A program made the position numbers and the translations under genes. A DNA stretch of 64,000 nt from IMG/VR virus record IMGVR_UViG_3300036794_000053, positions 32,001 to 96,000 of that record. One strand, written 5' to 3'. The notes beneath the pieces were generated by a model. That model saw only the letters and a program-made list of their open reading frames with translations, made no database searches and was not told the origin of the DNA. This stretch comes from a virus (Duplodnaviria; Caudoviricetes). Shown in pieces: positions 1 to 64,000 of the stretch (within the stretch, counting starts at the first letter, position 1; each line of letters starts with the position of its first letter).

Positions 1-21
1 ACGATTACTCGGACTACCGCG

Positions 22-252
22 TTGGCGGCACCGATCTTTGGGACCGCGTTGACGAGTGCGTATGCGGCGACTGCTGGGACTATCCAAACTTTCGTGGACA
101 CCCAGGTCACCGGCAATGTGCTCGTGGTGAGTAACGACGTCGAGGTTGAGACGGTGCCGCCGACCTATTGGTTGGGGTTCAACCATGGGCAGTGGTCGAT
201 GTTCTCGCCGGCCGCGTTGGCCGCTACCTACTCTCAGTACTTCCTGAGCTAA
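22..252 (+). CDS. Hypothetical protein (may start before the window)
   Basis: Good codon usage; the stop is directly followed by the AAGGAG RBS of the next gene. Confidence 0.55.
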   Translation: MAAPIFGTALTSAYAATAGTIQTFVDTQVTGNVLVVSNDVEVETVPPTYWLGFNHGQWSMFSPAALAATYSQYFLS

Positions 253-262
253 GGAGTTTCTT

Positions 263-1219
263 GTGTCCCGTGTGCGCGGACATTATGGGCGCCGACCGAA
301 TGATCCAGCGCGCCCACGAGTTGAACTGAAACCAGCCGGAACGTTGAACCCGCCAGCATCGGTGAATTACTACTCGAATGTGCCGGCGTGGGGCATGCTG
401 GCCAACGGCCCGGACAACTCCATCCCCAGCCTGCCGAACTTTTCAGGCTGCGGGGACTGCACGCTAGCTGGTGTTGGCCACCTCGTTGATGAGGTGGCGG
501 TCGATGCGCAGGGTATCGCCGCGCCGGCCACTTCGGTTGAGGCGTTGAACGCGTATATCGCCATCACCGGCTACAACCCTAAGACCGGCAGCAACGACAA
601 CGGCGCCGAGCTTCAGCAGGTTTTGCAATGGTGGACGGCTAACGGTTTCGCCGGCTACACCCCATCGGCGTACGCCGAGGTGGATGTCACGAATGTGCCG
701 CTGGTGCAGACGTGTATCGCCGCGTTCGGCGCCTTGTATACGGGGTTCGAGGTGCCGGCCGCGTTCGAGACACAGTTCGATGCCGGCCAGCCGTGGTCGG
801 TGCCGACTGGGCGCAGCGGTAGCCAGATTGTGGGCGGCCATTGCGTCCCGTTCGTGGGGTACGACGCCTCATATATCTATTGCGTGACGTGGGGTGCTGT
901 CCAGCCGATCACGTATGCGGCGGTGGCTAAGTACTGGGGCAAGCAAATGGGTGGCGAAGCGTGGGCTGTGGTTCTCCCGCAGGAGGTTGAGGCTTCGGGT
1001 TCGACTTATGAGGGTTTGGATACGGCGACGGCGAATGCTGATTGGCAGTCGTTGACCGGCAGCACCGCGTCCCCGTTCCCGACCGTCACCCCAACACCCA
1101 CCCCTACTCCTACTCCTACTCCTACTCCTTCTCCGAGTAGTGCGACCGCGTTGCTGCAGTCGATCCAAACGCAGATCACGCAGTTCCTCGCGGCCGCCCC
1201 GCATCACCACGGCCACTAA
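263..1219 (+). CDS. Papain-like (C1-type) cysteine peptidase with a Pro/Thr linker and short C-terminal tail
   Basis: GDC(T) catalytic Cys motif, GGHCV catalytic His motif, VTWG motif; AAGGAG RBS. Confidence 0.75.
   Translation: MSRVRGHYGRRPNDPARPRVELKPAGTLNPPASVNYYSNVPAWGMLANGPDNSIPSLPNFSGCGDCTLAGVGHLVDEVAVDAQGIAAPATSVEALNAYIAITGYNPKTGSNDNGAELQQVLQWWTANGFAGYTPSAYAEVDVTNVPLVQTCIAAFGALYTGFEVPAAFETQFDAGQPWSVPTGRSGSQIVGGHCVPFVGYDASYIYCVTWGAVQPITYAAVAKYWGKQMGGEAWAVVLPQEVEASGSTYEGLDTATANADWQSLTGSTASPFPTVTPTPTPTPTPTPTPSPSSATALLQSIQTQITQFLAAAPHHHGH
1080..1135 (+). repeat. Coding CCNACN/CCTACT tandem repeat encoding (PT)n
   Basis: cctactcctactcctactcctact inside the peptidase gene. Confidence 0.85.
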
Positions 1220-1239
1220 TGCCCTTCTGGGGAGGCGGA

Positions 1240-1656
1240 ATGCCGGACGAGCATCACGGCGGTTACGTCACGCAAACAGAGTTCGTGGCCGCCATGGAAC
1301 ACATGTGGGACTACGTCCTGCAACAAACAGACGCAATCAACAAGCTAGGAGCAGATCAGGTGGCAACCCAGGCTGACATTGACGCCCTCACTACCCAGGT
1401 TCAGACGCTGGATTCGCAGGTGACCACTCTGACCGGCCAGCTGCAGGCGCAGGATTCGCAGGTGCAGAACGCGATCACTAATATTAATGCGGAGATCGCC
1501 GCGTTGCAGCAGGCGAACCCGGCTCTTGATGTGTCTGGTTTGCAGTCGGCTGTTGCGCAGCTGGCCACGGACCAGGCCACCGAGGGTGCGGCGGATGAGC
1601 AGTTGGCGACCGATGTGTCTACCGTGGACACCATCGCCCCGCAGCCGGGCGGTTAA
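1240..1656 (+). CDS. Coiled-coil hypothetical protein
   Basis: GGAGG RBS before ATG 1240; Q/A/L heptad-rich sequence; possible internal GTG start near 1360 with its own AGGAG. Confidence 0.7.
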   Translation: MPDEHHGGYVTQTEFVAAMEHMWDYVLQQTDAINKLGADQVATQADIDALTTQVQTLDSQVTTLTGQLQAQDSQVQNAITNINAEIAALQQANPALDVSGLQSAVAQLATDQATEGAADEQLATDVSTVDTIAPQPGG

Positions 1657-1664
1657 ATTCCGAT

Positions 1665-1700
1665 GGGGGTGTGTGGTCTAGAAAGCCACACACCCCCACC
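1665..1700 (+). terminator. Intergenic hairpin (terminator or processing stem)
   Basis: ggggtgtgtgg...ccacacacccc inverted repeat. Confidence 0.5.
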
Positions 1701-1724
1701 CCCTAACGCCGAAGGGGCAACACG

Positions 1725-2330
1725 TTGTTCGAGAGGTTCACCGACCGGGCTAGGCGTGTGACTGTCCTCGCCACCGAGGAAGCCCGCCGCCTCAGCCACA
1801 GTTATCTGGGCACCGAGCATCTTCTTCTCGGGTTGATTCATGAGGGTGAGGGTGTCGCCGCCCAGGTGTTGGCCGCGTTGAACATTGAGCTTGATGCGGT
1901 GCGTAAGGAAGTTGAACGCATCATCGGGTTCGGTCAGCGGGCGCCGTCTGGGCATATCCCGTTCACCCCACGAGCCAAGAAAGTTCTTGAGCTGGCGTTG
2001 CGTGAAGCATTACAGCTGGGGAACAACTACATCGGCACCGAACACATCCTCCTCGGCATTATCAGTGAGGGTGAAGGCGTCGCCGCGCAGGTGTTGGTGA
2101 CGTTGGGCGCCGATTTGGAAACCACCCGTATGAAGGTGGTCGAAGTTGTGGGGGGAGACCGGCGGGAACCCGGCGGCAACAAGCCGGAGCGGAACATGCA
2201 GGTGTGGAACATCCTTAACAGGCTCGCTCAGCGTCCCGACGACCATGAGGTTGTCGACTACCAGTTCATGACGACTGAAAAGAATGGCGAAATCACCGAG
2301 ACTTTGACGATTCGCTGGCGGCCTCAGTAA
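1725..2330 (+). CDS. ClpC N-terminal (Clp_N double repeat) domain protein, no AAA+ modules
   Basis: MFERFTDRARRV, YLGTEHLLLGLIHEGEGVAA and GHIPFTPRAKKVLELALREALQLG closely follow the actinobacterial ClpC1 N domain; ~55 unrelated residues follow before the stop. Confidence 0.93.
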   Translation: MFERFTDRARRVTVLATEEARRLSHSYLGTEHLLLGLIHEGEGVAAQVLAALNIELDAVRKEVERIIGFGQRAPSGHIPFTPRAKKVLELALREALQLGNNYIGTEHILLGIISEGEGVAAQVLVTLGADLETTRMKVVEVVGGDRREPGGNKPERNMQVWNILNRLAQRPDDHEVVDYQFMTTEKNGEITETLTIRWRPQ

Positions 2331-2344
2331 CCCGAAGGGTTGAG

Positions 2345-2917
2345 ATGGGGCAACACAGCAAGACCAGCGGCAGTCGTTTAGCGGTGCTGTTCGGGGCGGT
2401 CGCGGCGTTGCCGTTGACGCAGGGCACCGCGCTCGCCGATAGCCACCCGTCCATTGACTGGTCACCGATTATCCAGTGTGAGTCGGGTGGGAATCCGCAG
2501 GCACATAACCCGCGGACATCCGCGTCGGGTTTGTTTCAGTTCATGGCTGGCACGTGGCGGTCATTGGGTGGCCTGGCGTTTGGCCGTACCGCGGCGGACG
2601 CTACACCGCGGGAGCAGGAACGGATCGCTGACCGGGCTTATGCCAGTGAGGGGTTGGGTCCGTGGGAGGCGTCGCGGGATTGTTGGAGCGGGCGCGCGGT
2701 CCGCCGCAGCGTCCATGTGTACGCGCGGCGCACCACACACCACTTGTTCCGCCGTACTCGGGTGGAGCGGGTGGTGACGTACACGGTGCGGGCGGGTGAC
2801 ACATTGTCCAGTATCGCCGCGGCGCGCGGGTATTCGTGGGAGCAGTTGTGGTCGCAGAACCGGGCGGCTGTCCGTAACCCGAATCGGGTGTATCCGGGGT
2901 TGACGATTTCGTTGTGA
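2345..2917 (+). CDS. rpf: Secreted resuscitation-promoting-factor-family transglycosylase with C-terminal LysM
   Basis: Signal peptide ending ALA; WSPIIQCESGGN, GLFQF...TW, A..ATPREQ..IA and GLGPW Rpf motifs; YTVRAGDTLSSIA...NPNRVYPG LysM. Confidence 0.9.
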   Translation: MGQHSKTSGSRLAVLFGAVAALPLTQGTALADSHPSIDWSPIIQCESGGNPQAHNPRTSASGLFQFMAGTWRSLGGLAFGRTAADATPREQERIADRAYASEGLGPWEASRDCWSGRAVRRSVHVYARRTTHHLFRRTRVERVVTYTVRAGDTLSSIAAARGYSWEQLWSQNRAAVRNPNRVYPGLTISL

Positions 2918-3345
2918 GGGTGACTATGCCGCATCTGCATCCGGCGAATCAGGCGAGACATGATGACCTTACCCTTGGCCAGCGGGTTGCTGATGCGGTG
3001 ACTACGGGGTTTGGTTCGTGGCGGTTCATCATCTGGCAGTCCATTGTGGTCGCCGGTTGGATCACGTTGAACTTGGTCGGGTGGGCGCACCACTGGGACG
3101 TCTACCCCTACATTTTGCTGAACCTGGTGTTCTCCACCCAGGCCGCGTATGCGGCGCCGTTGATTCTGCTCGCGCAGAACCGCCAGGAGGAACACGACCG
3201 GGTCAAGGCCGAGCATGACTATGTGGTGAACGAGGAGTCGTTGAAGTTGCTGCGTGGTATTGCGTGCGGTGAGATCGCTATCTCGGTGGCGCAGGAAGCT
3301 ATTGCCGCGGATGTGTCCGGGATCGCGGAGCGTCTCGATGAGTGA
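2914..3345 (+). CDS. DUF1003-type membrane protein
   Basis: GQRVADAV..FGSWRFI, D.YPYILLNLVFSTQAAYAAPLILLAQNRQ signature. Confidence 0.85.
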   Translation: MRVTMPHLHPANQARHDDLTLGQRVADAVTTGFGSWRFIIWQSIVVAGWITLNLVGWAHHWDVYPYILLNLVFSTQAAYAAPLILLAQNRQEEHDRVKAEHDYVVNEESLKLLRGIACGEIAISVAQEAIAADVSGIAERLDE

Positions 3346-4294
3346 GCTTGCGCCGATCCCGTGGCCACCCACCCTCACCCCAACGTGGACGGAGGTTCCG
3401 GGTGCGCGTAACACGGACCCGCTGCCCCGCGCCGATGTTCTGGTGGTCACGTACACCGCGGCTGAGGGCGAGGCCCTGGCGGACGTTCTGACGCCGGGTT
3501 ATCCGAGCTCGGGTTGGATGCCGTACCTGAATGGTTGGGGCGATCTGAAGCCGCTGGTGGGGCCGGGCGGGCCGTCTCTGGAGTCGGACCGGGCCGGCCT
3601 GTGGGCGGTGACCAGTATCGGCAACGCGAAGGCTGTCCTGGTCAAGTCTGATCTGCACCCGGCGACTGACGGGCCGAAGCTGCCCATGGTTGTGTTGTGG
3701 CGGCAGATGGTGGCGCAGGTACGGCCGTCGTTGATCATCACCACCGGCACCGCTGGTGGGGTGGGTGCGTACACCGAGCTCGGCGACGTCATCGTGACGA
3801 GCTCGGTGCGGTGGGACGCGCGGACCAAGTTCAGGTCGGAGTCGTGGGCGCAGGCCAGCTACACCAGCAGCGGCGGGTCGGCGATCCTGGGCTCGGGCCT
3901 GGTGCAGGGCTATCTGAACTGGGGGTTGGCCAAGCTGATGCCGATCAACCTGGCCAAGGTGCCGCGCCCGACAGTTGAGCCGCAGCTGCACGCCGGCACG
4001 ACAGTGACCACTGACTTCTTCGCGTTCGACGACGCCGCTGACCACTACGGGTTACGTGCCTATGAGCCGGATGCGTGTGCGGTGGAGATGGATGATGCGG
4101 CGTTGCCGCTTGCGCTGGGGGATGATCCGACGCCGTGGATATCCGTGCGCAACGCCAGCGACCCGCAGATGGATGGGCCGAACCTGAAGTCCGAGGACCA
4201 GGAAGCGGCGGATATTTACCGTAGGTATGGCTATTACACGACGAGTTGCTCGGCGATTGCGTGTTGGGCAATCATCGCCGGGCTAGGAGTGTGA
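3338..4294 (+). CDS. Nucleoside phosphorylase / MTA-SAH nucleosidase-fold protein
   Basis: ITTGTAGG, LGDVIV, AVEMD and SVRNASD motifs of the PNP_UDP_1 fold; start overlaps the upstream stop region. Confidence 0.75.
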   Translation: MSELAPIPWPPTLTPTWTEVPGARNTDPLPRADVLVVTYTAAEGEALADVLTPGYPSSGWMPYLNGWGDLKPLVGPGGPSLESDRAGLWAVTSIGNAKAVLVKSDLHPATDGPKLPMVVLWRQMVAQVRPSLIITTGTAGGVGAYTELGDVIVTSSVRWDARTKFRSESWAQASYTSSGGSAILGSGLVQGYLNWGLAKLMPINLAKVPRPTVEPQLHAGTTVTTDFFAFDDAADHYGLRAYEPDACAVEMDDAALPLALGDDPTPWISVRNASDPQMDGPNLKSEDQEAADIYRRYGYYTTSCSAIACWAIIAGLGV

Positions 4295-4465
4295 GTGCAG
4301 TCGAAGATGCCACCGGTCTTTGTCTTCAAAGACAAGGACGTCAATGTGTGGCGTTGGACGTGTCGCCAGTGTTCGCAGTCTGAGTGGCGTGGCCGCCATG
4401 ACGAGGCGTTGAGCGACGCGCAGAAACATATCCGGTCGCACGAGTCGTTCGGTTTTAAACGCTAG
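4295..4465 (+). CDS. Small Zn-finger-like protein (below the ORF-track cut-off)
   Basis: Hand translation gives ...WRWTCRQC...KHIRSH, 56 aa. Confidence 0.5.
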   Translation: MQSKMPPVFVFKDKDVNVWRWTCRQCSQSEWRGRHDEALSDAQKHIRSHESFGFKR

Positions 4466-4753
4466 TCCCCGCTACGCCGAATTGGGGTTGTTTGTTATGG
4501 CTTGCAATAATTGTAGGGCGGGTGTGGCTGTCACGTTCGTTGACGCCCCCGAGTCTCGCCGGTTCACGGCGTCCCGTATGCGGCTCACCGAGCAGGGGTA
4601 TCTGAATCTGTTTGATGATTCGAAACCTACCCAGCTGGTGGCTACGGTGGCACCGGGTCATTGGAAGGTCGCCGAGTATGTGGAAGCGCAGGCGTTGTGC
4701 CGCTGCTCGGGGTTCAGCCTGACACCGCTGCATAACATGGTCAGCGTTCAGCA

Positions 4754-5152
4754 GTGAATAGCATGCTGCACATTCGGGGCGGCACCGACTATGCGGACGC
4801 GATCGGGATTCTGTTGAGGCAGCTCGGTCCGTCGGGTCCGTTCTGGCGGTACGCGAAAGAACCCAGCGACTATAAGACACCGCCGTTGTCGTTCCCGCCG
4901 AACACGGATTGGTTGGCCGAGGCGCGCAGCATGGCGGTAGCCATGGACAAAAGGTTGATCCAGACGAAGACCGGCACCTGGGTGGTTGTTGACCCGGACG
5001 AGTGGAACCCGCGGGTCGACGAGGAACGCGACCTACTTCTCGAGTTGGCGTTCCAAATGCGCGAACTCGAACCCGACACGCTACTGGGCCGCATGTCACG
5101 GATGCAGTGGGACGAGTGGCAGGACTGGCTGCGGAAACGGCGCGCCGCATAA
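4754..5152 (+). CDS. Hypothetical protein
   Basis: GTGA-coupled to the upstream ORF 4482-4757; phage-like codon usage. Confidence 0.6.
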   Translation: MNSMLHIRGGTDYADAIGILLRQLGPSGPFWRYAKEPSDYKTPPLSFPPNTDWLAEARSMAVAMDKRLIQTKTGTWVVVDPDEWNPRVDEERDLLLELAFQMRELEPDTLLGRMSRMQWDEWQDWLRKRRAA

Positions 5153-5266
5153 AGCAAGGGAGCGTTGCCATGTGGGCGAAACTATCCAAGCTACTAGCCA
5201 AGTTGGTGAAGCGTTGCGAATGCGCCAGCTGCGAGCTGCGCCGCCGAGTGTTGAAAGGGCGGCACC

Positions 5267-5644
5267 GTGACAAAGGCAGCTAAGGTGGCGAAAGGCGCGA
5301 ACTGCTGGTACGGAATCTGCAACCAGTGCGGCGACTTCGCCGTCACCCCGTCGCAACCTGACGCGTTGGCCACTGTCCTGGCGCATTTGAAAGAGTTCTC
5401 GTGTGTGTCCACGCCGGCCGCGATCCCTGCCGGCGCGCTCGCCGAGCTGGATCGGGCGAAGGCCGGCGCGGACGCCACACTCAACATGTTGATCTCCAAG
5501 CTACGCCACCACCTGGCCGCCGGGTTCGACCCGACTGAGCTGTGGAACGAAACGTATTTGGAGTGGTGCCAGCATGCGGGGAACCCGATGTTGGCGTTCG
5601 CGTTCGCTACAGCTGCGGTGCGGCTAGCTCTGCCGCAAGGCTGA
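5267..5644 (+). CDS. Hypothetical protein with CxxC
   Basis: CNQC motif; coupled start. Confidence 0.55.
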   Translation: MTKAAKVAKGANCWYGICNQCGDFAVTPSQPDALATVLAHLKEFSCVSTPAAIPAGALAELDRAKAGADATLNMLISKLRHHLAAGFDPTELWNETYLEWCQHAGNPMLAFAFATAAVRLALPQG

Positions 5645-6489
5645 GCCCGTAGTCGAGGCCTTGGCCTTCGGCGAGGAGCGCGAGGAACGCGAGGTATGCG
5701 TGGGCGCGGAACCGGATGATGCACTGGTCGCCTTCCACGGACACCAGGTCGCATTCCTCGGCGTCGGCGAGGTATTGCTCAGCTGCCCGGAAGTGGTCTC
5801 TTCCTGTCATTCTTTTCTTTCTCCTCCTGGTTCTTTCGGTGTTGTTCCCTGAGTCGGCGGGCGACACTGGGTAGGGTTTCGACCCGTCCGACGCCGAGGC
5901 AGATACCGCAGGTGGGTTCGTTCGGCCCCGGCTGTTTCCCCATGCAGCGGCCGCACGTTGCGTAGTCAGACATCGTTCTCCTCGCATGGGCACCAGATGG
6001 TGTCGGTGTGCGGGGCGCCACAAAGTGGACAGGTCCCCGCTTCTTGCCATAGATGAGCGGGTAACGCAAGGTCCGCCAGGTCATCGTCGTAACTTGTCAT
6101 TGAGGCTCAACCCGCATTCGCCGCACCATAACGACACGACTGCTTTCTGGTCGCCGGCTACCACGAGGAGTTCGTGTATGCAGTTGGGCTTCCCGGTCAG
6201 GTGTGGGGCGAGGTAGGTGACGCGCAGGTTTTGTTCCGCCTCATCCAGGCTGAGGAATCTCGGTTTCGGTTTCGGTCTCATGCTCCTTGTCCTCGGTCAG
6301 TCTGAGCCGGCCCGCCCCCTTGATACGGGCCGGTTCAGCGCGGTGGCAGTCCCCGATGGCCAGCAGCACCCGCCCCCGAATGGTGATGTCGAGGTGTAGC
6401 TCCAGCAGCCACAGCCGGAACGCCACAGTCAAGAACACGGGCGGTTCGTTTAGAGACATAGCTGTGCCGTTTCACGAAAGGGGCAGGCT

Positions 6490-6637
6490 AATGATTGTGC
6501 TCGGGATTCTGCTAGCCCTGTTGGGCTACTTCCTCGCCATTGGCGTGCTGGAAACCATCGGGATCATTCTGGTGGTGGTTGGTGCGGTGCTGTTGTTGAT
6601 CGGGCATGTGGGTCCGATCGGTGGGCGGTGGTGGTGA
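6490..6637 (+). CDS. Small two-helix membrane protein (DUF6131-like)
   Basis: MIVLGILLALLGYFLAIGVLETIGIILVVVGAVLLLIG..GGRWW; GAAAGGGG RBS; start approximate. Confidence 0.6.
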
Positions 6638-6701
6638 GTCGAGCTCGGCGGTGAGCGCTTCGGCTAGGCCGGCGAGCTCGACTCGTAACCACTGTTCGAA
6701 G

Positions 6702-7022
6702 TCAGCTGACACGTTGCTTCGGTGGCTTCGGCGGCCGGCGCCCTTCGTTCTTCTTACGGCCGTGCGGGCACTGGTCGGTGTGCCCGTCACCCCATGGGCC
6801 GACTCGTCCCCCGCAGGTCGGGCACTTCTCGTCGGACAGTTGGATGTTGATCAGGTGGGTCAGGTGGTCGAACGCGGCGTCTGTTTCCTGTACCCGGCGG
6901 GCGGCGGCTTCTTCGGGTGTCTCGGGGTACTGGTCGAGTTTGGCCCAGTTCACGAACCTGGCCCATGCCCGACGCAACTCAAGTAACATCATCACTCCCT
7001 GGGGATAGTTATTCCCAGACAT
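6702..7022 (-). CDS. Hypothetical protein with a Zn-ribbon motif
   Basis: CPTCGG...H..QC. Confidence 0.55.
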   Translation of the reverse strand: MSGNNYPQGVMMLLELRRAWARFVNWAKLDQYPETPEEAAARRVQETDAAFDHLTHLINIQLSDEKCPTCGGRVGPWGDGHTDQCPHGRKKNEGRRPPKPPKQRVS

Positions 7023-7515
7023 CGTATGTGACTCGGCGATGTTTCGGTCGGGTCCAGATGGGCGCTTCCTGCCGGCAGCTGTAGCACACGTTCTCGCCGG
7101 CCCGTAGCGTGGCCCAGCTGCCGCACCTGCCGCACCAAGCGTTCCGTTCGTCGCCGAATAAGGCGGTCGGTGGTGGGACGCGCTGGGTGGCTTCGGCGGT
7201 GAAGTTCCACGCGCGGACGCCGGGGCCGATGTGCTGGTGTTCGGAGTAGGCGATCTCGTGGCCGGCGTCGACTTGCTCGGCGAGGTTCTCCGCCCACTCG
7301 CGGATTTGTTTGCCGGTCCACATGTATCTCCCGAGGAGTTCGTCCTCGTGCACGGGGAGCCTCATGATCTCGTCGATGATCTTGGCTGCGTCGAGGAGTG
7401 TGGTCTCACCGGACCGCACCGATTCGATGAGCCGCTCGTCCCCGTGTTCTAAAAGTTTCTCCGCCTCCTTGATTTGGTCGGGTGGTACGGCGGGCATGGT
7501 CAGGATGTTGCGCAC
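7009..7515 (-). CDS. Hypothetical protein with C-terminal Zn ribbon
   Basis: CGRC...CYSC; GGGGG RBS. Confidence 0.6.
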   Translation of the reverse strand: MRNILTMPAVPPDQIKEAEKLLEHGDERLIESVRSGETTLLDAAKIIDEIMRLPVHEDELLGRYMWTGKQIREWAENLAEQVDAGHEIAYSEHQHIGPGVRAWNFTAEATQRVPPPTALFGDERNAWCGRCGSWATLRAGENVCYSCRQEAPIWTRPKHRRVTYDVWE

Positions 7516-8216
7516 TGGTGTCCCCCGTGTATGTTGTGAGTTGTGCTAAGTAGTCGCGTTGCACTCGGGCGCGGCGGCGCAGTAGGACGCGGCGCTGTCG
7601 GGTGTCGCCGATCTTGATAGCGGTGTCGATCTTGAAGTCGATCATGTCCAGTCGAGCGGAGAACGCGGCGGTGAGTTCCGGCTCGGTCACTGGGCGCGCC
7701 GCTTGGCGGGAGGCCAAGGCCGCGGCGGCTGGTTGCTGGGGTTTTTCGGGGTCGCGCGGTGGATCACGCCTCGCACGTCGCGGGTGGCGTTGCCGGACGC
7801 GATGAGTTCGTTGGCATAGGCCCGCTGCATGAACGTCAGCGTTGATTCGGGCACTGGTCCGCGGCCCAGGTCTTGCCAGAGTTCCCACTTGCCGGTCCTG
7901 GCTGGCCGGTGTTTCGGCATCGTCTAGGTCCCCTTCGTTTAGATCAATGTCTGGTGGCCGTTGGCAGAGTGCCATTTGGTCACGCGCCGCACAACGGGTG
8001 ATCGTCGATCAGGTCACGCGCTACGCTGAGGCCAGTCACAGGAAACTCTGTGTTTGGGCAATGGATGCTTGACGCACCAACGAAATAACTCCTGGTAGCG
8101 GCAGGGTGCCGGCAGATGTGACCCATGTGACCCGATCACCCGGACGGATGAACCAAGAAATAGGCATACCTCACCTACCGCCACCCGTGCGCGATAAGTG
8201 ATATCGATAGCAAGGC

Positions 8217-8263
8217 AAAAAAAATAGGCGCGGCGCGCCCGAATGGGACACGCCGCGCCTTTT
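8217..8263 (-). terminator. Intrinsic terminator, possibly bidirectional
   Basis: A8 + aggcgcggcg...cgccgcgcct + tttt. Confidence 0.75.
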
Positions 8264-8477
8264 ACATCGGCGGAACAAACCCCGCCAGCCAACCCCCATC
8301 ACACACCGTGCAGCGACGAGGCGACCAGTCGTACCACAGCTCCTCACCACGCGCCGCGACAGTCGGCCTGGACGTGTAACCCACGCCGCCGCACACATGG
8401 CACACAGTGCGCGTGCTCTCGACGCTCTCCTCGCTGTCCATTCCTTGCACCCTACTCAGCCAGCTGCTGCTGCCCAT
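8262..8477 (-). CDS. Small DnaJ-like Zn-finger protein
   Basis: CHVCGG.G...CTVCDG.G. Confidence 0.55.
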   Translation of the reverse strand: MGSSSWLSRVQGMDSEESVESTRTVCHVCGGVGYTSRPTVAARGEELWYDWSPRRCTVCDGGWLAGFVPPM

Positions 8478-8787
8478 CTTCGAGCGCCCACAGCCCCGCC
8501 TGGCGCGCGCACCAGATATGCCCAGCCGCCCGCATGTAGTCCTCGTCGAGCTTCGCGCGGTCGCTCGGTCCCCGGCGGGACGCGAAGCCGATCGTCCCCG
8601 GGCCTCCGTGGTCGTCGATGTGCACGATCACCTCAACCTCCCAGGGATGGCGCGGTCCGCGCCGACACCACACGGTCATCATGTTGTCGATCTCGCCGTC
8701 CTCGTCGGCGACCAGTTGGTAGCGGTACCGGCCGCCCGGGCTGATGACCGAGTAGCGGCTGTGGTCAAAGTCAATTGGGTCACTCAT
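8452..8787 (-). CDS. Hypothetical protein
   Basis: AGGAG RBS; typical codon usage. Confidence 0.65.
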   Translation of the reverse strand: MSDPIDFDHSRYSVISPGGRYRYQLVADEDGEIDNMMTVWCRRGPRHPWEVEVIVHIDDHGGPGTIGFASRRGPSDRAKLDEDYMRAAGHIWCARQAGLWALEDGQQQLAE

Positions 8788-8922
8788 CTCTCGTCTCCTA
8801 CGGGCATGGTTTTCTCCTCGATCGTTTGGGTGATATGGTGCCGCGGCCAGCCACCCTGGCGGCCACCCCTATCTCAGGCTGATGTCGGGCAGGTCGCAGG
8901 GTTCTCCCGCGCAGGGCTGGTG

Positions 8923-8970
8923 AACAAAAGCGGGGGGCCGAGCCGGTTAGGTAGCGGCTCGGCCCCCCGC
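8923..8970 (-). terminator. Intrinsic terminator
   Basis: 16-bp GC stem (8930-8945 / 8955-8970) followed by TTTTGTT on the minus strand. Confidence 0.75.
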
Positions 8971-8974
8971 CCAG

Positions 8975-9562
8975 TCAGCCGCCGAGGGTGGCGAGCTGCG
9001 CGTCGATCTCGGCGAGCCGCTCGACCAGCTGCTGCCGCTCGGCCCGCAACGTCTCCAGCACGCCGGACGGGTCGTCGACCAGATACGAGTCCCGCGCGTT
9101 GGCCAACATCTTCATCGCCTGGCCCGGTGGCACGTCCCGCACTTCGAGCACCGTGCCGTCCTCTGCGGGTTCCAGCCGCGGATTCTTGACCGAGCCGCCC
9201 CGGGAGTCCCAGCCACCGGACGCCAGGATTACCCCGTCGCCGAGGCGCACGGCATCGTCACGGTTGGGCCGCCAGGCTAGCCGTCGGCCGGCTAGCCGTA
9301 GCTCTTGATCCCAGGTGTCTTGAATGGTGTTGACCGGGATGCGGATGGTGAGGCCGGGTTGGTCAGCGGTTGATCCGTCGGTGCCGTAAATCTCGATGCA
9401 CAGCTCGCGGACCCGCTGCTCGTCGCGCGCGTCGAACGTCCAAAGTTTGGTGCCGCTGCTGAATCTGCCGCCGATCTTGCGTGCCTTCGCCGGCATGGCC
9501 GGGTCGTAGGGTGCGCTCAGCGCCAGCTGTCCGGCGTGCACGGTGATGTGAATAGGTTCCAT
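8975..9562 (-). CDS. Conserved phage hypothetical protein
   Basis: APYDP..PAKARKIGGRF...WTFDARDE N-terminus and coiled-coil C-terminus; AGGAGAGG RBS. Confidence 0.7.
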   Translation of the reverse strand: MEPIHITVHAGQLALSAPYDPAMPAKARKIGGRFSSGTKLWTFDARDEQRVRELCIEIYGTDGSTADQPGLTIRIPVNTIQDTWDQELRLAGRRLAWRPNRDDAVRLGDGVILASGGWDSRGGSVKNPRLEPAEDGTVLEVRDVPPGQAMKMLANARDSYLVDDPSGVLETLRAERQQLVERLAEIDAQLATLGG

Positions 9563-9682
9563 TTGCCCTCTCCTTTGGGTATGGTGGCGGGGTCTTCCGG
9601 GGCGGTGCCTTCATTGAGGTCTAGCCTCAGGACCGCCGGCATCTGTACCGCTGTCCCTTTGCCCGCCCCGGAAGACTCACCA

Positions 9683-10258
9683 CTACCGCGCGCTGCTCCA
9701 TTGCGCGACCTCGATGACGTCGCCGCTGCCGTCGGGGTCGTAGTCCCAGGCCACCCACGGCGCACCGTTCTCGTCCTGGTCCTGGAACACGCCCGGGTGT
9801 TCGCAGCTGCCGGTACGTACGTCCTCTTCTCTGTCCTCGGCTGACTCGTCCTCGTCGAGCGGCTCGGCCAGCTGGGCCAGCGCCGCACGCAGCTCCTCGC
9901 GCAGCCTGTTGCGGATGGCGGCGCGCCGATCTTCCAGGCCTTGGACGAGGCGGGTGGCCAGTTTGTCGGCGGCGGCCACGATGTCCATCTCGCTGGCCGA
10001 GGCACCGAGCCATGTCGAGTCGACGTCGAGCCACTCGCCGCAGCCGTGTTGCTGGTTGTAGTCCTGGATCGCGCCACCTTGGCCGGCGCCAGGGTTCAGG
10101 TGCAGCGGGCAGCCTGGTTCCCGCGGCACGGGCTGCCCGCACCTGGGGCAGTGTCCGTAGGGGCGGTCGGCCCAGACGGCGTGGTAGAGCAGCGGCTCTC
10201 CCGTGACAATGTCACGTGCCGTGAGCTCGGCGTGGTGGGTACCTTTGGGTAGGTCCAT
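9683..10258 (-). CDS. Hypothetical protein with Zn ligands
   Basis: CPRCG...HGCG; GAGG RBS. Confidence 0.65.
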   Translation of the reverse strand: MDLPKGTHHAELTARDIVTGEPLLYHAVWADRPYGHCPRCGQPVPREPGCPLHLNPGAGQGGAIQDYNQQHGCGEWLDVDSTWLGASASEMDIVAAADKLATRLVQGLEDRRAAIRNRLREELRAALAQLAEPLDEDESAEDREEDVRTGSCEHPGVFQDQDENGAPWVAWDYDPDGSGDVIEVAQWSSAR

Positions 10259-10545
10259 GATCTTTCCTCTCGCTTGGGTCGTGACTTGTTTACACTGCCC
10301 AAGCGGGTCGAGCCAAGGTATCGGCCGGCTCGACCCGCCTCACTTACCCTTCCGTGGGTGCGGTGGCAACGCTCGCGCCTTGGTGAGCTGGGCTTCTAGC
10401 CCGCACCGCTTGCACTCCCCCATCACCACCGACCCGGTCAGTGTCTTGACGAGCCGGACGTTGATTGCCTTGGTATACGAGCCGAAGCAATCCATACCAC
10501 CTTTCCTTTCTGTTCGTTTCTCTCCCGAAAGGGGGCTAAATTAAA

Positions 10546-11031
10546 ATGGCTAAGTCGACTCGCCACACCTTCAGGACCAGCCCGCAAGCTATTGCGCGGC
10601 GTGAGCGTGACATGAAGTGCGTCGAGATGCGCCGGTCTGAGATTGATTGGGACACGATCGCCGAGAAGCTCGGCTATGGATGTAAGCAGTCCGCGCATTC
10701 CGCTTTTATCCGGTTCATGAGGGAATATCCGCGGGATGATGTCGAGCAGATGCGTGATCTTGAGCTCGATAAGATTGAACGTAAGTGTCTCCAGTTGGAG
10801 CCGGAGTGTGCGAAGGGTAACCCTCGGGCGATCGAGGTGTGGAATAAGCTGTCTGAGCGGCGGTCTAGGTTGTGTGGTTGGGATAAGCCGGAGCGTCGTG
10901 AGGTTCATGTTCTGTCGGCGGATACGGTGAATTTGGCGATTGAGAAGTTGAGTTTGGAGTTGAACGCGAAGGCCGCGGCGAATGATCTTGATCTGTCGCA
11001 GCTGGTGATCGAGGGCGAGCTGGTCGAGTAG
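10546..11031 (+). CDS. Probable terminase small subunit (HTH type)
   Basis: R..CVEMRR....WDTIAEKLGY HTH, RDLELDKIE and ERRSRLCGWDKP resemble the RRARLLGLDAP-type actinophage TerS. Confidence 0.6.
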   Translation: MAKSTRHTFRTSPQAIARRERDMKCVEMRRSEIDWDTIAEKLGYGCKQSAHSAFIRFMREYPRDDVEQMRDLELDKIERKCLQLEPECAKGNPRAIEVWNKLSERRSRLCGWDKPERREVHVLSADTVNLAIEKLSLELNAKAAANDLDLSQLVIEGELVE

Positions 11032-11075
11032 CCACACGTGTGCCGCCTGTTGCTGTCGGGTAGGGTGAGTCTTGC

Positions 11076-11288
11076 GTGACTCACCCTACCTTGGGAGCAA
11101 CAGTGCAGCGTAAGAGCGAGATCGTTGACGACAACCTGCTCACCGTGCAGGAAGTCGCCGACGAGCTACGCATCTCAAAGATGACCGTCTACCGCCTGTG
11201 CCACAACGGCGAGCTGCTGTTCTACAAGGTCGGGAAGAGTTTCCGGATCACCGAGGGCTCGGTCCGGGCGTTCCTCAAGATCGACTGA
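11076..11288 (+). CDS. Excisionase-like HTH DNA-binding protein (true start probably GTG 11103)
   Basis: LLTVQEVADELRISKMTVYRL...GEL...KVGKSFRI. Confidence 0.85.
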   Translation: MTHPTLGATVQRKSEIVDDNLLTVQEVADELRISKMTVYRLCHNGELLFYKVGKSFRITEGSVRAFLKID

Positions 11289-11673
11289 CGTACTGGTCCT
11301 GGTGCGACTCGATGCCCGGCACCCACACATGCCAGGACCGTGACGGCGCGCAGTAGTAGGCGGCGAGCCTGCCACTACGGGCCATGTTCGCCGCTCCCTG
11401 CTCGGGCAGCATCCGCCGATGGCACCTCGGACACTTCGGGCAATCAGTCAGGTTCACTCCGTGCCACTCCCTCCGCACGCTGGGCATGTCGTCTTGCACG
11501 GCTCAACCGAGTCGGTGTCGCGGTTGAGGGTAGCCTGCCACACCTCGCGTGTTCTACGAGTCGGAGACCTACGACCCGGAAGCTGGCGAGTCGGTCCATG
11601 TGTGCACGATCCCGGGCGACTGGGACGCCTACCGCACAATCAGCCAAACGATCATTGATCATGGGGAGCCACA

Positions 11674-12072
11674 GTGAGCACCTTCGTTACGATTTCTACC
11701 TCCCGTACGAACGCCGACTACTATGGCCAAACCAGCCACACTTCCCTGGAAGAAGCTGAAGAGGCCGCACGCGTCGTGATCCGTGCGCGTCTGGCCGACT
11801 CAGCCGCCGTGTGGCCCGGCACCATGTTCGAACCGACTGCCGTGTGGCCTGACGTCGTTTCAGCGCCGATCAGCTACTTCGGTTACTGGCGTACCCCGTT
11901 CCCCTGGGCCGGTATCGATGACCGCCTACCGGAGCAACGTCTGACGGCCAGCGACGCCCACATGTTTGATGAACACGGCGAGCCACTTGAGGTGTTCACC
12001 GACCAGGGGCAGTGGGAAGTCGCGTATAAGGCCAAGACACCACGCGCAACGACACCAGCCACACCCGAGTGA
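11674..12072 (+). CDS. Hypothetical protein
   Basis: GGGGAG RBS, GTG start. Confidence 0.55.
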   Translation: MSTFVTISTSRTNADYYGQTSHTSLEEAEEAARVVIRARLADSAAVWPGTMFEPTAVWPDVVSAPISYFGYWRTPFPWAGIDDRLPEQRLTASDAHMFDEHGEPLEVFTDQGQWEVAYKAKTPRATTPATPE

Positions 12073-12238
12073 TGAGCATGACTGAAATTGACCAACGTCT
12101 CGACTGGGACGATCTCGGCTACAGCGCCGTTCCGGAGGTTCACTCCCACTACGTCCGCCGCATGCGCGGCAGGGGGTCGAGTGCTCGGCTGGTTCGGGTT
12201 GCGGGGTGGTTTTCTTCGCGGTGTCCCACGCCGCTTTG

Positions 12239-12562
12239 TCACGGTTGCCCATGATCTTCTCCCTTGATGTACGCGATTGCGCGGTCGATGTTGATCATGC
12301 GCATGTTCATGATCCCGGGCGTGGCCCACTCGATGTGCCACGCCTGGCCGTCCGCTTCGAGGTTGAGGTACCGCCGGGTCTCGCGGTGTTTGTACTGGTA
12401 GATGACCCGTGTCTCGTGGGCGAGCCGGGTCATGTACATCAGATGGCCCACCAGCTGGGGTACGTACTCCAGGGCTGGCCGCCAGTTAGGCTCAGGGGTG
12501 CCGTAGTCCGGCGCCTCCCAGACCCACACATTGGCGAACTGGTCGAGAGCCTTGCCGTCCAT
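12239..12562 (-). CDS. Conserved phage hypothetical protein
   Basis: YKHRETRRYLNL motif; GAGAGGG RBS before MDGKAL. Confidence 0.6.
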   Translation of the reverse strand: MDGKALDQFANVWVWEAPDYGTPEPNWRPALEYVPQLVGHLMYMTRLAHETRVIYQYKHRETRRYLNLEADGQAWHIEWATPGIMNMRMINIDRAIAYIKGEDHGQP

Positions 12563-13030
12563 GATTTCCCTCTCGATTGGTGGTGCTGGCCCGGCGGGTT
12601 CGGCGCCCGGCGGGTGCGTCAGCGGCCAGGCCAGCACCAGGCATTCAGAACCGTACGGCGAGCGCAAACAGTAGTGCGCACACCAGGATGAGCAGCCACA
12701 CGCTCACCCCTCACACCTCGTCGAATGCACCGCGTCCGCCCAGTTGGGCACCACCTCATCCTCGTCCGGCAGGTCATCCAACGATCGCCGGCAACATTCC
12801 GTTATCACCTCCTCGGCATTCCAATCCGTGATCAAGGTGGACCACTGGCTTGATCATCTTGTCTGCTCCCCTTTATCCGAGGTCCAGTTCGTATCGGTAT
12901 GGCCGGTGCGGAACCGGCCGCTGGTAGGGCAGCTGCCGGTTCACCGGCCGCCGAGTAACGACGGGTGGGGTGGACAGTAGCCGGCGCAGCTGCCGCCGCC
13001 ACAGGTAAAGTCGGAACCGCCAGCGATTCA

Positions 13031-13705
13031 TCACTCACCTTCCTTGAGTACGGTGCCGATCGCCTCGGCGACCATGCAGCCCTGCGCCCACGGCAGCCGC
13101 ACCGTGATTTCCACGGTGTCGTCGTAGTAGGACTTGACCTTGCCGCCGTGGTCGTAGCTGCCGAAGCTGACCTCCGGCTTGTGGCTGTCGCGGTCCCACC
13201 TGTCGCGGCGTACCTCGCCGTTGAGCAGGCCGGCGATCTTGTCCATGAACCGGTCGAGCCGCGCCGCCGTGTCGTCACTGTCCTGTTTGCGTGCGGCCAA
13301 GCTGGCCACCATGTCGGCCAGCCCGGGCAGTAGGCGGCGGGTGATGTCCTTCGCCGCGGCCGTGGCCGTCTTCTCGTCCGACACGGTGATCGACTTGTTG
13401 CTGCTCTCTTGGTACCGCTCGTGCTTGGTCAGTTCGCGCTCGATGCTCCAGGCGATCGCCACGCGGCCGGCGAGCTGGTAGCCACCCATCCGTACGTGTA
13501 GCTTCTGTCCGTCCGGGCCGGTCAGGTGCGCGTCTTCACCGTTGGACCAATGCCCGGGTGTGGCCGACCAGTCCTCGCCGAGCTCGGCGGCGACTTCCTT
13601 GGCCCAGGTAATAGCTTTGCCGTTCATTTTGATGAACCTCTCCATGTGTGTTTTCTCGTCGGCGAGCACGCCAGCGAGCCGCAGAGCGATTGTGTTCTGG
13701 CTCAC
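13031..13705 (-). CDS. Hypothetical protein
   Basis: 224 aa, GGAG RBS, strong codon bias. Confidence 0.7.
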   Translation of the reverse strand: MSQNTIALRLAGVLADEKTHMERFIKMNGKAITWAKEVAAELGEDWSATPGHWSNGEDAHLTGPDGQKLHVRMGGYQLAGRVAIAWSIERELTKHERYQESSNKSITVSDEKTATAAAKDITRRLLPGLADMVASLAARKQDSDDTAARLDRFMDKIAGLLNGEVRRDRWDRDSHKPEVSFGSYDHGGKVKSYYDDTVEITVRLPWAQGCMVAEAIGTVLKEGE

Positions 13706-13892
13706 TTGCTTCTCCGTTCAGTGCTGCCAATGCACACCGCCAGGTAATGGGCTGGCGGCGACACAAGCGGTACTGCTCAGTCCTCGGCTAACTCCAGGCA
13801 GTCCTCGCAGTAGCCGTTAAAGTCGCAGTCCTGATCTGACTGGCCGTCGCAGTCGATCTCTTCTTTACAGCTGCGGCATTGGTGGGTGTGCA

Positions 13893-14249
13893 TCACTCGA
13901 CGCCTTTCTTGGCGAGTAGTTTCCACGGCTCGCCGGTGATGTTGTTCGGGTACAACGGGTACCCGTGCCGCCGGTGATCTTCGAGGTGGCTAGGCGCGAG
14001 GTATACGGCGCTGACATTCTTACGCCCGACTTTCCACACCCGCGCCGCACGGATTCGCTGGTGAGCGTAGATAGCGACGAGGTCACCCACTTCTACCTCG
14101 CCGGCTTTCATGTCCTCGGCGGTGATCTGAGACCCGCGGCCGGTGGTCGTGTCCATCACGCCCCACTCGTTCAGGTCGGTGACGCACCGCTTGACCAGCT
14201 CGTCACGTGTCATGCCTAGGCTTTTCATTGCGTCGTCGAGACTCATCAT
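13893..14249 (-). CDS. Hypothetical protein
   Basis: AAAGGGA RBS before MMSLDD. Confidence 0.6.
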   Translation of the reverse strand: MMSLDDAMKSLGMTRDELVKRCVTDLNEWGVMDTTTGRGSQITAEDMKAGEVEVGDLVAIYAHQRIRAARVWKVGRKNVSAVYLAPSHLEDHRRHGYPLYPNNITGEPWKLLAKKGVE

Positions 14250-14313
14250 GTCCCTTTCTTTTGTTGAGTAACCCATAGGACACACACCCCCGATGTGTGC
14301 CCGCGTGCATCAC

Positions 14314-14928
14314 TCACCCTTCCCCGTACAGGTTGACTATCTGGTTGATCCGAGCCGACGGTGACATCTTTCGCAAATACACCGCCGTGGTATTTAGATG
14401 CGTATGCCCGAGCTGCTCCTGAATGTTCGTCATCACCACACCGTTGCGTTCCAACTCGCACGCATGCCAGTGCCGTAGCGCGTGCGGGTGCACACGGTGT
14501 TCGATACCAGCCCGAGCCGCGGTGTCCGCCACTATCTGACGTATCTGCCGGTCACCCAATGCGTGGCCGCGGGCGCCGCGCCATAGCCCACACATCAGCA
14601 CCGGCCCGCGAATCCCGAGCACCTTACGGGCGTCCCGCCACCGGGCAACGTGCAACAGTTGCGGCGCAAGACAGCCGGCGATCCTGGCTTTGTCTCCCTT
14701 TCCGTGCAGCACGTGGATTGAACCGCGTTCTAGGTTGACGTTGCCGGGGCTGAGCGCGGTGACCTCGGAGTTGCGGAGGCCGGCGCCGAGCATGGCGGCG
14801 ATGATCGCCCGGTTCCGCATGGCGGTGGGTGTGTCGTTGGATCGCACGGTGAGTAGCGCGTGCGCTTCGTCGTTAGTGATCTCTTCGTAGGGGAATGTCT
14901 TGTCTTTATGGGTGGGCGGCGCGGTCAT
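14314..14928 (-). CDS. Tyrosine recombinase, catalytic domain only (XerC/FimB-like size)
   Basis: RNRA...GAGLRNSEV, GKGDKAR, HPHALRH and LGHTHLNTTAVY (R-K-H-R-H-Y intact). Confidence 0.92.
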   Translation of the reverse strand: MTAPPTHKDKTFPYEEITNDEAHALLTVRSNDTPTAMRNRAIIAAMLGAGLRNSEVTALSPGNVNLERGSIHVLHGKGDKARIAGCLAPQLLHVARWRDARKVLGIRGPVLMCGLWRGARGHALGDRQIRQIVADTAARAGIEHRVHPHALRHWHACELERNGVVMTNIQEQLGHTHLNTTAVYLRKMSPSARINQIVNLYGEG

Positions 14929-15013
14929 GGTGTGTCCTCTCCATTGTTGCAACGCTGTGAGTTACACTGATCGAAAGCACAATTGTTCTTGTGTCGCTGC
15001 GCTTTCGAACTAG

Positions 15014-15589
15014 CTACTCGGTCCCCTTCCACGCCACCCACGTCACGGCTTGCACGGTGGATGGAATCTCGCCGAGTCGGCGCGCGGCTTCCCGATAGGC
15101 GTGCGCCAGGGTGGCGTACCTCCGCTTGGCGGATAGGCCGCGGTCGCGTTCGCCGTATCGTTCGCCGGCGACGATGTCGTGTGCGTGCCGGTCGATCACT
15201 ACCGGGTCGGCATCTTCGGGATCGATGATCGCTTTGAAGAAGTTCCACGTCTTGGAATCTTCGGGCAGCACAGACAGCGGTTCTCCACCCGCCATGATTC
15301 GCTCGGCTTTGTCGAGTGCGTTACGGAAGTGGCCCCTCGCCTCCTGATACGTGAACGTCTCCCGGGCCAGCTTGACGTTCGCCTCCCATGTTTTCTGCGG
15401 GCTGAGCGCGGCGATCACGCCGGCACCCGCGCGGGTATTCCCCTCGGCTAGCAGGGTGGCTACCTCGTTAGCCGTGCGATACCAAGCGCGACCGCGTGCT
15501 ACCTGGTCGGCGGTGGCGCCTCGCCATACCGCGATGATGTTCGACACGTACTTTTCGTGGGCCGTATCGTCCGCTGTGGTCGGCAACAT
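15014..15589 (-). CDS. Phage HhH DNA-glycosylase-like protein (DUF7178-like)
   Basis: G.AWY, AGVIAALSPQKTWEAN, KTWNF...I, VVIDRHA and VQAVTWV motifs. Confidence 0.6.
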   Translation of the reverse strand: MLPTTADDTAHEKYVSNIIAVWRGATADQVARGRAWYRTANEVATLLAEGNTRAGAGVIAALSPQKTWEANVKLARETFTYQEARGHFRNALDKAERIMAGGEPLSVLPEDSKTWNFFKAIIDPEDADPVVIDRHAHDIVAGERYGERDRGLSAKRRYATLAHAYREAARRLGEIPSTVQAVTWVAWKGTE

Positions 15590-15804
15590 CAGGCCACCAC
15601 ATACAGCGTGTCGTCCCAGATACGGCCCACCGTGTGCTGCTCCGCCGGTATCCGCGCCTGCCACGTGTGCTGTTCCATGCGGCGCACCGTGCGCCACGGC
15701 TCAGCAATGGACGGGGCCACGTACATGGTGCCGTCGGCGGCAATGTAGGCGGGCCGCCAGCCGTTACGGATACGGACACGGCCGTAGGTATTCGCGGTGT
15801 TCAT
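15589..15804 (-). CDS. Hypothetical protein
   Basis: GGAGAGGG RBS; coupled to the next gene. Confidence 0.55.
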   Translation of the reverse strand: MNTANTYGRVRIRNGWRPAYIAADGTMYVAPSIAEPWRTVRRMEQHTWQARIPAEQHTVGRIWDDTLYVVA

Positions 15805-15884
15805 TGTTGTTTCCCTCTCCCTTTGTGATCAGTGTTGGTAGCGCCGCCGCTAGGACTCTGCACCTAGCGGGACGCAAACGACAC

Positions 15885-16688
15885 TCACCCCAACTTCCGA
15901 GCCCGGTATCCTTCCACTACTTCGGCCATGAGTTCAGCGGACCACAGTGCCATTGCCGCTGTTTGTCCGTCGTCTCGATTGTCCGGTTCGTAGCGGTAGC
16001 ACTGGCATCCGTATAGCCAGTCCTCACCGCAGTCAACGCACGTGTGGCACACAGCGCAGCGGTCCACGTCCTTAGCTAAGGGTGTGCCGCATGCGAGGCA
16101 CTCACGCGGGAACGTGACCAGCGGTAGGTATTGGTAGTCGCTGTTTGAATACCACGCCCCGTCATCCCACATACCAGAGCTCTCGTTAATGATGTAGGAC
16201 TGTGCCCCGTAGGCAGGGTTCACTGTCAGGATGACGAGTTTGTTCCACTTGCCTATGTACTTGCCTAGTCGGTCACGGCTGGCCCGTTCGGATAGGTGTC
16301 CGAACCCGTCGCCTATCCATTCTTCGGCGGCGTAGCGGGTGTCGCAACGGCGGTCCTTCTTACCGGGTTGCGCACTGGCGGGCATGATTCCGTTGTGTGC
16401 GACCACGGTGCGCCGGTCACCGCGCAAGCGGAACGGGTGACAGTTGTACCTAGAATAGGTGCCGCCGGTGCCTAGCCGCGAGTGAAATAACGCTGGGCCG
16501 TCCGGGTGCCGGTTACGGGCCACGTCGAACCGTTCGATTACTTGTTCCGCGTTCATGCCGTGACCGACCATTAGGTGCCGGCCGGTCACGATGGCATAGC
16601 CGAACCCGTCCGGGTTGAATTCGGCGCCCGTGTACAGCGCGTCAACGTCCGGACGGATTCCGCCAGGGTAGAAACTCAAGAGGCACAT
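15885..16688 (-). CDS. Class II (Ntn) glutamine amidotransferase with C-terminal Zn ribbons
   Basis: N-terminal MC, NPDGFG, FHSRLGT, NCHPF, VAHNGI and DT motifs. Confidence 0.88.
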   Translation of the reverse strand: MCLLSFYPGGIRPDVDALYTGAEFNPDGFGYAIVTGRHLMVGHGMNAEQVIERFDVARNRHPDGPALFHSRLGTGGTYSRYNCHPFRLRGDRRTVVAHNGIMPASAQPGKKDRRCDTRYAAEEWIGDGFGHLSERASRDRLGKYIGKWNKLVILTVNPAYGAQSYIINESSGMWDDGAWYSNSDYQYLPLVTFPRECLACGTPLAKDVDRCAVCHTCVDCGEDWLYGCQCYRYEPDNRDDGQTAAMALWSAELMAEVVEGYRARKLG

Positions 16689-17857
16689 ACGGTCATCTCC
16701 TCCGATAGCGCGGAGTACTCCGGCCGTGCGTCAACCCACGTGCGGAACGCGTCCCATGTCCAGCCACCGGCCAGGATCACGGGCACGGTGAGATGACGGG
16801 TGTACTCCACCGACGCCGCCACTAGATCTAGCGCGGCCCGTACCTCTTGAGTGTCGAGTGACGCGGCGAATACCCGTACCTCAAACGTTGCCCAATTCTG
16901 GACGTTGATAGCGGAGTAGCGTTCTCCGTCGCGGTCGCCTTTAGCGGATGCTTTCAGATTGGGCCGTTTGGCGTGCGAGAATGACGCCCACTCGTATGAG
17001 CGGCGGCGGGCGACACCTGACACCCCGTCCGCGTTACGGTAAATCAGCTGCATCCACCGGTAGACATGGGCCGGGCCGTCGAACGCGTCACGGTTAACAT
17101 GCACGTGCATGCCTGCCCCGTCCGCGTCCGCTCCGGCGCACCGTAGGTCACGCAGCATTGACCACGGGAAACTTTCGGATGCGTATTCGTGTGTCATTGG
17201 GTGCGTGACAATCTCGAACCCGTCGGCTAGGGAGCAGTCTTCTTTCAGGTATCCGAGCTGCCCTAACTCCTGCGATGCGATCTGGGCGCACTGCCCGTCC
17301 GCATAGTTGAGTTCGAGTTCCATACCTAGGTAGACGCGCCCCTTCCCGTGGAATTCGGGGCGAGGCTTATACCCGTAGTTATTGAGATATGACTCGGCCG
17401 TGTCGTGGCAGTCGCTGCACCGCTCACCATGCTCCACCCACCGGGAGCAACCGTCGCACTGTGAGTAGCTCTCGTCACGGCAGTCGTCACACAGTTCGTT
17501 GCTGTATCCGGAGTATTCGGGGGCAACGTCAGTCAAGTCATAGTCATCTTCGGAGAAAAGATGGCACTGTTCGCAGCGGGCTACGGTGCACCCGAAACAA
17601 ACTTCACGGTTGTGAATGGTGGGATGGGTGGTCACGGTGCGTTCGTCGCATCGTTCGCACGTGGGTAGGTCTGCCGCGCATGTGTGGCAGACGGGCGTGC
17701 CATCTACCCATATACCGGTGGGCACGGTGAGGACGAGGTCTTCGTCGCGCCATGCCGTGTGGTACGGCATGAGCCACACGTCTGCGCATTGGGTACAGCG
17801 TTCGGCCCCGGGGACGCGTGCTGGGGGGGGAAACAGGGGTAGGGTGCTGCTAGTCAT
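16676..17857 (-). CDS. Amidoligase (COOH-NH2 ligase family) with N-terminal Zn ribbons
   Basis: LGMELE, LKEDCSL, GFEIVTHP, GMHVHV, RYSAIN and TFEVRVF; many CxxC; AGGAG RBS before ATG 17857. Confidence 0.85.
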   Translation of the reverse strand: MTSSTLPLFPPPARVPGAERCTQCADVWLMPYHTAWRDEDLVLTVPTGIWVDGTPVCHTCAADLPTCERCDERTVTTHPTIHNREVCFGCTVARCEQCHLFSEDDYDLTDVAPEYSGYSNELCDDCRDESYSQCDGCSRWVEHGERCSDCHDTAESYLNNYGYKPRPEFHGKGRVYLGMELELNYADGQCAQIASQELGQLGYLKEDCSLADGFEIVTHPMTHEYASESFPWSMLRDLRCAGADADGAGMHVHVNRDAFDGPAHVYRWMQLIYRNADGVSGVARRRSYEWASFSHAKRPNLKASAKGDRDGERYSAINVQNWATFEVRVFAASLDTQEVRAALDLVAASVEYTRHLTVPVILAGGWTWDAFRTWVDARPEYSALSEEMTVCAS

Positions 17858-18046
17858 CGTGCTGGCTCCTGACCAGTCGGTGATTAGCGCCACGCCTAGG
17901 GCGGCAACCCTGGCGTGGCGCGTCTGTCCGTGCGGACAGTGACACCGCTGGTCTAGGTGACGAGCGGTCTCGTTATCCCACGGGCAGTGTCACAGTGTGA
18001 CTCACGCGTGACAGACGCGTATCGTCACACTGTGACAGCGGTTGTT

Positions 18047-18307
18047 TCATGCCAGTGACACTGCGAATTCGACGCGCAACAGATCACGGTGACCGGCTTC
18101 GATGAGCGCGGACACCCTGTCTTGCGCCGCTGCCCAACGGCTCACTGTGGTGGCCCGGTCACTCGGCCCAGCGGCACGGTAGGCGACATAGGCAGCATCG
18201 GCCAGCGCGCGTGCCTGCATAAGCTCAGTTGAAATTGTCACGGTCTCTCCTCCGATCACGGTCACTGATAAGTCTGGAGACGCGCACCCATTGGATGCGC
18301 GACCCAC
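18047..18307 (-). CDS. Hypothetical protein (true start probably nearer 18241)
   Basis: GGAGGAG RBS upstream of GTG ACA ATT. Confidence 0.5.
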   Translation of the reverse strand: MGRASNGCASPDLSVTVIGGETVTISTELMQARALADAAYVAYRAAGPSDRATTVSRWAAAQDRVSALIEAGHRDLLRVEFAVSLA

Positions 18308-18322
18308 ACTTGACTCACTGGC

Positions 18323-19390
18323 CTACAGCCCTACCCACGGTGGGGTAGGCATGGTGAATTCCTTGTCCACGCAACGCAACACGTGATAGCCATGCTTGGT
18401 TAACACGCGGCCGCCGGACAGTCTCTTAATCAGGCGGGTACGCATGAGGTACGGTTCACGGTTGGTCACTGCGTCACTGTCCAAACACAGCATGTCTGCC
18501 AGGGCTTCGATGCCGATTGGACTGTCCTGCCCGGCCAGCCCGTCTTTAAGGATGCGCCGGTCTAGGGGGTCAAGGCCGAACTCATCGATCCCGAGCTGGG
18601 CCAGCGCCTTTTCAACGTCCGGGCCGGTCATCGCATCCAGATCGGCGACTTCGCCGAACCGTGCGACCCGCCGCAATATGGCGTTCGCTATCCGGGGCGT
18701 GCCCCTGCCAACCGCGGCTAGGTGGGCGTAACCCGCGTCGTCGAACGCGAACCCTTCGATCCCCGCGTACCGCCGGAGAATCTTCTCTATCTCGCCGGTC
18801 GAATAAAAGTCGAGCGACTCACGCACGGTGAACCTGTCAAGCAGCGGCCGCAACAACTGGCCAGGGTTCGTCGTGGCGCCGATGAGCACGAACGGGGCCA
18901 GCACAAACGGCTCTTTCGCCCCGGGCGGGGTGAACTCACCGTTTTCAAGCGCGTCAAGCCACAGTTGCTGACCCTTCTTACAAGCGGCGTGCGTCTCATC
19001 GGACCACACAACCGCCGGACCCTCATCAGGCCCACCGATAGACGCGATAGCCGCGGCCGCTTCGCGTACGGTGCCCATAGACGTGGCTGGAATGACCACT
19101 AGCCGCTTACCCAACACATCGGCGATACAAGCGGCTAGGGACGACTTCCCCAGACCAGCCGGACCCTCCAACAAGATGTGGTCTGGTAGCTCACCCCGCT
19201 TCGAAGCCGCGCGGCACTCCACAGTCAGATTAAAAACCACGTTCGACTGCCCGATAAAGCTATCCAACGCTTCAGGCCTAGCCGTACGGACCACCGGCGA
19301 AGCTCTCCGCTCCTCCGGCCCCACAACACGCAACACAGGAACGGGCCGGCCGATACGGTCAGCAACCGTCTGCATAAGCGGCGTACTCAT
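18323..19390 (-). CDS. ruvB: RuvB-family AAA+ branch-migration helicase, divergent
   Basis: RP..LDSFIGQ, DHILLEGPAGLGKSS, DETH, IGATT, LLDRF, RGTPRIAN..LRRV, GLDPLD, EPYL and GRVLT are collinear with RuvB. Confidence 0.92.
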   Translation of the reverse strand: MSTPLMQTVADRIGRPVPVLRVVGPEERRASPVVRTARPEALDSFIGQSNVVFNLTVECRAASKRGELPDHILLEGPAGLGKSSLAACIADVLGKRLVVIPATSMGTVREAAAAIASIGGPDEGPAVVWSDETHAACKKGQQLWLDALENGEFTPPGAKEPFVLAPFVLIGATTNPGQLLRPLLDRFTVRESLDFYSTGEIEKILRRYAGIEGFAFDDAGYAHLAAVGRGTPRIANAILRRVARFGEVADLDAMTGPDVEKALAQLGIDEFGLDPLDRRILKDGLAGQDSPIGIEALADMLCLDSDAVTNREPYLMRTRLIKRLSGGRVLTKHGYHVLRCVDKEFTMPTPPWVGL

Positions 19391-19620
19391 AACCGCACCT
19401 CCAAAAAAGTCGGAAAGATGACCGACCGTTCACCGCACGGTGACCGGCAACAGCCAACGGACAAGCCGTTGACTCTTGACAACCACCACAACAGCCACAC
19501 ACAAACCAAACAGCAGACGAAAGTAAGCACCCGTTTACATAGGGGACTCGCGCGCCTTGTGATAACAGCCGTAGCAGGGTGCGACCAGCGAAAACGCCGC
19601 ACTTTTTCATGATCAAATCG

Positions 19621-19910
19621 CTGACTACCGCTTCTCACTATTAGCGGTACTCAGCCAGGCCGAGCGGCGCCCCTCGGGGCGCCTGGCCACAAAAGCGGTA
19701 CTCAGTGGGCACGGCTCAGCGCGCGCTACAAGCGCCTTTCGCCAGGGCCGGCCCGGATAATGTGTGCGCCCGTAACCCACGGGCGGGGGTAGCGCACTCA
19801 CCGCTCGACAGTGCCCACGTGCACCGATGTGCACGTCCTTAGGCACGGCACGGCCAACGCGCACCTATGTGCGCGACCTTAGGCCGCTCGTCTCTGCGAT
19901 ACTTGCGCTC
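19621..19910 (-). ncRNA. Highly structured 5' leader or candidate ncRNA upstream of ruvB
   Basis: At least six inverted repeats in 290 bp, including two repeated hairpin+CCTTAGGC units; no convincing ORF. Confidence 0.45.
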
Positions 19911-19913
19911 GCT

Positions 19914-19936
19914 CACTATTGAGTTCTCAAGGAACC
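19914..19936 (-). promoter_or_regulatory. rRNA-leader-type boxA antitermination element
   Basis: Minus strand reads GGTTCCTTGAGAACTCAATAGTG, matching the actinobacterial rrn leader TTGAGAACTCAA(T/C)AG motif. Confidence 0.7.
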
Positions 19937-20052
19937 GTTGCCCACCGGATGCGCCCGGGGACTCCGCTCGCGCGGCGATGGATGGGTGCCGCGCGCACGG
20001 GGCGGCGCACGGGCATGGCAGTGCCCCGGTCGGGGCGAGCTGGCGGATTTCA

Positions 20053-20125
20053 TACCCCGATAGTAGGCCACCACACTGGTATGGCCTATGACCTAGGTCA
20101 CACTGCTGCTGTGACGTGCGTCACA
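20053..20125 (-). promoter_or_regulatory. Leftward promoter with -10 TACTAT and two CRP/GlxR-type boxes
   Basis: -10 at 20065-20060; TATGA-CCTAGG-TCACA at 20087-20102; perfect TGTGA-CGTGCG-TCACA at 20110-20125. Confidence 0.65.
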
Positions 20126-20138
20126 CAGTCCACTTGAG

Positions 20139-20240
20139 TCCAAAGTGGACGCTGGGCGCGCTCCTATGTGGACGGACGCGGGTGTCCTATGTGGACTCGC
20201 GGCGTGTCCTATGTGGACGCCAGAGCGGTCCTATGTGGAC
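20139..20240. repeat. Five phased 12-bp direct repeats (TCCTATGTGGAC), iteron-like
   Basis: Copies start at 20139 (variant TCCAAAGTGGAC), 20162, 20185, 20207 and 20229; spacing 23, 23, 22, 22. Confidence 0.9.
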
Positions 20241-20417
20241 ACACCTACCCTCGGGGGGTATCGGGGAGGTTAGGGTACACTCCCCCCCACCCAGGCCAGC
20301 CTAGCCTAACCCAGGGCAAGGGTTCTTGACCGTTCGCGTTTTTGCTGTTCAGGCGTGCCCTGTTTTTTCTGCGCGCGTGCGTGAGCTGCCTGGTGTTGGT
20401 GTGTAGCCTGTTGTGTT

Positions 20418-20810
20418 ATGACTGTGACTGTGGAGAGGCGTGTGCGGGCGCAGGTTGATCTGCCTGGTGATTTGGTGGATCGGGTGGCGGTGCATGCGGA
20501 GCGGTTGGGTGTGACGGCGACGTTGTTGTGGTTTTCGTGGTTGAGCCAGGCTTTGTGGTTGGTTCACCAGGGGCGGGGGCATTTGTTGCCGCGGGTGCCG
20601 GTTCAGGGGTCGTTGCGGCGGTTGCCGGCTGGGTCGTTGGGTGTGAAGCGGGGGGTGGGGTGGGTGATGTCGTCGGCGGAGTACGGCAGGTTGTCGTTGG
20701 TGTTGGATGGTGCGGGTACGACGGTGCCGGCGGTGTTGGTGGCTGCTGGGGAGGCGTTTTGTGCGGTGGGGGGGGATTTGGCGCGGATGGAGTGGCCGCC
20801 GGTGGCGTGA
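20418..20810 (+). CDS. Possible ribbon-helix-helix DNA-binding protein
   Basis: RAQVDLPGDLVDRVAVHAERLGVT pattern; extremely G/T-skewed codons. Confidence 0.5.
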   Translation: MTVTVERRVRAQVDLPGDLVDRVAVHAERLGVTATLLWFSWLSQALWLVHQGRGHLLPRVPVQGSLRRLPAGSLGVKRGVGWVMSSAEYGRLSLVLDGAGTTVPAVLVAAGEAFCAVGGDLARMEWPPVA

Positions 20811-20894
20811 GAGAGGCCCCCTTTCGGTATCTCTACCTTGGGGGGCTTCTGTTCGGCGCTGTGTGTGGCTGTGGGGGGCCTTTACGGGGCTACG

Positions 20895-21317
20895 TCACCC
20901 TCGTCCTACCAGCGCGCGGGCGAGGGTGACGAGCCGGAAGTCGGGGCCGATCTCGGTTGCGTCAACGGCTCCGGCGCGCAGGATGTCCGCCAACGGGCGC
21001 GCGATCTGTGGCCCCATGCTGGCTATCCAGCCGGCGCGGGTCTGATCGGTGCACTGATTGCCGAGGGTGGCGACGGTGGGCATATCGGCGTCGTCGTCCC
21101 AGGCGACGTCATCCAAGATGACGTAGTACGGGCCGTCCTCCTCGTACTGGTCGTAATCCCACGCTTCGTGCAGTGCGTAGGAGTCGATGCGGTTGGCCGC
21201 GCGGCGCATCAGCTCGGCGCACGCTTCGGCGTTGGCCAGCTCGGCGGCCGTGGGCGGTGCTTGCGAGAACTCGGGGAGTCCGGTCATTGGAACGCTTTCC
21301 CGGTTGGCGTTAGTCAT
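20895..21317 (-). CDS. Hypothetical protein
   Basis: WIASMGPQIARPLADIL pattern typical of actinophage small genes. Confidence 0.6.
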   Translation of the reverse strand: MTNANRESVPMTGLPEFSQAPPTAAELANAEACAELMRRAANRIDSYALHEAWDYDQYEEDGPYYVILDDVAWDDDADMPTVATLGNQCTDQTRAGWIASMGPQIARPLADILRAGAVDATEIGPDFRLVTLARALVGRG

Positions 21318-21720
21318 GGACGTCGGGGCATGTGCAGCCTGGTTCTTTGCATATGTCCGGTGGTTCGGGGAAGGGGGACTTGGGGATGTCCTCGGTGGAA
21401 AACGATCGTTCTCTCATCCCCGGTGCGATGAGGCCATCGAAATTGCTTGACGATCTACATGCGTCGATGTAGCCGTCGGAGTCGGAATCGACCGCTTCAA
21501 TTGACCCGTCCGCGTAGAAGAGAAACCCGACAACGGGGTTCGTCCAGGTACTGTCGTTGCCGTTGCGGTACCTGACCATCCAGCCTTGACCGGGTAAGAC
21601 GGCGACAACGGGGTTCGCCGGAGGTTTTAAGTCTTTGACCGCGCGAACGAGGTCGCCCACGCTGTTGTCGAGCTGCTCGATTCGTCCTTGGATGTAGTCC
21701 AACGCGTCATCAACGCTCAC
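21310..21720 (-). CDS. Hypothetical protein
   Basis: Open frame with plausible RBS; coupled to its neighbours. Confidence 0.55.
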   Translation of the reverse strand: MSVDDALDYIQGRIEQLDNSVGDLVRAVKDLKPPANPVVAVLPGQGWMVRYRNGNDSTWTNPVVGFLFYADGSIEAVDSDSDGYIDACRSSSNFDGLIAPGMRERSFSTEDIPKSPFPEPPDICKEPGCTCPDVHD

Positions 21721-22348
21721 CGAAACTTAACCTTTCTCGTCATGTTTCACGTCGTCGACCTGGGGTGTTGTGTCCGGGGGTGGCATGTCTCCACCGGCGG
21801 GTAAACCGGGTTCAACGTCCAGTGGTTTCTGGGTAGGGTGGTGGTGGTTCCCTGGGGTGCTCCCCCGTGTGCAGCGGGGTGTGTGGTGACCACCGGATTC
21901 GGTGAGGCACCCCAGGGAACCCTCTCATTGCGTGAAGTCGTAGCCGCACCTGCGGCACTGACCGTTCTCCAGGTCGTGTCTGCTGGAGAGACATTCCGCT
22001 ACCCGGCGGGTGACTTCCACTCGCTGCTGGAGCAGCGCTTCGTCCAGGGCGAGGTCGTTCCGCCACACTTTTTGGATCAGTTCGTCGGTGTACTCGTCGA
22101 TGGTCATCGTTGTTTCCTGACCTCGCGGACGAGCTCGACGAGTTCCTCGTCGCTCAAGTGTTTCCCTGACCATCTCAGCTCTTGCCGCGCGATGCGGCGA
22201 CGCAGCGCCTTCTCCGAACGTAGGCGGCGCCAGTACCAACGGCGCCAGCGACCATGCATCGGTGTCACTTCTGTTTACTCCCGCCCCAAAAATGGAAGTT
22301 GGCCACCGGCCGGTTCTCCGGTTAGCGGCGAGCCGCAACACCAGCCGG

Positions 22349-22720
22349 TCAATCATGTTCATCCGGCCACACCTCCAAGTCATTGCGGGTGTTCTCCACC
22401 GGTTGTGCCGTGGCGCGACGGCGAATCAACTCGTCGAGTCCTGCCTTCGCCTCGCCGAGAGCTTGTGAGTAGCGCGTGAGCAGCTCGTCGGCCGTCAGTT
22501 CATGCAGCTGTTTAGTTTTGATCGGGAGTAGCTGTTCGTCGAGCTTGAGTTTCTCCTGGATGAACAGCATCCGGGTGTGGGGAATCTTCCCGCACTCCCA
22601 CTTCAAGTAGCTGCTCAGCTTGAGGTGGAACAATTCCGCCATCTCTTCACGACTGGCTCCCCGTCGTTGTCGTGCTTCCCGTAGCCGCTGACCCAGCTCG
22701 TCCCGGATGTTGTTGGTCAT
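22349..22720 (-). CDS. XRE-family HTH transcriptional regulator
   Basis: LGQRLREARQRRGASREEMAE...SSYLKWECG..P. Confidence 0.8.
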   Translation of the reverse strand: MTNNIRDELGQRLREARQRRGASREEMAELFHLKLSSYLKWECGKIPHTRMLFIQEKLKLDEQLLPIKTKQLHELTADELLTRYSQALGEAKAGLDELIRRRATAQPVENTRNDLEVWPDEHD

Positions 22721-22730
22721 GGAATCCCTG

Positions 22731-23051
22731 TCACCGGCGGTCCGAGTGCCACATGCGTTCGTTGAGCGGCAGGAACGGCGGGGCGGGGTAGGGCTTCTCC
22801 GCCATCACGCCGGTGGTGATGATGAGCACGCAGCCGATGAGGAGCAGCCAGACGCTGCCGCCGTTCAACAGGATGGCCATGCCGATCGCGCCGACGACCA
22901 TTGATGCGCCCCAGGCGATGGCCCAGTTGGGGCGGGCGATCTTGCTGTAGCTCTGACGGCAGGTGCGTTCGACGTAGACGACGCGGCGGCGTCGGAAGCT
23001 CGGGATGAAGAAGAACACGTCCCCTCCTTCGGAATTTGGGACGCCCATTGT
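22731..23051 (-). CDS. Two-helix membrane protein
   Basis: WAIAWGASMVVGAIGMAILL and VWLLLIGCVLIITTGV; start uncertain. Confidence 0.5.
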   Translation of the reverse strand, partial: TMGVPNSEGGDVFFFIPSFRRRRVVYVERTCRQSYSKIARPNWAIAWGASMVVGAIGMAILLNGGSVWLLLIGCVLIITTGVMAEKPYPAPPFLPLNERMWHSDRR

Positions 23052-23079
23052 CCCACAGAAAACTCTTGGTGAGGTGGAC

Positions 23080-23586
23080 GTGAAGGGCTGCGTGTGTGTC
23101 GACGTCGAAACCACCGGGCCCCACCCCGAAACCCACGAAGTCGTCGAGGTCGCCTGGTGGGCCATGGACATCGGCGAACGGGGTGTGTTCATCCCACCCC
23201 ACACCCTGACCGGCGCCGACGATCACGCCTTGTCGGTCAACCGCTACTGGACCCGCGGCCTGTGGAAGGGCGGTTGGGACGACGGCACCGAACTGGCCCG
23301 CTTCCACACCGTCCTGGCTTCCCGGTGGGTGGTGGGCGCGAACCCGGGTTTCGACTGGGCGTTCCTGCGCCGGCTGTTCATCCGGGAGGGACTCAGCGTC
23401 ACCTCCCTCTCCTATCCGCCGCTGGATTTGCCTGCGTACGCGGCGGGTGTCCTCGGTCAAAGGATCACCGACCGGATGGGACTCAGCCGGCTGTGCCGGT
23501 TGCTGGGGGTCGAGCCGGGTGACCACACCGCCGAAGGTGACGTCCGGGCCTGCGTGGAATGCCTTTTGGAACTTCACAAACGCTAA
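23080..23586 (+). CDS. DEDDh 3'-5' exonuclease (DnaQ-like)
   Basis: VDVETTG, GANPGFD, LD and HTAEGD motifs; GAGGT RBS. Confidence 0.9.
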   Translation: MKGCVCVDVETTGPHPETHEVVEVAWWAMDIGERGVFIPPHTLTGADDHALSVNRYWTRGLWKGGWDDGTELARFHTVLASRWVVGANPGFDWAFLRRLFIREGLSVTSLSYPPLDLPAYAAGVLGQRITDRMGLSRLCRLLGVEPGDHTAEGDVRACVECLLELHKR

Positions 23587-23728
23587 TCAGGTGTTGTCAT
23601 GGAACTACCTAACGAGTTGCCTAGGCCTTTGTTTCCGGAACCGGAACCCATTCCCGATTGGGTTGTGACGGTGATGAAACGTGGCTGCCGTCGTCAGAAA
23701 GAAATTAATTGGGTCGAGGTGTTGGACA

Positions 23729-25165
23729 ATGCGCGACGAGATCACCCTGAATGAAGTCCATGCACCTATTGACCAGTTGAAACTTTTGCGCCGACTCCAA
23801 ACGATGAAAGAGGAGTTGGATCGGCGGATCGCGTCGAAGGTGGTGGACCGGCCGAGGCCGTGGCATAAGAAGGCTCGGGCGAAGCAGCTCCCCCCGAGTG
23901 GTGACTGGAACATTTGGTTGATCATGTCGGGGCGCGGCTGGGGGAAGACCGCGACCGGCGCGAACTGGTTGGCCGAACAAGCCGCGAAATACCCGCAAAC
24001 CGAGTGGGCGGTGGTTGCGCCGACGTGGCGGGACTGCCGCAACACCTGCCTCCAAGGCTCCTCCGGGGTGTTGAAGGCGTTGTTGCCGGACGAGTACGAC
24101 TCGATGAACCTGTCCGACCTGACCATCCGCCTCAAAAACGGCAGCCGGATTTACGGGTACAGCGCTGACGGTTTCGAACGGCTGCGTGGCACGAACTTGT
24201 CGGGGGCGTGGGTGGATGAGGCCGCGGTCATGGACCAGGTCGAGGCCATGTTCTTCGAAGCGCTCATGCCGGCCCTGCGGATCGGTGACAAGCCGCGGGT
24301 GGTGATTACCACCACCCCACGGTCGGTGAAGTTCCTGCGTGATCTGTTGGCCCGCACGGATGGTTCTGTGGCGGTCACTCGGGGCAGCACGAAGGAGAAC
24401 GCGGACAACTTGTCCGCCGCCGCCCTCGCCGAGCTGTACACCCGCTATGAGGGCACCCGGATTGGTGAGCAGGAACTCGAAGGGAAGATGCTGCAGGACC
24501 TGCAAGGGGCGCTGTGGTCGCACGACATTTTGGAAGCTACCCGGGTTCAGAAGGCACCGAATCTGGTTCGGGTGGTGGTGGGGGTGGACCCGGCTACCAC
24601 GTCGGGGAAGAAGTCGGACTACACCGGCATCGTCGTCGCCGGCCGGTCCAGTGACGGCCATTTCTATGTGCTGGAAGATGCGACGACGAAGGGCACCCCG
24701 AATCAGTGCATGGCGAAAGCGGTGGGTTGTTATCACCGGTGGCATGCGGATCGGATCATCGGGGAGATGAACAACGGCGGCGACTTCATCGAGTCCGTCA
24801 TCCGCGCCGTCGACCCCACCGTCTCCTACAAAACGGTACGGGCCACCCGGGGGAAGTTCATTCGGGCCGAGCCGATCTCGGCGTTGTGGGAGCAGGGCCG
24901 CGCGCACATGGTCGGCGTGCACCCCATTCTGGAAGACCAAATGTGTGTGTTCACCCACGACGGGAAAGAATCCCCGGACAATCTGGATGCGTTGGTGTGG
25001 GCGGCGACTGAACTGAATGTTGGCGCGACCGCGATGGCGTATTTGGCGGCGCTGGCGAACATTTGCCGCGAATGTGACATGCCGAATTTGAAATTGTCGA
25101 CCGCGTGTTACAAGTGCGGGGCCGCGTTGAAAACAGATGTAGAGGAAGGGGGCCGGTGTGCCTAA
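23729..25165 (+). CDS. terL: Terminase large subunit
   Basis: SGRGWGKT Walker A, AWVDEAA Walker B, ITTTP, VGVDPA and SPDNLDALVWA; an alternative start exists at 23681. Confidence 0.95.
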   Translation: MRDEITLNEVHAPIDQLKLLRRLQTMKEELDRRIASKVVDRPRPWHKKARAKQLPPSGDWNIWLIMSGRGWGKTATGANWLAEQAAKYPQTEWAVVAPTWRDCRNTCLQGSSGVLKALLPDEYDSMNLSDLTIRLKNGSRIYGYSADGFERLRGTNLSGAWVDEAAVMDQVEAMFFEALMPALRIGDKPRVVITTTPRSVKFLRDLLARTDGSVAVTRGSTKENADNLSAAALAELYTRYEGTRIGEQELEGKMLQDLQGALWSHDILEATRVQKAPNLVRVVVGVDPATTSGKKSDYTGIVVAGRSSDGHFYVLEDATTKGTPNQCMAKAVGCYHRWHADRIIGEMNNGGDFIESVIRAVDPTVSYKTVRATRGKFIRAEPISALWEQGRAHMVGVHPILEDQMCVFTHDGKESPDNLDALVWAATELNVGATAMAYLAALANICRECDMPNLKLSTACYKCGAALKTDVEEGGRCA

Positions 25166-27038
25166 GAAACTACGGGGCAGCAGGCCGCCGAATAACATCA
25201 CACGCGGCGGGTTCGGTGCGCCCCGGAAAGACACGGATGTTCGGGATATTATTCGGGAAGAGTTGACGAAAGCGTTGCGGTTGCCGGCCGGGGCGACGAG
25301 TCAGGAGATCACCGCCGGCTACCTGGAGTCGCTGCAGCGGAACGGGTCGGCGCGGATCAACGGCGCGGCGGCGTTGCCGCGTGACCCGTACAACACTTAC
25401 CTGTTCGGCCCGGGTGAACCGCTCTACCCGGAGCCGGTGTCGCCGCTGCTGCCCAGCGGGCGGCCGGCGCCGCGGCAGTGGGAGTACCCGGTCTCGTGGA
25501 ACCTGCAGACCGCGTCCACCCGTGGGGTGCCGTGGATGGTGCTCCGCGACGCCGCCGACTCCGTGTCGATTGTCCGGTCGTGTATCGAGACGTGTAAGTC
25601 GGCGCTGATCGGGTTGGAGTGGAGTTTCGGTATCGACTCCACCCGGGCCCGGGCGGTGGCGAAACGGGCGAACCTATCCCCACACGGTGTCACAGCGGAC
25701 CTGCAAGACAAGTACGCGGACGACATTGAGCGTTTGCACCAGTGGTGGATGCGGCCGGCGCGGGGGTGGACGTTCACCGAGTGGCTGTCCGCGATCCTCG
25801 AAGACGAACTCGTGTATGACGCGGTCGCGCTGTACCCGAGGCTCACATTCGGCGGCGATTTGTTGGCGTTGGAACCGATCGATTCTTCTACTATTAAGCC
25901 GTTGTTGGATGAGGGCGGCCGGACCCCATTGCCGCCTTTGGCTGCTTATCAACAGATCCTTTGGGGCTTTCCCCGCGGCGAGTATTCACCGACACCCCTG
26001 GAAGGGATTGACGGTGAATACTTGGACGCTGTGTATGGTCCTTTGGATGTGAAAGGCGCCCGCACCGACACCTTGATTTACAAGGTGCGTAATAAGCGCA
26101 CCCGCTCCCCCTACGGATTCTCTTGTGTTGAGCAGGCGTTGGTTGACACGGATTTGTGGATTCGGCGTTGGCAGTGGCTGGTCGCCGAATACTCCGCGGG
26201 TGTCACCCCGGAGATGGTGGTGCAAGTCGAAGCGAACATGACCCCGGAACAGTTGCGCCAGTACGAAGCCGTGTTCAACGACGACTTGTCGGGTCGGACT
26301 GGTGAGCGGCACCGGGCGCGTTTCCTCCCCGCGGGTTTCCACCCGAGCTATCCGGCGAACATGGACGCCAAGTTCGTGTCCGACCTCGATCTGCACATTG
26401 TCCGGTTGATCTGCGCCAGCTTCAGTGTCCTGCCCACCAGCTTGGGATTCTCCCCGAATCACAACGCCGGGAACATGTCCGGCATGTCCCACCAGGAAGG
26501 CGAACAAACGTCGCAGCTGGAACGGGGCACGAAACCGCGGGCCCGGTGGGTGACCGACCTCATCAACGAAATCTCCATCAACTGGCTGGGGATGCCACCG
26601 GAAGTGACATTCACCTGGCACGGCCTGGACGATGAGGATGAGAAGAAGGAAGCGGACCTCCTCGAAGGCTATTTGGCCAGCGGGATTATGACGTTGAACG
26701 AAACCCGGGACGCCCGGAATCTGCCCCGCTATTCGTTCCAGAACGCGAACGAACCGTTCGTGCACACCCCGACCGGGGTGGCGTTCTTCAATCCGGACGC
26801 GGAGCCGGTGAGCATGCCGGGGAACTTGCCGTCGGCGGTGCAAAACCAACCCGGCTTCAGCGGGACGAGGCAGGAGCAGAAGGCGTTTATGAGCTTCGCC
26901 CGGAACGCGCAACGCCGCGAGACGTGGCGGGACTTCACCTTCAAAGCGCATGACACCGAGGTCGCGGAGGCGGCGAACCGGCTCGCGGCGGCCGGCGACA
27001 TGGACGCCGTCAAAGCGTTGTTCGCGTTGGTGGAATGA
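25158..27038 (+). CDS. Portal protein
   Basis: Follows TerL; LEPIDSSTIKPL, SPYGFSCVEQ and GIMTLNETRDARNLP portal motifs. Confidence 0.9.
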   Translation: MPKKLRGSRPPNNITRGGFGAPRKDTDVRDIIREELTKALRLPAGATSQEITAGYLESLQRNGSARINGAAALPRDPYNTYLFGPGEPLYPEPVSPLLPSGRPAPRQWEYPVSWNLQTASTRGVPWMVLRDAADSVSIVRSCIETCKSALIGLEWSFGIDSTRARAVAKRANLSPHGVTADLQDKYADDIERLHQWWMRPARGWTFTEWLSAILEDELVYDAVALYPRLTFGGDLLALEPIDSSTIKPLLDEGGRTPLPPLAAYQQILWGFPRGEYSPTPLEGIDGEYLDAVYGPLDVKGARTDTLIYKVRNKRTRSPYGFSCVEQALVDTDLWIRRWQWLVAEYSAGVTPEMVVQVEANMTPEQLRQYEAVFNDDLSGRTGERHRARFLPAGFHPSYPANMDAKFVSDLDLHIVRLICASFSVLPTSLGFSPNHNAGNMSGMSHQEGEQTSQLERGTKPRARWVTDLINEISINWLGMPPEVTFTWHGLDDEDEKKEADLLEGYLASGIMTLNETRDARNLPRYSFQNANEPFVHTPTGVAFFNPDAEPVSMPGNLPSAVQNQPGFSGTRQEQKAFMSFARNAQRRETWRDFTFKAHDTEVAEAANRLAAAGDMDAVKALFALVE

Positions 27039-27649
27039 GCACCACCCGCGCCCTGATGGCGGTCGCTCGGGCGTACGTCACTAAACGGGATTTGGCGCAG
27101 GATCGTGCTGTCGCCGCCGCGTTAGCGGTGTGGTTCGGCGCCCCCCCGACTGATGCGACGCAGCTACCGGAGTCGCTGATTTCCCTCCTGACCGGTTTAG
27201 GTGTGGGGGAGTCAGCGGCGATCGAGGTGGGCGCGTTGGCCGCCACCGCGCCGGTGTTGGGTCGTGGCCCGGATGGGTCGCCGGCGTGGCTGCGGCGGCA
27301 GCCGGCGGTGGAGCGGGTGGCCGCCGATGAGCCGATGCATCGGGCCCGGTATGTGCTGGCCGCCGCCCGCCGGGACTCGCCGCGCGAGCAGCAGTATTTC
27401 GCCGCGCATGTGGCGGCGGCGGTGAATCGGCGGGACGCGGCGCGGCGGATAGACGGCATGGGTAACCAGGTTTTGCGGTGGACGACCGTGGGTGATGACC
27501 GGGTTCATCCGGACTGTCGAAGGTTAGAGGGGCGGCTGTTCACGGCGACGAATCTGCCGGATGGCCTTGTGCCGGGCGGTGTTCGTGTCGGGTGCCGTTG
27601 CCGCGCGGTGCCGTGGGGCCGCCCGTTCTGGGCAATCAGCGAATTCTAG
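27035..27649 (+). CDS. MuF-like minor head protein
   Basis: WTTVGDDRVHPDCRRLEG...GCRCR. Confidence 0.75.
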   Translation: MSTTRALMAVARAYVTKRDLAQDRAVAAALAVWFGAPPTDATQLPESLISLLTGLGVGESAAIEVGALAATAPVLGRGPDGSPAWLRRQPAVERVAADEPMHRARYVLAAARRDSPREQQYFAAHVAAAVNRRDAARRIDGMGNQVLRWTTVGDDRVHPDCRRLEGRLFTATNLPDGLVPGGVRVGCRCRAVPWGRPFWAISEF

Positions 27650-27689
27650 CCGGGGCGCCGCCGGTCACGCACAGAAGGAATTAACACTT

Positions 27690-29468
27690 ATGAAAATGAC
27701 GTCGGTCTTTGCGCCGATCACGAAAAGTGTCGAGAATGACGACGGCACTATGTATGTGTATGGCAAGGCCACTGGCCCTGATTTGGACCTCGATCAGCAG
27801 CGGTGTGATGCTGAATGGTTGAAGACGGCAATGCCAGAATGGTTCCAGATCGGAAATATCCGTGAGCAGCACGACGGGAAACGCGCCGCCGGGAAAGCCG
27901 TCGAACACGACGTCCTCGAAGACGGCCACTACATCAAAGCCCACATTGTCGACCCCATCGCGGTCCTCAAAGTCAAAAACGACGTATACACCGGGCTGTC
28001 CATCGGGATCGGCCAGCCGCGGGTGGAGAAGTCCACCACCGCACCGAACGGCCTGATCAAAGGCGGCAAAATCTTCGAAGTCAGCCTTGTGGATCGGCCG
28101 GCGTTGCCGACCGCGACGTTCCGCATGTGCAAGACGGCGAAGCCGGGCATGGAAGTGTCCTCGGGCGACTTCGATTCCAGCCGCATGCTGGTCCGCTGCG
28201 GCGACTTCATCGAGAAAGCCCAAGATGAGGTTCCCGAGATGACGGTGAAACTCGGCGAAGCCCTCACCCAGGAGCAGAAGGACAAGTTCGATCAGCTCTT
28301 CGAACAACAGGATGAGGTGGACAAGGCCGCGATCCTCAAGGGGTTCAATCGGGACCAGGCTATCGACCTAGTCACCACAACCCTGGAAAAGGCGGAGAGC
28401 ACGGGCGTGACTGTTCCGCCGATTGCTCCACCGGAAGAGCTCGACGACATCATGGGCGCCAAGGCGGCTATTGCGTTGATTGCTCAGCTGATCCAGTCCG
28501 AAGCGGCCGACATGGTGTGCGCGCCGAACGAGGACTACGACATCGAGTTGCTGTTGCAGGCGGTCGGTGCGTTGCGGTGTTTCATTTGCCGCGAGAAAGG
28601 TGAGCCCGGCGGCGACGGCATGATCATGCTAGCCGCCGACTCTGAGTTGGGGAAGAAAGCGAAGTACAACGCCGAGCAGCTGCGGTCGATGTTGGCGTCG
28701 GGTAAAGCCATGAAAAACAAGAATGGTGACCCGTCCTATCCGATCGCCGACAAGGAAGACCTTCAGAACGCGATCCACGCGGTGGGTCGTGGTTCTGGTG
28801 ACCATGACGCGATCCGCGCCTATATCAAGCGCCGCGCGTCGGCGATTGGAGCTTCGAACATGATCCCTGAATCTTGGTCCAAGAACGTTGAGCCGGACCT
28901 CACTAAGGCGGTGCAGGATGGCGAGAGCGCGGAGGACACGAGCGCAGCGGCCGGTGAAGATGCGGGCGGCGAAACCAGCAAAAGCGTCAGCGGCACCGAA
29001 GTCGGTGAAGGCGCCGAAGTTGTCAAAGAAGCTTCGGACGGGGACGGAGAAGATGGCGCCGGCGCCGAAGCAGCAAAAGCCGTCGCGGTTGGCGCGGACT
29101 CCGAACCCGAACTGACGGTTGAGCTGGGTTCCCACAAGACCATTGAGGCTGTCCTGACTAAAGTTTTCACGGAGGATGACTCCGCGATCCATAAGAGCAT
29201 TAAGTCCATCGTTGAGGCTGCGCAGGAGTCCACCGCAAAGTCCATCAGTGATCTGGTGGAGCGGTTGGAGAAGGTGGAGCAGATGGGTGTTCCGGGTGGT
29301 CCGTCGCAGCGGCGGACCGAGGTTGAGCGCAGCGTCGCCCGGAAGCATGACCTCGAATCTGAGGTGGTGCGCTATAAGTCGCTGGCGATGAACACGCAGG
29401 ATCAGAAGCTTCGGAAGGGCTACACGGCGTTGGCCGCGAAGTTGGAAGCGGAGATCAATTCGCTGTAG
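27690..29468 (+). CDS. Prohead protease / scaffold fusion
   Basis: VYGKAT..DLDLD, NIREQH, GLSIG and EVSLVDRPA.P protease motifs, then a long acidic coiled-coil region. Confidence 0.85.
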   Translation: MKMTSVFAPITKSVENDDGTMYVYGKATGPDLDLDQQRCDAEWLKTAMPEWFQIGNIREQHDGKRAAGKAVEHDVLEDGHYIKAHIVDPIAVLKVKNDVYTGLSIGIGQPRVEKSTTAPNGLIKGGKIFEVSLVDRPALPTATFRMCKTAKPGMEVSSGDFDSSRMLVRCGDFIEKAQDEVPEMTVKLGEALTQEQKDKFDQLFEQQDEVDKAAILKGFNRDQAIDLVTTTLEKAESTGVTVPPIAPPEELDDIMGAKAAIALIAQLIQSEAADMVCAPNEDYDIELLLQAVGALRCFICREKGEPGGDGMIMLAADSELGKKAKYNAEQLRSMLASGKAMKNKNGDPSYPIADKEDLQNAIHAVGRGSGDHDAIRAYIKRRASAIGASNMIPESWSKNVEPDLTKAVQDGESAEDTSAAAGEDAGGETSKSVSGTEVGEGAEVVKEASDGDGEDGAGAEAAKAVAVGADSEPELTVELGSHKTIEAVLTKVFTEDDSAIHKSIKSIVEAAQESTAKSISDLVERLEKVEQMGVPGGPSQRRTEVERSVARKHDLESEVVRYKSLAMNTQDQKLRKGYTALAAKLEAEINSL

Positions 29469-29482
29469 TTACTAGTCACTTC

Positions 29483-29509
29483 AACCCCCGTTCACGCGGG
29501 GGTTTTTTC
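29483..29509 (+). terminator. Hairpin with T-tract immediately before the capsid gene
   Basis: aacccccg ttcacg cgggggtt tttt. Confidence 0.6.
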
Positions 29510-29525
29510 ATGTAAAGGATTGGTT

Positions 29526-31283
29526 ATGGCTGAAATGCCACCATCCGCGGGCGAAATGTTCGGCGACGCTGAGTCGCCGATGGAGGTCGCCCAGCGGTTC
29601 GAAGCCTATAAGGCTGAACTGAATAAAGCTATCGGGGCGCCTAAGCGCCCGCCGGGTCACCCGGCTTACTCCCAGCCGGACGAGGTCGAGTCTCTCACTA
29701 AGGCGCTCGGGTCGGATCAGATTTCGAAGGCGCTTTCCCCGGAGATCATTGACTCCGTTCGGAATGCGCTTGCCGAGTCGCAGCTGGGTAAGGAATGGAC
29801 CGCCGGTACTGGGTCTAACGCTAACCCGGTTCCGACCGGCTTGGTTGCTTTCGATCTGGAAGCCCCGGCGAAGCTGCTCGCGCCTCGCCCTACTCCGCTG
29901 CGGAATATGATTCCGCGTAACAAGGGCGTCGGTTTGGCGCACCGCTTCAAGGTCATCTCCGGTTTCACCGGCACTGGCACTGGCGGGGTGGGGACGTTCT
30001 TCCCCGGTATCACTGAGAGCGGTACGACCGCTTCTGGGACCACCCAGTTCAGTCAGGGCGGGTTCACTCCGCTGCGTGGCGCGACGATTAGCTACGCCGG
30101 TTACGACCAGGCTGTGAACTATAAGCAGTTCGGCGTGAGCGACGTGGTGAGTTGGGCCGCGCAGTATTCTGGGCAAGGCTACGAGGACGTTCGTCAGCTT
30201 TCCCAGACTGCCCTGTTGTGGTCTTCCATGCTGTTGGAAGAGCGCATGCTGTTGGGTGCTCGCGGTACCGATTCTGGTTTCTCTGGTGCGTTGGCCGCTC
30301 CTACTGGTGTGACGTTGACGGCGCGGGCCGCGACGGGCGCCGAGGTCGGTAACACCGCGGACATTGCGAACTTCTTCGTGTATGTCGTGGCTGTCGGCAT
30401 GTGGGGCAATGGGCCGGCGTCGAGTGTGGCGACCACTACCGGTTTGTCCGCCGCTACTGGCGACGTTGTGGACGTTGTGTTCAACGACGTGCCGGGTGCT
30501 TTGGGGTACCAGATTTTCGCGGGTACTACCACCGGTGTGGCTAACTCGTTCGCGGCGCAGATTTCCGGTGGCCAGTTGGCTGCCGCGCCCGGTGTGATTG
30601 GGGTTTCCCCAGCGGCTGGTACGTCCGCGGCGAAACTGACCATCAACTTCACCGGTGGCGGTACTGGTGGCGCTCCGAGCACTGGTTCGCAGCCGTCCGC
30701 GACGGATGGCAGCGCGTTCGCCACCGCCTATGACGGTGTGTTGAGTTACTGCACCGGCACGAGCTCCGGCTATGTCACTCGGGTCAACAACACCTTCGCC
30801 GGCGCGGACGGCGCGAATGTTGGGAACACCTTCAACAACGCCTACGCGAGCCTTTACGACTCGGTGAAAGCGGACCCGGATGAGATGTTGGCTAACGGCC
30901 ACGACCGTAAGCAGGTCAGCGACCAGCTGAAGAACGAAAGCTCCGCGTCCTACCGCATCGTGTTGGACAACGCGACGCAGGCACACAACGCGCAGATTGG
31001 TGCGTTGGTGACGGGGGTGCAGAACGAGGTCACCGGCAAGATGGTGAACCTCACCGTGCACCCATGGCTGCCGCAGGGCAACATCCCGATCATTTCGTGG
31101 ACGCTGCCGCTGCCGGACAGCAACATCTCCAACGTGTTCTCGGTGATCAACGTGACCGATTACCAGGGCATTTCTTGGCCAGTGGTGCAGTACCTCTACG
31201 AGACCAGCTCGTATTGGTACGGGACAATGGTATGTTATGCGCCCGCGTGGTGCGGCGCGGTCCAGGGAATTTGGAAGGCGTAA
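29526..31283 (+). CDS. Major capsid protein with an inserted beta-rich domain
   Basis: Position after the protease; FDLEAPAKLL.P.PTPLRN.IPR..G.G; strongly biased codons. Confidence 0.8.
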   Translation: MAEMPPSAGEMFGDAESPMEVAQRFEAYKAELNKAIGAPKRPPGHPAYSQPDEVESLTKALGSDQISKALSPEIIDSVRNALAESQLGKEWTAGTGSNANPVPTGLVAFDLEAPAKLLAPRPTPLRNMIPRNKGVGLAHRFKVISGFTGTGTGGVGTFFPGITESGTTASGTTQFSQGGFTPLRGATISYAGYDQAVNYKQFGVSDVVSWAAQYSGQGYEDVRQLSQTALLWSSMLLEERMLLGARGTDSGFSGALAAPTGVTLTARAATGAEVGNTADIANFFVYVVAVGMWGNGPASSVATTTGLSAATGDVVDVVFNDVPGALGYQIFAGTTTGVANSFAAQISGGQLAAAPGVIGVSPAAGTSAAKLTINFTGGGTGGAPSTGSQPSATDGSAFATAYDGVLSYCTGTSSGYVTRVNNTFAGADGANVGNTFNNAYASLYDSVKADPDEMLANGHDRKQVSDQLKNESSASYRIVLDNATQAHNAQIGALVTGVQNEVTGKMVNLTVHPWLPQGNIPIISWTLPLPDSNISNVFSVINVTDYQGISWPVVQYLYETSSYWYGTMVCYAPAWCGAVQGIWKA

Positions 31284-31300
31284 GGGCTAGAAACCGCTAG

Positions 31301-31335
31301 GGAAGGCGCCAGAGTACCCAGCTGGCGCCTTCCCT
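31301..31335 (+). terminator. Hairpin after the capsid gene
   Basis: ggaaggcgccag...ctggcgccttcc. Confidence 0.6.
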
Positions 31336-31372
31336 GCGTCTTTCCCCTGTCCGCCTAAAGAGAGGTTTCCTG

Positions 31373-31591
31373 ATGATCGAAGAGACGCCGAAACGACCGC
31401 GTGGACGCCCACGTAAAGACGCACCACCCTACGTGTACCAGCCCGTTGAGCAGCCAAAACATGCCAAACCTGCGGGGCCGGTGGACCCGCGGATTGGTGA
31501 GGAAGTGGACGCGACAACGAAGTTCATCACTTTCCCCGACGGCGCCGAATACCGCGCCGAAAACGGTCGGCTTGTGGAGCGGGTGAACTGA
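31373..31591 (+). CDS. Small protein with an AT-hook-like RPRGRPRK motif
   Basis: GAGG RBS; TGATG coupling. Confidence 0.65.
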   Translation: MIEETPKRPRGRPRKDAPPYVYQPVEQPKHAKPAGPVDPRIGEEVDATTKFITFPDGAEYRAENGRLVERVN

Positions 31592-31845
31592 TGTCTCGAC
31601 TGCTGTCACCGGACGACAAGTGTGTTCAGGTTGATGTCCCGTTGGGGCGGAACCGGCGTTACAGCGGCCAGTTGATTGATGTGTCCGACCCGAGTCATGT
31701 CCGTGCTTTGCGGCTAGCCGGGTACACGGTCGCGGACACCGCCGGCGCACCCGCGAAAACGGGGGGGTTCGAATGTGCCAATTGTGGGTTCCACAGCTAC
31801 TTCCGTACCTGTTCACGGTGCGGCGGAATGTGTGAGCGCCCTTAA
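31591..31845 (+). CDS. Small Zn-ribbon protein
   Basis: CANCGF.SYF.TCSRCG. Confidence 0.7.
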   Translation: MSRLLSPDDKCVQVDVPLGRNRRYSGQLIDVSDPSHVRALRLAGYTVADTAGAPAKTGGFECANCGFHSYFRTCSRCGGMCERP

Positions 31846-31860
31846 CAGGAGGGGTGTGTT

Positions 31861-32736
31861 ATGACGGCCCCAACTATTCACCCCGTTTCCACCCAGGGTG
31901 TGTCGATCCCGTACATCACGGTGGACGAGTTGAAACGTTCCCCGGTGTACACCCAGTTGCAGAAGTTGGTGCCTCGTTCTTCCGAGGCGGATCGGGACGC
32001 CGAGCTGGCCGCGATCATCCGCCGCGCGTCGGCGATGATCAACGGTGAGGTGAATCAAAACCTGGCTGCCACCACCGACTATGAGGTGGGCCGGGTCGTC
32101 GCGGACGACTGGGGGAACATCCGCATCCACACTCGCGCGAACCCGATCATCGACGTGGTGTCGATATCGATCGGGCAGAACCCGGCGAGTCTGACCCCGG
32201 TCACCGATCTGTCCAGCGTCATTCTCGATCCGTGGCGGATCACTATTCCGTCGCACGGCTCGACGAACTGGTTTTGGTCGGGGAATCTTCCGCTGGGCCG
32301 GTTCAGCCCGGGTCGGTCGATGTGGGCGGAGTGGGTGTACACGAACGGCTACCCAGCGACCGCGTTGTCTGTCGACGCGAATGCCGGTGACACCACGATC
32401 ACGGTGAAGAACGCGACGGGGATTCTCCCGAACAGCACTTTGTTGACGATCGAGGACGGTAAGTACTTCGAGCAGCTGACCCCGACCGCGGTCACCGGGA
32501 ATGTGTTGACCATCCCAGCGTTGGAGTTCGCGCACTTGGCTGGTGTTGGTGTGTCGTCGTTGCCGGATGACATCAAGGAATGCGCGTTGCTGCTGTGTTC
32601 CCGGCTGCACGATACGTGGAGTTTGACGATGGGCGCGGTCAGTGTCGACGGCTCCGGCGCGCACAACAATTCGCCGCGGCCGAAGATCATGTGTGATGCA
32701 GCGGTGATCTTGGAACCGTATCGGCGGTGGTGGTGA
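31861..32736 (+). CDS. Head-to-tail adaptor
   Basis: YITVDELK, RAS..I and LPDDIKECALLL; position after the capsid. Confidence 0.7.
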   Translation: MTAPTIHPVSTQGVSIPYITVDELKRSPVYTQLQKLVPRSSEADRDAELAAIIRRASAMINGEVNQNLAATTDYEVGRVVADDWGNIRIHTRANPIIDVVSISIGQNPASLTPVTDLSSVILDPWRITIPSHGSTNWFWSGNLPLGRFSPGRSMWAEWVYTNGYPATALSVDANAGDTTITVKNATGILPNSTLLTIEDGKYFEQLTPTAVTGNVLTIPALEFAHLAGVGVSSLPDDIKECALLLCSRLHDTWSLTMGAVSVDGSGAHNNSPRPKIMCDAAVILEPYRRWW

Positions 32737-33131
32737 GCGGATACAACACCGTCCGGAAAGCGTTGGGTGCGGCGGTTCAGGAGTACGAGCCGGACATCAA
32801 CATCTACTACTACGTGCCGCGGACGTTGGTGCCGCCGGCGGTGATTGTGCAGCCGGCGCACCGGACGGTCAGCTATCTGCAAGGCCAGTCGTCGCGGTCA
32901 GCGGAGTGGCGTTTCAACGTGATGGTCATTGTTGGCCAGGTCAGTGAGGAAGGCGCCCAGGAAATGGCGGGCGAGCTGATCTCCCCCCGCTCCCTTCTGG
33001 TCGCGGCGTTGAACAACACGAAGTTGGAGAAAGGGTACGCGCAAGTCACCGACGGAACCGTGGCGGAAACCACGATCGGTGGCGGTGTCTACACCCACGT
33101 CCAGCTGTCCGTCTGCGCGTATTCCCCGTAA
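32727..33131 (+). CDS. Tail terminator / completion protein
   Basis: VP..LVPPAVIVQP; size and position. Confidence 0.6.
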   Translation: MVVSGYNTVRKALGAAVQEYEPDINIYYYVPRTLVPPAVIVQPAHRTVSYLQGQSSRSAEWRFNVMVIVGQVSEEGAQEMAGELISPRSLLVAALNNTKLEKGYAQVTDGTVAETTIGGGVYTHVQLSVCAYSP

Positions 33132-33187
33132 CCCTCCCCCCTTTCTCGGGGGTCTCTCTGTCGCCCCCCGAACAGGAAGGTGCTGCT

Positions 33188-33412
33188 GTGCCAGCAAAAC
33201 AGTATGTGGTGGTCCGTAGGTTCCGGCGCACTGATAAGCGCACCGGTGTCGACACCATCTATGTCCCGGAGAAGCCGTACACAGGGCCGGTCGATAAGCC
33301 GTACCTGTTGGACCCGAAAGGTCCAGACGGTAAAGGTCCGCTAATCGCCGAGGTGGCCGACTCCTCTAGCTCTCCCAGCCCCTCAGCTGGCGACTCCGGT
33401 AAGGAGAAATAA
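33188..33412 (+). CDS. Small virion-operon protein
   Basis: AGGAAGG RBS. Confidence 0.6.
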   Translation: MPAKQYVVVRRFRRTDKRTGVDTIYVPEKPYTGPVDKPYLLDPKGPDGKGPLIAEVADSSSSPSPSAGDSGKEK

Positions 33413-33414
33413 CA

Positions 33415-34194
33415 ATGGCGATTGACCTTATGCAGGTTACCGAATTTTATCCCGGCTATCAGGCACAGTGGGGCCTAGAGCAATACGTCTTCTCCGCGCA
33501 AGGCAACGATATTGAACACGGCCGGAAAGCGGACAAGATTGACGGCTCCGGTTTCGGTACTCGTGTCCGTAACTCGTTGCCTGGTATGCAGGACGGCTCT
33601 TTGAAGATTAAGGGCCTGGCGGCGATGGAGAAGGGGAAGCTGAACTGGCAGCTGAACCAGTGGTTCGGCCGGGTCACCCCGATCAATGCGTGGTATGCGC
33701 TGCAGGGATTGGCCGCTCTGTCCCCCATCACCTTGCAGCCAAGCTCCATCATCGACGCGTCGATCAGCGCGAAGTTGAAGGACGCGGTCGATTTCTCGCT
33801 TGAGCTCGACGCGCGCGGCGCGTATGACGACGGGTTCATTCTGCTCTCCCCAGAGGTTCTGCTGACCGGTTCGTCCGGTACGGGTTCGCAGGACGTCAAC
33901 ACCCTGTATGGCGGGGCCACCACCACCGGTGGTGTGGGCCAGCTACACGTCCTGGCGTTTGACGGGGGTACGTCTCCGTCGGTGACGGTGACGATTGAAC
34001 ATTCGCCGGATGGTTCGTCCTGGACGAACCTGGTTTCTTTCCAGGCGCAGTCGGCGGTGGGTTCCCAGCGGATCACTCTGCCTTCCACGACCACCATTAA
34101 CCAGTATGTGCAGGCGACGTGGACGGCGACTGGTAGCCCAACGGATGTTCAGGTGCTGTGCGCCTATGCCCGTGGCGTCAACCTGGACGGCTAA
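33415..34194 (+). CDS. Major tail (tube) protein with C-terminal beta-sandwich
   Basis: Precedes the chaperones; FG.RVRNSLPGMQDGSL; VTIEHSPDGSSW domain. Confidence 0.75.
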   Translation: MAIDLMQVTEFYPGYQAQWGLEQYVFSAQGNDIEHGRKADKIDGSGFGTRVRNSLPGMQDGSLKIKGLAAMEKGKLNWQLNQWFGRVTPINAWYALQGLAALSPITLQPSSIIDASISAKLKDAVDFSLELDARGAYDDGFILLSPEVLLTGSSGTGSQDVNTLYGGATTTGGVGQLHVLAFDGGTSPSVTVTIEHSPDGSSWTNLVSFQAQSAVGSQRITLPSTTTINQYVQATWTATGSPTDVQVLCAYARGVNLDG

Positions 34195-34196
34195 TC

Positions 34197-34421
34197 ATGG
34201 GGTGGGAAGACGACCCGAACTGCCGCATCACTGTCACGTTGGACAGCGAAACGGAGGAGCTCGTCAAGAACCTTCTTGACCCGAAACGTCTCCCTGAACG
34301 ATGCCGCTGTTTCGTGAGGAAACACCCGGATTGTTGCGCACTGTGCCGGGCGAATAACTCCTGTCTCCTCATTCCTATGCATTTCCAATGCCGCTGCGTA
34401 CGCGTTTACGAATGTTTCTGA
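34197..34421 (+). CDS. Small Cys-rich protein
   Basis: DCCALC...PMHFQCRC. Confidence 0.6.
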   Translation: MGWEDDPNCRITVTLDSETEELVKNLLDPKRLPERCRCFVRKHPDCCALCRANNSCLLIPMHFQCRCVRVYECF

Positions 34422-34436
34422 AGGAGGATCTGTTTC

Positions 34437-34877
34437 ATGTCCGAGCACGCCGAGAAGGACATGTCCGTGGAGGACGACGATTTTGAGCTGATCACTAGCT
34501 CCCGTCTGTTGGGTTCCGCGCCGCCGCTCCGGAAGGAAGGGGTCACGTTGAAGGAGTGGCCCACTACTTCGGGGAAGGCGGCGCGGTTCCTGGAGTGGGA
34601 GTTGACGGCGGCCGAGTATGCGGAGTTCCTGGAAGAAGGCCGGGTGTACCGCGACGGTATCCTCAAACGGTACGACACGAAAGATGAGGACTTCCGTTTC
34701 CTGTCCCGCACTACACGTGACCCGAACAACAACCGCATCTGGACGTCGTTTGAGGCGGCGAAGCTGCAACTCGGCTCGATCGGCAAGAGCAGTGTGAACA
34801 TGCTGTTGGCGGCGGCGAACCGGGTGAACAGCGCGCGGGGCGCGGAGGGAAACTCCGAAGCAACCCCCACCGACTAA
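34437..34877 (+). CDS. Tail assembly chaperone (gpG-like)
   Basis: Lies between the major tail and TMP genes; contains in-frame G GGA AAC. Confidence 0.85.
   Translation: MSEHAEKDMSVEDDDFELITSSRLLGSAPPLRKEGVTLKEWPTTSGKAARFLEWELTAAEYAEFLEEGRVYRDGILKRYDTKDEDFRFLSRTTRDPNNNRIWTSFEAAKLQLGSIGKSSVNMLLAAANRVNSARGAEGNSEATPTD
34847..34853 (+). promoter_or_regulatory. Programmed -1 ribosomal frameshift site GGGAAAC
   Basis: X XXY YYZ heptamer; the -1 frame is open from 34847 to the stop at 35113. Confidence 0.85.
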
Positions 34878-35113
34878 TCGCGTTCGACTTCGCGTTCCAG
34901 TGGGGGTACACATCTCCGGACAAGATGCTGCGTGAGATGTCCCAGTCTGACTGGTTGGGGTGGTTGGAGTGGTTGGCGATACGGGGCCCGATCGGTGGTC
35001 CCCGTACCGACTTCTACACCTCCTTCGTGGCGATGCACGCCTCCCAGCCGCAGAAAGAGGTGTCGATCACCGCGTTCAAGATGCCGTGGATTAGAGAAGA
35101 AGACCTTCAGTAA
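34847..35113 (+). CDS. Frameshifted C-terminal part of the tail chaperone (gpT-like)
   Basis: GKLRSNPHRLIAFDFAFQWGYTSPDKMLREMSQSDWLGW... Confidence 0.8.
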   Translation, partial: GKLRSNPHRLIAFDFAFQWGYTSPDKMLREMSQSDWLGWLEWLAIRGPIGGPRTDFYTSFVAMHASQPQKEVSITAFKMPWIREEDLQ

Positions 35114-35128
35114 AGGCAGGGGACGATC

Positions 35129-38100
35129 GTGGTTGCTTCAGCGAGCCAACTCCATCTAGAGATCACAGCGGATTCCACTAACGCTGTTGATGCGATGGAT
35201 AAGGCGAAGTCCGCGATTCGTAACTTGCATGGTGAGCGGGCTTCGATCGGTATCGAGCTCACCGGCGCCCAAGAGGCCGCTAGCCAGATCGATAGGGTTC
35301 GGCAGGCGCGGGAGAAGGCGTCGGGGACTGTCAAGGTCGGTGTTGACGCTGGCGGTATGGATGAGGCTGAGGCGAAGGTGGGGTCGCTGCGCCGGGCGGT
35401 GCAGGGTTTGGCTGGGGATTTGGCTCCGTTGGGTCGGTCTCGGCAAACGTTGTCGGTTGATTCTGGTGGGATTCGGCAGGCGGCGGCGGATACGGCCGAG
35501 TTTGGTCGGCAAACCAACCAGGCCCGCGGGTCGCTCACCGGTTTGGCTAGTGATGCGCGTGGCGCGGCGGACAGCCATGAGTCGTATTCGCGGTCGGTCC
35601 GGGCCGCCACAGCATCCACCGGTTCGCTGGTCAGTGCGCATGGTGATGCGGAGCGCAGTTTCGGCCGCGTGTCAGCGAAGGCGGACGAGCTGGGTGCCCG
35701 GATGCAGTCGGTGGGTGCGCAGATGGCCGCGCATGAACGCTCAATCAACCAGTTCTCGAATTCTTCTGAGCGGGGTTTGCGTCGGGTCGCTGACGCCGCC
35801 GACGATTTGGGTGCGCGGTCGGGGAACATCGCCGCCGCGGCCAAGGAGTTGAAGGGGTTGGCGTCGGCCGCTGAGGATGCGGATCGGGCGAATGCCCGGT
35901 TGAGCAGCAGCCGCCCGCCCGCACCCCGGGAGCCGGTTCCGGTGCGGGAGTTGGCGATGGCCGGCGCACCAGCCGGCGGCGGGGGCAGCGCGGGTGGTGG
36001 GGCGCAGCCGAGTCCGTCTATGGGGTGGCGTGGCGCGACGAGCCCGAACGAGCCGGGCCGGACCGGGTTCCGGATTGACAACAACGAGCGCCGCATGCAG
36101 GCACGCCAGGGCCGACCAGCTCCTACTGGCGGTACCGGCGGTGGTACTGGTGGTGGGCCGCCGCCACCGCCGAAGGGCTACGGGGGTGGCCCAGTCGGCG
36201 GCGACGATGAGGACCCGGATGATTTGTTGGGTCGCCGGGAGGCCCGGGCGAGGCTGGAGGAGCAGGCCGCGGCTGAGAAGGAAGCCCGGCAGGAAGCGGA
36301 CAGGGCGGCCCGCGCGGCGTCTCATCAGAAGGTGATGGACCGGCTCGCGCAGGCCAAGAAAGAGGGCATGCTCAGCCGGGAACAACCACCCGAGGCGACC
36401 GCCGCGGCTAAACAACTTCAGGATGAGCAGCAGTCGCTGTGGGATGCGGCGCGTGGCGGCCCGGGGACACCGGGCCCGTATGAGACTGGGCCGCATGGTG
36501 AGGCGGGTTCTGGTTTCCGTAGCCATTTCCCGCCGCCGATGCAGGGCCCGGAGCGGCCGGTAAGCCCGGAAACGCAAGCTGATATCAACCGGGCCGCCCA
36601 GTTGCATGAGCAGGAGCATGCGAAATGGCAGGCGAAACACGACGCAAAGGCGATCGAGAAGCAAGCCGATAGGGCGGCGGCGGGTTTGGGTCCGACGGGT
36701 CCGGAGCAGTCTCCGTTTGAGTCGGACGCTGAGTATGCGACTCGGATGGCTCGTGGCGTCAAGGACACGAAGGCTGCGGAGGAGAGGACTCGGGCGAAGC
36801 TTGCCGCTCGGGGGACTGTCTCCGCGAAACACCTTGGGGAGATCGAGGAGTCGGAGCGGACGCTGAGGTACGGTCCGCCACCGGGCGACACCGCGTCTAC
36901 CGCTCCGGTGTGGAATGCGGATAAGGGCCAGTGGGAGTACCCCAATGAGCCGCCGGACAAGCAACCTCCTCCCCGCCGTGGAGGCGGCCGTGGTGGTGCT
37001 GGGGGCGCTGGTGGTAAGGAACCGGGCCCGTTCGAGGACGAGGAGAAAGCGTTAAAGTCGGTTCACGGGCCCGCGATGGTCAGCCTGCTGGGTTCTGGTA
37101 TGGCCACGATTGTTACCGCTCTCGCCGGGCTGCTCCAGGCCAAAGAGGTGATCAAGAACACGCCGTCGTTGGCGGGCGCGTTTGGTGATGCGCAGAAACA
37201 TTTCGCCCAGGGTGTTTCGGATGCGATGGACGCGAAGATTGATGCGGCCGCGGCGCCAATGCTTGAGGCCACCAAAAACAATCTGTACCAGTTTGGTAAG
37301 CAGTTGGAGAAGACCGGCGAGGCGATGCTGCCGACGTTCGCCCACGTGTTGGATCAGGCGGCGGCGCAGGCCGCGACCTCTAATGCGGCGTTGCGGCCGA
37401 TCATGCCGGGCGCGGCGACTGGGTTGGGTGACACGCTCGATTCGATTATGTCCGCGATTTCGTCGCCGGCTTCGATCGCTGGCCAGAAGTCGGTGATTGG
37501 TGCGTTGACGAGCGGGCAGGATCAGGCGGCCATCTCGGATATCACTGGCGGGGTTATCGGCGCCGGTGGCCCGGTGTTGAAAGGTGTTTTGGACGCTGGC
37601 GGCATGTTGGACAGCGCGTTCGGTGGCGGGTTCGGTGGGGGTGACAAGTCCCAACAGTTCGCGTCGGCTATTTCGGCTGGTCTCGGTGGCCGTGCCGGTT
37701 GGCTAGCGAGTGGCGGGAAAGGCGTGTTGGCCGCTCGCGCGGCCAGTGGCACAGCTGGGGCCGCTGAAGCTGCTGGCGGGGCAGCTGGTGGCGCGGGGGC
37801 CGCTGTCGGCGCCGAGACGTCTCTTGTCGGCCCCATCTCGGGTGCCGCTGCCGGTGTTGGTCTGGGTTTGCTCACCCAGTATCAGCAGCAGCAGAACGCT
37901 GAGCAACCGGGCAGTCAGGACACCACGCAGAACTTGCTTTCCGCGGCGGGCGGGTACGGCTTGGCGAAAGCGTTCGGGCTCAAAGGTGGCTGGCCGATGA
38001 TTGCTGGTTTTGCCGCCGACGCCGCGACAAGTGAAGCGCCGATACCGAAAGACTGGAAGACCGCGATTGACAAAACCGTGACCGGCGCCGGTCTTGGCGC

Positions 38101-40840
38101 ATGGGGCGGGAAGGCTTTCGGCCCGGAAGGCGCGATCCTGGGCGGCATTATTGGTGGTGTTGAGAGCGGCGCGCCCGCCATTATTAACGCGCTGGGTGGG
38201 ACCACGTCGTCTGGTGCGGGGAAAGCAGCCACCGGTTTGGGGGCTATGTGGAACAGCACCGATGTTATCACGTCCCCTCTTCAAAACATCGCTAAGGGAA
38301 CTGATTTCAACGACACCGCTTTCGGTAAGGATTTCAAGCAGTTCCGGCAGGGTGTGGCGGATGTAATGCACGGGCCGCTGGAACACCTCGCCGGCAGCGC
38401 GCAAGACCCGATCGCTAAGGCGCTCTACGGCCCGCAGGGACTCATCAACCCAGGTCTGTTCGGACCAACATCCGCACCGACGCTGCCGACCCCACCGCCT
38501 GGTACCGGGATGATCCCCGCACCTGACATCGACACGCAGGCGTTTCCTCCCGGCAAGAAAGAGAACACTGTCGTCCAAGCCCCAGGGCCCGGGAAGCCTG
38601 GAGGAGTTCTCCAGCGGGTACAGGACGCCAACGGAAACACAATTGGTTACCGGAACACGTTTGATTCTGGTGCGACTAGTTCTTGGGTGTCGACTCCTAA
38701 GGGCGGAAGTGAGCTTGATACTACGACCGCTCCGGATAAGCAGGGCTTGCAGGATCTAACTAGGTCTATTCAGGCTCCTGGTGATTCGAAGGTGCGTAGT
38801 CAGGTTATCCACAATGCCAACGCTTTTGGTGGCGGCACGGCGGATGTTCCTACCTATACGTCCCCGCCGGCTCCCGCGCTGCCACCGGCTGCCGCCGCGC
38901 CGGCACCAACGCAGGGAAAGGGCCCATTCCATAGCACCCAAACCTTTACTAAGGGTGGGGTCGGCCACACCAATACGTATGACCGTACGGCTGATGGGTC
39001 GAGCGCTTATCACCAGACGTCCACCGCTGGCGAAGATATGACCACCTATAAGGACGCTGCTGGCGATAAGCAGACTGTTGGCCAGTGGGTGGACAAGCAG
39101 GGGAAGGTGCATCAGCTTAAGGGGAAGGTTCAGGTTGGCGGCGCGGGTCCCCCTGGCGAGGATGAGTATGGGGGTATCCCGGTTCCTGGTGAGGTGGCGA
39201 AGCAGAAGGCGGCGCAGCAGAACGCGTTGGACCAGTTGAATCGTGCTCGGGGTATTCCTGGGCCTGGTTCGGGTGGTCCTCGTCCTGACCTCGGTGGGAG
39301 GCTGGGCGGTGCCGCGTCCGCGTCGGCGGGCACGCTCGGTAAGGTTGGGACCGCGACCGCTGGTGCGAGTACGAGCATGGGTGGTTTGGCCGCGGAAACG
39401 AATAAGGCTAATACGGCGTTTCGTCAGACTGGTGCGGCGACCACAGCGGCTACGGCGCATATGAAGCAGCTGAATCAGTTTAAGCAACTGCAGCAGCAGC
39501 ATCAGAAAACGCAGACGGCGGGTCAGAAACTGACTCAGGCGTTGGGTTTGGCTCAGGGTGCTGGTGGTGTGGCCGCTGACCATATGCAGAATGTGCAGAA
39601 TTCCGCTGGTCAGGCGCAGGCGGGTTTGCAGGCGGTCCATCAGGGTTTGACTGCGCAGTCGGCCACGCTGGCGGCTGGTGCTGGTGGCGCCCCGCAGGCA
39701 CCACAACTGCAGCCGCCGCCGCAGCTGCAGCCGCAGCAAAGGCCCGGTGGGCAGGTGGCCGGCGGGGAGGGTCTCGCCGCTCAGGCCAGGGACAAGCAGC
39801 AGCAGCAGCCATCCGCTGGCGGTGGTGCTGCTGGCGCCCAGCTGGACCCGGCTAAGGGTGGTGGTGATCTCGCTCAGGCGCAGAGCCAACTTGTCGCCGG
39901 TGTGTCGGATGCCGCTGATTTGACGGCGAAGGCTGGTTCTTTGACGGGGAAGAAGGAGGAGGAACACCTTAAGCAGGCGAAGGGCCCGGCGGATAAAGGG
40001 ACCAGCAGTTTCCTCGATTCGATGGAAAGTTCTTTGCAGCAGGGCGCGGATAAGGGCAGCGGTGGTGGTGGTGGCGCTGGGTGTGCCGCTGGCGCGAAGG
40101 TCGCCGATAAGGCCGCGAGTTGTGGTAAGAGCGAGGCGAAGTCGCAGTCGCCGTCTCGGGTGTTTATGGAACTCGGCGAGAACATGACGTTGGGTTTGAA
40201 GATTGGTATGGAGGAAGGCGTCAAGGGCAGCTTTGAGCAGCTCGGCGCGGACATGAGTACTGGTTTGGCTATTGGTTTGGTCGACGGTATTAAGCATCGT
40301 GGCTATTTGGCTGGTCCGACGATTCAGAGTGTGGTGAATCAGGTCGGTGGCCAGATGTCGTCGGGTATGGGTTCGGCGGTGGACAAATCGGTGCAGTCCG
40401 CCGTGAATTCGGTGAGCCAGTTCGACTACAACGAGGCGCTGTCCGGTGGGTTGGGCGCTGGTGTCACGGCCGCGTCGAACGGGGTGAGCCCGATCGCGCA
40501 GGACTACGGTTTGATGATCGGTTATACGTGGGCTGAGAATGTGGTGACGGGCACCCAAAGTGTGCTGCAGTCCAGCCAGTTCGCCGATCTGGTGGTGCCG
40601 CAGTTTAAGTCGGCGCTAGCCCAGGCCGATCTCGGCAAACTGGGTTTGTTGCCGCCGGCTGGTTCGGGCGCCCAGTACTACACCACCACTTCGGGTTCGG
40701 CTGGGATGGTGTCGATGTCGCCGGTGGTGAACGCGACGATCATGGTGAATGTGGATGGTTCACCGATGGAAACGGTCGCGCAGCAGGTGGTGGACACGTC
40801 GCTGAACAATCTGACGAACTCGATCAGCGCACAAAGGTAG
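35129..40840 (+). CDS. Tape measure protein 1 (1903 aa)
   Basis: Directly after the chaperones; Ala/Gly-rich; SPSRVFMELGENMTLGLKIG C-terminal TMP motif. Confidence 0.85.
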   Translation: MVASASQLHLEITADSTNAVDAMDKAKSAIRNLHGERASIGIELTGAQEAASQIDRVRQAREKASGTVKVGVDAGGMDEAEAKVGSLRRAVQGLAGDLAPLGRSRQTLSVDSGGIRQAAADTAEFGRQTNQARGSLTGLASDARGAADSHESYSRSVRAATASTGSLVSAHGDAERSFGRVSAKADELGARMQSVGAQMAAHERSINQFSNSSERGLRRVADAADDLGARSGNIAAAAKELKGLASAAEDADRANARLSSSRPPAPREPVPVRELAMAGAPAGGGGSAGGGAQPSPSMGWRGATSPNEPGRTGFRIDNNERRMQARQGRPAPTGGTGGGTGGGPPPPPKGYGGGPVGGDDEDPDDLLGRREARARLEEQAAAEKEARQEADRAARAASHQKVMDRLAQAKKEGMLSREQPPEATAAAKQLQDEQQSLWDAARGGPGTPGPYETGPHGEAGSGFRSHFPPPMQGPERPVSPETQADINRAAQLHEQEHAKWQAKHDAKAIEKQADRAAAGLGPTGPEQSPFESDAEYATRMARGVKDTKAAEERTRAKLAARGTVSAKHLGEIEESERTLRYGPPPGDTASTAPVWNADKGQWEYPNEPPDKQPPPRRGGGRGGAGGAGGKEPGPFEDEEKALKSVHGPAMVSLLGSGMATIVTALAGLLQAKEVIKNTPSLAGAFGDAQKHFAQGVSDAMDAKIDAAAAPMLEATKNNLYQFGKQLEKTGEAMLPTFAHVLDQAAAQAATSNAALRPIMPGAATGLGDTLDSIMSAISSPASIAGQKSVIGALTSGQDQAAISDITGGVIGAGGPVLKGVLDAGGMLDSAFGGGFGGGDKSQQFASAISAGLGGRAGWLASGGKGVLAARAASGTAGAAEAAGGAAGGAGAAVGAETSLVGPISGAAAGVGLGLLTQYQQQQNAEQPGSQDTTQNLLSAAGGYGLAKAFGLKGGWPMIAGFAADAATSEAPIPKDWKTAIDKTVTGAGLGAWGGKAFGPEGAILGGIIGGVESGAPAIINALGGTTSSGAGKAATGLGAMWNSTDVITSPLQNIAKGTDFNDTAFGKDFKQFRQGVADVMHGPLEHLAGSAQDPIAKALYGPQGLINPGLFGPTSAPTLPTPPPGTGMIPAPDIDTQAFPPGKKENTVVQAPGPGKPGGVLQRVQDANGNTIGYRNTFDSGATSSWVSTPKGGSELDTTTAPDKQGLQDLTRSIQAPGDSKVRSQVIHNANAFGGGTADVPTYTSPPAPALPPAAAAPAPTQGKGPFHSTQTFTKGGVGHTNTYDRTADGSSAYHQTSTAGEDMTTYKDAAGDKQTVGQWVDKQGKVHQLKGKVQVGGAGPPGEDEYGGIPVPGEVAKQKAAQQNALDQLNRARGIPGPGSGGPRPDLGGRLGGAASASAGTLGKVGTATAGASTSMGGLAAETNKANTAFRQTGAATTAATAHMKQLNQFKQLQQQHQKTQTAGQKLTQALGLAQGAGGVAADHMQNVQNSAGQAQAGLQAVHQGLTAQSATLAAGAGGAPQAPQLQPPPQLQPQQRPGGQVAGGEGLAAQARDKQQQQPSAGGGAAGAQLDPAKGGGDLAQAQSQLVAGVSDAADLTAKAGSLTGKKEEEHLKQAKGPADKGTSSFLDSMESSLQQGADKGSGGGGGAGCAAGAKVADKAASCGKSEAKSQSPSRVFMELGENMTLGLKIGMEEGVKGSFEQLGADMSTGLAIGLVDGIKHRGYLAGPTIQSVVNQVGGQMSSGMGSAVDKSVQSAVNSVSQFDYNEALSGGLGAGVTAASNGVSPIAQDYGLMIGYTWAENVVTGTQSVLQSSQFADLVVPQFKSALAQADLGKLGLLPPAGSGAQYYTTTSGSAGMVSMSPVVNATIMVNVDGSPMETVAQQVVDTSLNNLTNSISAQR

Positions 40841-40851
40841 GTGAGTGAACA

Positions 40852-43800
40852 ATGGCCGGGCTACACCTCGAAGTCACAGCGGAAGATTGCCGCCCCGCTG
40901 ACACCATGCGAAGGGTCGGCGAAGCGGTTCGGGAATTGAGCCGTGAAGACTTACGCGAGGATGTCGAGGTTGAAGCCGCGGAAGACGCGGCCCGGCGGTT
41001 GGCGAGGGTGCGTGAGGCGTGGGCCGGCTCCTCACGCACCGTCAAGTTTGAGATCGAAACCGAGGACGAGTCCGAGGAGAAGATCGGGTCTTACCGCCGC
41101 GCGGTGCAGGGTTTGGCCAAAGAGTTCGACGTCATCGGCATGACCAGGCACACCGTCATGGTCGACGGCGGGTTGTTGCGCCGCGCGTCCGGTGACATGG
41201 ACGAGTTCTCCCGGCAGGTTGACCGTGGTCGTGTCATGGTGCGCGCAATGGGCGAATCGGCGGACGCCGCCGGTGACGGTCTGGATGTGTATTCGGGTTC
41301 GTTGCGGGCGGGTGAGCGGGACACCCGTTCTTTGGTGGGGGCTCACGCGGATGCGGAACGCAGTTTCGCGGAAAGCACTTCCCGCATGGACGATATCGGG
41401 TCGCGTCTGAATGTTGTGGGTAAGGCCGCGGATTACGAGTCGCCGCTAGATCGCGGTGGCGTTCCTTCATTTGGGTCGGCGCCGTCGGAACCACGGGTGC
41501 CTGCTTTAGCTGGCGCCGGTGGTCAGGCTCCGCGTGGGGCGCAGATGACCAGGTATTACAGGGCGCCGCAGAAAGCGCGGCCTCGTTCCCCGGAAGACCC
41601 GAAGGATCGGGCCGCGCGCCGTGCTGTGGTTCGGGAGGCTGAGCGGATAATGCGGGGCGGGGGACCACCTCAGGGGCCTCGTAAGCCACCCGGCCCCCCT
41701 AGTGGCGGTTCCGGTGGCACTCCCGGCGGCGGCGATGAGTCGTTCAATGAGCGGAGGCTTCACCACTTTCTGGGCAGCGAAGACTTCGAGGCGGAAATGG
41801 AGAAGGAGCGCCAGCGGTTGCTGGAGGAACGCCGGAATGAGGCGCTTCAGCGCGCAATCGAACGCGGCAAGGACCTTCCCCGGCCTGATGCTGATATGCA
41901 GGTGCCGCCGGCTACGGTGGCACCCGGCTCCGAGGAAGCGTTGGGTCGGACACGGCAACAGCCGAGCCCAGGGGAAGTCGCTGACGCCACCCAGGAGAAG
42001 CGGGTGCCGCGGTCTTCCCCGCAGGAGGACTCTTTAGAGAAAGCCCGTAGAGAAGCTGGCGAGAAACTGGACCAAGCCTTCGAGAAGTACAAGAAGGAGC
42101 ATTCGGAGGAGAGTCTTAGGGAATGGGCGCGCGCCCAGGCGCACTACGACGTCGCAAGGGCAAACCTGCGGGATGCCGCCAACAAATTGCCTCCTGCCCC
42201 ACCGAGCGCGCCTAGCCCGCCCGTGCAGCCGAGTGCGCCCAAACCGCCTGTGCAGCCGAAGGCCCCGAGCGTGCCCCCTACGGGTGGTGGCGCGGGCACT
42301 GCGCCGGCCCCACCTGCGCAGCCGGCGCCTCCCGCGCAACCTCCCCCAGCTGCCCCGCCCAGCGCGCCCCAACCCCCTGCTGCGCCCCCGGCGCCCCCGG
42401 CTCCCGCGGAACCTCCTCCGTCCCAGCCGGTTCCTCCGCGTCCTGCCGATCAACCTCCGGCTGGTCCTCCAGCTGAACCGTCGGCCGGAGGACCGCCGCC
42501 TACAGCCGCCGGGGGTGAGCGCGGCGGGGGTGGGGGTAAGGAACCTGGTCCGTTCGAACGGGAAGCGCAGGCGTTCAAGTCCAGCCTTGGCGCGGGCATG
42601 GTCAGTGGTTTCCTGGCTGGGACGGCCACCATGGTTAGCGCCATGGCTGGTTTGGCCGAAGCCAAAACGGTGATCAAGAACACCGGCGAGTTGAAGAACG
42701 CTTTTAGCGACGCGAAGGCCGAGTTCGCCAAAGGCATTCGAGACAACGCGAACGCTAACCTTGACGCCGGATTCGCACCCCAACTGGAACACCTGGGTGA
42801 TTCGTTTAACCAGTTCGGCAAGAGTCTGGAACAGACCGGCCAGTCTATGTTGTCGACGGCAGCTAATCTTTTGAACCAAGGGGCGGCGCAAGCCGCTATC
42901 TCCAGTGCGGCGCTGCGGCCTATCATGCCCGGTGCCGGCGCTAGCTTGGGTAACACCATTGACTCGCTGCTCGGCGCGGTGTCGTCACAGGCTTCCATCG
43001 CGGGCCAGAAGAGCGCCATTGGCGGTTTGACCAGCGCCGACGATCAGTCGGCCATCTCGGATATCGCCGGTGGCCTCATCGGCGTTGGTGGCCCAGCGCT
43101 GAAAGCGGTGGCGGACATTGCTGGGATGGTCGACAGCGCGTTCGGCGGCGGGTTCGAAGATGAGTCTCAGAAGTTCGCTGCCGGCATTTCCGTTGCCGCT
43201 GGTGCGCGCGCGGGTTGGGTAGCCGGCGGCCCGGTGGGTGCGCTGGCCGGCGCCGGCCTTGGCCTTCTCACCCAGCTCCAGCAGGGGCAGGGGCAACAAG
43301 ACACCACCCAAGGTCTGCTTACCGCGGCTGGGGGCTACGGACTTGGCAAGGCTTTCGGGCTCAAGGGCGGCGCGTCGATGCTTGTCGGTCTCGGGGCCGA
43401 TTTCCTGACGTCTGAGGTTTCGCTACCGCCCGAGTGGGAAGACACCGCTCAGAAAGCCGTGCAGGGCGGCGGCCTGGGGGCGGTCCTAGGTAACGCTCTC
43501 TTCGGGGGGAAGGGCGCGATCGCGCTCGGTCTCGCTGGCGCTCTCCTCAATGCGCAGGATTCCGCCGGGGCCGCGATGGGACTCACCTCGAAGTCTGGTT
43601 GGGGGAAGATCGGCAGCTCGGCTGAGTCGGGACTGCTGGATTGGGTGAAGGACGCGGGGCTCGGCGTCCAGGGCGCGCATGAGGCGTTCGGTCAGGACTT
43701 CGCTTCGTTCCGGCAGGGTGTGGCGGACGTAACGCAAGGACCGCTGCAGGACATTGCCGGCGCCGCTCACGACCCAATCGATCAGGCGGTGTTTGGCCAA

Positions 43801-45999
43801 CACGGGTTCCTTATGCACCCTGGCATGTTCGGTCCCACATCTCCGGTGGCTATGCCGGATGTGCCGGGTGTGCAACCCGGCTCGGGGATGATGTCTGTTC
43901 CGGATATCGATCAGCAGATGTTCCCGCCGGGTTCGAAGCAGGACACGGTCACTACTCCGCTGGGGACGTTCCAGCGTGCCCAGGGCGATGACGGCGCGCT
44001 CAGTTTCCAGAACCAGTTCATTTCGGGTGCGAGCAGCGCTTACCAGTCGGCTCCGGGGCAGGGCAGCGTGCTTGACACGCAGTCCGCTCCGGACGCGTCG
44101 GGGGCGTATCAGCAGCAAATTGTTACGCAGGACCCGGCTTCTGGTATTACACGTACTCAGGAGCAGGATTTTGATCCTGCGAAGGGTGGTCTCCAGCGGC
44201 CGCTGGTCCCTGTGTATACGTCACCTACGCCCCCCCAGCCTAAACCGGGCGAAGACGATGCGATTGGCCAGCCCAAGAAGAAGGGGCCCGGCGGACCGAA
44301 GGATAAGGGCGATTTGCGGGGTGAGAAGCACACTGGTGGCTTCCACATCGGGTTGTGGCATTCGTTGAGCGGCGGCCAAAAGCTCGTCCAGAAGCCTCAG
44401 AAGCCCCAGAAGGATAAGAACAAGCCCCAACCCGCTCCCCCTACGGGCGGCGGTGGTGGCGGCGGTTCCAGTCTGAACAGTCCTAGTGCGATATCGGACT
44501 TCCTCAGCCAGCTGAACTCTGATGCGTCTTCGGCTCCGGCGCCGTTGAGTCAGGTGGGGCATGCGTCGGCGGCGGCGAAGTCGCACTTGGCGAACGTGTC
44601 GGCGAACTCGAACAAGGTGAACACCGCGTTCCGCCAGACCGGTGTGGATGCCGCGTCGGCTACGGCGCAGACCCGGCAGCTTGACCATTCGACTCAACTG
44701 CAGCGGCAGCTTGAGCAGACTCACCAGTCAAACGCTGGCGTCAATAGGTCGTACAGCCAGGTAGGGGCGGCTGGTAGCCAAACTGCCGACAGCATGCAGA
44801 ATGTGCAGAACACTTCGGGCCAGGCGCAGCAGACGTTGCAGGCGAATCGGCAGTCGTTGACTCCGCAGCCACCGGCCCCGCCAAAGCACATCCCGCCTCC
44901 GGTGCACGCTCCGCAGCAACCACCACAGCAGCAGCAGCCGGGTGTGGGCGATGCCAACATGTCGCCGCTGAAGGACTCAGCGGCACAACAACAGCAGCAG
45001 CAGCCCGCTAGCGCCGGTGGTGACATTGCGCCGCCCCCGGACCCATCATCGGCCGGCGCGGACCTGGCTATCTACCAGGAACACACGGTAGAGATGCTGT
45101 GGGATGCCGGGTTCGTCCTGGCCGGTGTGGAGAGCCCAACCGAAATGACCGAGAAACACATCGGCCATATGGGCCAAAACGTTGGTCACGACACCGGCAA
45201 TGATGCGAAGGGTGGTTCCGCCGGGTCTCAGGTGATGGAGGAGGCCACTAAGGCTGGCGGCGGTAAAGGCGGTTCGTGCGCCACCGGTAAGGCCGAGGCG
45301 AAGAAAGCTGGTAGTTGTGCGAGTGGCGCCGCTGGGGCTAAGTCGCCGGCTACGAAGTGGATGCCGATCGGCGCGGATTTGACCGCTGGTATGGATGTTG
45401 GTATGCGGCGGGACCGGTTGGAGAGCAGCGGCCATAACGCGGCCAGTGCGTGGGCGAGTCGTATGGCGGACGGTTTGGAGCATGGCGGCTACACCAGGGC
45501 GGCTGACTCGGTTGTCGGTCAGCTCGGCGGCCAGCTCGGGCTGGGCGACGCCGTGAACAACGCGCTAGCGAACGTCGCTAACACCATCGCCCAGTTCAAC
45601 TACAACTCGGAGTTGGCTGGCGCGTTCGGGGCCGGGCTGGTCGCCGCGGCGAATGGTGTCACTCCGATCGCGCAGGATCACGGGTTGATGATCGGGTACG
45701 TGTTCGCCGAGAACATCGTGACCGGCGCGCAGAATGTGCTGCAATCGGCGGCGTTCGCGGACCTCGTCGTCCCAGCCTTCAAGTCGGCGTTGGCGCAAGC
45801 TGACCTCGGCAAATTGGGACTGCTCCCTCCCGCTGGTCGGGGTGCGCAGTATTACACCACCACTTCTGGTAGCGCTGGGATGGTGTCGATGACACCGGTG
45901 GTGAACACGACGGTGACCGTGTCTGATTCTGGTGGGACGCCGTTGCAGTCCACTAACAAGGTGTTGAGGGCGTCGTGGACTAACCGTAACGCCGCGTAA
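40852..45999 (+). CDS. Tape measure protein 2 (1715 aa), paralog of TMP1
   Basis: Collinear shared blocks with TMP1 from N- to C-terminus; SPATKWMPIGADLTAGMDVG motif. Confidence 0.8.
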   Translation: MAGLHLEVTAEDCRPADTMRRVGEAVRELSREDLREDVEVEAAEDAARRLARVREAWAGSSRTVKFEIETEDESEEKIGSYRRAVQGLAKEFDVIGMTRHTVMVDGGLLRRASGDMDEFSRQVDRGRVMVRAMGESADAAGDGLDVYSGSLRAGERDTRSLVGAHADAERSFAESTSRMDDIGSRLNVVGKAADYESPLDRGGVPSFGSAPSEPRVPALAGAGGQAPRGAQMTRYYRAPQKARPRSPEDPKDRAARRAVVREAERIMRGGGPPQGPRKPPGPPSGGSGGTPGGGDESFNERRLHHFLGSEDFEAEMEKERQRLLEERRNEALQRAIERGKDLPRPDADMQVPPATVAPGSEEALGRTRQQPSPGEVADATQEKRVPRSSPQEDSLEKARREAGEKLDQAFEKYKKEHSEESLREWARAQAHYDVARANLRDAANKLPPAPPSAPSPPVQPSAPKPPVQPKAPSVPPTGGGAGTAPAPPAQPAPPAQPPPAAPPSAPQPPAAPPAPPAPAEPPPSQPVPPRPADQPPAGPPAEPSAGGPPPTAAGGERGGGGGKEPGPFEREAQAFKSSLGAGMVSGFLAGTATMVSAMAGLAEAKTVIKNTGELKNAFSDAKAEFAKGIRDNANANLDAGFAPQLEHLGDSFNQFGKSLEQTGQSMLSTAANLLNQGAAQAAISSAALRPIMPGAGASLGNTIDSLLGAVSSQASIAGQKSAIGGLTSADDQSAISDIAGGLIGVGGPALKAVADIAGMVDSAFGGGFEDESQKFAAGISVAAGARAGWVAGGPVGALAGAGLGLLTQLQQGQGQQDTTQGLLTAAGGYGLGKAFGLKGGASMLVGLGADFLTSEVSLPPEWEDTAQKAVQGGGLGAVLGNALFGGKGAIALGLAGALLNAQDSAGAAMGLTSKSGWGKIGSSAESGLLDWVKDAGLGVQGAHEAFGQDFASFRQGVADVTQGPLQDIAGAAHDPIDQAVFGQHGFLMHPGMFGPTSPVAMPDVPGVQPGSGMMSVPDIDQQMFPPGSKQDTVTTPLGTFQRAQGDDGALSFQNQFISGASSAYQSAPGQGSVLDTQSAPDASGAYQQQIVTQDPASGITRTQEQDFDPAKGGLQRPLVPVYTSPTPPQPKPGEDDAIGQPKKKGPGGPKDKGDLRGEKHTGGFHIGLWHSLSGGQKLVQKPQKPQKDKNKPQPAPPTGGGGGGGSSLNSPSAISDFLSQLNSDASSAPAPLSQVGHASAAAKSHLANVSANSNKVNTAFRQTGVDAASATAQTRQLDHSTQLQRQLEQTHQSNAGVNRSYSQVGAAGSQTADSMQNVQNTSGQAQQTLQANRQSLTPQPPAPPKHIPPPVHAPQQPPQQQQPGVGDANMSPLKDSAAQQQQQQPASAGGDIAPPPDPSSAGADLAIYQEHTVEMLWDAGFVLAGVESPTEMTEKHIGHMGQNVGHDTGNDAKGGSAGSQVMEEATKAGGGKGGSCATGKAEAKKAGSCASGAAGAKSPATKWMPIGADLTAGMDVGMRRDRLESSGHNAASAWASRMADGLEHGGYTRAADSVVGQLGGQLGLGDAVNNALANVANTIAQFNYNSELAGAFGAGLVAAANGVTPIAQDHGLMIGYVFAENIVTGAQNVLQSAAFADLVVPAFKSALAQADLGKLGLLPPAGRGAQYYTTTSGSAGMVSMTPVVNTTVTVSDSGGTPLQSTNKVLRASWTNRNAA

Positions 46000-46006
46000 A
46001 TAGGCA

Positions 46007-46071
46007 AGCCGTCACCCCCGTCCAAGCAAAAAATGGGCGGGGGTGACGGGGCTGCGCCTTTTTTCTTCTTT
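46007..46071 (+). terminator. Hairpin / terminator after TMP2
   Basis: ccgtcacccccg...cgggggtgacgg followed by a T-rich tract. Confidence 0.65.
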
Positions 46072-46091
46072 CGCCGAATTGGTGAGGCCCC

Positions 46092-47756
46092 ATGCCGTCT
46101 TCATTGACCACCATCACCTACCAGCCCACTTCCTCTCCGCAGCTGGGTAACTGGAGTGTGGTGGGTGCCGCGACCGGATGGCAAGCCGTTTCGTCTGGCA
46201 CGAATCTGGAGTATGTGGAGTTGGCGCCGGGGATTTGCCGGCTACCGTCACAAGTTATCCAGTTCGGCTTCCCCACCCCGTCAATCCCTACCGGCGCCCG
46301 GGTGTATTCGGTGGGTATTCGCCGCACCGTGCAACTCGTTGCACCCACACCACCGGCAGTGAACTGCTTCCACTGGTTCCGCTGCCTCAGCGGTTTGATT
46401 CAGGTCGCTGGGCAGGCGCAGCAGGAGCACACCCAGTTCTTCTCCTCCGCGCTCCCGACGAATCCAGTGCCGGGCGGGTGGATGACGGAAAGCGTGTACA
46501 CCTCCACGACCGCGCCGGATGGCACGGCGTGGGACCTGACCACGAATCTGTCCTCGGGGAACTTCATCTACGAAATGGGCCGCGGCGACACCGCCAGCAC
46601 CACCATCTTTGTGTCCGAGGTGTATCTGGACATCACCTACCAGACACAGTCGACGGTGACGGTGACCGCGCCGACCGGGACGGTGACCACCACCCAACCG
46701 ACGGTGACATGGACGTATGCGTCGGCGAACTCCCAACCTCAGCAGGGCTATCAGGTTGCGGTGTACACGGCTGCGCAAACCGCCGGTATGGGATTCGCCC
46801 CGTTTGTCACGACCCCGATCGATGGAACCAGCGGAGTCGTCCTGGGTGAAGCCCTGCAATGGACGATGAACATTGATTTGACCAACGGCTCGTATGCGGC
46901 GTACGTCCAGTCTGAGGCGCAGTGGGCGGGGCCGGGGAGTTTCTTCTCGGCGACCGGTTCGACCACGTGGACGCGTTCGGTGTCGTCGCCACCGCCGAAT
47001 GCGTCGTTCACCTCGGCGGTATTCGATGCGGAGAACAATCGTGTCGCATTGACTTTCGCCCCGGGTGGGTCGTCGCCGGCCACGGTCGCGTTCACGGTGT
47101 TCGCCAGCCGCGACGGCGGGCAGTCGTACAACCCGATTCCGAGTTTGACGTATGTGCCGGCGCAGGGCATGAGCCCGATCACCGGATACGACTATGTGGC
47201 GCCGCTGAACAGGCTGTCCCAGTATTTCGTGTTGGCTTACAGCGGGTCACCACTGCAGGCCGCCGCGTCAGCATCGGCTGTTTTGTCGGTTACTCCGACT
47301 GGTGACCGAGCGTGGTTGAAGGACCCGTCGAATCCGATTCTCAACACCGTGCTCCCGATCGGCGCTCCGAAGCAAAGCGACGAAGGTATCAAGATCACGA
47401 AGAGGCGCATGCAAGGCGCCTTCCAGTTACTGGGCGGGGTCGGCACACAAGTGCTACCGGTCATTGTGTCCGGGCCAACCTACGGCGACGAATACGAATT
47501 CGAACTCATCTTCGTCGAAGGCGACCCCACCGTGCCAATGACGCTGTGGGCAACGGTCGACGAACTCGACCGCTCCGGCAACACCCTGCTCCTACAACTA
47601 CCTGATGGCACGCAGTTGTGGGTGGTGACCGGACCGGGCGCTACCAGCCAGGACACCGAAGAGCATTACAACGCGGTCGCGGGTGATCCGACGGTCACTT
47701 TGTGGCGCCGCCGAAAACTAACCATGACGGAGACAAATCCGCCGGCGTTCTATTAG
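46092..47756 (+). CDS. Minor tail protein (distal-tail-like, with Ig/FN3-like domains)
   Basis: First gene after the TMPs; PTVTWTY, DYVAPLN, AWLKDP.NP and LLLQLPDG. Confidence 0.7.
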   Translation: MPSSLTTITYQPTSSPQLGNWSVVGAATGWQAVSSGTNLEYVELAPGICRLPSQVIQFGFPTPSIPTGARVYSVGIRRTVQLVAPTPPAVNCFHWFRCLSGLIQVAGQAQQEHTQFFSSALPTNPVPGGWMTESVYTSTTAPDGTAWDLTTNLSSGNFIYEMGRGDTASTTIFVSEVYLDITYQTQSTVTVTAPTGTVTTTQPTVTWTYASANSQPQQGYQVAVYTAAQTAGMGFAPFVTTPIDGTSGVVLGEALQWTMNIDLTNGSYAAYVQSEAQWAGPGSFFSATGSTTWTRSVSSPPPNASFTSAVFDAENNRVALTFAPGGSSPATVAFTVFASRDGGQSYNPIPSLTYVPAQGMSPITGYDYVAPLNRLSQYFVLAYSGSPLQAAASASAVLSVTPTGDRAWLKDPSNPILNTVLPIGAPKQSDEGIKITKRRMQGAFQLLGGVGTQVLPVIVSGPTYGDEYEFELIFVEGDPTVPMTLWATVDELDRSGNTLLLQLPDGTQLWVVTGPGATSQDTEEHYNAVAGDPTVTLWRRRKLTMTETNPPAFY

Positions 47757-47776
47757 CCACATTGACAGAGGGGCAA

Positions 47777-48163
47777 GTGGTGCAGGGATTCTCTGCCGCT
47801 TTCGCGGCCACTGTCCAAAACAGCCACACCGCTGTTGTTGTGATTCAGCTGATTCAGAACGGCAAAGTGGTTGGCACGATCTATCCGCATGCCGGGTCGG
47901 TGAACGCTGACCGTCTCGCCGGCCAGATGAGAACGATCCAGTTCGAGCTGGTTGATACGGACGGCACCCTCACCCCAACCGGCATGGGTTCGTTGCTCGC
48001 GCCATTCGGGACGCGGGTTCAGATTTATCGAGGTGTGCGGATTAAGAATGTTGAAACGTTGAGCGCGGTCTATGGCGGCGCTAATTCATGGCTGCCACAA
48101 ACGACCGGGGACATGAACGGCGTAGTGATAGGCGCGTCCGGCAGTCTCACGTTGGGGGTGTGA
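47777..48163 (+). CDS. Minor tail protein, N-terminal half of a DUF5047-like hub protein
   Basis: SAAFAATVQNSH...GSVNADR...RT...LLAPFGTRVQIYRGV. Confidence 0.6.
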   Translation: MVQGFSAAFAATVQNSHTAVVVIQLIQNGKVVGTIYPHAGSVNADRLAGQMRTIQFELVDTDGTLTPTGMGSLLAPFGTRVQIYRGVRIKNVETLSAVYGGANSWLPQTTGDMNGVVIGASGSLTLGV

Positions 48164-48628
48164 ATGACCGCGTATGAGGCGACTACGGGTTCAGCTCTAT
48201 CGGGCACTATAGGGCTGTCGGTAACCGCTGCCACATATGAGGCGAGAATCGCGCAAATCGTATTCAGCGGCGGCTTCACCGACACCGTGGGCGGCACATC
48301 TTCAGTTTTCCTTGCGAACGTTTACAGTGGTTCCACAGTTTCCGGCGGATCGGCGGGGCCTGGTTTTGCGCTTCGTCAAGGTGCGCCGACAGGTGCAGCA
48401 ACAGTGCGCGTGAGTCCTACTGTCTCAGCTTTTGGCACCCAGCTCGATGCTAATGCAGGTCTCGGCGGTGGGTTTAGTTACACGCACCAATCGCCATACG
48501 ACTTCATCATTTCGCCAGGCACTACCGTCGTCGCTGAGATGTCTTCTTCAGGTAGCGGCAGCGGCACCTTTACAGAGCTCTGCATCACTATCTATTACGA
48601 AGAGTTGCGGCTTTCTTGGCCTTACTAG
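48164..48628 (+). CDS. Beta-rich virion protein
   Basis: Ser/Gly/Thr-rich; visibly more AT-rich DNA. Confidence 0.6.
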   Translation: MTAYEATTGSALSGTIGLSVTAATYEARIAQIVFSGGFTDTVGGTSSVFLANVYSGSTVSGGSAGPGFALRQGAPTGAATVRVSPTVSAFGTQLDANAGLGGGFSYTHQSPYDFIISPGTTVVAEMSSSGSGSGTFTELCITIYYEELRLSWPY

Positions 48629-48653
48629 CCATTCGGCTAATTGGAGTTTGCTA

Positions 48654-49097
48654 ATGGCTAACTTTGTGTTCGAATACGCGTATGGCCGGTGGATCGATAA
48701 ATACAGTTTGCCGCTCGGTGGGGACAACATTCTCATCGTCCTTGTTCAATCAAGCGGCTTGCCGTCTGATGGGACGCTCGCCGGTTATCAATACCTCTCT
48801 CAGGTGTGGAGCGGCGGTGGCGTAGAAGCCGCTTTTACGAATTATTCAAGACAGTCAGTCACTACCGGAATCACGATCACTGTCGGCGCAACGACCACAG
48901 TGGGCATCGCCAACCAAGTGTGGAGCGCAGCTGGTGGCGCGACGAATAACACTTTAGGTGCGTTGCTCACTTGTTACAAGCCGACGTCGATCAGCACCGA
49001 TTCAAGCATCCTGTTGTTGACCAAGCATGATTTCGTGGCCACCACAACCGGCGGCAACTTGACTGCGGTTATCTCGGCTATCGGCACGGTGACCTAG
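48654..49097 (+). CDS. Minor tail / baseplate protein
   Basis: MANFVF, EAAFTNYSRQ and WSAAGGATNNT motifs; GGAG RBS. Confidence 0.65.
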   Translation: MANFVFEYAYGRWIDKYSLPLGGDNILIVLVQSSGLPSDGTLAGYQYLSQVWSGGGVEAAFTNYSRQSVTTGITITVGATTTVGIANQVWSAAGGATNNTLGALLTCYKPTSISTDSSILLLTKHDFVATTTGGNLTAVISAIGTVT

Positions 49098-49883
49098 GTG
49101 CCGGCCACTTTGCAGTTCTTCGACATGAGCGTCTCGGTCACCCCGCCGACTGGCCATATGGAGCCGCTGCCGATCGTGTTGGGCCCGAACTGGGAACCCA
49201 ACGACTACCGGCTCCTTTTCTTCTCCGGGTCTGGCCAAGAGCAGCAGTCGGCTGGCGTGACCGCGACCGAGATGAAGATGCACTCCGACCCGCCTACTAC
49301 ATTCACCACCGCTTATGCACTGAATGTAGGCAAGGAAACCCACGGTGTCTACTACCGGCAACTACAGTCCGGTGATCTGGACCAGTTTGTGACGTGGGCG
49401 AAGCCGTCAAACTGGCGTCACTTCATGGTCGGGTTCCTGACTGTTCGTGGCGTGAATCCTGGGAGCACCATCACGGCAGGGTCATTGTCGGGTTGGCGTG
49501 GTGGCGCCAATGGAATCCAGTACACCGTCGCTGACGCGACAAACTCTGCGACGGTGACCTCGGTAACTGTTCCGAGTGCGGGCACGATGATTTTCTGTGT
49601 AGGTAATGTCTCGGCCCCTACGCAAATCAACTGGCCGAGCTGGCCAGTGGCGATGGGTGTTCCGTCGGGGTGGACGGCATTGGTGGCCACGGCGAACTCC
49701 GGTGACACGTTTTACGAGTACGACACGAATCCGTGTGTGGACATTGTGGCCAACTCGTACGGCTCGTCTGGGTCGACGGGAAGCGTCGTGTTCCCCGCTG
49801 GTCAAGGCAGCCCAGCTTTCGCTGGCTTGTATTGCTTTGTCACTCCGGCACCTGATGTGTCGGTGAATGTGGGGGCGGCGTAA
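49098..49883 (+). CDS. Beta-rich minor tail protein
   Basis: Coupled ORF with PSGWT motif. Confidence 0.6.
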   Translation: MPATLQFFDMSVSVTPPTGHMEPLPIVLGPNWEPNDYRLLFFSGSGQEQQSAGVTATEMKMHSDPPTTFTTAYALNVGKETHGVYYRQLQSGDLDQFVTWAKPSNWRHFMVGFLTVRGVNPGSTITAGSLSGWRGGANGIQYTVADATNSATVTSVTVPSAGTMIFCVGNVSAPTQINWPSWPVAMGVPSGWTALVATANSGDTFYEYDTNPCVDIVANSYGSSGSTGSVVFPAGQGSPAFAGLYCFVTPAPDVSVNVGAA

Positions 49884-51505
49884 TGGCTGAGGTCGATACC
49901 GCGTCCGCGATCACCGCCAGTCTGTCCACCGCCGTCACCTATGCGATTGCCCCCGCAGCCGAAATCGATTCGGCGGGGCAAGTGTTCAACCCGCTCGTCG
50001 GATACTGGCTGTCTGATCCGTTGACGCTGCCGGGTAACCCAGTGACCGGTTCTGTTGTGCGCTGGACCGAAACCACTCCAGTCAATACAACGGTCACAGT
50101 CGAGACCAGCATCAACAACGGGGCCAGCTGGGACCTTGCGGTTAACGACCAGCCCGTTCCGCGGCTGCTGCAGGGCGATACCACTACTCAATCGGTGCAG
50201 GCGAGAGTAACGCTGACTCGGGCCGCAGCGCCGACGCTCTACCCGAGCTCGTCGCTCTACCCAAGTCCGTCGCTTTACCCGACCGGTTCGCCGCCGTCGG
50301 TGAGCTATTTCGAAATGGACGTGTCGGTCGACGCCAGCGTGGACGAGCTGGTGCCGATTGGTATGGGCATGATTGATGACGTCACCACTCACGCTACGAG
50401 TGGCACGATGGGTTCGGGTTCGAGCACCAACGTTTCCACGAGTACTTCGGTGGTGAGTCAGGGTGGCGGCCAGTTCGGCGGTGGTATCGCTATCAAGGTG
50501 CACGCCCAGGATTTGAGCTATGCGATCAAGCGGAACGTGTGGGAGCAGCCTTTCACGGTACCGAGTGGGTTGTTGTACACCGATGCTGTTAAGGCGATGG
50601 TGGTTGATCGGTTGCCGTCGCAGACCGCATTCAACTTGTCGTCCACTACGGCGACTACCCCGTTGCTGTTGTATGGCGCGCAGCAGGGTGGCGACCCGTG
50701 GACGGACGTTCAAGAGCTGGCGGCGGCGATTGGTTTCGAAGCGTTCTTTGACGCTACTGGTGTTTTTGTGTGTCGTCCGGTGCCGGACCCGTCTACGGGT
50801 GATCCGGTGTGGGCTTTTGATGAGACTGTTGTTCCGTTGGTGGCTGAGGCCCAGTTCGCTTTGTCGAGCGAGCAAACCTTCAACGACATTGTTGTGGTTG
50901 GTCAGAGTACGAGTTCGACTAACCCGTTCAGCGCGGAAGCATACGATAACGATCCGAACTCGCCGACATACATCCTCGGGCCGTATGGGCGCGTGTCGGA
51001 ACGAGTCAACTCGTCACTGATCACCAGTCAGTATCAGGCGCAGGCCATGGCCTACGCGGCGTTGTATGCGTCGTTGGGTGCCGCGAACACGGTCACGCTC
51101 ACGGTTGTTCCGATGCCGGCGTTGGAGCCGGGGGACATTATCAAAGTGGTGTGCGGGAATGTGAAAGCGGACGGGACCTACATGATCAACAGCATGGTCA
51201 CACCGCTTTCGCCGGCTGATCCACAGCAGCTGACATGTTTCCGCCAGTCGACTTTCGGCACCACCGGACTGGCCGGCGCATTCTCCGTCACCGACGGTGT
51301 GACCGTATCCGGCTCCTCAACCATCACATCGAATACCGCGAACTTCACCAGCGGCGATATCGGCGCCTCCGTCTACGGCGACGGCATTCCGGTAAACGCC
51401 ACCATCATCTCGGTCACCAACACCACCACCGCGGTCATCAGCGCAAACGCCACCATCAGCGCCACCAACGTCTACATCGTCGTGAGTGTCGGCTCCGGCA
51501 CATAA
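49883..51505 (+). CDS. Minor tail hub protein (DUF5047-like C-terminal half)
   Basis: ELVPIG, QDLS, DPW..VQELA.AIG, FNDIVVVG, DNDPNSPTY..GPYGRV and PALEPGD. Confidence 0.7.
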   Translation: MAEVDTASAITASLSTAVTYAIAPAAEIDSAGQVFNPLVGYWLSDPLTLPGNPVTGSVVRWTETTPVNTTVTVETSINNGASWDLAVNDQPVPRLLQGDTTTQSVQARVTLTRAAAPTLYPSSSLYPSPSLYPTGSPPSVSYFEMDVSVDASVDELVPIGMGMIDDVTTHATSGTMGSGSSTNVSTSTSVVSQGGGQFGGGIAIKVHAQDLSYAIKRNVWEQPFTVPSGLLYTDAVKAMVVDRLPSQTAFNLSSTTATTPLLLYGAQQGGDPWTDVQELAAAIGFEAFFDATGVFVCRPVPDPSTGDPVWAFDETVVPLVAEAQFALSSEQTFNDIVVVGQSTSSTNPFSAEAYDNDPNSPTYILGPYGRVSERVNSSLITSQYQAQAMAYAALYASLGAANTVTLTVVPMPALEPGDIIKVVCGNVKADGTYMINSMVTPLSPADPQQLTCFRQSTFGTTGLAGAFSVTDGVTVSGSSTITSNTANFTSGDIGASVYGDGIPVNATIISVTNTTTAVISANATISATNVYIVVSVGSGT

Positions 51506-51519
51506 GAGAGAGGTGCGAT

Positions 51520-51837
51520 ATGGCGACAGGTTCCGCCGTGGATCGGGCGGCGCGCGCCATCAAACGCGCGAACACAACAAGCCCAGCATGGGTGCAACGC
51601 CGCCAACAAGTATCAATGCACCAAGGCACCCTGACCAGGGTCGACGTGTTCAACGGGGTCGCCGACTTTCAATTCCCGGACCCCGGCGGACTCATCGTTC
51701 CGTCCGTGAACTACGTGCGCCCGTATAGCGACAGTAATCCGCCGTCGGTCGGCGATGTGGTGTGGGGAATGCACAATGGGACCGACTTCATGATCTGGGG
51801 CCAACATGTGTCCCTCAACGGATTCGTGAGTATGTAA
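51520..51837 (+). CDS. Small tail protein (OB-fold spike-like)
   Basis: PSVGDVVW motif. Confidence 0.6.
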   Translation: MATGSAVDRAARAIKRANTTSPAWVQRRQQVSMHQGTLTRVDVFNGVADFQFPDPGGLIVPSVNYVRPYSDSNPPSVGDVVWGMHNGTDFMIWGQHVSLNGFVSM

Positions 51838-52157
51838 TGGATCATCTGTCGTTCGGTTATGTCCCAGCGCCGGGAGTGATGTACCTCAGTCAGTACAGCG
51901 ACTTCGTGACCGAGATCATCTCCAATACTGGTTCGTGGCCGGGTGGTGCCGTCATCGAGTTCCGTTTCCTCCCCAGCAACATGGCGACGTTCACCACCTG
52001 GCCCGGCACGATCACCGGCGCCACCGCCTCGTGGGATGTGTCCGCCGCTGATGTGGCGCAAATACTCGCCGGTGGGGCGGATCAGTACCAGTTGATGTAC
52101 ACCGCGAATTCGATTCCGTTGGAGTGGTCCAAGGGCCAGATCGTGGATGTGTCATGA
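51837..52157 (+). CDS. Small tail-fibre adaptor-like protein
   Basis: SDFV..I...WP.G...WPGTITGATASW. Confidence 0.55.
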   Translation: MDHLSFGYVPAPGVMYLSQYSDFVTEIISNTGSWPGGAVIEFRFLPSNMATFTTWPGTITGATASWDVSAADVAQILAGGADQYQLMYTANSIPLEWSKGQIVDVS

Positions 52158-52504
52158 CCTCACCTTTCGAGTTCCCCAGCAGCGTGACGGTCGCCCCGCC
52201 GGCTGTTCCGCAGCTCGTGATGGCGCCACCGCCGGCACCACAAGCGATCGTGATGCCGATCGTTGGGCCACCAGGTCCGCAAGGACCGCCCGGTGACAAC
52301 TCGACGGCGCTCCAGTATCAGACATCGGTGATTAACCAGGCCGTGGTCACGGTGAATCACAACCTGGACTTCTACCCGGCCGGCATCGTCTGCATGGATA
52401 ACAACGGCACTTTGACCCAGTACGGCGCCGTCTCCTATCCGAGCGTCGGAACTTTGATTCTCACCTTCGGCTTCTTGTTCACCGGCGACATCTTCTTGTC
52501 TTAG
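52154..52504 (+). CDS. Short collagen-containing tail protein
   Basis: GPPGPQGPPG; VNHNL.FYP. Confidence 0.65.
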   Translation: MTSPFEFPSSVTVAPPAVPQLVMAPPPAPQAIVMPIVGPPGPQGPPGDNSTALQYQTSVINQAVVTVNHNLDFYPAGIVCMDNNGTLTQYGAVSYPSVGTLILTFGFLFTGDIFLS

Positions 52505-52516
52505 GAGTGTAGTTCT

Positions 52517-53641
52517 GTGGTTGCAATCCGGTACGCCGCCAACATTGACTTGACCAGCTTTGCGCTCGTGCACGCGATGCTCGACCCAGTGACCAGCGAC
52601 CCGACCGGTTTGGGCACCGGAGATGCGGGCCGTGTCTGGTACCGCAGCGACATCCCTACGTTGAAGACCTGGAACGGCACCGGCGCCATCGATATGTTGG
52701 CCCGCGCCAGCCAGACCGGCACCCAGACCGCTTCGACGATTAGCGACTTCACCGCCGCAGTGAACGCGCTGCGGTGGGAGTCGATGACTGCGCCGAATGC
52801 CGCCGTGAATATGAACTCTCAGCAGTTCAGCTCCCTAGCTGCCGCGTCGGGCTCCGGTCAGGCGGTGGAGTATGCCCAGTTCAACACCGCACTGACCAAC
52901 CTGAAGTCAGGTTTGGATTTCAAGGGCACCGAGGCGACCGTGGTGGCGACCGCGAACGTCAGCCTTTCGGCGCCGGGTGCCACGATCTCCGGGCACACCA
53001 TGGCCGCCAATGACACCGTGTTGTTGACCGCGCAGTCGACCGCGACGCAGAACGGTCTGTACAACTGGGTTGGCGCGAGCTCGGCGTTGACTAGGACGGC
53101 GGACACGAGCACGACCGGTTCGATCTATTCGGGCACTATGGTCGCGGTCGGCGATGCCGGCACCACTGACCCGGGCACTGTGTGGATGCAGACCACAGTC
53201 GGTACCGGCTCGAATGGCGCCATCACTATCGGTACCGACAGCATGACCTGGATTCAGCCGTTCACCGCGACGACCTATAGCGCGGGCAACGGTATCACCA
53301 TTACTGGGTCGACGATCGCCGCATCGTTGGGTACTGGGTTGACCTTCAGCGGCTCGACCATTGTCCCCGACTTTACGGTTGATTCGCAGTACCAGGAGTC
53401 AATCGTCCCGACTGCATCTACTGGCAAGTGGACTATTAGCGGTGCGGTGGGCACGTACAACCATGCGTTGGGGTCCTACGCGCCGGACGTACACATCTAT
53501 GTCTATACGTCGCCAGCATCGGGCTTCACCCAGGGCGATGAGGTCGAAATGTATGTGAATCGTTCTGACGCCAACAATGTCCAGATCACGTTCCCGGCCG
53601 CGCCGGCCTCGAACAACTGGATCATCCGTGTTGCGCGATGA
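52517..53641 (+). CDS. Tail fibre / virion structural protein
   Basis: GLDFK...ATANVSLS...DTVLLTAQSTATQNGLY fibre motif. Confidence 0.7.
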   Translation: MVAIRYAANIDLTSFALVHAMLDPVTSDPTGLGTGDAGRVWYRSDIPTLKTWNGTGAIDMLARASQTGTQTASTISDFTAAVNALRWESMTAPNAAVNMNSQQFSSLAAASGSGQAVEYAQFNTALTNLKSGLDFKGTEATVVATANVSLSAPGATISGHTMAANDTVLLTAQSTATQNGLYNWVGASSALTRTADTSTTGSIYSGTMVAVGDAGTTDPGTVWMQTTVGTGSNGAITIGTDSMTWIQPFTATTYSAGNGITITGSTIAASLGTGLTFSGSTIVPDFTVDSQYQESIVPTASTGKWTISGAVGTYNHALGSYAPDVHIYVYTSPASGFTQGDEVEMYVNRSDANNVQITFPAAPASNNWIIRVAR

Positions 53642-54264
53642 CCATCCAGTTCACCTTCACAGCGCCGATCCTGCTGCCGGCCGATCCGACCTTGGCGTTG
53701 CAAGCGTCGACCAAACAATATGCCGACACGAAAGTACCCAGCACCCGGAACGTGAACTCGGGTACCGGGTTGTCTGGTGGTGGTGCTCTCTCGGCGGACT
53801 TAACTCTCGCGGTTAGCTATGGCACCACTTCAGGTACTGCCGCGCAAGGTAACGACACCCGGATCACTGGTGCCGCCCCGGCCGCCTCGCCGAGTTTCAC
53901 CGGAACCTCAACCTTCGGCGGCGCGATGGTGCAAACACCAGTCGCGCTCACCGACGCCAGCACTATCGCGGTGAACGCGGCACTGGGGAACATGTTCCGA
54001 GTCACGCTTGGTGCGAGTCGGATCATGGGTGCGCCGTCGAATGCCACTGACGGTCAGATGATCCTGTTCGCCATTAAACAGCCGTCCTCCGGCGGTCCGT
54101 TCACCATCTCCACTTGGACTACCGGCACCGGCGGTTACGAATTCGGTACCGACGTTACGTCGCCGACGTTGTCCACGACCGCCAGCAAAATCGACTACAT
54201 CGGTTTCATCTACAACAGTTCCGCCAGTCTTTGGCACTGTTTGGCGTGGGCGCGAGGCTACTGA
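53638..54264 (+). CDS. Tail fibre protein
   Basis: GTGLSGGGALSADLTLAV; PTLSTTASKIDYIGFIY. Confidence 0.7.
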   Translation: MTIQFTFTAPILLPADPTLALQASTKQYADTKVPSTRNVNSGTGLSGGGALSADLTLAVSYGTTSGTAAQGNDTRITGAAPAASPSFTGTSTFGGAMVQTPVALTDASTIAVNAALGNMFRVTLGASRIMGAPSNATDGQMILFAIKQPSSGGPFTISTWTTGTGGYEFGTDVTSPTLSTTASKIDYIGFIYNSSASLWHCLAWARGY

Positions 54265-54956
54265 TGGCAGTCGCGTTCGGGGCCGTCGGTTCTATTCCCA
54301 CGTCAGGCACCTTCGGTGCCGGTTCGCTGGCGTGTCCGTATCCGACCGGTATCGTCGCCGGCTCACCGCTGTTGCTGTTCTGCAAGATGGCCGCGGGTAC
54401 TGGCACGTGGACCACGCCGACCGGCTGGACCCTCCAACAAAAAAACAACAACATCCTGTCCGAGCTAGGCGTTGCGCTGTTCACGAAGTCGGCGGTGGGT
54501 AACGAGTCCGGCACCCTGACCGTCGCCAACGGTGGTACTGCCGGCGTCGAGCATATCGCCATGTTGCGCTACACCGGCAACAACACGACCACACCGCTCG
54601 GCGGTTCTGCTCTTGCGGTTAACGCCTCGAATAGCACCACGTCTCCCACGCAGGGAACGGTCTCTCCGGGCGCGAATGACATGGTGGTGCGTTGCTACTG
54701 CTGGGGCCAGGCGACTGGTGCGACTGGTGGCACGCTTACCTTCCCGACGGGAACAGCGTGGACGTCCCGGTTGAACTTTGTCACGGGCAACGGTAGTAGC
54801 ACGAAGAACTGTGGCTGTGTGATCGTGGACAAGATCGCGGGTACGGACACTCAAACTGTCACGGCGAACTCCACGGGCGCATGGGGGGTTATCGACATCG
54901 TTGTTCAAGCGCCGGTTACGACCAGCCCTGCGCAGTTTTTGCCGTTCTTTATGTAG
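54264..54956 (+). CDS. Beta-rich virion protein
   Basis: TPTGWT and FTKSAVGNESG motifs; TGATG coupling. Confidence 0.65.
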   Translation: MAVAFGAVGSIPTSGTFGAGSLACPYPTGIVAGSPLLLFCKMAAGTGTWTTPTGWTLQQKNNNILSELGVALFTKSAVGNESGTLTVANGGTAGVEHIAMLRYTGNNTTTPLGGSALAVNASNSTTSPTQGTVSPGANDMVVRCYCWGQATGATGGTLTFPTGTAWTSRLNFVTGNGSSTKNCGCVIVDKIAGTDTQTVTANSTGAWGVIDIVVQAPVTTSPAQFLPFFM

Positions 54957-54965
54957 GAGAGTCCC

Positions 54966-56141
54966 GTGAGTTATCCATCTGATCCAGTACCGAATTGGCA
55001 GGACTCTCCGTCCGCGGCGACGCCGCTTGATGCCGCGAACCTGAATGAAGACAGCGCCGCGATTGAGCAAATCCAGGCGTTTCTGCCGTCGCTGCAGCTG
55101 TACATTCCGTTCACCGCGGTCCAGACCGCCAGTACTGTCGCCGCAGTAGCGAACCAGTTTGTTTTGGTGAGTACCGCCTCGACCGCGGTGACGGTTAACT
55201 TCCCGGTTGCCCCGGCGAACTTCGCCGTGGTCGGTATCAAGATGGTCGCGCAGGCCAGCACTAATATGGTGACGGCGCAGCTGGGTGGCTCGGACACGTT
55301 CGACGTGACGGGCGGCTCAACGACGGCCACGCTCAAGCTGCTCAATCAGGGCGCGATCTGGCAATACAACTCGTCGACCGCCGTGTGGGTCAAGATTTCC
55401 GACAACCTGCCGCTATCGCAGCTGGACCTGCGGTATGTCGGGTCGGTGGCCGCTGGGGATAGCACGATCACGATGGGCGGCACCGCGACCGCGCCGACGG
55501 TGAAGGTCGCTCAAGCTAACCTGACGATTGCTGAATCGCAGGTCACTAACCTGACCAGCAACTTGAACAGCGCTTTCGGCGCGGGCGGTCAGTGGGCTCC
55601 TAATGTGTTTTCCACGCAGGTGGAGAACATGGAACGCGGCGTCGTGGGCAACAGCAGCCTGATCATGACAGGCACCACCCGCACTTGGTTGATCCTGTTG
55701 GGGTTGTGCCCAGCCAGTACGTACGCGTCATTCAAGCTGTTTCTGTCTCCGGCGGCGTCGGGTACTGCCGGCACGATGACGTGTGCGCTTTTCAGCGGCT
55801 CGTCGCTCACGTCGACCTCGTGGTCGCGTTTGGGGTCGGGGAACGTCACGATGGGGTCGCTCACCACAGCCGGGGTAATCACTACCTCGTTGGCGTTCAC
55901 GTTGGCGTCGCCGGCTTATGTTGCGTTGGAGATGGTGGCCACTACCACGTGGGGTACCACCCAGCCGTCCTTCGCTGGGAGCACCGCGCTCACGTTGACT
56001 GGTGGTTCCGGGTTCATGAATCCGGCTTCTGGTTGTCCGGTGTTTGGCACGGCGAGCGGCACGTCCGCGCCGGGGTCAACCCTGAACCCCACCACTGGTT
56101 TCACTGCTAGTGCTCAGAAGATTTGGTGCGCTCTCGCCTAA
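54966..56141 (+). CDS. Tail fibre / receptor-binding protein candidate
   Basis: WQDSPS.ATPLDAANLN N-terminal anchor; IAESQVTNL. Confidence 0.7.
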   Translation: MSYPSDPVPNWQDSPSAATPLDAANLNEDSAAIEQIQAFLPSLQLYIPFTAVQTASTVAAVANQFVLVSTASTAVTVNFPVAPANFAVVGIKMVAQASTNMVTAQLGGSDTFDVTGGSTTATLKLLNQGAIWQYNSSTAVWVKISDNLPLSQLDLRYVGSVAAGDSTITMGGTATAPTVKVAQANLTIAESQVTNLTSNLNSAFGAGGQWAPNVFSTQVENMERGVVGNSSLIMTGTTRTWLILLGLCPASTYASFKLFLSPAASGTAGTMTCALFSGSSLTSTSWSRLGSGNVTMGSLTTAGVITTSLAFTLASPAYVALEMVATTTWGTTQPSFAGSTALTLTGGSGFMNPASGCPVFGTASGTSAPGSTLNPTTGFTASAQKIWCALA

Positions 56142-56151
56142 GAAACACGCA

Positions 56152-56190
56152 AAACGTCCCGCCGACCGCGAGTAGGGCGGCGGGACGTTG
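56152..56190. terminator. Convergent terminator hairpin
   Basis: aacgtcccgccg...cggcgggacgtt between convergent genes. Confidence 0.7.
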
Positions 56191-56201
56191 CGTGTGTCAG
56201 G

Positions 56202-56438
56202 TTACTTGCACTGCGTGATCGTGCCGGCGAATCCGAACCAGGACAGGAAGATCGGGATAGAGGCGACGCAGTTCGCGGTGGCGGTCCCGGACGAGCCGGA
56301 CTTTCCGCTGCTGGAGCCGGTGGAACCACTGGAGCCGCCGGCACCGCCGGCCCCTCCCGGAGAACTCGACGCGTACGCGACGCCGGGACACAAAGCTAGG
56401 GCGACAACCGTCGCGGTGGCCAGACAAGCACGCTTCAT
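56202..56438 (-). CDS. Small secreted peptide (signal, Gly/Ser linker, disulphide-closed hydrophobic tip)
   Basis: MKRACLATATVVALALCPGVAYA signal, then GS-rich linker, then NCVASIPIFLSWFGFAGTITQCK. Confidence 0.7.
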   Translation of the reverse strand: MKRACLATATVVALALCPGVAYASSSPGGAGGAGGSSGSTGSSSGKSGSSGTATANCVASIPIFLSWFGFAGTITQCK

Positions 56439-56544
56439 GGAACGCCCCCATGGGGTGGTGTGCGGGTGGTGGGGGCTGGATCGCGCCCCCACATGCAGAG
56501 TCGCACACCCCGGATTTTCTGTTACTGGGCCATTGGGGTGATCC

Positions 56545-56943
56545 ATGCCTGATCAGCCTGACCTCACCCCACGCCGGATGAGGTTCGCTTCGGTGTGGCG
56601 TGTCATGGTCGCGGTCACCGACGTCCTCTATGGCGGGGTGTTCGTTCTCGGCGGCACCGCTCACGCTTCCTACCAGCAGCTGCTGAAACCCACCATGCCG
56701 ATTGGTGTGTGGGGTGCGCTATTGGTGTTGGCGGGCGCGTTGTTCGTGTCACGGTATCTGGAGTGGGGCGGCGTTCTGGGCGCGCTGATCTGGACCACGT
56801 TTTCTGTGGCGTCGATGGTGACGCTGTTTCAACACACCGCCGAGACCGCGACCGGCCCAATCCTACTGGCGGCGTTCGCGGTTCAACACGTGCTCATCAC
56901 TTACGCGGCTGCCGCCGGGTTGGCCGCGCGACGGCGGAGGTAA
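56545..56943 (+). CDS. Four-helix membrane protein (lysis region)
   Basis: Several hydrophobic segments. Confidence 0.7.
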   Translation: MPDQPDLTPRRMRFASVWRVMVAVTDVLYGGVFVLGGTAHASYQQLLKPTMPIGVWGALLVLAGALFVSRYLEWGGVLGALIWTTFSVASMVTLFQHTAETATGPILLAAFAVQHVLITYAAAAGLAARRRR

Positions 56944-56948
56944 AGAGT

Positions 56949-57338
56949 GTGCCGACTGGAGCAGTTCCGCTGCCGTCTAACCCATGGTTGGCGTGGGCTA
57001 TCGTCGCGGTGTCCCTCATCATTGCTATCTCGCCGATTATTACTAGTCGAGTGAAGGACCACCTGAATCCGTCCGCGCATATCACAGTTTCCCCGACCCC
57101 GAGCCCAGTGGCGACGGTCGCTCCGCAGGTTGATGGGTTGAACGCGTTGATGGCGACGCTGGTGGCGAACCTGGAGAAACGCACCTCGGCGGCGGAGAAG
57201 AAAGCGGAGGACTTAGCGGAGGAGAACGGGAACCTTCGGCAGCAGTTGGCGAAAGCGGAGGAGCGTGCCGAGCACCTCAACGCGCGCGTGCAAGTGCTTA
57301 CTGACCGTCTGATGCAGCGAGGCCAGCGTGACAACTGA
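56949..57338 (+). CDS. Membrane-anchored coiled-coil protein
   Basis: N-terminal TM, C-terminal heptads. Confidence 0.7.
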
Positions 57339-57906
57339 TCCCGAGGAGGAGCACAACCCTGAAGAGGTTGTGCAGAAGATCGGTGAACTGTTCGCGGAAG
57401 CGGTGAACGAGGCTGCGCAGAAAGCTGAGCAGAAGGCTGAACAGCAGGCGCCGTATGAGGTGCGGAAGGCGATGCGCCGCTGGTATGGGCTGATTGTGGT
57501 CATGTCGGCGTTGATTGCGTTGGGTGTGTCGTTGGCGGGGTTGACGATCGGTTTGAACGCGCGGGCTGAGGTCGCCGCGGCGCATCAGGCGTACATGGCG
57601 CGGGCGGCGTCGTTGTCGACGCAGCGGCAACGCATCGCGGCGTTGAATGTGTTGTTGGCCCAGCAGGGTAAGCCGACGGTGGAGTTGCCGACTGATCCGT
57701 TGCAGGGGACCACGAATTTGACGTTGGCGAAGGTTCTGTTGCAGTTGCCGAAACAGGTTGTGGCGCCAGGGCCGAGGGGTATCCAAGGAATCCCAGGAAT
57801 TCCTGGGCCGCGTGGGCCGCAAGGACCCCCAGGCCCACCAGGACCAATAGGCCCAATGGGGCCTCGCGGCTACCCGGGAAGGCCATTCATCGCCCCGCCG
57901 CGCTAG
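57328..57906 (+). CDS. Membrane protein with collagen repeat
   Basis: TM plus ~13 Gly-X-Y triplets. Confidence 0.75.
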
Positions 57907-57909
57907 CCT

Positions 57910-58281
57910 GTGCGCATGGTCGGGCGCCATGTCTCCCCACCGTCGCGCAAAACGAGCATGTTCCTCGCGGCCTGCGGCGCCATTTTCTGCGTCTCATGGC
58001 TGGGTGCGCACACCGCGCTCGCGGCGGCACCAGCTGTGCATGATGGAAAGGACGGTACAAACGGCATCAACGGCCTAGCCGGCAAGAACGGCTCAGACGG
58101 GGTAAACGGTCACGACGGGAAACGCGGCCCCAGGGGATACACCGGACACAGCGGCTCGGACATTCGGGTTGCCACGTTCAAGTTCCCCTTCGGTGTGTAC
58201 GTGTGTCCTCGCGCGGGGGGTAACGATCTGGACCCCTTGTACGACTGCTCGGCTGGCATCCCTAAACCGAAAGGTCCGTAA
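57910..58281 (+). CDS. Secreted or membrane collagen-like protein
   Basis: Hydrophobic N-terminus, GKDGTNGINGLAGKNG repeats, two C-terminal Cys. Confidence 0.65.
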   Translation: MRMVGRHVSPPSRKTSMFLAACGAIFCVSWLGAHTALAAAPAVHDGKDGTNGINGLAGKNGSDGVNGHDGKRGPRGYTGHSGSDIRVATFKFPFGVYVCPRAGGNDLDPLYDCSAGIPKPKGP

Positions 58282-58443
58282 TGCACTTCGTTATGGCTGT
58301 CCTGATCGCCGCCACAGGTCTCTTCGGAGACGGCGGTGGGGCGCAGGCCTCCCATCACTCGTTCTGTTTCTACCACCCGCACGCCTACGTATGCGTGCGT
58401 CACAACGGTTTCCACCGTTTCCACCGCCTTCATGGAGGGCACC

Positions 58444-59118
58444 ATGTTTAAGTCTGTACTTACTGTGCTCGCCGCCGCGGCGGTGGCACTCGGGGTTTCC
58501 GCCGGGACCGCCCAGGCGACCGCCCCTACCTTCAACGACAACTGTGTGTCTAACGGCGGCCTCGTGTCGACTGGCTGCAACGACATCAACACTGTGACCG
58601 GTCTTCCGCTTGTCGGGGGTCTTCTGGGTAGCCAGGGTGGTTTGCTCGGCGCCGGTGCGCTTCCGTTCCACCACCGTCGCGGCTTCTTCCCGGGTGGCGG
58701 TTTCGGCTGGTCCCCATATCTGGAAGGTTCCTTCCTGAACGGTGCCGCGTACGGTTTCAACCAGGTTGAGGTGTGCCCGTTCCAGTCGTTCGGCGCTTTC
58801 TCCGGGACGTGGCGGCACCGCCTCGGCGGCCGGTGGCCGGGTTTCGAGCGGACCATGTTCGGGCTTGACCGTGGCGGCTGGGGCCGTAGTTTCGGTGCGC
58901 TACGCGCCGAGGCCTGCGGTGGTGGTTCGGTGATCGCTGAGCCGTACCCGGTCGCGGTACCGGTTCCGGCTTATGACCCGGGTGTCGGGTCGTGTGGGTG
59001 CGCCGCGCCGGCTGCCTATTTCCCGTCCCCGTCGGGTAACCGGATCACTGATGTGCCGCAGTACGCCCCGTCGGCTGGCGATAGCGGTCTGGCGCCTGAC
59101 ACGGTGCGAGTGAACTAA
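58444..59118 (+). CDS. Secreted Gly/Cys-rich protein, probable sortase substrate
   Basis: GGAGG RBS; signal peptide ending AQA; C-terminal VPQYAPSAGDSG; abuts the sortase gene. Confidence 0.7.
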   Translation: MFKSVLTVLAAAAVALGVSAGTAQATAPTFNDNCVSNGGLVSTGCNDINTVTGLPLVGGLLGSQGGLLGAGALPFHHRRGFFPGGGFGWSPYLEGSFLNGAAYGFNQVEVCPFQSFGAFSGTWRHRLGGRWPGFERTMFGLDRGGWGRSFGALRAEACGGGSVIAEPYPVAVPVPAYDPGVGSCGCAAPAAYFPSPSGNRITDVPQYAPSAGDSGLAPDTVRVN

Positions 59119-59676
59119 ATGCGTTGGGGGGTCCTGGTGGCCCTGCTGGTGGGTGCGTTGTGTGTCGGCGCACCCACCAGCTATGCCGCCACCAGAGTGA
59201 TACCGACGGAGATACGCATCCCATCCATTGGAGTGGACGGCCAGTTGATGGGGCTCGGGTTGAACCCAGACCGGACACTGCAAACACCGCCGTTGAAGAC
59301 TCCGCTGCTCGCCGGCTGGTATGTCGGTGCACCTGTCCCGGGCGATCCTGGCTCGGCGGTGGTAGTGGCGCATGTCGATGGTGATGGCCAACCGGGGTTG
59401 TTCCTCAATCTGTCCAAAGTCAAAGCTGGCGACGACATCTATGTGACCCGGTCGGACGGGAAGACCGCCACGTTCGTGGTCACTCAGGTAGCTAAGTATG
59501 CGAAGGAGCCTGGCGACGCGGTGAAGGGCGAGCAGGTGTTTCCGAGCGAGTTGTTCTATAGCAACCAGGCGCAGTCGGAACTGCACCTCGCTACCTGCGG
59601 CGGCCGGTATGACGCGGCGAACCGCAACTATCTCGACTCGATCGTGGTCTATTCGAACCTGGTTAGCCTGCGATGA
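59119..59676 (+). CDS. Class F sortase
   Basis: IRIPSIGVD, AGWY...PVPGDPGSAVVVAHVD, GDDIYV.RSDG, LHLATCGG and IVVY; catalytic His and Cys present. Confidence 0.92.
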   Translation: MRWGVLVALLVGALCVGAPTSYAATRVIPTEIRIPSIGVDGQLMGLGLNPDRTLQTPPLKTPLLAGWYVGAPVPGDPGSAVVVAHVDGDGQPGLFLNLSKVKAGDDIYVTRSDGKTATFVVTQVAKYAKEPGDAVKGEQVFPSELFYSNQAQSELHLATCGGRYDAANRNYLDSIVVYSNLVSLR

Positions 59677-60545
59677 CCGCGGGCGTTGACTACTACGCGG
59701 GTCCGGTGAACCCGGCCGCGCTCACCGCCGCCGGCTACGCCTGCGTTTTCCGCTATGTGGACGACGCGATCTATGGGCTGGCGTCGAAGAACATCACTGT
59801 GGTCGAGTACAACGAACTCACCGCCGCCGGCCTCGATGTGTACTTGGTGTTCGAGCATCTGGCCGATGACTACACGGGCGGCTTCCTCGCTGGTGTGGTG
59901 AACGCGCAACGCGCGCTGAGCGGCGCCACCCAGCTCGGCTATAGCGGCCCGGTGTTCATATCGATTGATGACCACCTAGACGCTGAACAAATCCCGATTG
60001 CAGTGGACTATCTGGATGGTGCCGAACACATCCTCGGCCAGCAGCTCGGGGTGTACGGATTCTCCGAGTTGATCCAAGCCTGCCAGGCGCAGCAGCTCGG
60101 CAGCGTGTATTGGCAGTGCGGTCACCAGCCCGCCGCGAACGCGGGTGTTCATGTGTGGCAGCGAAACGATGGCTCGGTAACGGTCGACGGTGTGGTGTGT
60201 GACGTCGATGTGATCCTGATCCCTTTCCCGGAGGAAGACGACATGGCCCAGGTGCCGCAGGACCAGTGGAATACGGTGTACACCCAGTTGTGTGGGCTGT
60301 TCACGGCGTGGGCTGGTGGCACCACCGGTGATCCGGACAACACCGCCTACGACTTCCTACAGTATTTGCTGCGGGCGAACGTGCAGCTGAACCAGCTAGG
60401 ACTGCAGGTAGCGGCGCTTCAAACCACGGTCGACTCCCTGACCTCAGGCACTATCGCTGAAGGGGAAGTGCGGCGCATCTCCGAGGCGGTTGTGCAGACG
60501 ACGCTGAAGTCATTGGCTGACTCGCTCAGCGGCCAACGCGGCTAA
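59673..60545 (+). CDS. Endolysin, DUF1906/Rv2525c-like glycoside hydrolase
   Basis: GVDY, FRYV, KNIT..EY, LVFE, VFISID, GVYG and WQ motifs. Confidence 0.85.
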   Translation: MTAGVDYYAGPVNPAALTAAGYACVFRYVDDAIYGLASKNITVVEYNELTAAGLDVYLVFEHLADDYTGGFLAGVVNAQRALSGATQLGYSGPVFISIDDHLDAEQIPIAVDYLDGAEHILGQQLGVYGFSELIQACQAQQLGSVYWQCGHQPAANAGVHVWQRNDGSVTVDGVVCDVDVILIPFPEEDDMAQVPQDQWNTVYTQLCGLFTAWAGGTTGDPDNTAYDFLQYLLRANVQLNQLGLQVAALQTTVDSLTSGTIAEGEVRRISEAVVQTTLKSLADSLSGQRG

Positions 60546-60757
60546 TGTGCCGGCATTCTTGGCACGCCTGGTTCGCCGCGTGCGGAGCCACCTTCACCTA
60601 CCTGGAATGGCGGGCCTATTACAGGGGTTGTCACCGCACCCTGTCACGGGAGCTGCGGGCGTGGCTGCGTTGCAAACAGCACCCGTGGTCGGCGCTGGTG
60701 TTCATTGCGTTGGGTGCGTGGCTGGCGCATCACCTGCGTGAGCTTCAAGAGCTTTGA
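60545..60757 (+). CDS. Small membrane protein
   Basis: TAATG coupling; E..A...TLS..LR.W motif with two hydrophobic segments. Confidence 0.6.
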   Translation: MCRHSWHAWFAACGATFTYLEWRAYYRGCHRTLSRELRAWLRCKQHPWSALVFIALGAWLAHHLRELQEL

Positions 60758-61241
60758 GCTGGGCGCCGAGTCGGGTGCATTCGCCGCGGACGTAATCGAG
60801 CGTGCGGTACGCCATGAGTCCGTCGCTGACGGGTTGCTCGGTGAGCCAAGTCAACGTTTGCAACAACGCATTCAAACCCGGTGAGACGTCGGATGCGTGC
60901 GCGCAGTCCCAGCCCAGCCACCACACGTTCGCTGGTTGCCCAGGTTCTGGGGTGTGACACACCCGGGACTCAACCGGCCCGTCCTCCTGGCAGAACGAGG
61001 AGAACGTCAACCCGCCGTGCACGTCAATGTCCGGGATGGTGCTGTAGTCCTTGCCGTGCAGCGGATGCCCAGGCGGCACCGCGACGTAGCCGCACCAGCT
61101 GCCGATAGACGGCATCGGCCGCACCGCTAGGCACGGGAATCCGGTGGCCTCGTCAATCCAATAGGCCTTGTCCGGTTCACCGTCCCACGGGCCGGGCCCC
61201 CAGCTGGTGCGGTCCATTGCCGGGTTAGTCCAGGTTTGCAT
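60702..61241 (-). CDS. Conserved phage hypothetical protein
   Basis: GPWDGEPD, WCGYV.VP..HP, VHGGLTF and WWLGWDCAH motifs. Confidence 0.75.
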   Translation of the reverse strand: MQTWTNPAMDRTSWGPGPWDGEPDKAYWIDEATGFPCLAVRPMPSIGSWCGYVAVPPGHPLHGKDYSTIPDIDVHGGLTFSSFCQEDGPVESRVCHTPEPGQPANVWWLGWDCAHASDVSPGLNALLQTLTWLTEQPVSDGLMAYRTLDYVRGECTRLGAQLKALEAHAGDAPATHPTQ

Positions 61242-61252
61242 GAGGAGACTCC

Positions 61253-61495
61253 ATGTTCACGTCCACGTTTTGGGCATCTACCCTGGAACGATTGTTGAAA
61301 ACGTTCTGCCAATCACTGTTGGCGATTCTGACGGTTGGCCCAGCATTCAACGTGTTGAACGTGTCGTGGTCGAATGCGTTGGGTGTCGCCGCCGGCGCCG
61401 CGATCCTATCTCTGTTAACGTCGTTAGCGTCCGTCAACATTGGGCCCGCAGGCTCCCCGTCTTTGGTGGGTAAGCATGAAGGGCCCTCCGAATAG
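61253..61495 (+). CDS. Holin (r1t-type)
   Basis: FW..TLER.LKTF.Q, V.W..AL.VA.GAAILSLLTSLAS; AGGAG RBS. Confidence 0.85.
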   Translation: MFTSTFWASTLERLLKTFCQSLLAILTVGPAFNVLNVSWSNALGVAAGAAILSLLTSLASVNIGPAGSPSLVGKHEGPSE

Positions 61496-61607
61496 TCCCA
61501 GTTGAGCTGGCCGGCTTCGGGAGTCGGTGGTTCCTGGGACTGGGCGTCTCCCCGTGCGACCTGGTAGCCCTAACCTCTCCGGGGCTCGGCGCACGGGGAG
61601 ACGACCC

Positions 61608-61928
61608 TTAGTCGAAGTCTTTGTTGACCCGATCCCGCCACACCGTCAACTCGCGGATGAGCGCGTCAACCTGGTCGACGTCCAGCACGATCGTGTTCAT
61701 GTCCGCTTCCAACGATACCCGTAGCCACCGGTAGCACTGGTCATTCCGCGGGTCATGCTCATCCCAATCCTGCCGCACATAGCCGGGGATGTAGCCGAAG
61801 TCCAATGCCCCGCCGCGTGGCCCATTCAACTGCGGCATCACATGGGAGCGTTGGTACACGAAGGGCTCGGAGAAACCATCCTCGAACGCGTCCTCGTCGA
61901 AGATGGCGAAGGAACACCAGATACTCAC
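61608..61928 (-). CDS. Hypothetical protein
   Basis: SIWCS...PFVYQRSHVMP; start overlaps the upstream stop. Confidence 0.6.
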   Translation of the reverse strand: MSIWCSFAIFDEDAFEDGFSEPFVYQRSHVMPQLNGPRGGALDFGYIPGYVRQDWDEHDPRNDQCYRWLRVSLEADMNTIVLDVDQVDALIRELTVWRDRVNKDFD

Positions 61929-62212
61929 TCGTCGTCCTCGTCTTCCCCAGTCCATTGCCACGACGGGTCTTTCGCGCCGGCCAACTTCGCCCACTCCAAC
62001 CACTGTTCCTTCGTGGCCGGCACCTCCATGCGGTACCGCTCACTCGCATAAGCCTTGTCCATCGACCAGAACACCACAGCACACATGTGGTGCCCGGTCC
62101 ACTCACACAACTTGTTGGCCACCGACACCGCCGTTTCCCACCACCATGGTGTGTCCACGATCCGCAGTATCACCGTGTCGTTACGGCCGTAATAGAAACC
62201 GAAACTTTGCAC
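61925..62212 (-). CDS. Hypothetical protein
   Basis: GAAGGA RBS, GTG start. Confidence 0.6.
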   Translation of the reverse strand: MQSFGFYYGRNDTVILRIVDTPWWWETAVSVANKLCEWTGHHMCAVVFWSMDKAYASERYRMEVPATKEQWLEWAKLAGAKDPSWQWTGEDEDDE

Positions 62213-62229
62213 TAGTCCTTCCCCACTGT

Positions 62230-62290
62230 AAAAGGGCGCCTCGCTCCTCTACCCCCTCTGCTGGGGAGGAGCGAGGCGCCCTCTTTTTTT
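62230..62290. terminator. Bidirectional intrinsic terminator
   Basis: aaaa gggcgcctcgctcctc...gaggagcgaggcgccc tc ttttttt. Confidence 0.8.
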
Positions 62291-62370
62291 ATGCCCGGAT
62301 GCTCAACCTGACCCTCGGGAGCATCGCGGGCCGATAGCGTGACCCATGTGACAACCCTGGGCGGGTCACG

Positions 62371-62502
62371 CTAAGGCAGCACGTCATCGTCATCGACGTA
62401 CTCGTCATCATCGTCGGCTTGGCTGCGTGTCATATAGGCGGCCACCCCGATCAGCAGCAGCGTGACCGCCACCGCGAGCGCGATCTTCCACCCGTCACCC
62501 AT
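62371..62502 (-). CDS. 43-aa membrane peptide with acidic tail (not in the ORF track)
   Basis: MGDGWKIALAVAVTLLLIGVAAYMTRSQADDDDEYVDDDDVLP; start overlaps the TROVE stop. Confidence 0.6.
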   Translation of the reverse strand: MGDGWKIALAVAVTLLLIGVAAYMTRSQADDDDEYVDDDDVLP

Positions 62503-64000
62503 TCCACGGCCAACTTCCGTTGTGCCCGGATTCGAGCAGCGGGATCATCTTGAACGTGTGGTCTCCCATGCCGCCGAGCTGGTAGCGGTTCGGCTTATCC
62601 GGCAACATCGCCCGGTTGTAGCCGCCCAGGTTGAACGCGTAGATCGGGATGTTCGGCGGCGCACCGTCGGACACGTTCCCCCGATAGTTAGCGAACGACT
62701 GCTCATCGGTGATGATGACCACCCGGTCATGCTTGGCATAAGCGCCGTGGATCGCCGCGGCGGTTTCGGTGCCGTGCCCGACCTCGCCGACCCGCTTAAC
62801 GAACCGTTCCACCTCAGGTAGGACGCTGCCACCGGTGGTGATCTTGTGCTTGAAGATGCCGGAGGCGTATCCGTATAGGTCGACGTTGTTGGCGCCGCAC
62901 TTGTTGGCCAACGCCACCCCGAACAACGACGCCGTCATGACTGGGCTGATCTTCGACTTCGCCGAGTAGGTCATCCCGGACATAGACCCCGAGGTGTCCA
63001 CCAGGATCAGTGTCCGCCCGGTCAGCGCCGGGAGGTTCTGAAACGCCGAATCCAGAGCCTTCCCGAGCGCCACCTTCCACCGGTCATTACTGATCTCCTG
63101 GTAGGCGGAGAACCAGCGGTACGGTAGCTGCCGCGACTTGGCCACCACCTCCGGGTCGCTGATCGTGGCACACACCTTCGCCGCCACCTCATCAGAGACC
63201 CCAGCCTCATCGAAATTCCTGAGGTTCCGGATCAACGCCATGACCCCCATGTTCGGGATCATCGACTCCCACGCGCCCTTATCCATCGGACCCTGCAACC
63301 AACCAGCGACCGCCTCCCAAGTCATCCCCGCGTCATTCAACGCAACCGGGTCCAACGCGGCACGACGCTCACCAACCGGCAACGCCATCAACTGCGCACG
63401 ATTGGTCAACACCCGCAGCGACTCCGGGATCGGATTGTCCCGGTTGTGCCGGCGAGCCAACGCATGCTCATACAGATCACCCTGCCAACTGGCCTTCTTA
63501 TCCGGGTGGGTCAGATCGAGCACGTCACCGAACCGGACGGAACGCTTCTCATTCGCCGTGTCGTACTTCAGCAGGGACCGCTCGTTGTACAGCCTTTCGG
63601 CCGCGTCGGCGACGCCGCGCTTCAACGGCTTCGGCAGCGAACGCCCATACTGACCCATCCAATAGGCCAGCATCTCCCCCGGCTCATCGGCCCGCTGCAA
63701 CACCGAACTCACCACGGCACGGCCACCGGGAATTTTGCTGCCCAATGCGGCCTGCACAAACTCGGCCGCACCCACCAGTGACGCGGAGCGCATGTTGCCG
63801 TCGCCGCGTAGCCACCGCAGGAAATCGGCGGTCCATTCGGCGTCCTCAACGGTCGCCTTCCGCACCAACGCGGAGAACCGGGCGTCCCTGTCCTCCGCCT
63901 TCTCATAGAAGGTGCTCTCCCCAACAAAGTTGGAGACGGCGAGGAGGAACAGTTCCGACTTGGTGTCCCGCGCATACGCGGCGTGGCCCTCATACGTTGT
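62495..64000 (-). CDS. Ro60-like TROVE + vWA RNA-binding protein, 5' end outside the window
   Basis: Frame open to the edge (..KSELFLLAVSNFVGESTFYE); NMRS, RADEPGE, MTWE, MALIRNLRNF and MIDAS LVDTSGSM...TDEQ. Confidence 0.92.
   Translation of the reverse strand, partial: TTYEGHAAYARDTKSELFLLAVSNFVGESTFYEKAEDRDARFSALVRKATVEDAEWTADFLRWLRGDGNMRSASLVGAAEFVQAALGSKIPGGRAVVSSVLQRADEPGEMLAYWMGQYGRSLPKPLKRGVADAAERLYNERSLLKYDTANEKRSVRFGDVLDLTHPDKKASWQGDLYEHALARRHNRDNPIPESLRVLTNRAQLMALPVGERRAALDPVALNDAGMTWEAVAGWLQGPMDKGAWESMIPNMGVMALIRNLRNFDEAGVSDEVAAKVCATISDPEVVAKSRQLPYRWFSAYQEISNDRWKVALGKALDSAFQNLPALTGRTLILVDTSGSMSGMTYSAKSKISPVMTASLFGVALANKCGANNVDLYGYASGIFKHKITTGGSVLPEVERFVKRVGEVGHGTETAAAIHGAYAKHDRVVIITDEQSFANYRGNVSDGAPPNIPIYAFNLGGYNRAMLPDKPNRYQLGGMGDHTFKMIPLLESGHNGSWPWNG

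Follow-up and report, generated by a model that had tools for sequence, protein, structure and literature searches.

The window analysed here, 64,000 nucleotides long, corresponds to bases 32001–96000 of a single 106,197-bp contig from an uncultured soil phage, and its sequence is best represented in a run from a soil metagenome. Downstream of a siphovirus-type late module it carries two long consecutive genes, ORF1 and ORF2, which we assign below to the tape measure proteins (TMPs). The order along the tail region is major tail gene, chaperone gene G/GT with a −1 slip site, TMP copy 1, an 11-nt spacer, TMP copy 2, a hairpin and the tail-tip genes (Table 1). Seven independent syntenic relatives were available for comparison (L002, which is the same phage as L003 and L008, and L004, L005, L006, L007, L009 and L010), and GGGAAAC occurs at the equivalent place in all seven, the heptamer lying inside GAGGGAAACTCCGA (GCGGGAAACTCCGA in L006). 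The stop codon of GT is separated from the start of ORF1 by 15 nt. ORF2 has no chaperone pair of its own; the genome encodes one chaperone pair, one tube gene and one set of tip genes, and no other duplicated structural gene was found in its 106 kb. The proteins encoded further downstream include a 540-aa member of phrog_1887 and a collagen-like fibre protein, no sheath-like gene was noticed among the genes scanned, and the 554-aa tail protein had no match in Pfam or among the PHROGs. The phage is distant from those in culture, none of 50,697 cultured-phage records matching its portal protein at more than 33% identity.

Table 1. Features of the late module and of the TMP locus, with positions counted from the first base of the window.
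Feature	Position	Strand	Remarks
Large terminase gene	23681–25165		Late module, upstream of the TMPs
Portal gene	25158–27038		Late module, upstream of the TMPs
Capsid-region gene, 587 aa			Late module, upstream of the TMPs
Head–tail adaptor and tail terminator genes			Late module, upstream of the TMPs
Major tail (tube) protein gene, 259 aa	33415–34194	+	phrog_9522 match, 1.6e-24; 74–87% identity in the seven syntenic relatives
Tail assembly chaperone gene G, 146 aa	34437–34877	+	Flanked by the major tail gene and the TMP; 47–71% identity in relatives
Slippery heptamer G_GGA_AAC, −1 frameshift to the GT chaperone	34847–34853	+	In register with the G frame
Chaperone T extension, −1 frame	34919–35113	+	Open; TAA at 35111–35113; homologous stretches 35–65% identical, same place in relatives
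Putative TMP copy 1 (ORF1), 1903 aa	35129–40840	+	GTG start; conservative copy; canonical slot after G/GT; shorter branch; 44/49 family-invariant columns
Spacer, 11 nt	40841–40851	+	RBS-like GGTGAG; no hairpin, fold z-score +1.6
Putative TMP copy 2 (ORF2), 1715 aa	40852–45999	+	ATG start; diverged copy; N-terminal, hydrophobic central, SP-motif and C-terminal domains all present
GC-rich 14-bp hairpin with T-run	46011–46072	+	Terminator- or attenuator-like; fold z-score −4.3; hairpin at 46011–46047
Conserved tail gene, 554 aa	46092–47756	+	50–79% identity in relatives, always directly after their single TMP

The first-pass annotation had described the locus as two intact, tandem and diverged paralogues, and its description of the sequence held throughout. 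Both frames are open, they are adjacent on the plus strand in different frames, and all the shared motifs that had been listed were found in both copies in unchanged order. BLASTP aligned the two proteins in two blocks, one of 258 residues at 58% identity (E = 6e-65) and one of 189 residues at 41% (E = 3e-34), and a MAFFT pairwise alignment, collinear from the first residues to the last, gave 718 identities in 1681 aligned positions (43%). Gaps in this alignment fall only in the Pro/Gly/Gln-rich linkers, which are unlike in the two copies, as had been noted for the Pro/Gln-rich segments between the blocks, and in one 39-residue Gly/Ala insert. The remark that the DNA of the C-terminal block differs mostly at third positions was likewise borne out: between 40604–40738 and 45778–45912 there are 26 base differences, distributed 8/2/16 over the three codon positions, and they change 3 residues in 45 codons, so that 42 of the 45 (93%) are kept in a block that directly precedes the C-terminal end conserved in the family. 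At the DNA level no tract exceeds 80% identity between the copies, the best reaching 68–80%. Public gene calls give shorter proteins, beginning at Met23 in ORF1 and at Met583 in ORF2 (the last 1133 codons); a second gene call, made on an independently assembled contig, also gave 1903 aa for ORF1, and homology of the N-terminal domains to those of relatives supports the long forms. Two further candidates were rejected. A fusion of ORF1 with ORF2 by read-through or frameshifting was discarded on the grounds that the frames differ and the spacer holds no slip site, and a similarity between the regions upstream of the two genes (AAAGGCAGGGGA, AAAGGTAGGTGA) was considered as a duplication junction and found too short and too RBS-like.

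Direct scans of ORF1 and ORF2 returned no Pfam or PHROG match, nor any Pfam domain at E values up to 0.1, so their membership among the TMPs rests on synteny, one PDB profile match and transitive homology. We built a profile from the last 264 residues and searched it in a library of 1.84 billion proteins, which yielded 3285 proteins at E ≤ 0.001, of which 44 fell below 1e-30; in most of the strongest matches the domain lies at the C-terminal end of a protein of 900–1900 aa. Six distant proteins with this domain were scanned in turn, and five of them matched PHROG TMP families (1686, 4372, 5493, 1272 and 167). The PHROG match lies on or just before the shared domain in four of the six (P0008, P0015, P0020 and P0027; up to 1.6e-42), and the N-terminal part of P0012 matched two PHROG TMP families. 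Against the PDB, the same profile matched the TMP chain of phage 80alpha (6v8i_CF, E = 5.7e-8) at the SPSREFM..G motif, the corresponding site reading SPSRVFMELG in ORF1 and SPATKWMPIG in ORF2. In relatives as in both copies, the central domain opens with hydrophobic, membrane-like 19-mers. An AlphaFold2 model of the last 264 residues is helical and ends in a β-hairpin and a helix, at low confidence (pLDDT 61, pTM 0.25), and Pro/Gly/Gln-rich stretches of at least 100 residues in the ORFs cannot be helical. Taken with the slot after G/GT and the slip site, the 80alpha profile match and the PHROG matches of the distant relatives support the assignment of both ORFs as TMPs, as first proposed.

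The same tandem was looked for in related phage contigs and was absent from them: all seven syntenic relatives share the order major tail, G, T, one TMP and a homologue of the 554-aa gene, with flanking genes 50–87% identical. Their single TMPs measure 1334–1943 aa in the six for which the length was read (L004, L002, L006, L007, L005 and L010, that is, all except L009). In four relatives (L005, L006, L007 and L010) a hairpin follows the single TMP at the equivalent position; here it follows ORF2, and there is none between the copies. Wider searches recovered few further loci: tblastn of 50,697 cultured-phage records with ORF1 and with its C-terminal domain gave no match, nor did IMG/VR with ORF2 alone or a scan of GTDB genomes; the C-terminal profile found four loci in IMG/VR, all single-copy, and a metagenome scan found one 1.1-kb fragment. 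A maximum-likelihood tree built from eight full-length proteins joins the two copies of the window as sisters with 100/100 support on a stem of 0.80, with terminal branches of 0.43 for ORF1 and 0.70 for ORF2. Regional trees likewise placed them as sisters at 99–100 in the middle, in residues 1400–1640 and in the C-terminal region, and over residues 1–200 a topology test (p-AU 0.37) did not settle whether they are sisters. Both copies also carry derived features not found in the others, namely the FRQGVADV block and a Cys pair. The grouping of L007 differs between the middle and the C-terminal trees, and the TMP regions are mosaic among the relatives. Single-copy relatives, sister copies and no other duplicated structural gene together mark the duplication as specific to the lineage of this phage. 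It is also old, as had been proposed, because synonymous divergence is saturated and no DNA tract exceeds 80% identity. In the simplest history, the TMP reading frame would have been duplicated in tandem by itself, within one transcription unit.

Both copies are intact and carry a signature of purifying selection. Nei–Gojobori dN/dS was 0.23 in the central block, 0.24 in the C-terminal block, 0.37 in the N-terminal block and 0.43 overall (full range 0.23–0.45), values that are upper bounds because dS exceeds 1 and is saturated, and that cover both branches jointly, do not date selection to after the copies became neighbours and are also compatible with most of the divergence having arisen between orthologues in two phages. 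Together with the 42 of 45 residues kept in the C-terminal block despite 26 base changes, these figures agree with the earlier claim of selection on two intact copies and lie away from the value near 1 that had been named as its refutation. The copies have not been constrained alike. Of 49 columns invariant in eight other family members, ORF1 keeps 44 and ORF2 keeps 36 (73%); the corresponding counts for 227 near-invariant columns are 159 and 137, and private losses of conserved residues number 17 in ORF1 and 39 in ORF2. The ratio of the ORF2 to the ORF1 branch is 2.7 for residues 1–200, 1.06 for residues 630–1260, 1.3 for residues 1400–1640 and 1.8 for residues 1640–1903. The GC3 of ORF2 stays at 0.67–0.78 over its whole length. 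At the C-terminal end, the family has a β-hairpin with V/L-D-G followed by a helix ending L..SI..Q-R/V-G, and this ending is kept in approximately 75 of 80 family representatives, very distant ones included. ORF1 ends ...VNVDG...AQQVV...NLTNSISAQR and has the family motif without the final G; ORF2 ends ...VSDSGG...TNKVL...SWTNRNAA, with the motif lost and a stop codon in place of the conserved Q. Copy 2 has thus evolved at the rate of copy 1 in its middle and 1.8–2.7 times faster at its ends, and the conserved C-terminal ending is gone.

The chaperones of a siphovirus tail coat the TMP, and the coated template docks on the tail tip (PMC9022992); the TMP links tip to head and has been implicated in triggering genome release, and work on contractile tails suggests that it may also help to form a membrane conduit (PMC9022992). 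A ruler rule of ~0.15 nm per residue (PMC3556154) predicts ~285 nm for ORF1 and ~257 nm for ORF2. From established TMP biology we read copy 1 as a tip-anchored ruler and copy 2 as a partner with changed ends. We therefore favour, with a probability of roughly 60%, the reading that the phage holds two full-length paralogous TMP genes in its single siphovirus-type TMP slot, with copy 1 as the main ruler and copy 2 as a sub- or neofunctionalized partner. In this scheme, only the TMP reading frame would have been duplicated in tandem, and the copies would then have been long co-resident. Both would be translated from one late transcript and served by the one chaperone pair, and they might compete for, or share, the chaperones and the tip complex. 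Copy 1, anchored in the tail tip, would set the predicted length of ~285 nm, and copy 2 would still enter the tail lumen, whether as part of mixed trimers or in some of the tails only, and on ejection could pass into the host envelope as an alternative form of the entry device, its membrane-active middle constrained and its contacts at both ends changed. The 11-nt spacer, its RBS-like site, the lack of a hairpin within it and the position of the relatives' post-TMP hairpin behind ORF2 all count for co-expression. The 188-residue difference in length and several indels count against a heterotrimer in register, and an unbroken helical ruler is hard to reconcile with the long Pro/Gly/Gln-rich stretches. 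A more specific version, which we rate as somewhat less likely than not, is that a single siphovirus builds its tail core from two TMPs, either as mixed trimers in which the conservative chain sits in the tip and the diverged chain offers a second membrane-entry surface, or as tails of ~285 and ~257 nm.

Copy 2 could instead have ceased to act as a ruler, having become an accessory ejected or membrane-active protein, or a spare or decoy against host or prophage blocks on DNA entry that target the TMP. The pattern of rates would suit such a role, with a membrane-like middle as constrained as that of copy 1, faster ends and a lost terminal motif, and so would the homologue P0004, which lies in a contig of 2 Mb and has no structural gene closer than 10 kb. 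On the other side, the N-terminal domain of copy 2 is still 38–39% identical to those of relatives, the 93%-identical block has been kept, no enzymatic or other domain has been added, and the gene lies within the tail operon, ahead of the conserved hairpin. We consider such a change of role unlikely.

The history assumed in the preferred reading would differ if copy 2 had been the ordinary single TMP of a sibling phage, placed beside copy 1 by illegitimate recombination. The pair would then be a young and possibly transient redundancy, and the purifying signal would date from the time when the two were orthologues. Such an origin would accord with the mosaic TMP regions seen in the regional trees of L007, with the undecided position of the N-terminal region (p-AU 0.37) and with pairwise dN/dS values that cannot date the juxtaposition. 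Against it stand the sister relation of the copies at 99–100 support in three regions, with their common derived blocks and Cys pair, and the loss from copy 2 of residues and of a terminal motif kept by ~75 of 80 single-copy members, which would be surprising in a TMP that had to work alone. Words of the locus also occur in a close relative from a second study, described below. We rate recent acquisition as quite unlikely.

The first-pass annotation had itself raised the possibility that reads would reveal a chimeric join of two related phages, and the assembly evidence speaks for a real tandem. In the separate Logan assembly of the probable source run, a 19,193-nt contig spans 33000–47707 at a flat depth of 18.6, with 0 differences. 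In a second study, one run (X2) contains 25% of the sampled 31-letter words of 37000–45000, and its short, low-depth contigs lie on both genes; since no contig among the 16 listed of 190 pieces bridges the junction of ORF1 and ORF2, X2 supports the presence of the locus sequence and not the join. A search with ORF2 for X2 fragments recovered none, low-complexity words dominating. Joints seen on placing the assembled sequence along the locus (for example, 35402 to 45519) were considered as deletions and rejected as low-complexity cross-matches, since they have only ~20 letters on a side, separated by foreign letters. The locus is therefore unlikely to be an artefact of assembly. The genome does come from a soil metagenome assembly, and related phages do co-occur in samples of the same project (L002 and L007 come from one sample), so that two co-occurring relatives might have been joined head to tail in the TMP region; against this, the independent Logan contig crosses the locus, each copy is complete, the flanks are single and syntenic, and the join consists of an 11-nt spacer with no shared repeat. 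As the copies hold no DNA tract above 80% identity, there was no repeat for an assembler to jump across, and we regard a chimera as very improbable. Scarcely credible is the last alternative, that copy 2 is a decaying, functionless duplicate: its faster overall rate, its truncated and diverged C-terminal end and the public gene caller's choice of the last 1133 codons alone would fit decay, but 1715 codons have stayed open at saturated synonymous divergence with GC3 at 0.67–0.78, 73% of the invariant columns are kept, and the middle evolves at the rate of copy 1.

Siphoviruses usually have one TMP gene per genome and one tail length, and the ends of the protein contact the tail tip and the head-proximal part of the tail. 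A close likeness to the locus is offered by the syntenic relatives, which have the same module order, slip site, N- and C-terminal domains and post-gene hairpin, and differ in having one TMP where two are found here. Phage 80alpha is likewise not known to encode its TMP, gp57, by more than a single gene. Like the proteins described here, gp57 is a long protein encoded after the tail chaperones, and our C-terminal profile aligns to its residues 1000–1102 on the motif SPSREFM..G....G...G, close to the C-terminus (PDB 6V8I and 9MU2), although gp57 has 1154 aa and the similarity is limited to ~80 residues; nothing in the PDB matched the QRG ending or the remainder of the C-terminal domain. In phage lambda the major tail gene, gpG/gpGT with its −1 frameshift and the ruler gpH follow one another in the same way, but lambda has one ruler gene, and gpH has no detectable sequence similarity to ORF1 or ORF2. 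Two potential TMP genes per genome have been reported for the Staphylococcus jumbo myophages MarsHill, Madawaska and Machias (bioRxiv 10.1101/2020.12.14.422802). Those phages have contractile tails, and one of their TMP copies, annotated as a tail lysin, contains peptidoglycan-hydrolase domains, whereas the window phage is siphovirus-type, has a genome of 106 kb and has no enzymatic domain in either copy; the two systems share no homology. In the full-text literature, as far as our incomplete search reached, no siphovirus was described as having tandem full-length TMP paralogues, which is no proof of their absence.

Two potential TMP genes in one genome were already known from jumbo myophages, whereas a siphovirus tandem pair was not found described; what is new here is a duplication private to one lineage, with a second copy that diverges specifically at both ends. 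A stable, diverged pair of rulers raises the questions of whether heteromeric TMPs are possible, which chain sets the length, and whether the tip-anchoring and membrane-entry roles can be split. The end-specific acceleration of copy 2 predicts a functional middle and changed partners at the ends, and the positions at which its ends diverge mark residues to swap in a tractable model phage. Were the pair simply redundant, it would still provide a clean natural example of the duplication of the longest phage structural gene. Because the public gene calls truncated both TMP genes, the locus also serves as a warning for the annotation of such genes.

Just downstream of the tape measure protein (TMP) genes, the window phage and four of its single-TMP relatives from soil (L005, L006, L007 and L010) carry a strong hairpin with a stem of 13-15 bp, followed 3′ by a U/C-rich tract in the window, L005 and L007. 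The hairpin keeps the same position in the window phage and these four relatives, and its sequence is wholly unlike between phages. It looks like a terminator, an attenuator or an mRNA-stabilising element that divides the tube (major tail protein) and ruler (TMP) genes from the downstream tip genes.

Hairpins located 3′ of the TMP genes
Phage	Feature	Coordinates	Location
Window	GC-rich hairpin + tract	46011-46072	just past TMP stop
L005	GC-rich hairpin	14768-14800	just past TMP stop
L007	GC-rich hairpin	10428-10457	just past TMP stop
L006	GC-rich hairpin	14627-14662	just past TMP stop
L010	GC-rich hairpin	10732-10770	just past TMP stop

Public gene calls shorten both tandem TMP paralogues, starting ORF1 at Met23 (1881 aa; affected bases 35129-35194 of the window) and ORF2 at Met583 (1133 aa; 40852-42598), so that an annotation-based survey would overlook ORF2 as a full-length paralogue.

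Tandem duplication in the tail module extends beyond the TMP, because the single 154-aa tail gene of the window (48164-48628) corresponds in a relative to two tandem paralogues of 156 and 157 aa (L002:16668-17630, present too at L008:12597-13514). The C-terminal end of the 540-aa tail protein (window 51350-51487) has a counterpart at genome bases ~31872-32009, just ahead of the window; its final 46-72 residues share 47-57% identity with part of this other, upstream gene and with part of a head-module gene of L002 (L002:5988-6203). This end is a small C-terminal module common to these genes.

A full-length TMP homologue of 1891 aa, P0004, is encoded in a 2.03-Mb metagenome contig (L001:10001-15676), adjoining RuvB, resolvase and MgtC genes. 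The 10 kb to each side of the gene contain no phage structural genes that could be recognised, and none of its neighbours had PHROG matches. P0004 may be a TMP-like gene that has been orphaned or domesticated, or else a piece of an unusual prophage.

The single TMP of L010 (P0155; L010:4898-10726) contains four copies of the SPS+.F..G motif and, at residues ~1380-1650, a ~270-residue run almost exclusively of His, Gly, Asp, Arg and Trp with HHGGHHGDHDDDDHDG-type repeats, possibly a metal-binding insert within the tape measure.

Follow-up and report, generated by a model that had tools for sequence, protein, structure and literature searches.

Gene organization of the locus

We analyzed a 64,000-nucleotide stretch of viral DNA (Duplodnaviria; Caudoviricetes), referred to here as the window, which covers positions 32,001 to 96,000 of the ~106-kb IMG/VR record IMGVR_UViG_3300036794_000053. 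Near its end, a sortase gene and the gene of a secreted protein lie directly upstream of an endolysin gene. The features of this region are as follows.

57328–57906, plus strand: 192-residue protein with one hydrophobic helix and a C-terminal collagen-like repeat (Pfam Collagen, E = 5.9e-8)
57910–58281, plus strand: 123-residue protein with a hydrophobic N-terminal segment and a lysine-rich collagen-like repeat of GKD/GKN/GKR triplets (Pfam Collagen, E = 2.7e-7)
58281–58451, plus strand: 56-residue histidine-rich peptide with a signal-like N-terminus (open reading frame with an 8-nt overlap with the substrate start)
58444–59118, plus strand: putative sortase substrate, 224 residues, secreted (signal peptide and C-terminal sorting signal)
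58444–58518, plus strand: predicted Sec signal peptide of the substrate, residues 1–25, cut after AQA (read from the sequence, kept in relatives)
59053–59115, plus strand: tail-less sorting signal VPQYAPSA-GDSGLAPDTVRVN, putative scissile bond A211/G212 (class F signal match)
59119–59676, plus strand: class-F-type sortase, 185 residues, with His85, Cys160 and Arg169 (Pfam, NCBIfam and predicted fold)
59673–60545, plus strand: LysA-like endolysin with an Rv2525c-type glycoside-hydrolase domain (residues 16–144) and a C-terminal region (PF08924, PHROG 13480)
60545–60757, plus strand: 70-residue protein with a C-terminal hydrophobic helix, coupled to the endolysin stop (kept in the related phage L002)
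61253–61495, plus strand: r1t-type holin, the last gene of the lysis cassette (Pfam PF16945, 74.2 bits)

The substrate reading frame runs from the ATG at 58444, preceded at a distance of four bases by GGAGGG, to a TAA at 59116–59118 that abuts the sortase ATG at 59119. The TGA of the sortase in turn overlaps the ATG of the endolysin as ATGA at 59673–59676, and the endolysin ends at 60545. Both junctions had been described in an earlier note made from the DNA letters, and the coordinates agree exactly. The substrate was called as coding from its homologues and not from codon bias; a caller based on GC3 favored antisense reading frames at this place.

The collagen-like protein at 57328–57906, which has relatives at the equivalent position in two related phages (L002 and L003), is the first of a tightly packed run of apparently exported or membrane proteins ahead of the endolysin. 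The stop of the lysine-rich gene that follows overlaps the next ATG as TAATG, and its homologue in L002 lies at 6173–6679; speculatively, this lysine-rich protein is a candidate amine acceptor. The histidine-rich peptide is absent from the earlier note. Equivalent reading frames immediately precede the substrate gene in L002 and L003, and the alignment of the three has 16 invariant columns, seven of them histidines.

The endolysin matches Pfam PF08924 (57.3 bits) and the PHROG 13480 ‘endolysin’ family (E = 1.7e-15), and a tblastn search with it retrieved 17 lysin A or endolysin genes of GenBank actinophages, with lysin A of Mycobacterium, Rhodococcus and Gordonia phages among the matches. It carries no signal peptide. 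The small protein coupled to its stop matched no family in Pfam or PHROG, and a minus-strand gene (60702–61241) stands between the endolysin block and the holin. A scan for promoters and terminators found no promoter-like and no convincing terminator-like site between these genes, an Rfam search of the window gave no match, and tRNAs were looked for with no result. We also considered whether the pair might be host DNA flanking a prophage; this was ruled out because the pair is embedded in overlapping reading frames between the tail genes and the endolysin and holin.

A divergent class-F-type sortase

Residues 32–181 of the 185-residue enzyme match the Pfam sortase family PF04203 with 67.1 bits (cut-off 26.6). 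Against the NCBIfam class F model NF033748 it aligns over the full length (7–154 of 155) with 156.1 bits (E = 5e-46), 10 bits short of the model cut-off of 166. The models of other classes are far behind (class E 31 bits, class C 19, GN 17). The class F model gives 137–159 bits for each of the eight relatives tested, which come from phages or metagenomes, and 202.9 bits for a cellular enzyme of Amycolatopsis. Among named proteins, the nearest are Amycolatopsis ‘class F sortases’ with 45–48% identity, and the window sequence nests among class F sequences in a phylogenetic tree. The label of phage class F sortase given previously is thus borne out as to the closest class (156 versus 31 bits) and has to be softened for the sub-cut-off score: the data support a divergent class-F-type sortase, for which class F is the best model by far.

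The AlphaFold model of the enzyme (pLDDT 89) shows the eight-stranded β-barrel of the sortase fold. Its top matches in the PDB are all sortases, the best Foldseek matches being sortases E, A, C and D (E = 3.5e-9 and weaker, probability 1.00), while a sequence search of the PDB gave no match. In a profile search against the PDB, in which only the histidine region aligned, His85 (59371–59373) falls on the catalytic histidine of class C sortases. Cys160 (59596–59598) lies in the context LATCGG. Both residues, which the enzyme had been said to retain, are invariant across the 14 relatives aligned, and we therefore ruled out a dead enzyme. Arg169 stands at Cys+9, ahead of the last strand, in a column that holds His, Lys or Gly in relatives, and Arg163 is specific to the window sortase clade. 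The window enzyme further carries a nine-residue insertion in the β6/β7 loop, and reads HL.TCGGR where cellular class F enzymes have RLITCGG. Its signal peptide looks cleavable; in relatives a lipobox takes its place.

A lysine-free putative substrate with a tail-less sorting signal

The upstream protein has a signal peptide with a predicted cut after AQA at residue 25, contains six cysteines and is rich in glycine, arginine and aromatic residues. Searches of Pfam, PHROG and NCBIfam identified no known domain, the predicted model is mostly disordered (pLDDT 39), and an ESM Atlas search gave no lead (best score 0.78). Its family comprises 26 clusters among 1.84 billion representatives, and the family statistics given here were taken from 27 sequences. 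The family is almost devoid of lysine, with 15 lysines in 7127 residues (0.21%) versus 3.56% in the other proteins of this phage, and its arginine content is normal. For the window substrate, 0 lysines are observed versus 6.9 expected, and the mature substrates of the window, L002 and L003 contain none. This scarcity is what one would expect of a donor that has to spare its own acyl-enzyme from attack. No pilin motif with a lysine nucleophile is present, and because the mature protein is lysine-free, the previously suggested polymerization, if pilin-style and through lysine, is unlikely; pilin-like self-polymerization of the substrate was ruled out on this ground.

The C-terminus reads VPQYAPSA-GDSGLAPD..., with 13 residues after the putative cleavage site. 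This tail has a mean hydropathy of −0.38 and a single basic residue (Arg), and therefore provides no membrane anchor. Tails measure 7–15 residues in all 27 family members, and the membrane helix followed by a basic tail is missing. A signal peptide, several cysteines and the lack of an anchor had all been noted before, and each is seen here. Conservation in the family peaks at the predicted leaving group, with GDSGLAPDTVRV as the best-conserved 12-mer (0.84), and the signal has an invariant SGLAPD extension.

The signal matches a class F motif seen ahead of class F sortases in about 30 viral and 72 cellular cases; nearly all class-F-like sortases examined, from viruses and cells alike, have an upstream protein that ends in P-x-G-x-x-x-[TA]-G-[DG]. 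Compared with P-x-G-x-x-x-T-G-x-G, the window core P-Q-Y-A-P-S-A-G-D-S-G carries Ala where Thr is expected and Tyr in place of the first Gly, and the L002 substrate retains P-E-G-P-P-N-T-G-D-S-G. The Thr at the scissile position, Ala in the window, is Ser, Leu or Asp in some relatives. The NCBIfam GVDTG sorting domain (NF058571) returned no match even at E 10 for the substrates of the window, L002 and L003, and a weak 14-bit match (cut-off 29) for a cellular anchored example (L064). What the earlier note presented as a new ‘VPxxAPxxG’ signal is really a variant of the catalogued class F type P-x-G-x-x-x-T-G-[DG]-[GS] (NF058571). Its description as non-canonical and anchorless stands as regards the missing anchor, but the form is not unique to phages, since tail-less versions adjoin cellular class F sortases in Amycolatopsis: there, tail-less ‘choice-of-anchor P’ proteins, with ends such as ...VPAGAPQTGDGSLAAEG, neighbor the closest cellular homologues (47–48% identity).

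Only one reading frame in the whole 106-kb record has an end of this type. No canonical LPXTG signal was found, with no L[PA]xTG near any plausible reading-frame end in the record and no anchor. The sequence evidence supports the upstream gene as the probable cognate substrate of the sortase, and the identities proposed in the earlier note (a phage-borne class-F-type sortase, its substrate upstream and coupling to the endolysin) are supported as a set.

Conservation and distribution of the pair

The order substrate–sortase–endolysin is kept in L002 and L003, with gaps or overlaps of 0–9 nt; their portal proteins are 63–67% identical. In L002 the pair lies 9 nt from the endolysin, and in L003 the ATGA coupling is retained though the endolysin is of the GH25 rather than the Rv2525c type. 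Linkage of the pair in relatives, which had been named as a test of the idea, was thus found in two of the two with readable context. A search for class F sortases and co-occurring substrates across phages, also proposed then, recovered class-F-like sortases on 39 other IMG/VR contigs, often between tail and lysis genes and with upstream proteins that are mostly tail-less. The former statement that these enzymes are not a normal part of lysis cassettes accordingly needs qualification, since pairs recur at the tail–lysis junction of other uncultured actinophages and the position in the window is not a one-off. Neither 50,697 GenBank phages nor BFVD contained a class-F-like sortase.

The window sortase belongs to a clade with 99% SH-aLRT support and zero cellular members, which is sister to four viral sortases. 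The upstream proteins of this sister group are similarly glycine-rich and lysine-poor, one of them (L008) matching the substrate family profile at E = 7e-8 and two (L009 and L024) only weakly, a pattern consistent with joint evolution of enzyme and substrate. Single-sequence scans of viral contigs found no relatives. A 10-sequence substrate alignment used as the query recovered the L003 contig alone. In a metagenome scan all sortases were at most 44% identical, with no close relatives.

Proposed mechanism and alternatives

Given these features, we propose that the locus encodes a self-contained sortase ligation module for covalent attachment to the envelope, which would change the wall surface near lysis; we prefer this reading, with moderate confidence. 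Late covalent attachment of the substrate to the host wall is the most likely function judged from the genes and motifs. The module lies in a gene-dense block that extends from tail to lysis genes, and is therefore presumably made with the late genes. Substrate and sortase would both be exported by Sec, and the sortase would form a thioester with the substrate by cutting A211/G212 in ...APSA-GDSGLAPD.... The lysine-free protein, rich in glycine, arginine and aromatic residues, would then be passed to an amine of the host envelope, with lipid II or a stem peptide of peptidoglycan as the likeliest acceptor. Lacking a membrane anchor, the substrate is probably recognized through its unusually conserved leaving group GDSGLAPD and through the clade-specific insertion of the enzyme in the β6/β7 specificity loop. 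The purpose is the least certain part: the altered wall surface might, shortly before and after lysis, hide the receptors on debris or prevent superinfection at a late stage.

We further considered a fully anchor-free system, which is possible but doubtful. A soluble sortase with its signal peptide cleaved, for which the leaving group GDSGLAPD, read by the loop insertion, takes the place of the anchor as recognition element, would graft a ‘sticky’ lysine-free protein late in infection onto peptidoglycan or the lysine-rich collagen-like proteins, so that receptor polymers are coated and progeny are spared loss on debris. Several points count against covalent attachment. The scissile Thr is replaced by Ala, the class F score is below the cut-off, and the Arg at Cys+9 varies among relatives. 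A tail-less precursor might also be secreted unprocessed, and the reason for decorating a cell about to lyse is not obvious.

The position next to the endolysin raises the question of a direct role in lysis. The sortase could load substrate in bulk onto lipid II or free stem-peptide amines, capping the groups used for cross-linking and weakening the wall, so that the coupled endolysin acts faster. Translational coupling of the pair to the endolysin in the window and L003, and the 9-nt spacing in L002, agree with such a role, as do further viral loci, at least nine in number and spread over different sortase clades, where the next ~2 kb downstream contain a peptidoglycan hydrolase (the hydrolases represent at least three additional types). 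At other viral loci, however, the pair adjoins terminase, MuF, portal or HNH genes, and cellular genomes contain tail-less pairs without lysis genes. We know of no lysis system that works by sortase capping of wall amines, and consider this role unlikely. That the pairs on other contigs all lie near packaging genes was likewise considered, and was ruled out by family searches that place many of them upstream of endolysins.

The pair might instead be lysogenic-conversion cargo, a moron that changes the surface of the lysogen (exclusion, adhesion), with the lysis side serving as a common insertion site. The record encodes one large serine recombinase and one small tyrosine recombinase, so the phage may be temperate, and pairs stand at module borders in other contigs. 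This explanation also appears unlikely: no promoter-like site precedes the pair, its reading frames overlap their neighbors, and the sortase clade is old in these phages and apart from the cellular ones, which argues against a recent acquisition.

Protein–protein ligation is less probable still. Here the lysine-free donor would be joined to lysine side chains or N-termini of the exported phage proteins encoded upstream (collagen-like and histidine-rich) in a pilus-like extracellular assembly. The absence of lysine in the donor, the lysine-rich collagen-like repeats next to it, and five to six proteins with signal-like or hydrophobic N-termini ahead of the pair in all three phages would suit this arrangement; but the collagen repeats are absent in L003, no conserved pilin-like acceptor motif was seen, and neither were such neighbors at the sister-clade loci.

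An equally improbable reading is processing without anchoring, with the sortase as a dedicated C-terminal protease, whose thioester is hydrolyzed, or as a cyclase; in either case it would mature a secreted protein, for example one that binds wall polymers or is antimicrobial. In its favor, enzyme and substrate both appear to be soluble once exported, the tail-less signal would not keep the substrate at the membrane, and the leaving group is highly conserved, as in some propeptides. Against it, members of the sortase family are transpeptidases, and cellular class F sortases commonly have the anchored, basic-tailed version of the motif next to them, an arrangement that speaks for attachment to the wall.

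Comparison with known systems

If late wall attachment is correct, the module would represent an undescribed phage route to envelope change around lysis. Its closest counterparts are cellular class F sortases (NF033748) with GVDTG proteins (NF058571), which share the class, the substrate gene directly upstream and the P-x-G-x-x-x-[TA]-G-[DG]-[GS] core. The window pair differs from them in being phage-borne, in its class F score (156 versus 203 bits), in the loop insertion, in Ala for Thr and in its orphan, lysine-free cargo. To our knowledge, activity on a GVDTG-type signal has been shown for no class F sortase.

Class F sortases, though widespread in Actinobacteria, have neither a known physiological role nor, outside Cutibacterium, a verified natural substrate. 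According to PMC8225981 and PMC13251363, which cite Di Girolamo 2019, SrtF of Cutibacterium (Propionibacterium) acnes is the only biochemically characterized class F sortase and acts on LPXTG. It shares with the window enzyme the named class and the Cys/His transpeptidase core; unlike the latter, it is a housekeeping enzyme with membrane-anchored LPXTG substrates and no private substrate. A quadruple srtF deletion in Actinoplanes produced no phenotype (PMC13251363), a further point against the proposed attachment. The window module is a minimal matched enzyme–substrate pair: the genome contains just one candidate substrate, whose signal is short and well defined, and the module so offers a testable handle. 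If anchor-free grafting is true, it would give a class F sortase its first natural substrate and biological role, and phages a new late function.

Phage-encoded sortases have so far been reported once, in a 2026 preprint on class B enzymes of gut huge phages (bioRxiv 10.64898/2026.10.24.761521). These resemble the window pair in having a putative substrate immediately upstream and a proposed role in wall display; they differ in class, in infecting Bacillota, in genome size (>200 kb) and in their canonical substrates, whereas the window enzyme is class-F-like, tail-less in its signal, endolysin-coupled and carried by a ~106-kb actinobacterial phage. Our analysis extends phage sortases to actinobacterial phages and adds three unusual properties, namely a signal without an anchor, a donor without lysine and a conserved place before the endolysin. 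It suggests covalent remodeling of the host envelope by phages at a late stage of infection. For protein ligation, a sortase that needs no anchor and recognizes an extended tag could also be of use.

Class C pilus sortases are alike in being dedicated enzymes encoded beside their substrate, and in possible protein–protein ligation. Their pilins, however, need a lysine nucleophile and an anchored signal, whereas the window substrate family is virtually without lysine and has no anchor. T5 Llp and TP-J34 Ltp are phage lipoproteins of the envelope that block receptors and protect progeny or the infected cell, non-covalently and without an enzyme partner. A functional analogy with the window pair is possible, with no relation in sequence or structure.

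Gene organization around the sortase

The source record (106,197 bp, with the window spanning bases 32001–96000; CheckV completeness 86%) encodes a portal, long tail genes, a lysin and a holin within the window. The interval from the last tail-fibre-like gene (54966–56141) to the endolysin is occupied by an uninterrupted run of short plus-strand genes, each with a start that abuts or overlaps the stop of the one before. This run and the genes that follow it are:

57328–57906 (+), protein with a hydrophobic helix and collagen repeats
57910–58281 (+), protein with a hydrophobic N-terminal segment and Lys-rich collagen repeats
58281–58451 (+), 56-aa peptide rich in His and signal-like at its N-terminus; overlaps the preceding gene as TAATG and the substrate gene by 8 nt
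58444–59118 (+), 224-aa candidate substrate protein
59119–59676 (+), sortase; ATG directly after the substrate TAA
59673–60545 (+), endolysin; ATGA overlap with the sortase stop
60545–60757 (+), 70-aa protein with one hydrophobic helix
61253–61495, r1t-type holin, downstream of the 70-aa protein gene

An earlier note had described a sortase and a secreted substrate coupled to the endolysin; its coordinates are exact, as are the two junctions on which it relied, substrate TAA against sortase ATG and the ATGA shared by sortase and endolysin. Scanning 54.5–62.5 kb revealed no promoter-like site and no convincing terminator.

The sortase

The 185-aa enzyme matches the Pfam Sortase family at 67 bits and the NCBIfam class F model (NF033748) at 156.1 bits (E 5e-46) with the whole model covered, compared with only 31 bits for class E; the class F score lies 10 bits below the NCBI cut-off of 166. 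All eight phage and metagenome relatives tested also fall under this cut-off, at 137–159 bits, while a cellular Amycolatopsis enzyme reaches 203. The phage enzymes would therefore escape automatic labelling as class F sortases, which may explain the lack of earlier reports. The closest relatives are mostly annotated as "hypothetical" in JGI records.

AlphaFold models the enzyme with confidence (pLDDT 89), and the top-ranking PDB structures matched are sortases without exception. Among the aligned relatives neither His85 nor Cys160 varies, in agreement with the earlier claim that the enzyme retains both residues. The catalytic Arg of class B and C sortases is located at Cys+9; Arg169, a candidate third catalytic residue, occupies the same place, in a column that is variable among the relatives. 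Judging cleavage sites by eye, we assigned the enzyme an N-terminal signal peptide that has an A-x-A-like site (SYA|A) and lacks a lipobox, as in the two closest relatives, whereas most other relatives carry a lipobox. We infer that the mature window sortase is soluble. In sortase A, the beta6/beta7 loop reads the sorting motif. A 9-residue insertion in this loop is found in the window clade alone.

The substrate and its sorting signal

The substrate carries a signal peptide and six Cys, is 18% Gly and 11% aromatic in composition, and has no match in Pfam, PHROGs or NCBIfam. Its final 21 residues are VPQYAPSAGDSGLAPDTVRVN. For comparison we took the gene immediately 5' of each of 39 viral and 80 cellular class-F-like sortases; almost every one encodes a signal-peptide protein ending in P-x-G-x-x-x-[TA]-G-[DG]-[GS]. 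This signal, together with a membrane anchor, is already modelled in NCBIfam as the "GVDTG sorting domain" (NF058571), a name of which we found no mention in the literature searched. By sequence, the window motif is a variant of this GVDTG-type signal, with Ala replacing Thr. Only 13 hydrophilic residues follow the putative cut, bearing out the earlier description of a signal that lacks a transmembrane anchor. No second ORF with such an end occurs in the 106-kb record, and the sortase therefore has a single, private candidate substrate.

Conservation in related phages

Close relatives of the sortase (56–75% identical) come from metagenomes only. We read the gene context of two of them, L002 (120-kb IMG/VR contig) and L003 (98-kb IMG/VR contig); their portals share 63–67% identity with that of the window. 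All three phages share the gene order His-rich peptide, substrate, sortase, endolysin and small membrane protein, so the linkage of the substrate–sortase pair is conserved in both relatives. The L003 endolysin (8507–9508) is of the GH25 type, whereas those of the window (59673–60545) and L002 are of the Rv2525c type, yet the GH25 gene still has the ATGA overlap with the sortase stop. Between these related phages the endolysin was exchanged, with no loss of the sortase pair or its ATGA coupling.

Among the three phages, the substrates are 38–40% identical and the sortases 58–63%; despite the low substrate identity, all three have S-G-L-A-P-D past the cut site. A profile search across 1.84 billion representatives recovered 26 clusters of the substrate family. 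Every member has a signal peptide if its N-terminus is complete, and contains a ~55-residue Cys...Cys module, once or twice, and a Pro-rich linker ahead of the signal; the tail after the signal is 7–15 residues long and in no case a membrane helix. Across ten sequences sharing the SGLAPD-type tail, the predicted leaving group, GDSGLAPDTVRV, comprises the best-conserved 12 residues of the whole protein.

The His-rich peptide gene (58281–58451 (+) in the window, 6681–6887 in L002, 6847–7032 in L003) lies directly 5' of the substrate gene and overlaps its start in all three phages. About 33 residues follow its predicted cut, 11 of them His in the window copy, and the peptide may bind metal.

Lysine avoidance in the substrate family

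Lysine is absent from the mature substrates of the window, L002 and L003. Of the 7127 residues in the whole family, 15 are lysine (0.21%); the share is 3.56% in twelve other proteins of the window phage. Arg in the family is at a normal level (4.9%). The few lysines are mostly situated in the linker beside the signal or in the leaving tail. Other types of phage class F substrate are acidic, many with DNDGVACE-type calcium-binding motifs, and have ordinary lysine contents. The loss of all epsilon-amines would suit a sortase donor that has to avoid serving as an acceptor. It argues for transfer to a defined external amine and against pilin-like polymerisation; polymerisation of protein on the host envelope was among the options in the earlier note.

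Sortases at other viral and cellular loci

In a tree of 61 sortases, the cellular part of which is a sample, the window clade comprises 12 rows (SH-aLRT 99), includes no cellular sequence from that sample, and is sister to four viral sortases (L005, L024, L008 and L009). The substrates of the sister group are small proteins, rich in Gly and poor in Lys, that carry a similar CGC motif as well as an AGDGSC-type signal. The substrate family profile detects L008 at E 7e-8 and, only weakly, L009 and L024. Taken jointly, the clade relations, the sister-group substrates and the clade-only beta6/beta7 insertion suggest that enzyme and signal changed together within phages over a long period. After ...AGDGSC, the sister-clade substrates (e.g. 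L008 7060–7548) carry an Arg-rich, non-hydrophobic tail of ~25 residues, by its sequence a third kind of ending, neither membrane anchor nor short SGLAPD tail.

By automatic count, tail-less signals accompany 26 of the 30 classifiable viral sortases and a minority of cellular ones (29/72); as Amycolatopsis makes up most of the cellular sample, the counts are not independent. For the other 37 IMG/VR contigs, viral status derives from IMG/VR and from sampled hallmark genes. A peptidoglycan hydrolase (Rv2525c-type, GH25, CHAP, Amidase_2 or M15) lies within ~2 kb downstream of the sortase in the window, L002, L003, L005, L009, L014, L030, L035, L039 and a few more. On the upstream side, L008, L009 and L031 encode tail proteins and L007 gives a weak tail-spike match; at other loci the pair adjoins a terminase, MuF, portal or HNH gene. 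Three different class-F-like queries gave zero matches in 50,697 GenBank phage genomes, and no sortase fold is present in BFVD.

Sortase–substrate pairs, the class F signal and tail-less versions in cells are already in databases. A preprint of October 2026 describes class B sortases in gut huge phages and states that sortases were previously undocumented in viruses (bioRxiv 10.64898/2026.10.24.761521). As far as we could find, the literature contains neither class-F-like sortases in actinobacterial phages, nor a lysine-free family of dedicated substrates whose anchorless signal is extended, nor conserved coupling of such a pair to an endolysin.

Proposed mechanism

We hypothesized that the substrate and sortase genes are co-expressed with the lysis genes late in infection and that Sec exports both proteins. 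Cys160 would then form a thioester at substrate A211, releasing GDSGLAPDTVRVN, and the substrate would be passed to an envelope amine, most probably of a peptidoglycan stem peptide, as with other sortases. The tail-less design would need another way to bring enzyme and substrate into contact, and the conserved leaving group, along with the loop insertion, might provide it. As for purpose, we favour an alteration of the surface that would prevent adsorption to the dying cell and to its debris. It is also possible that the module contributes directly to lysis, that the substrate is ligated to neighbouring exported proteins, or that it is simply processed. Lysogenic conversion is another possibility; the phage may be temperate, since the record encodes a short tyrosine recombinase (~212 aa, window 14314–14952 (-)) and a large serine recombinase (484 aa, G000:C1:101809–102066, near the record end and outside the window).

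Other features of the phage

The lysis cassette is split by a 179-aa gene (60702–61241 (-)), its product without any family match, between the endolysin block and the r1t-type holin (61253–61495); in L002, the holin lies directly 3' of the small membrane protein gene. A Ro60-like protein with TROVE and von Willebrand A domains (62495–64000 (-)) runs off the window end, and no Y-RNA or other Rfam family was found in the window. The product of the ORF at 56202–56546 (-), with a signal peptide, a linker rich in Gly and Ser and, at its C-terminus, a conserved hydrophobic Cys...Cys loop (...WFGF.GTITQCK), looks bacteriocin-like or membrane-active. The window copy overlaps a plus-strand ORF, and a homologue is kept at a different place in L003 (10286–10534 (-)). 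Two consecutive, very long ORFs in the tail region, 35129–40840 (+) of 1903 aa and 40852–45999 (+) of 1715 aa, presumably encode the tape measure and a large tail or baseplate protein.
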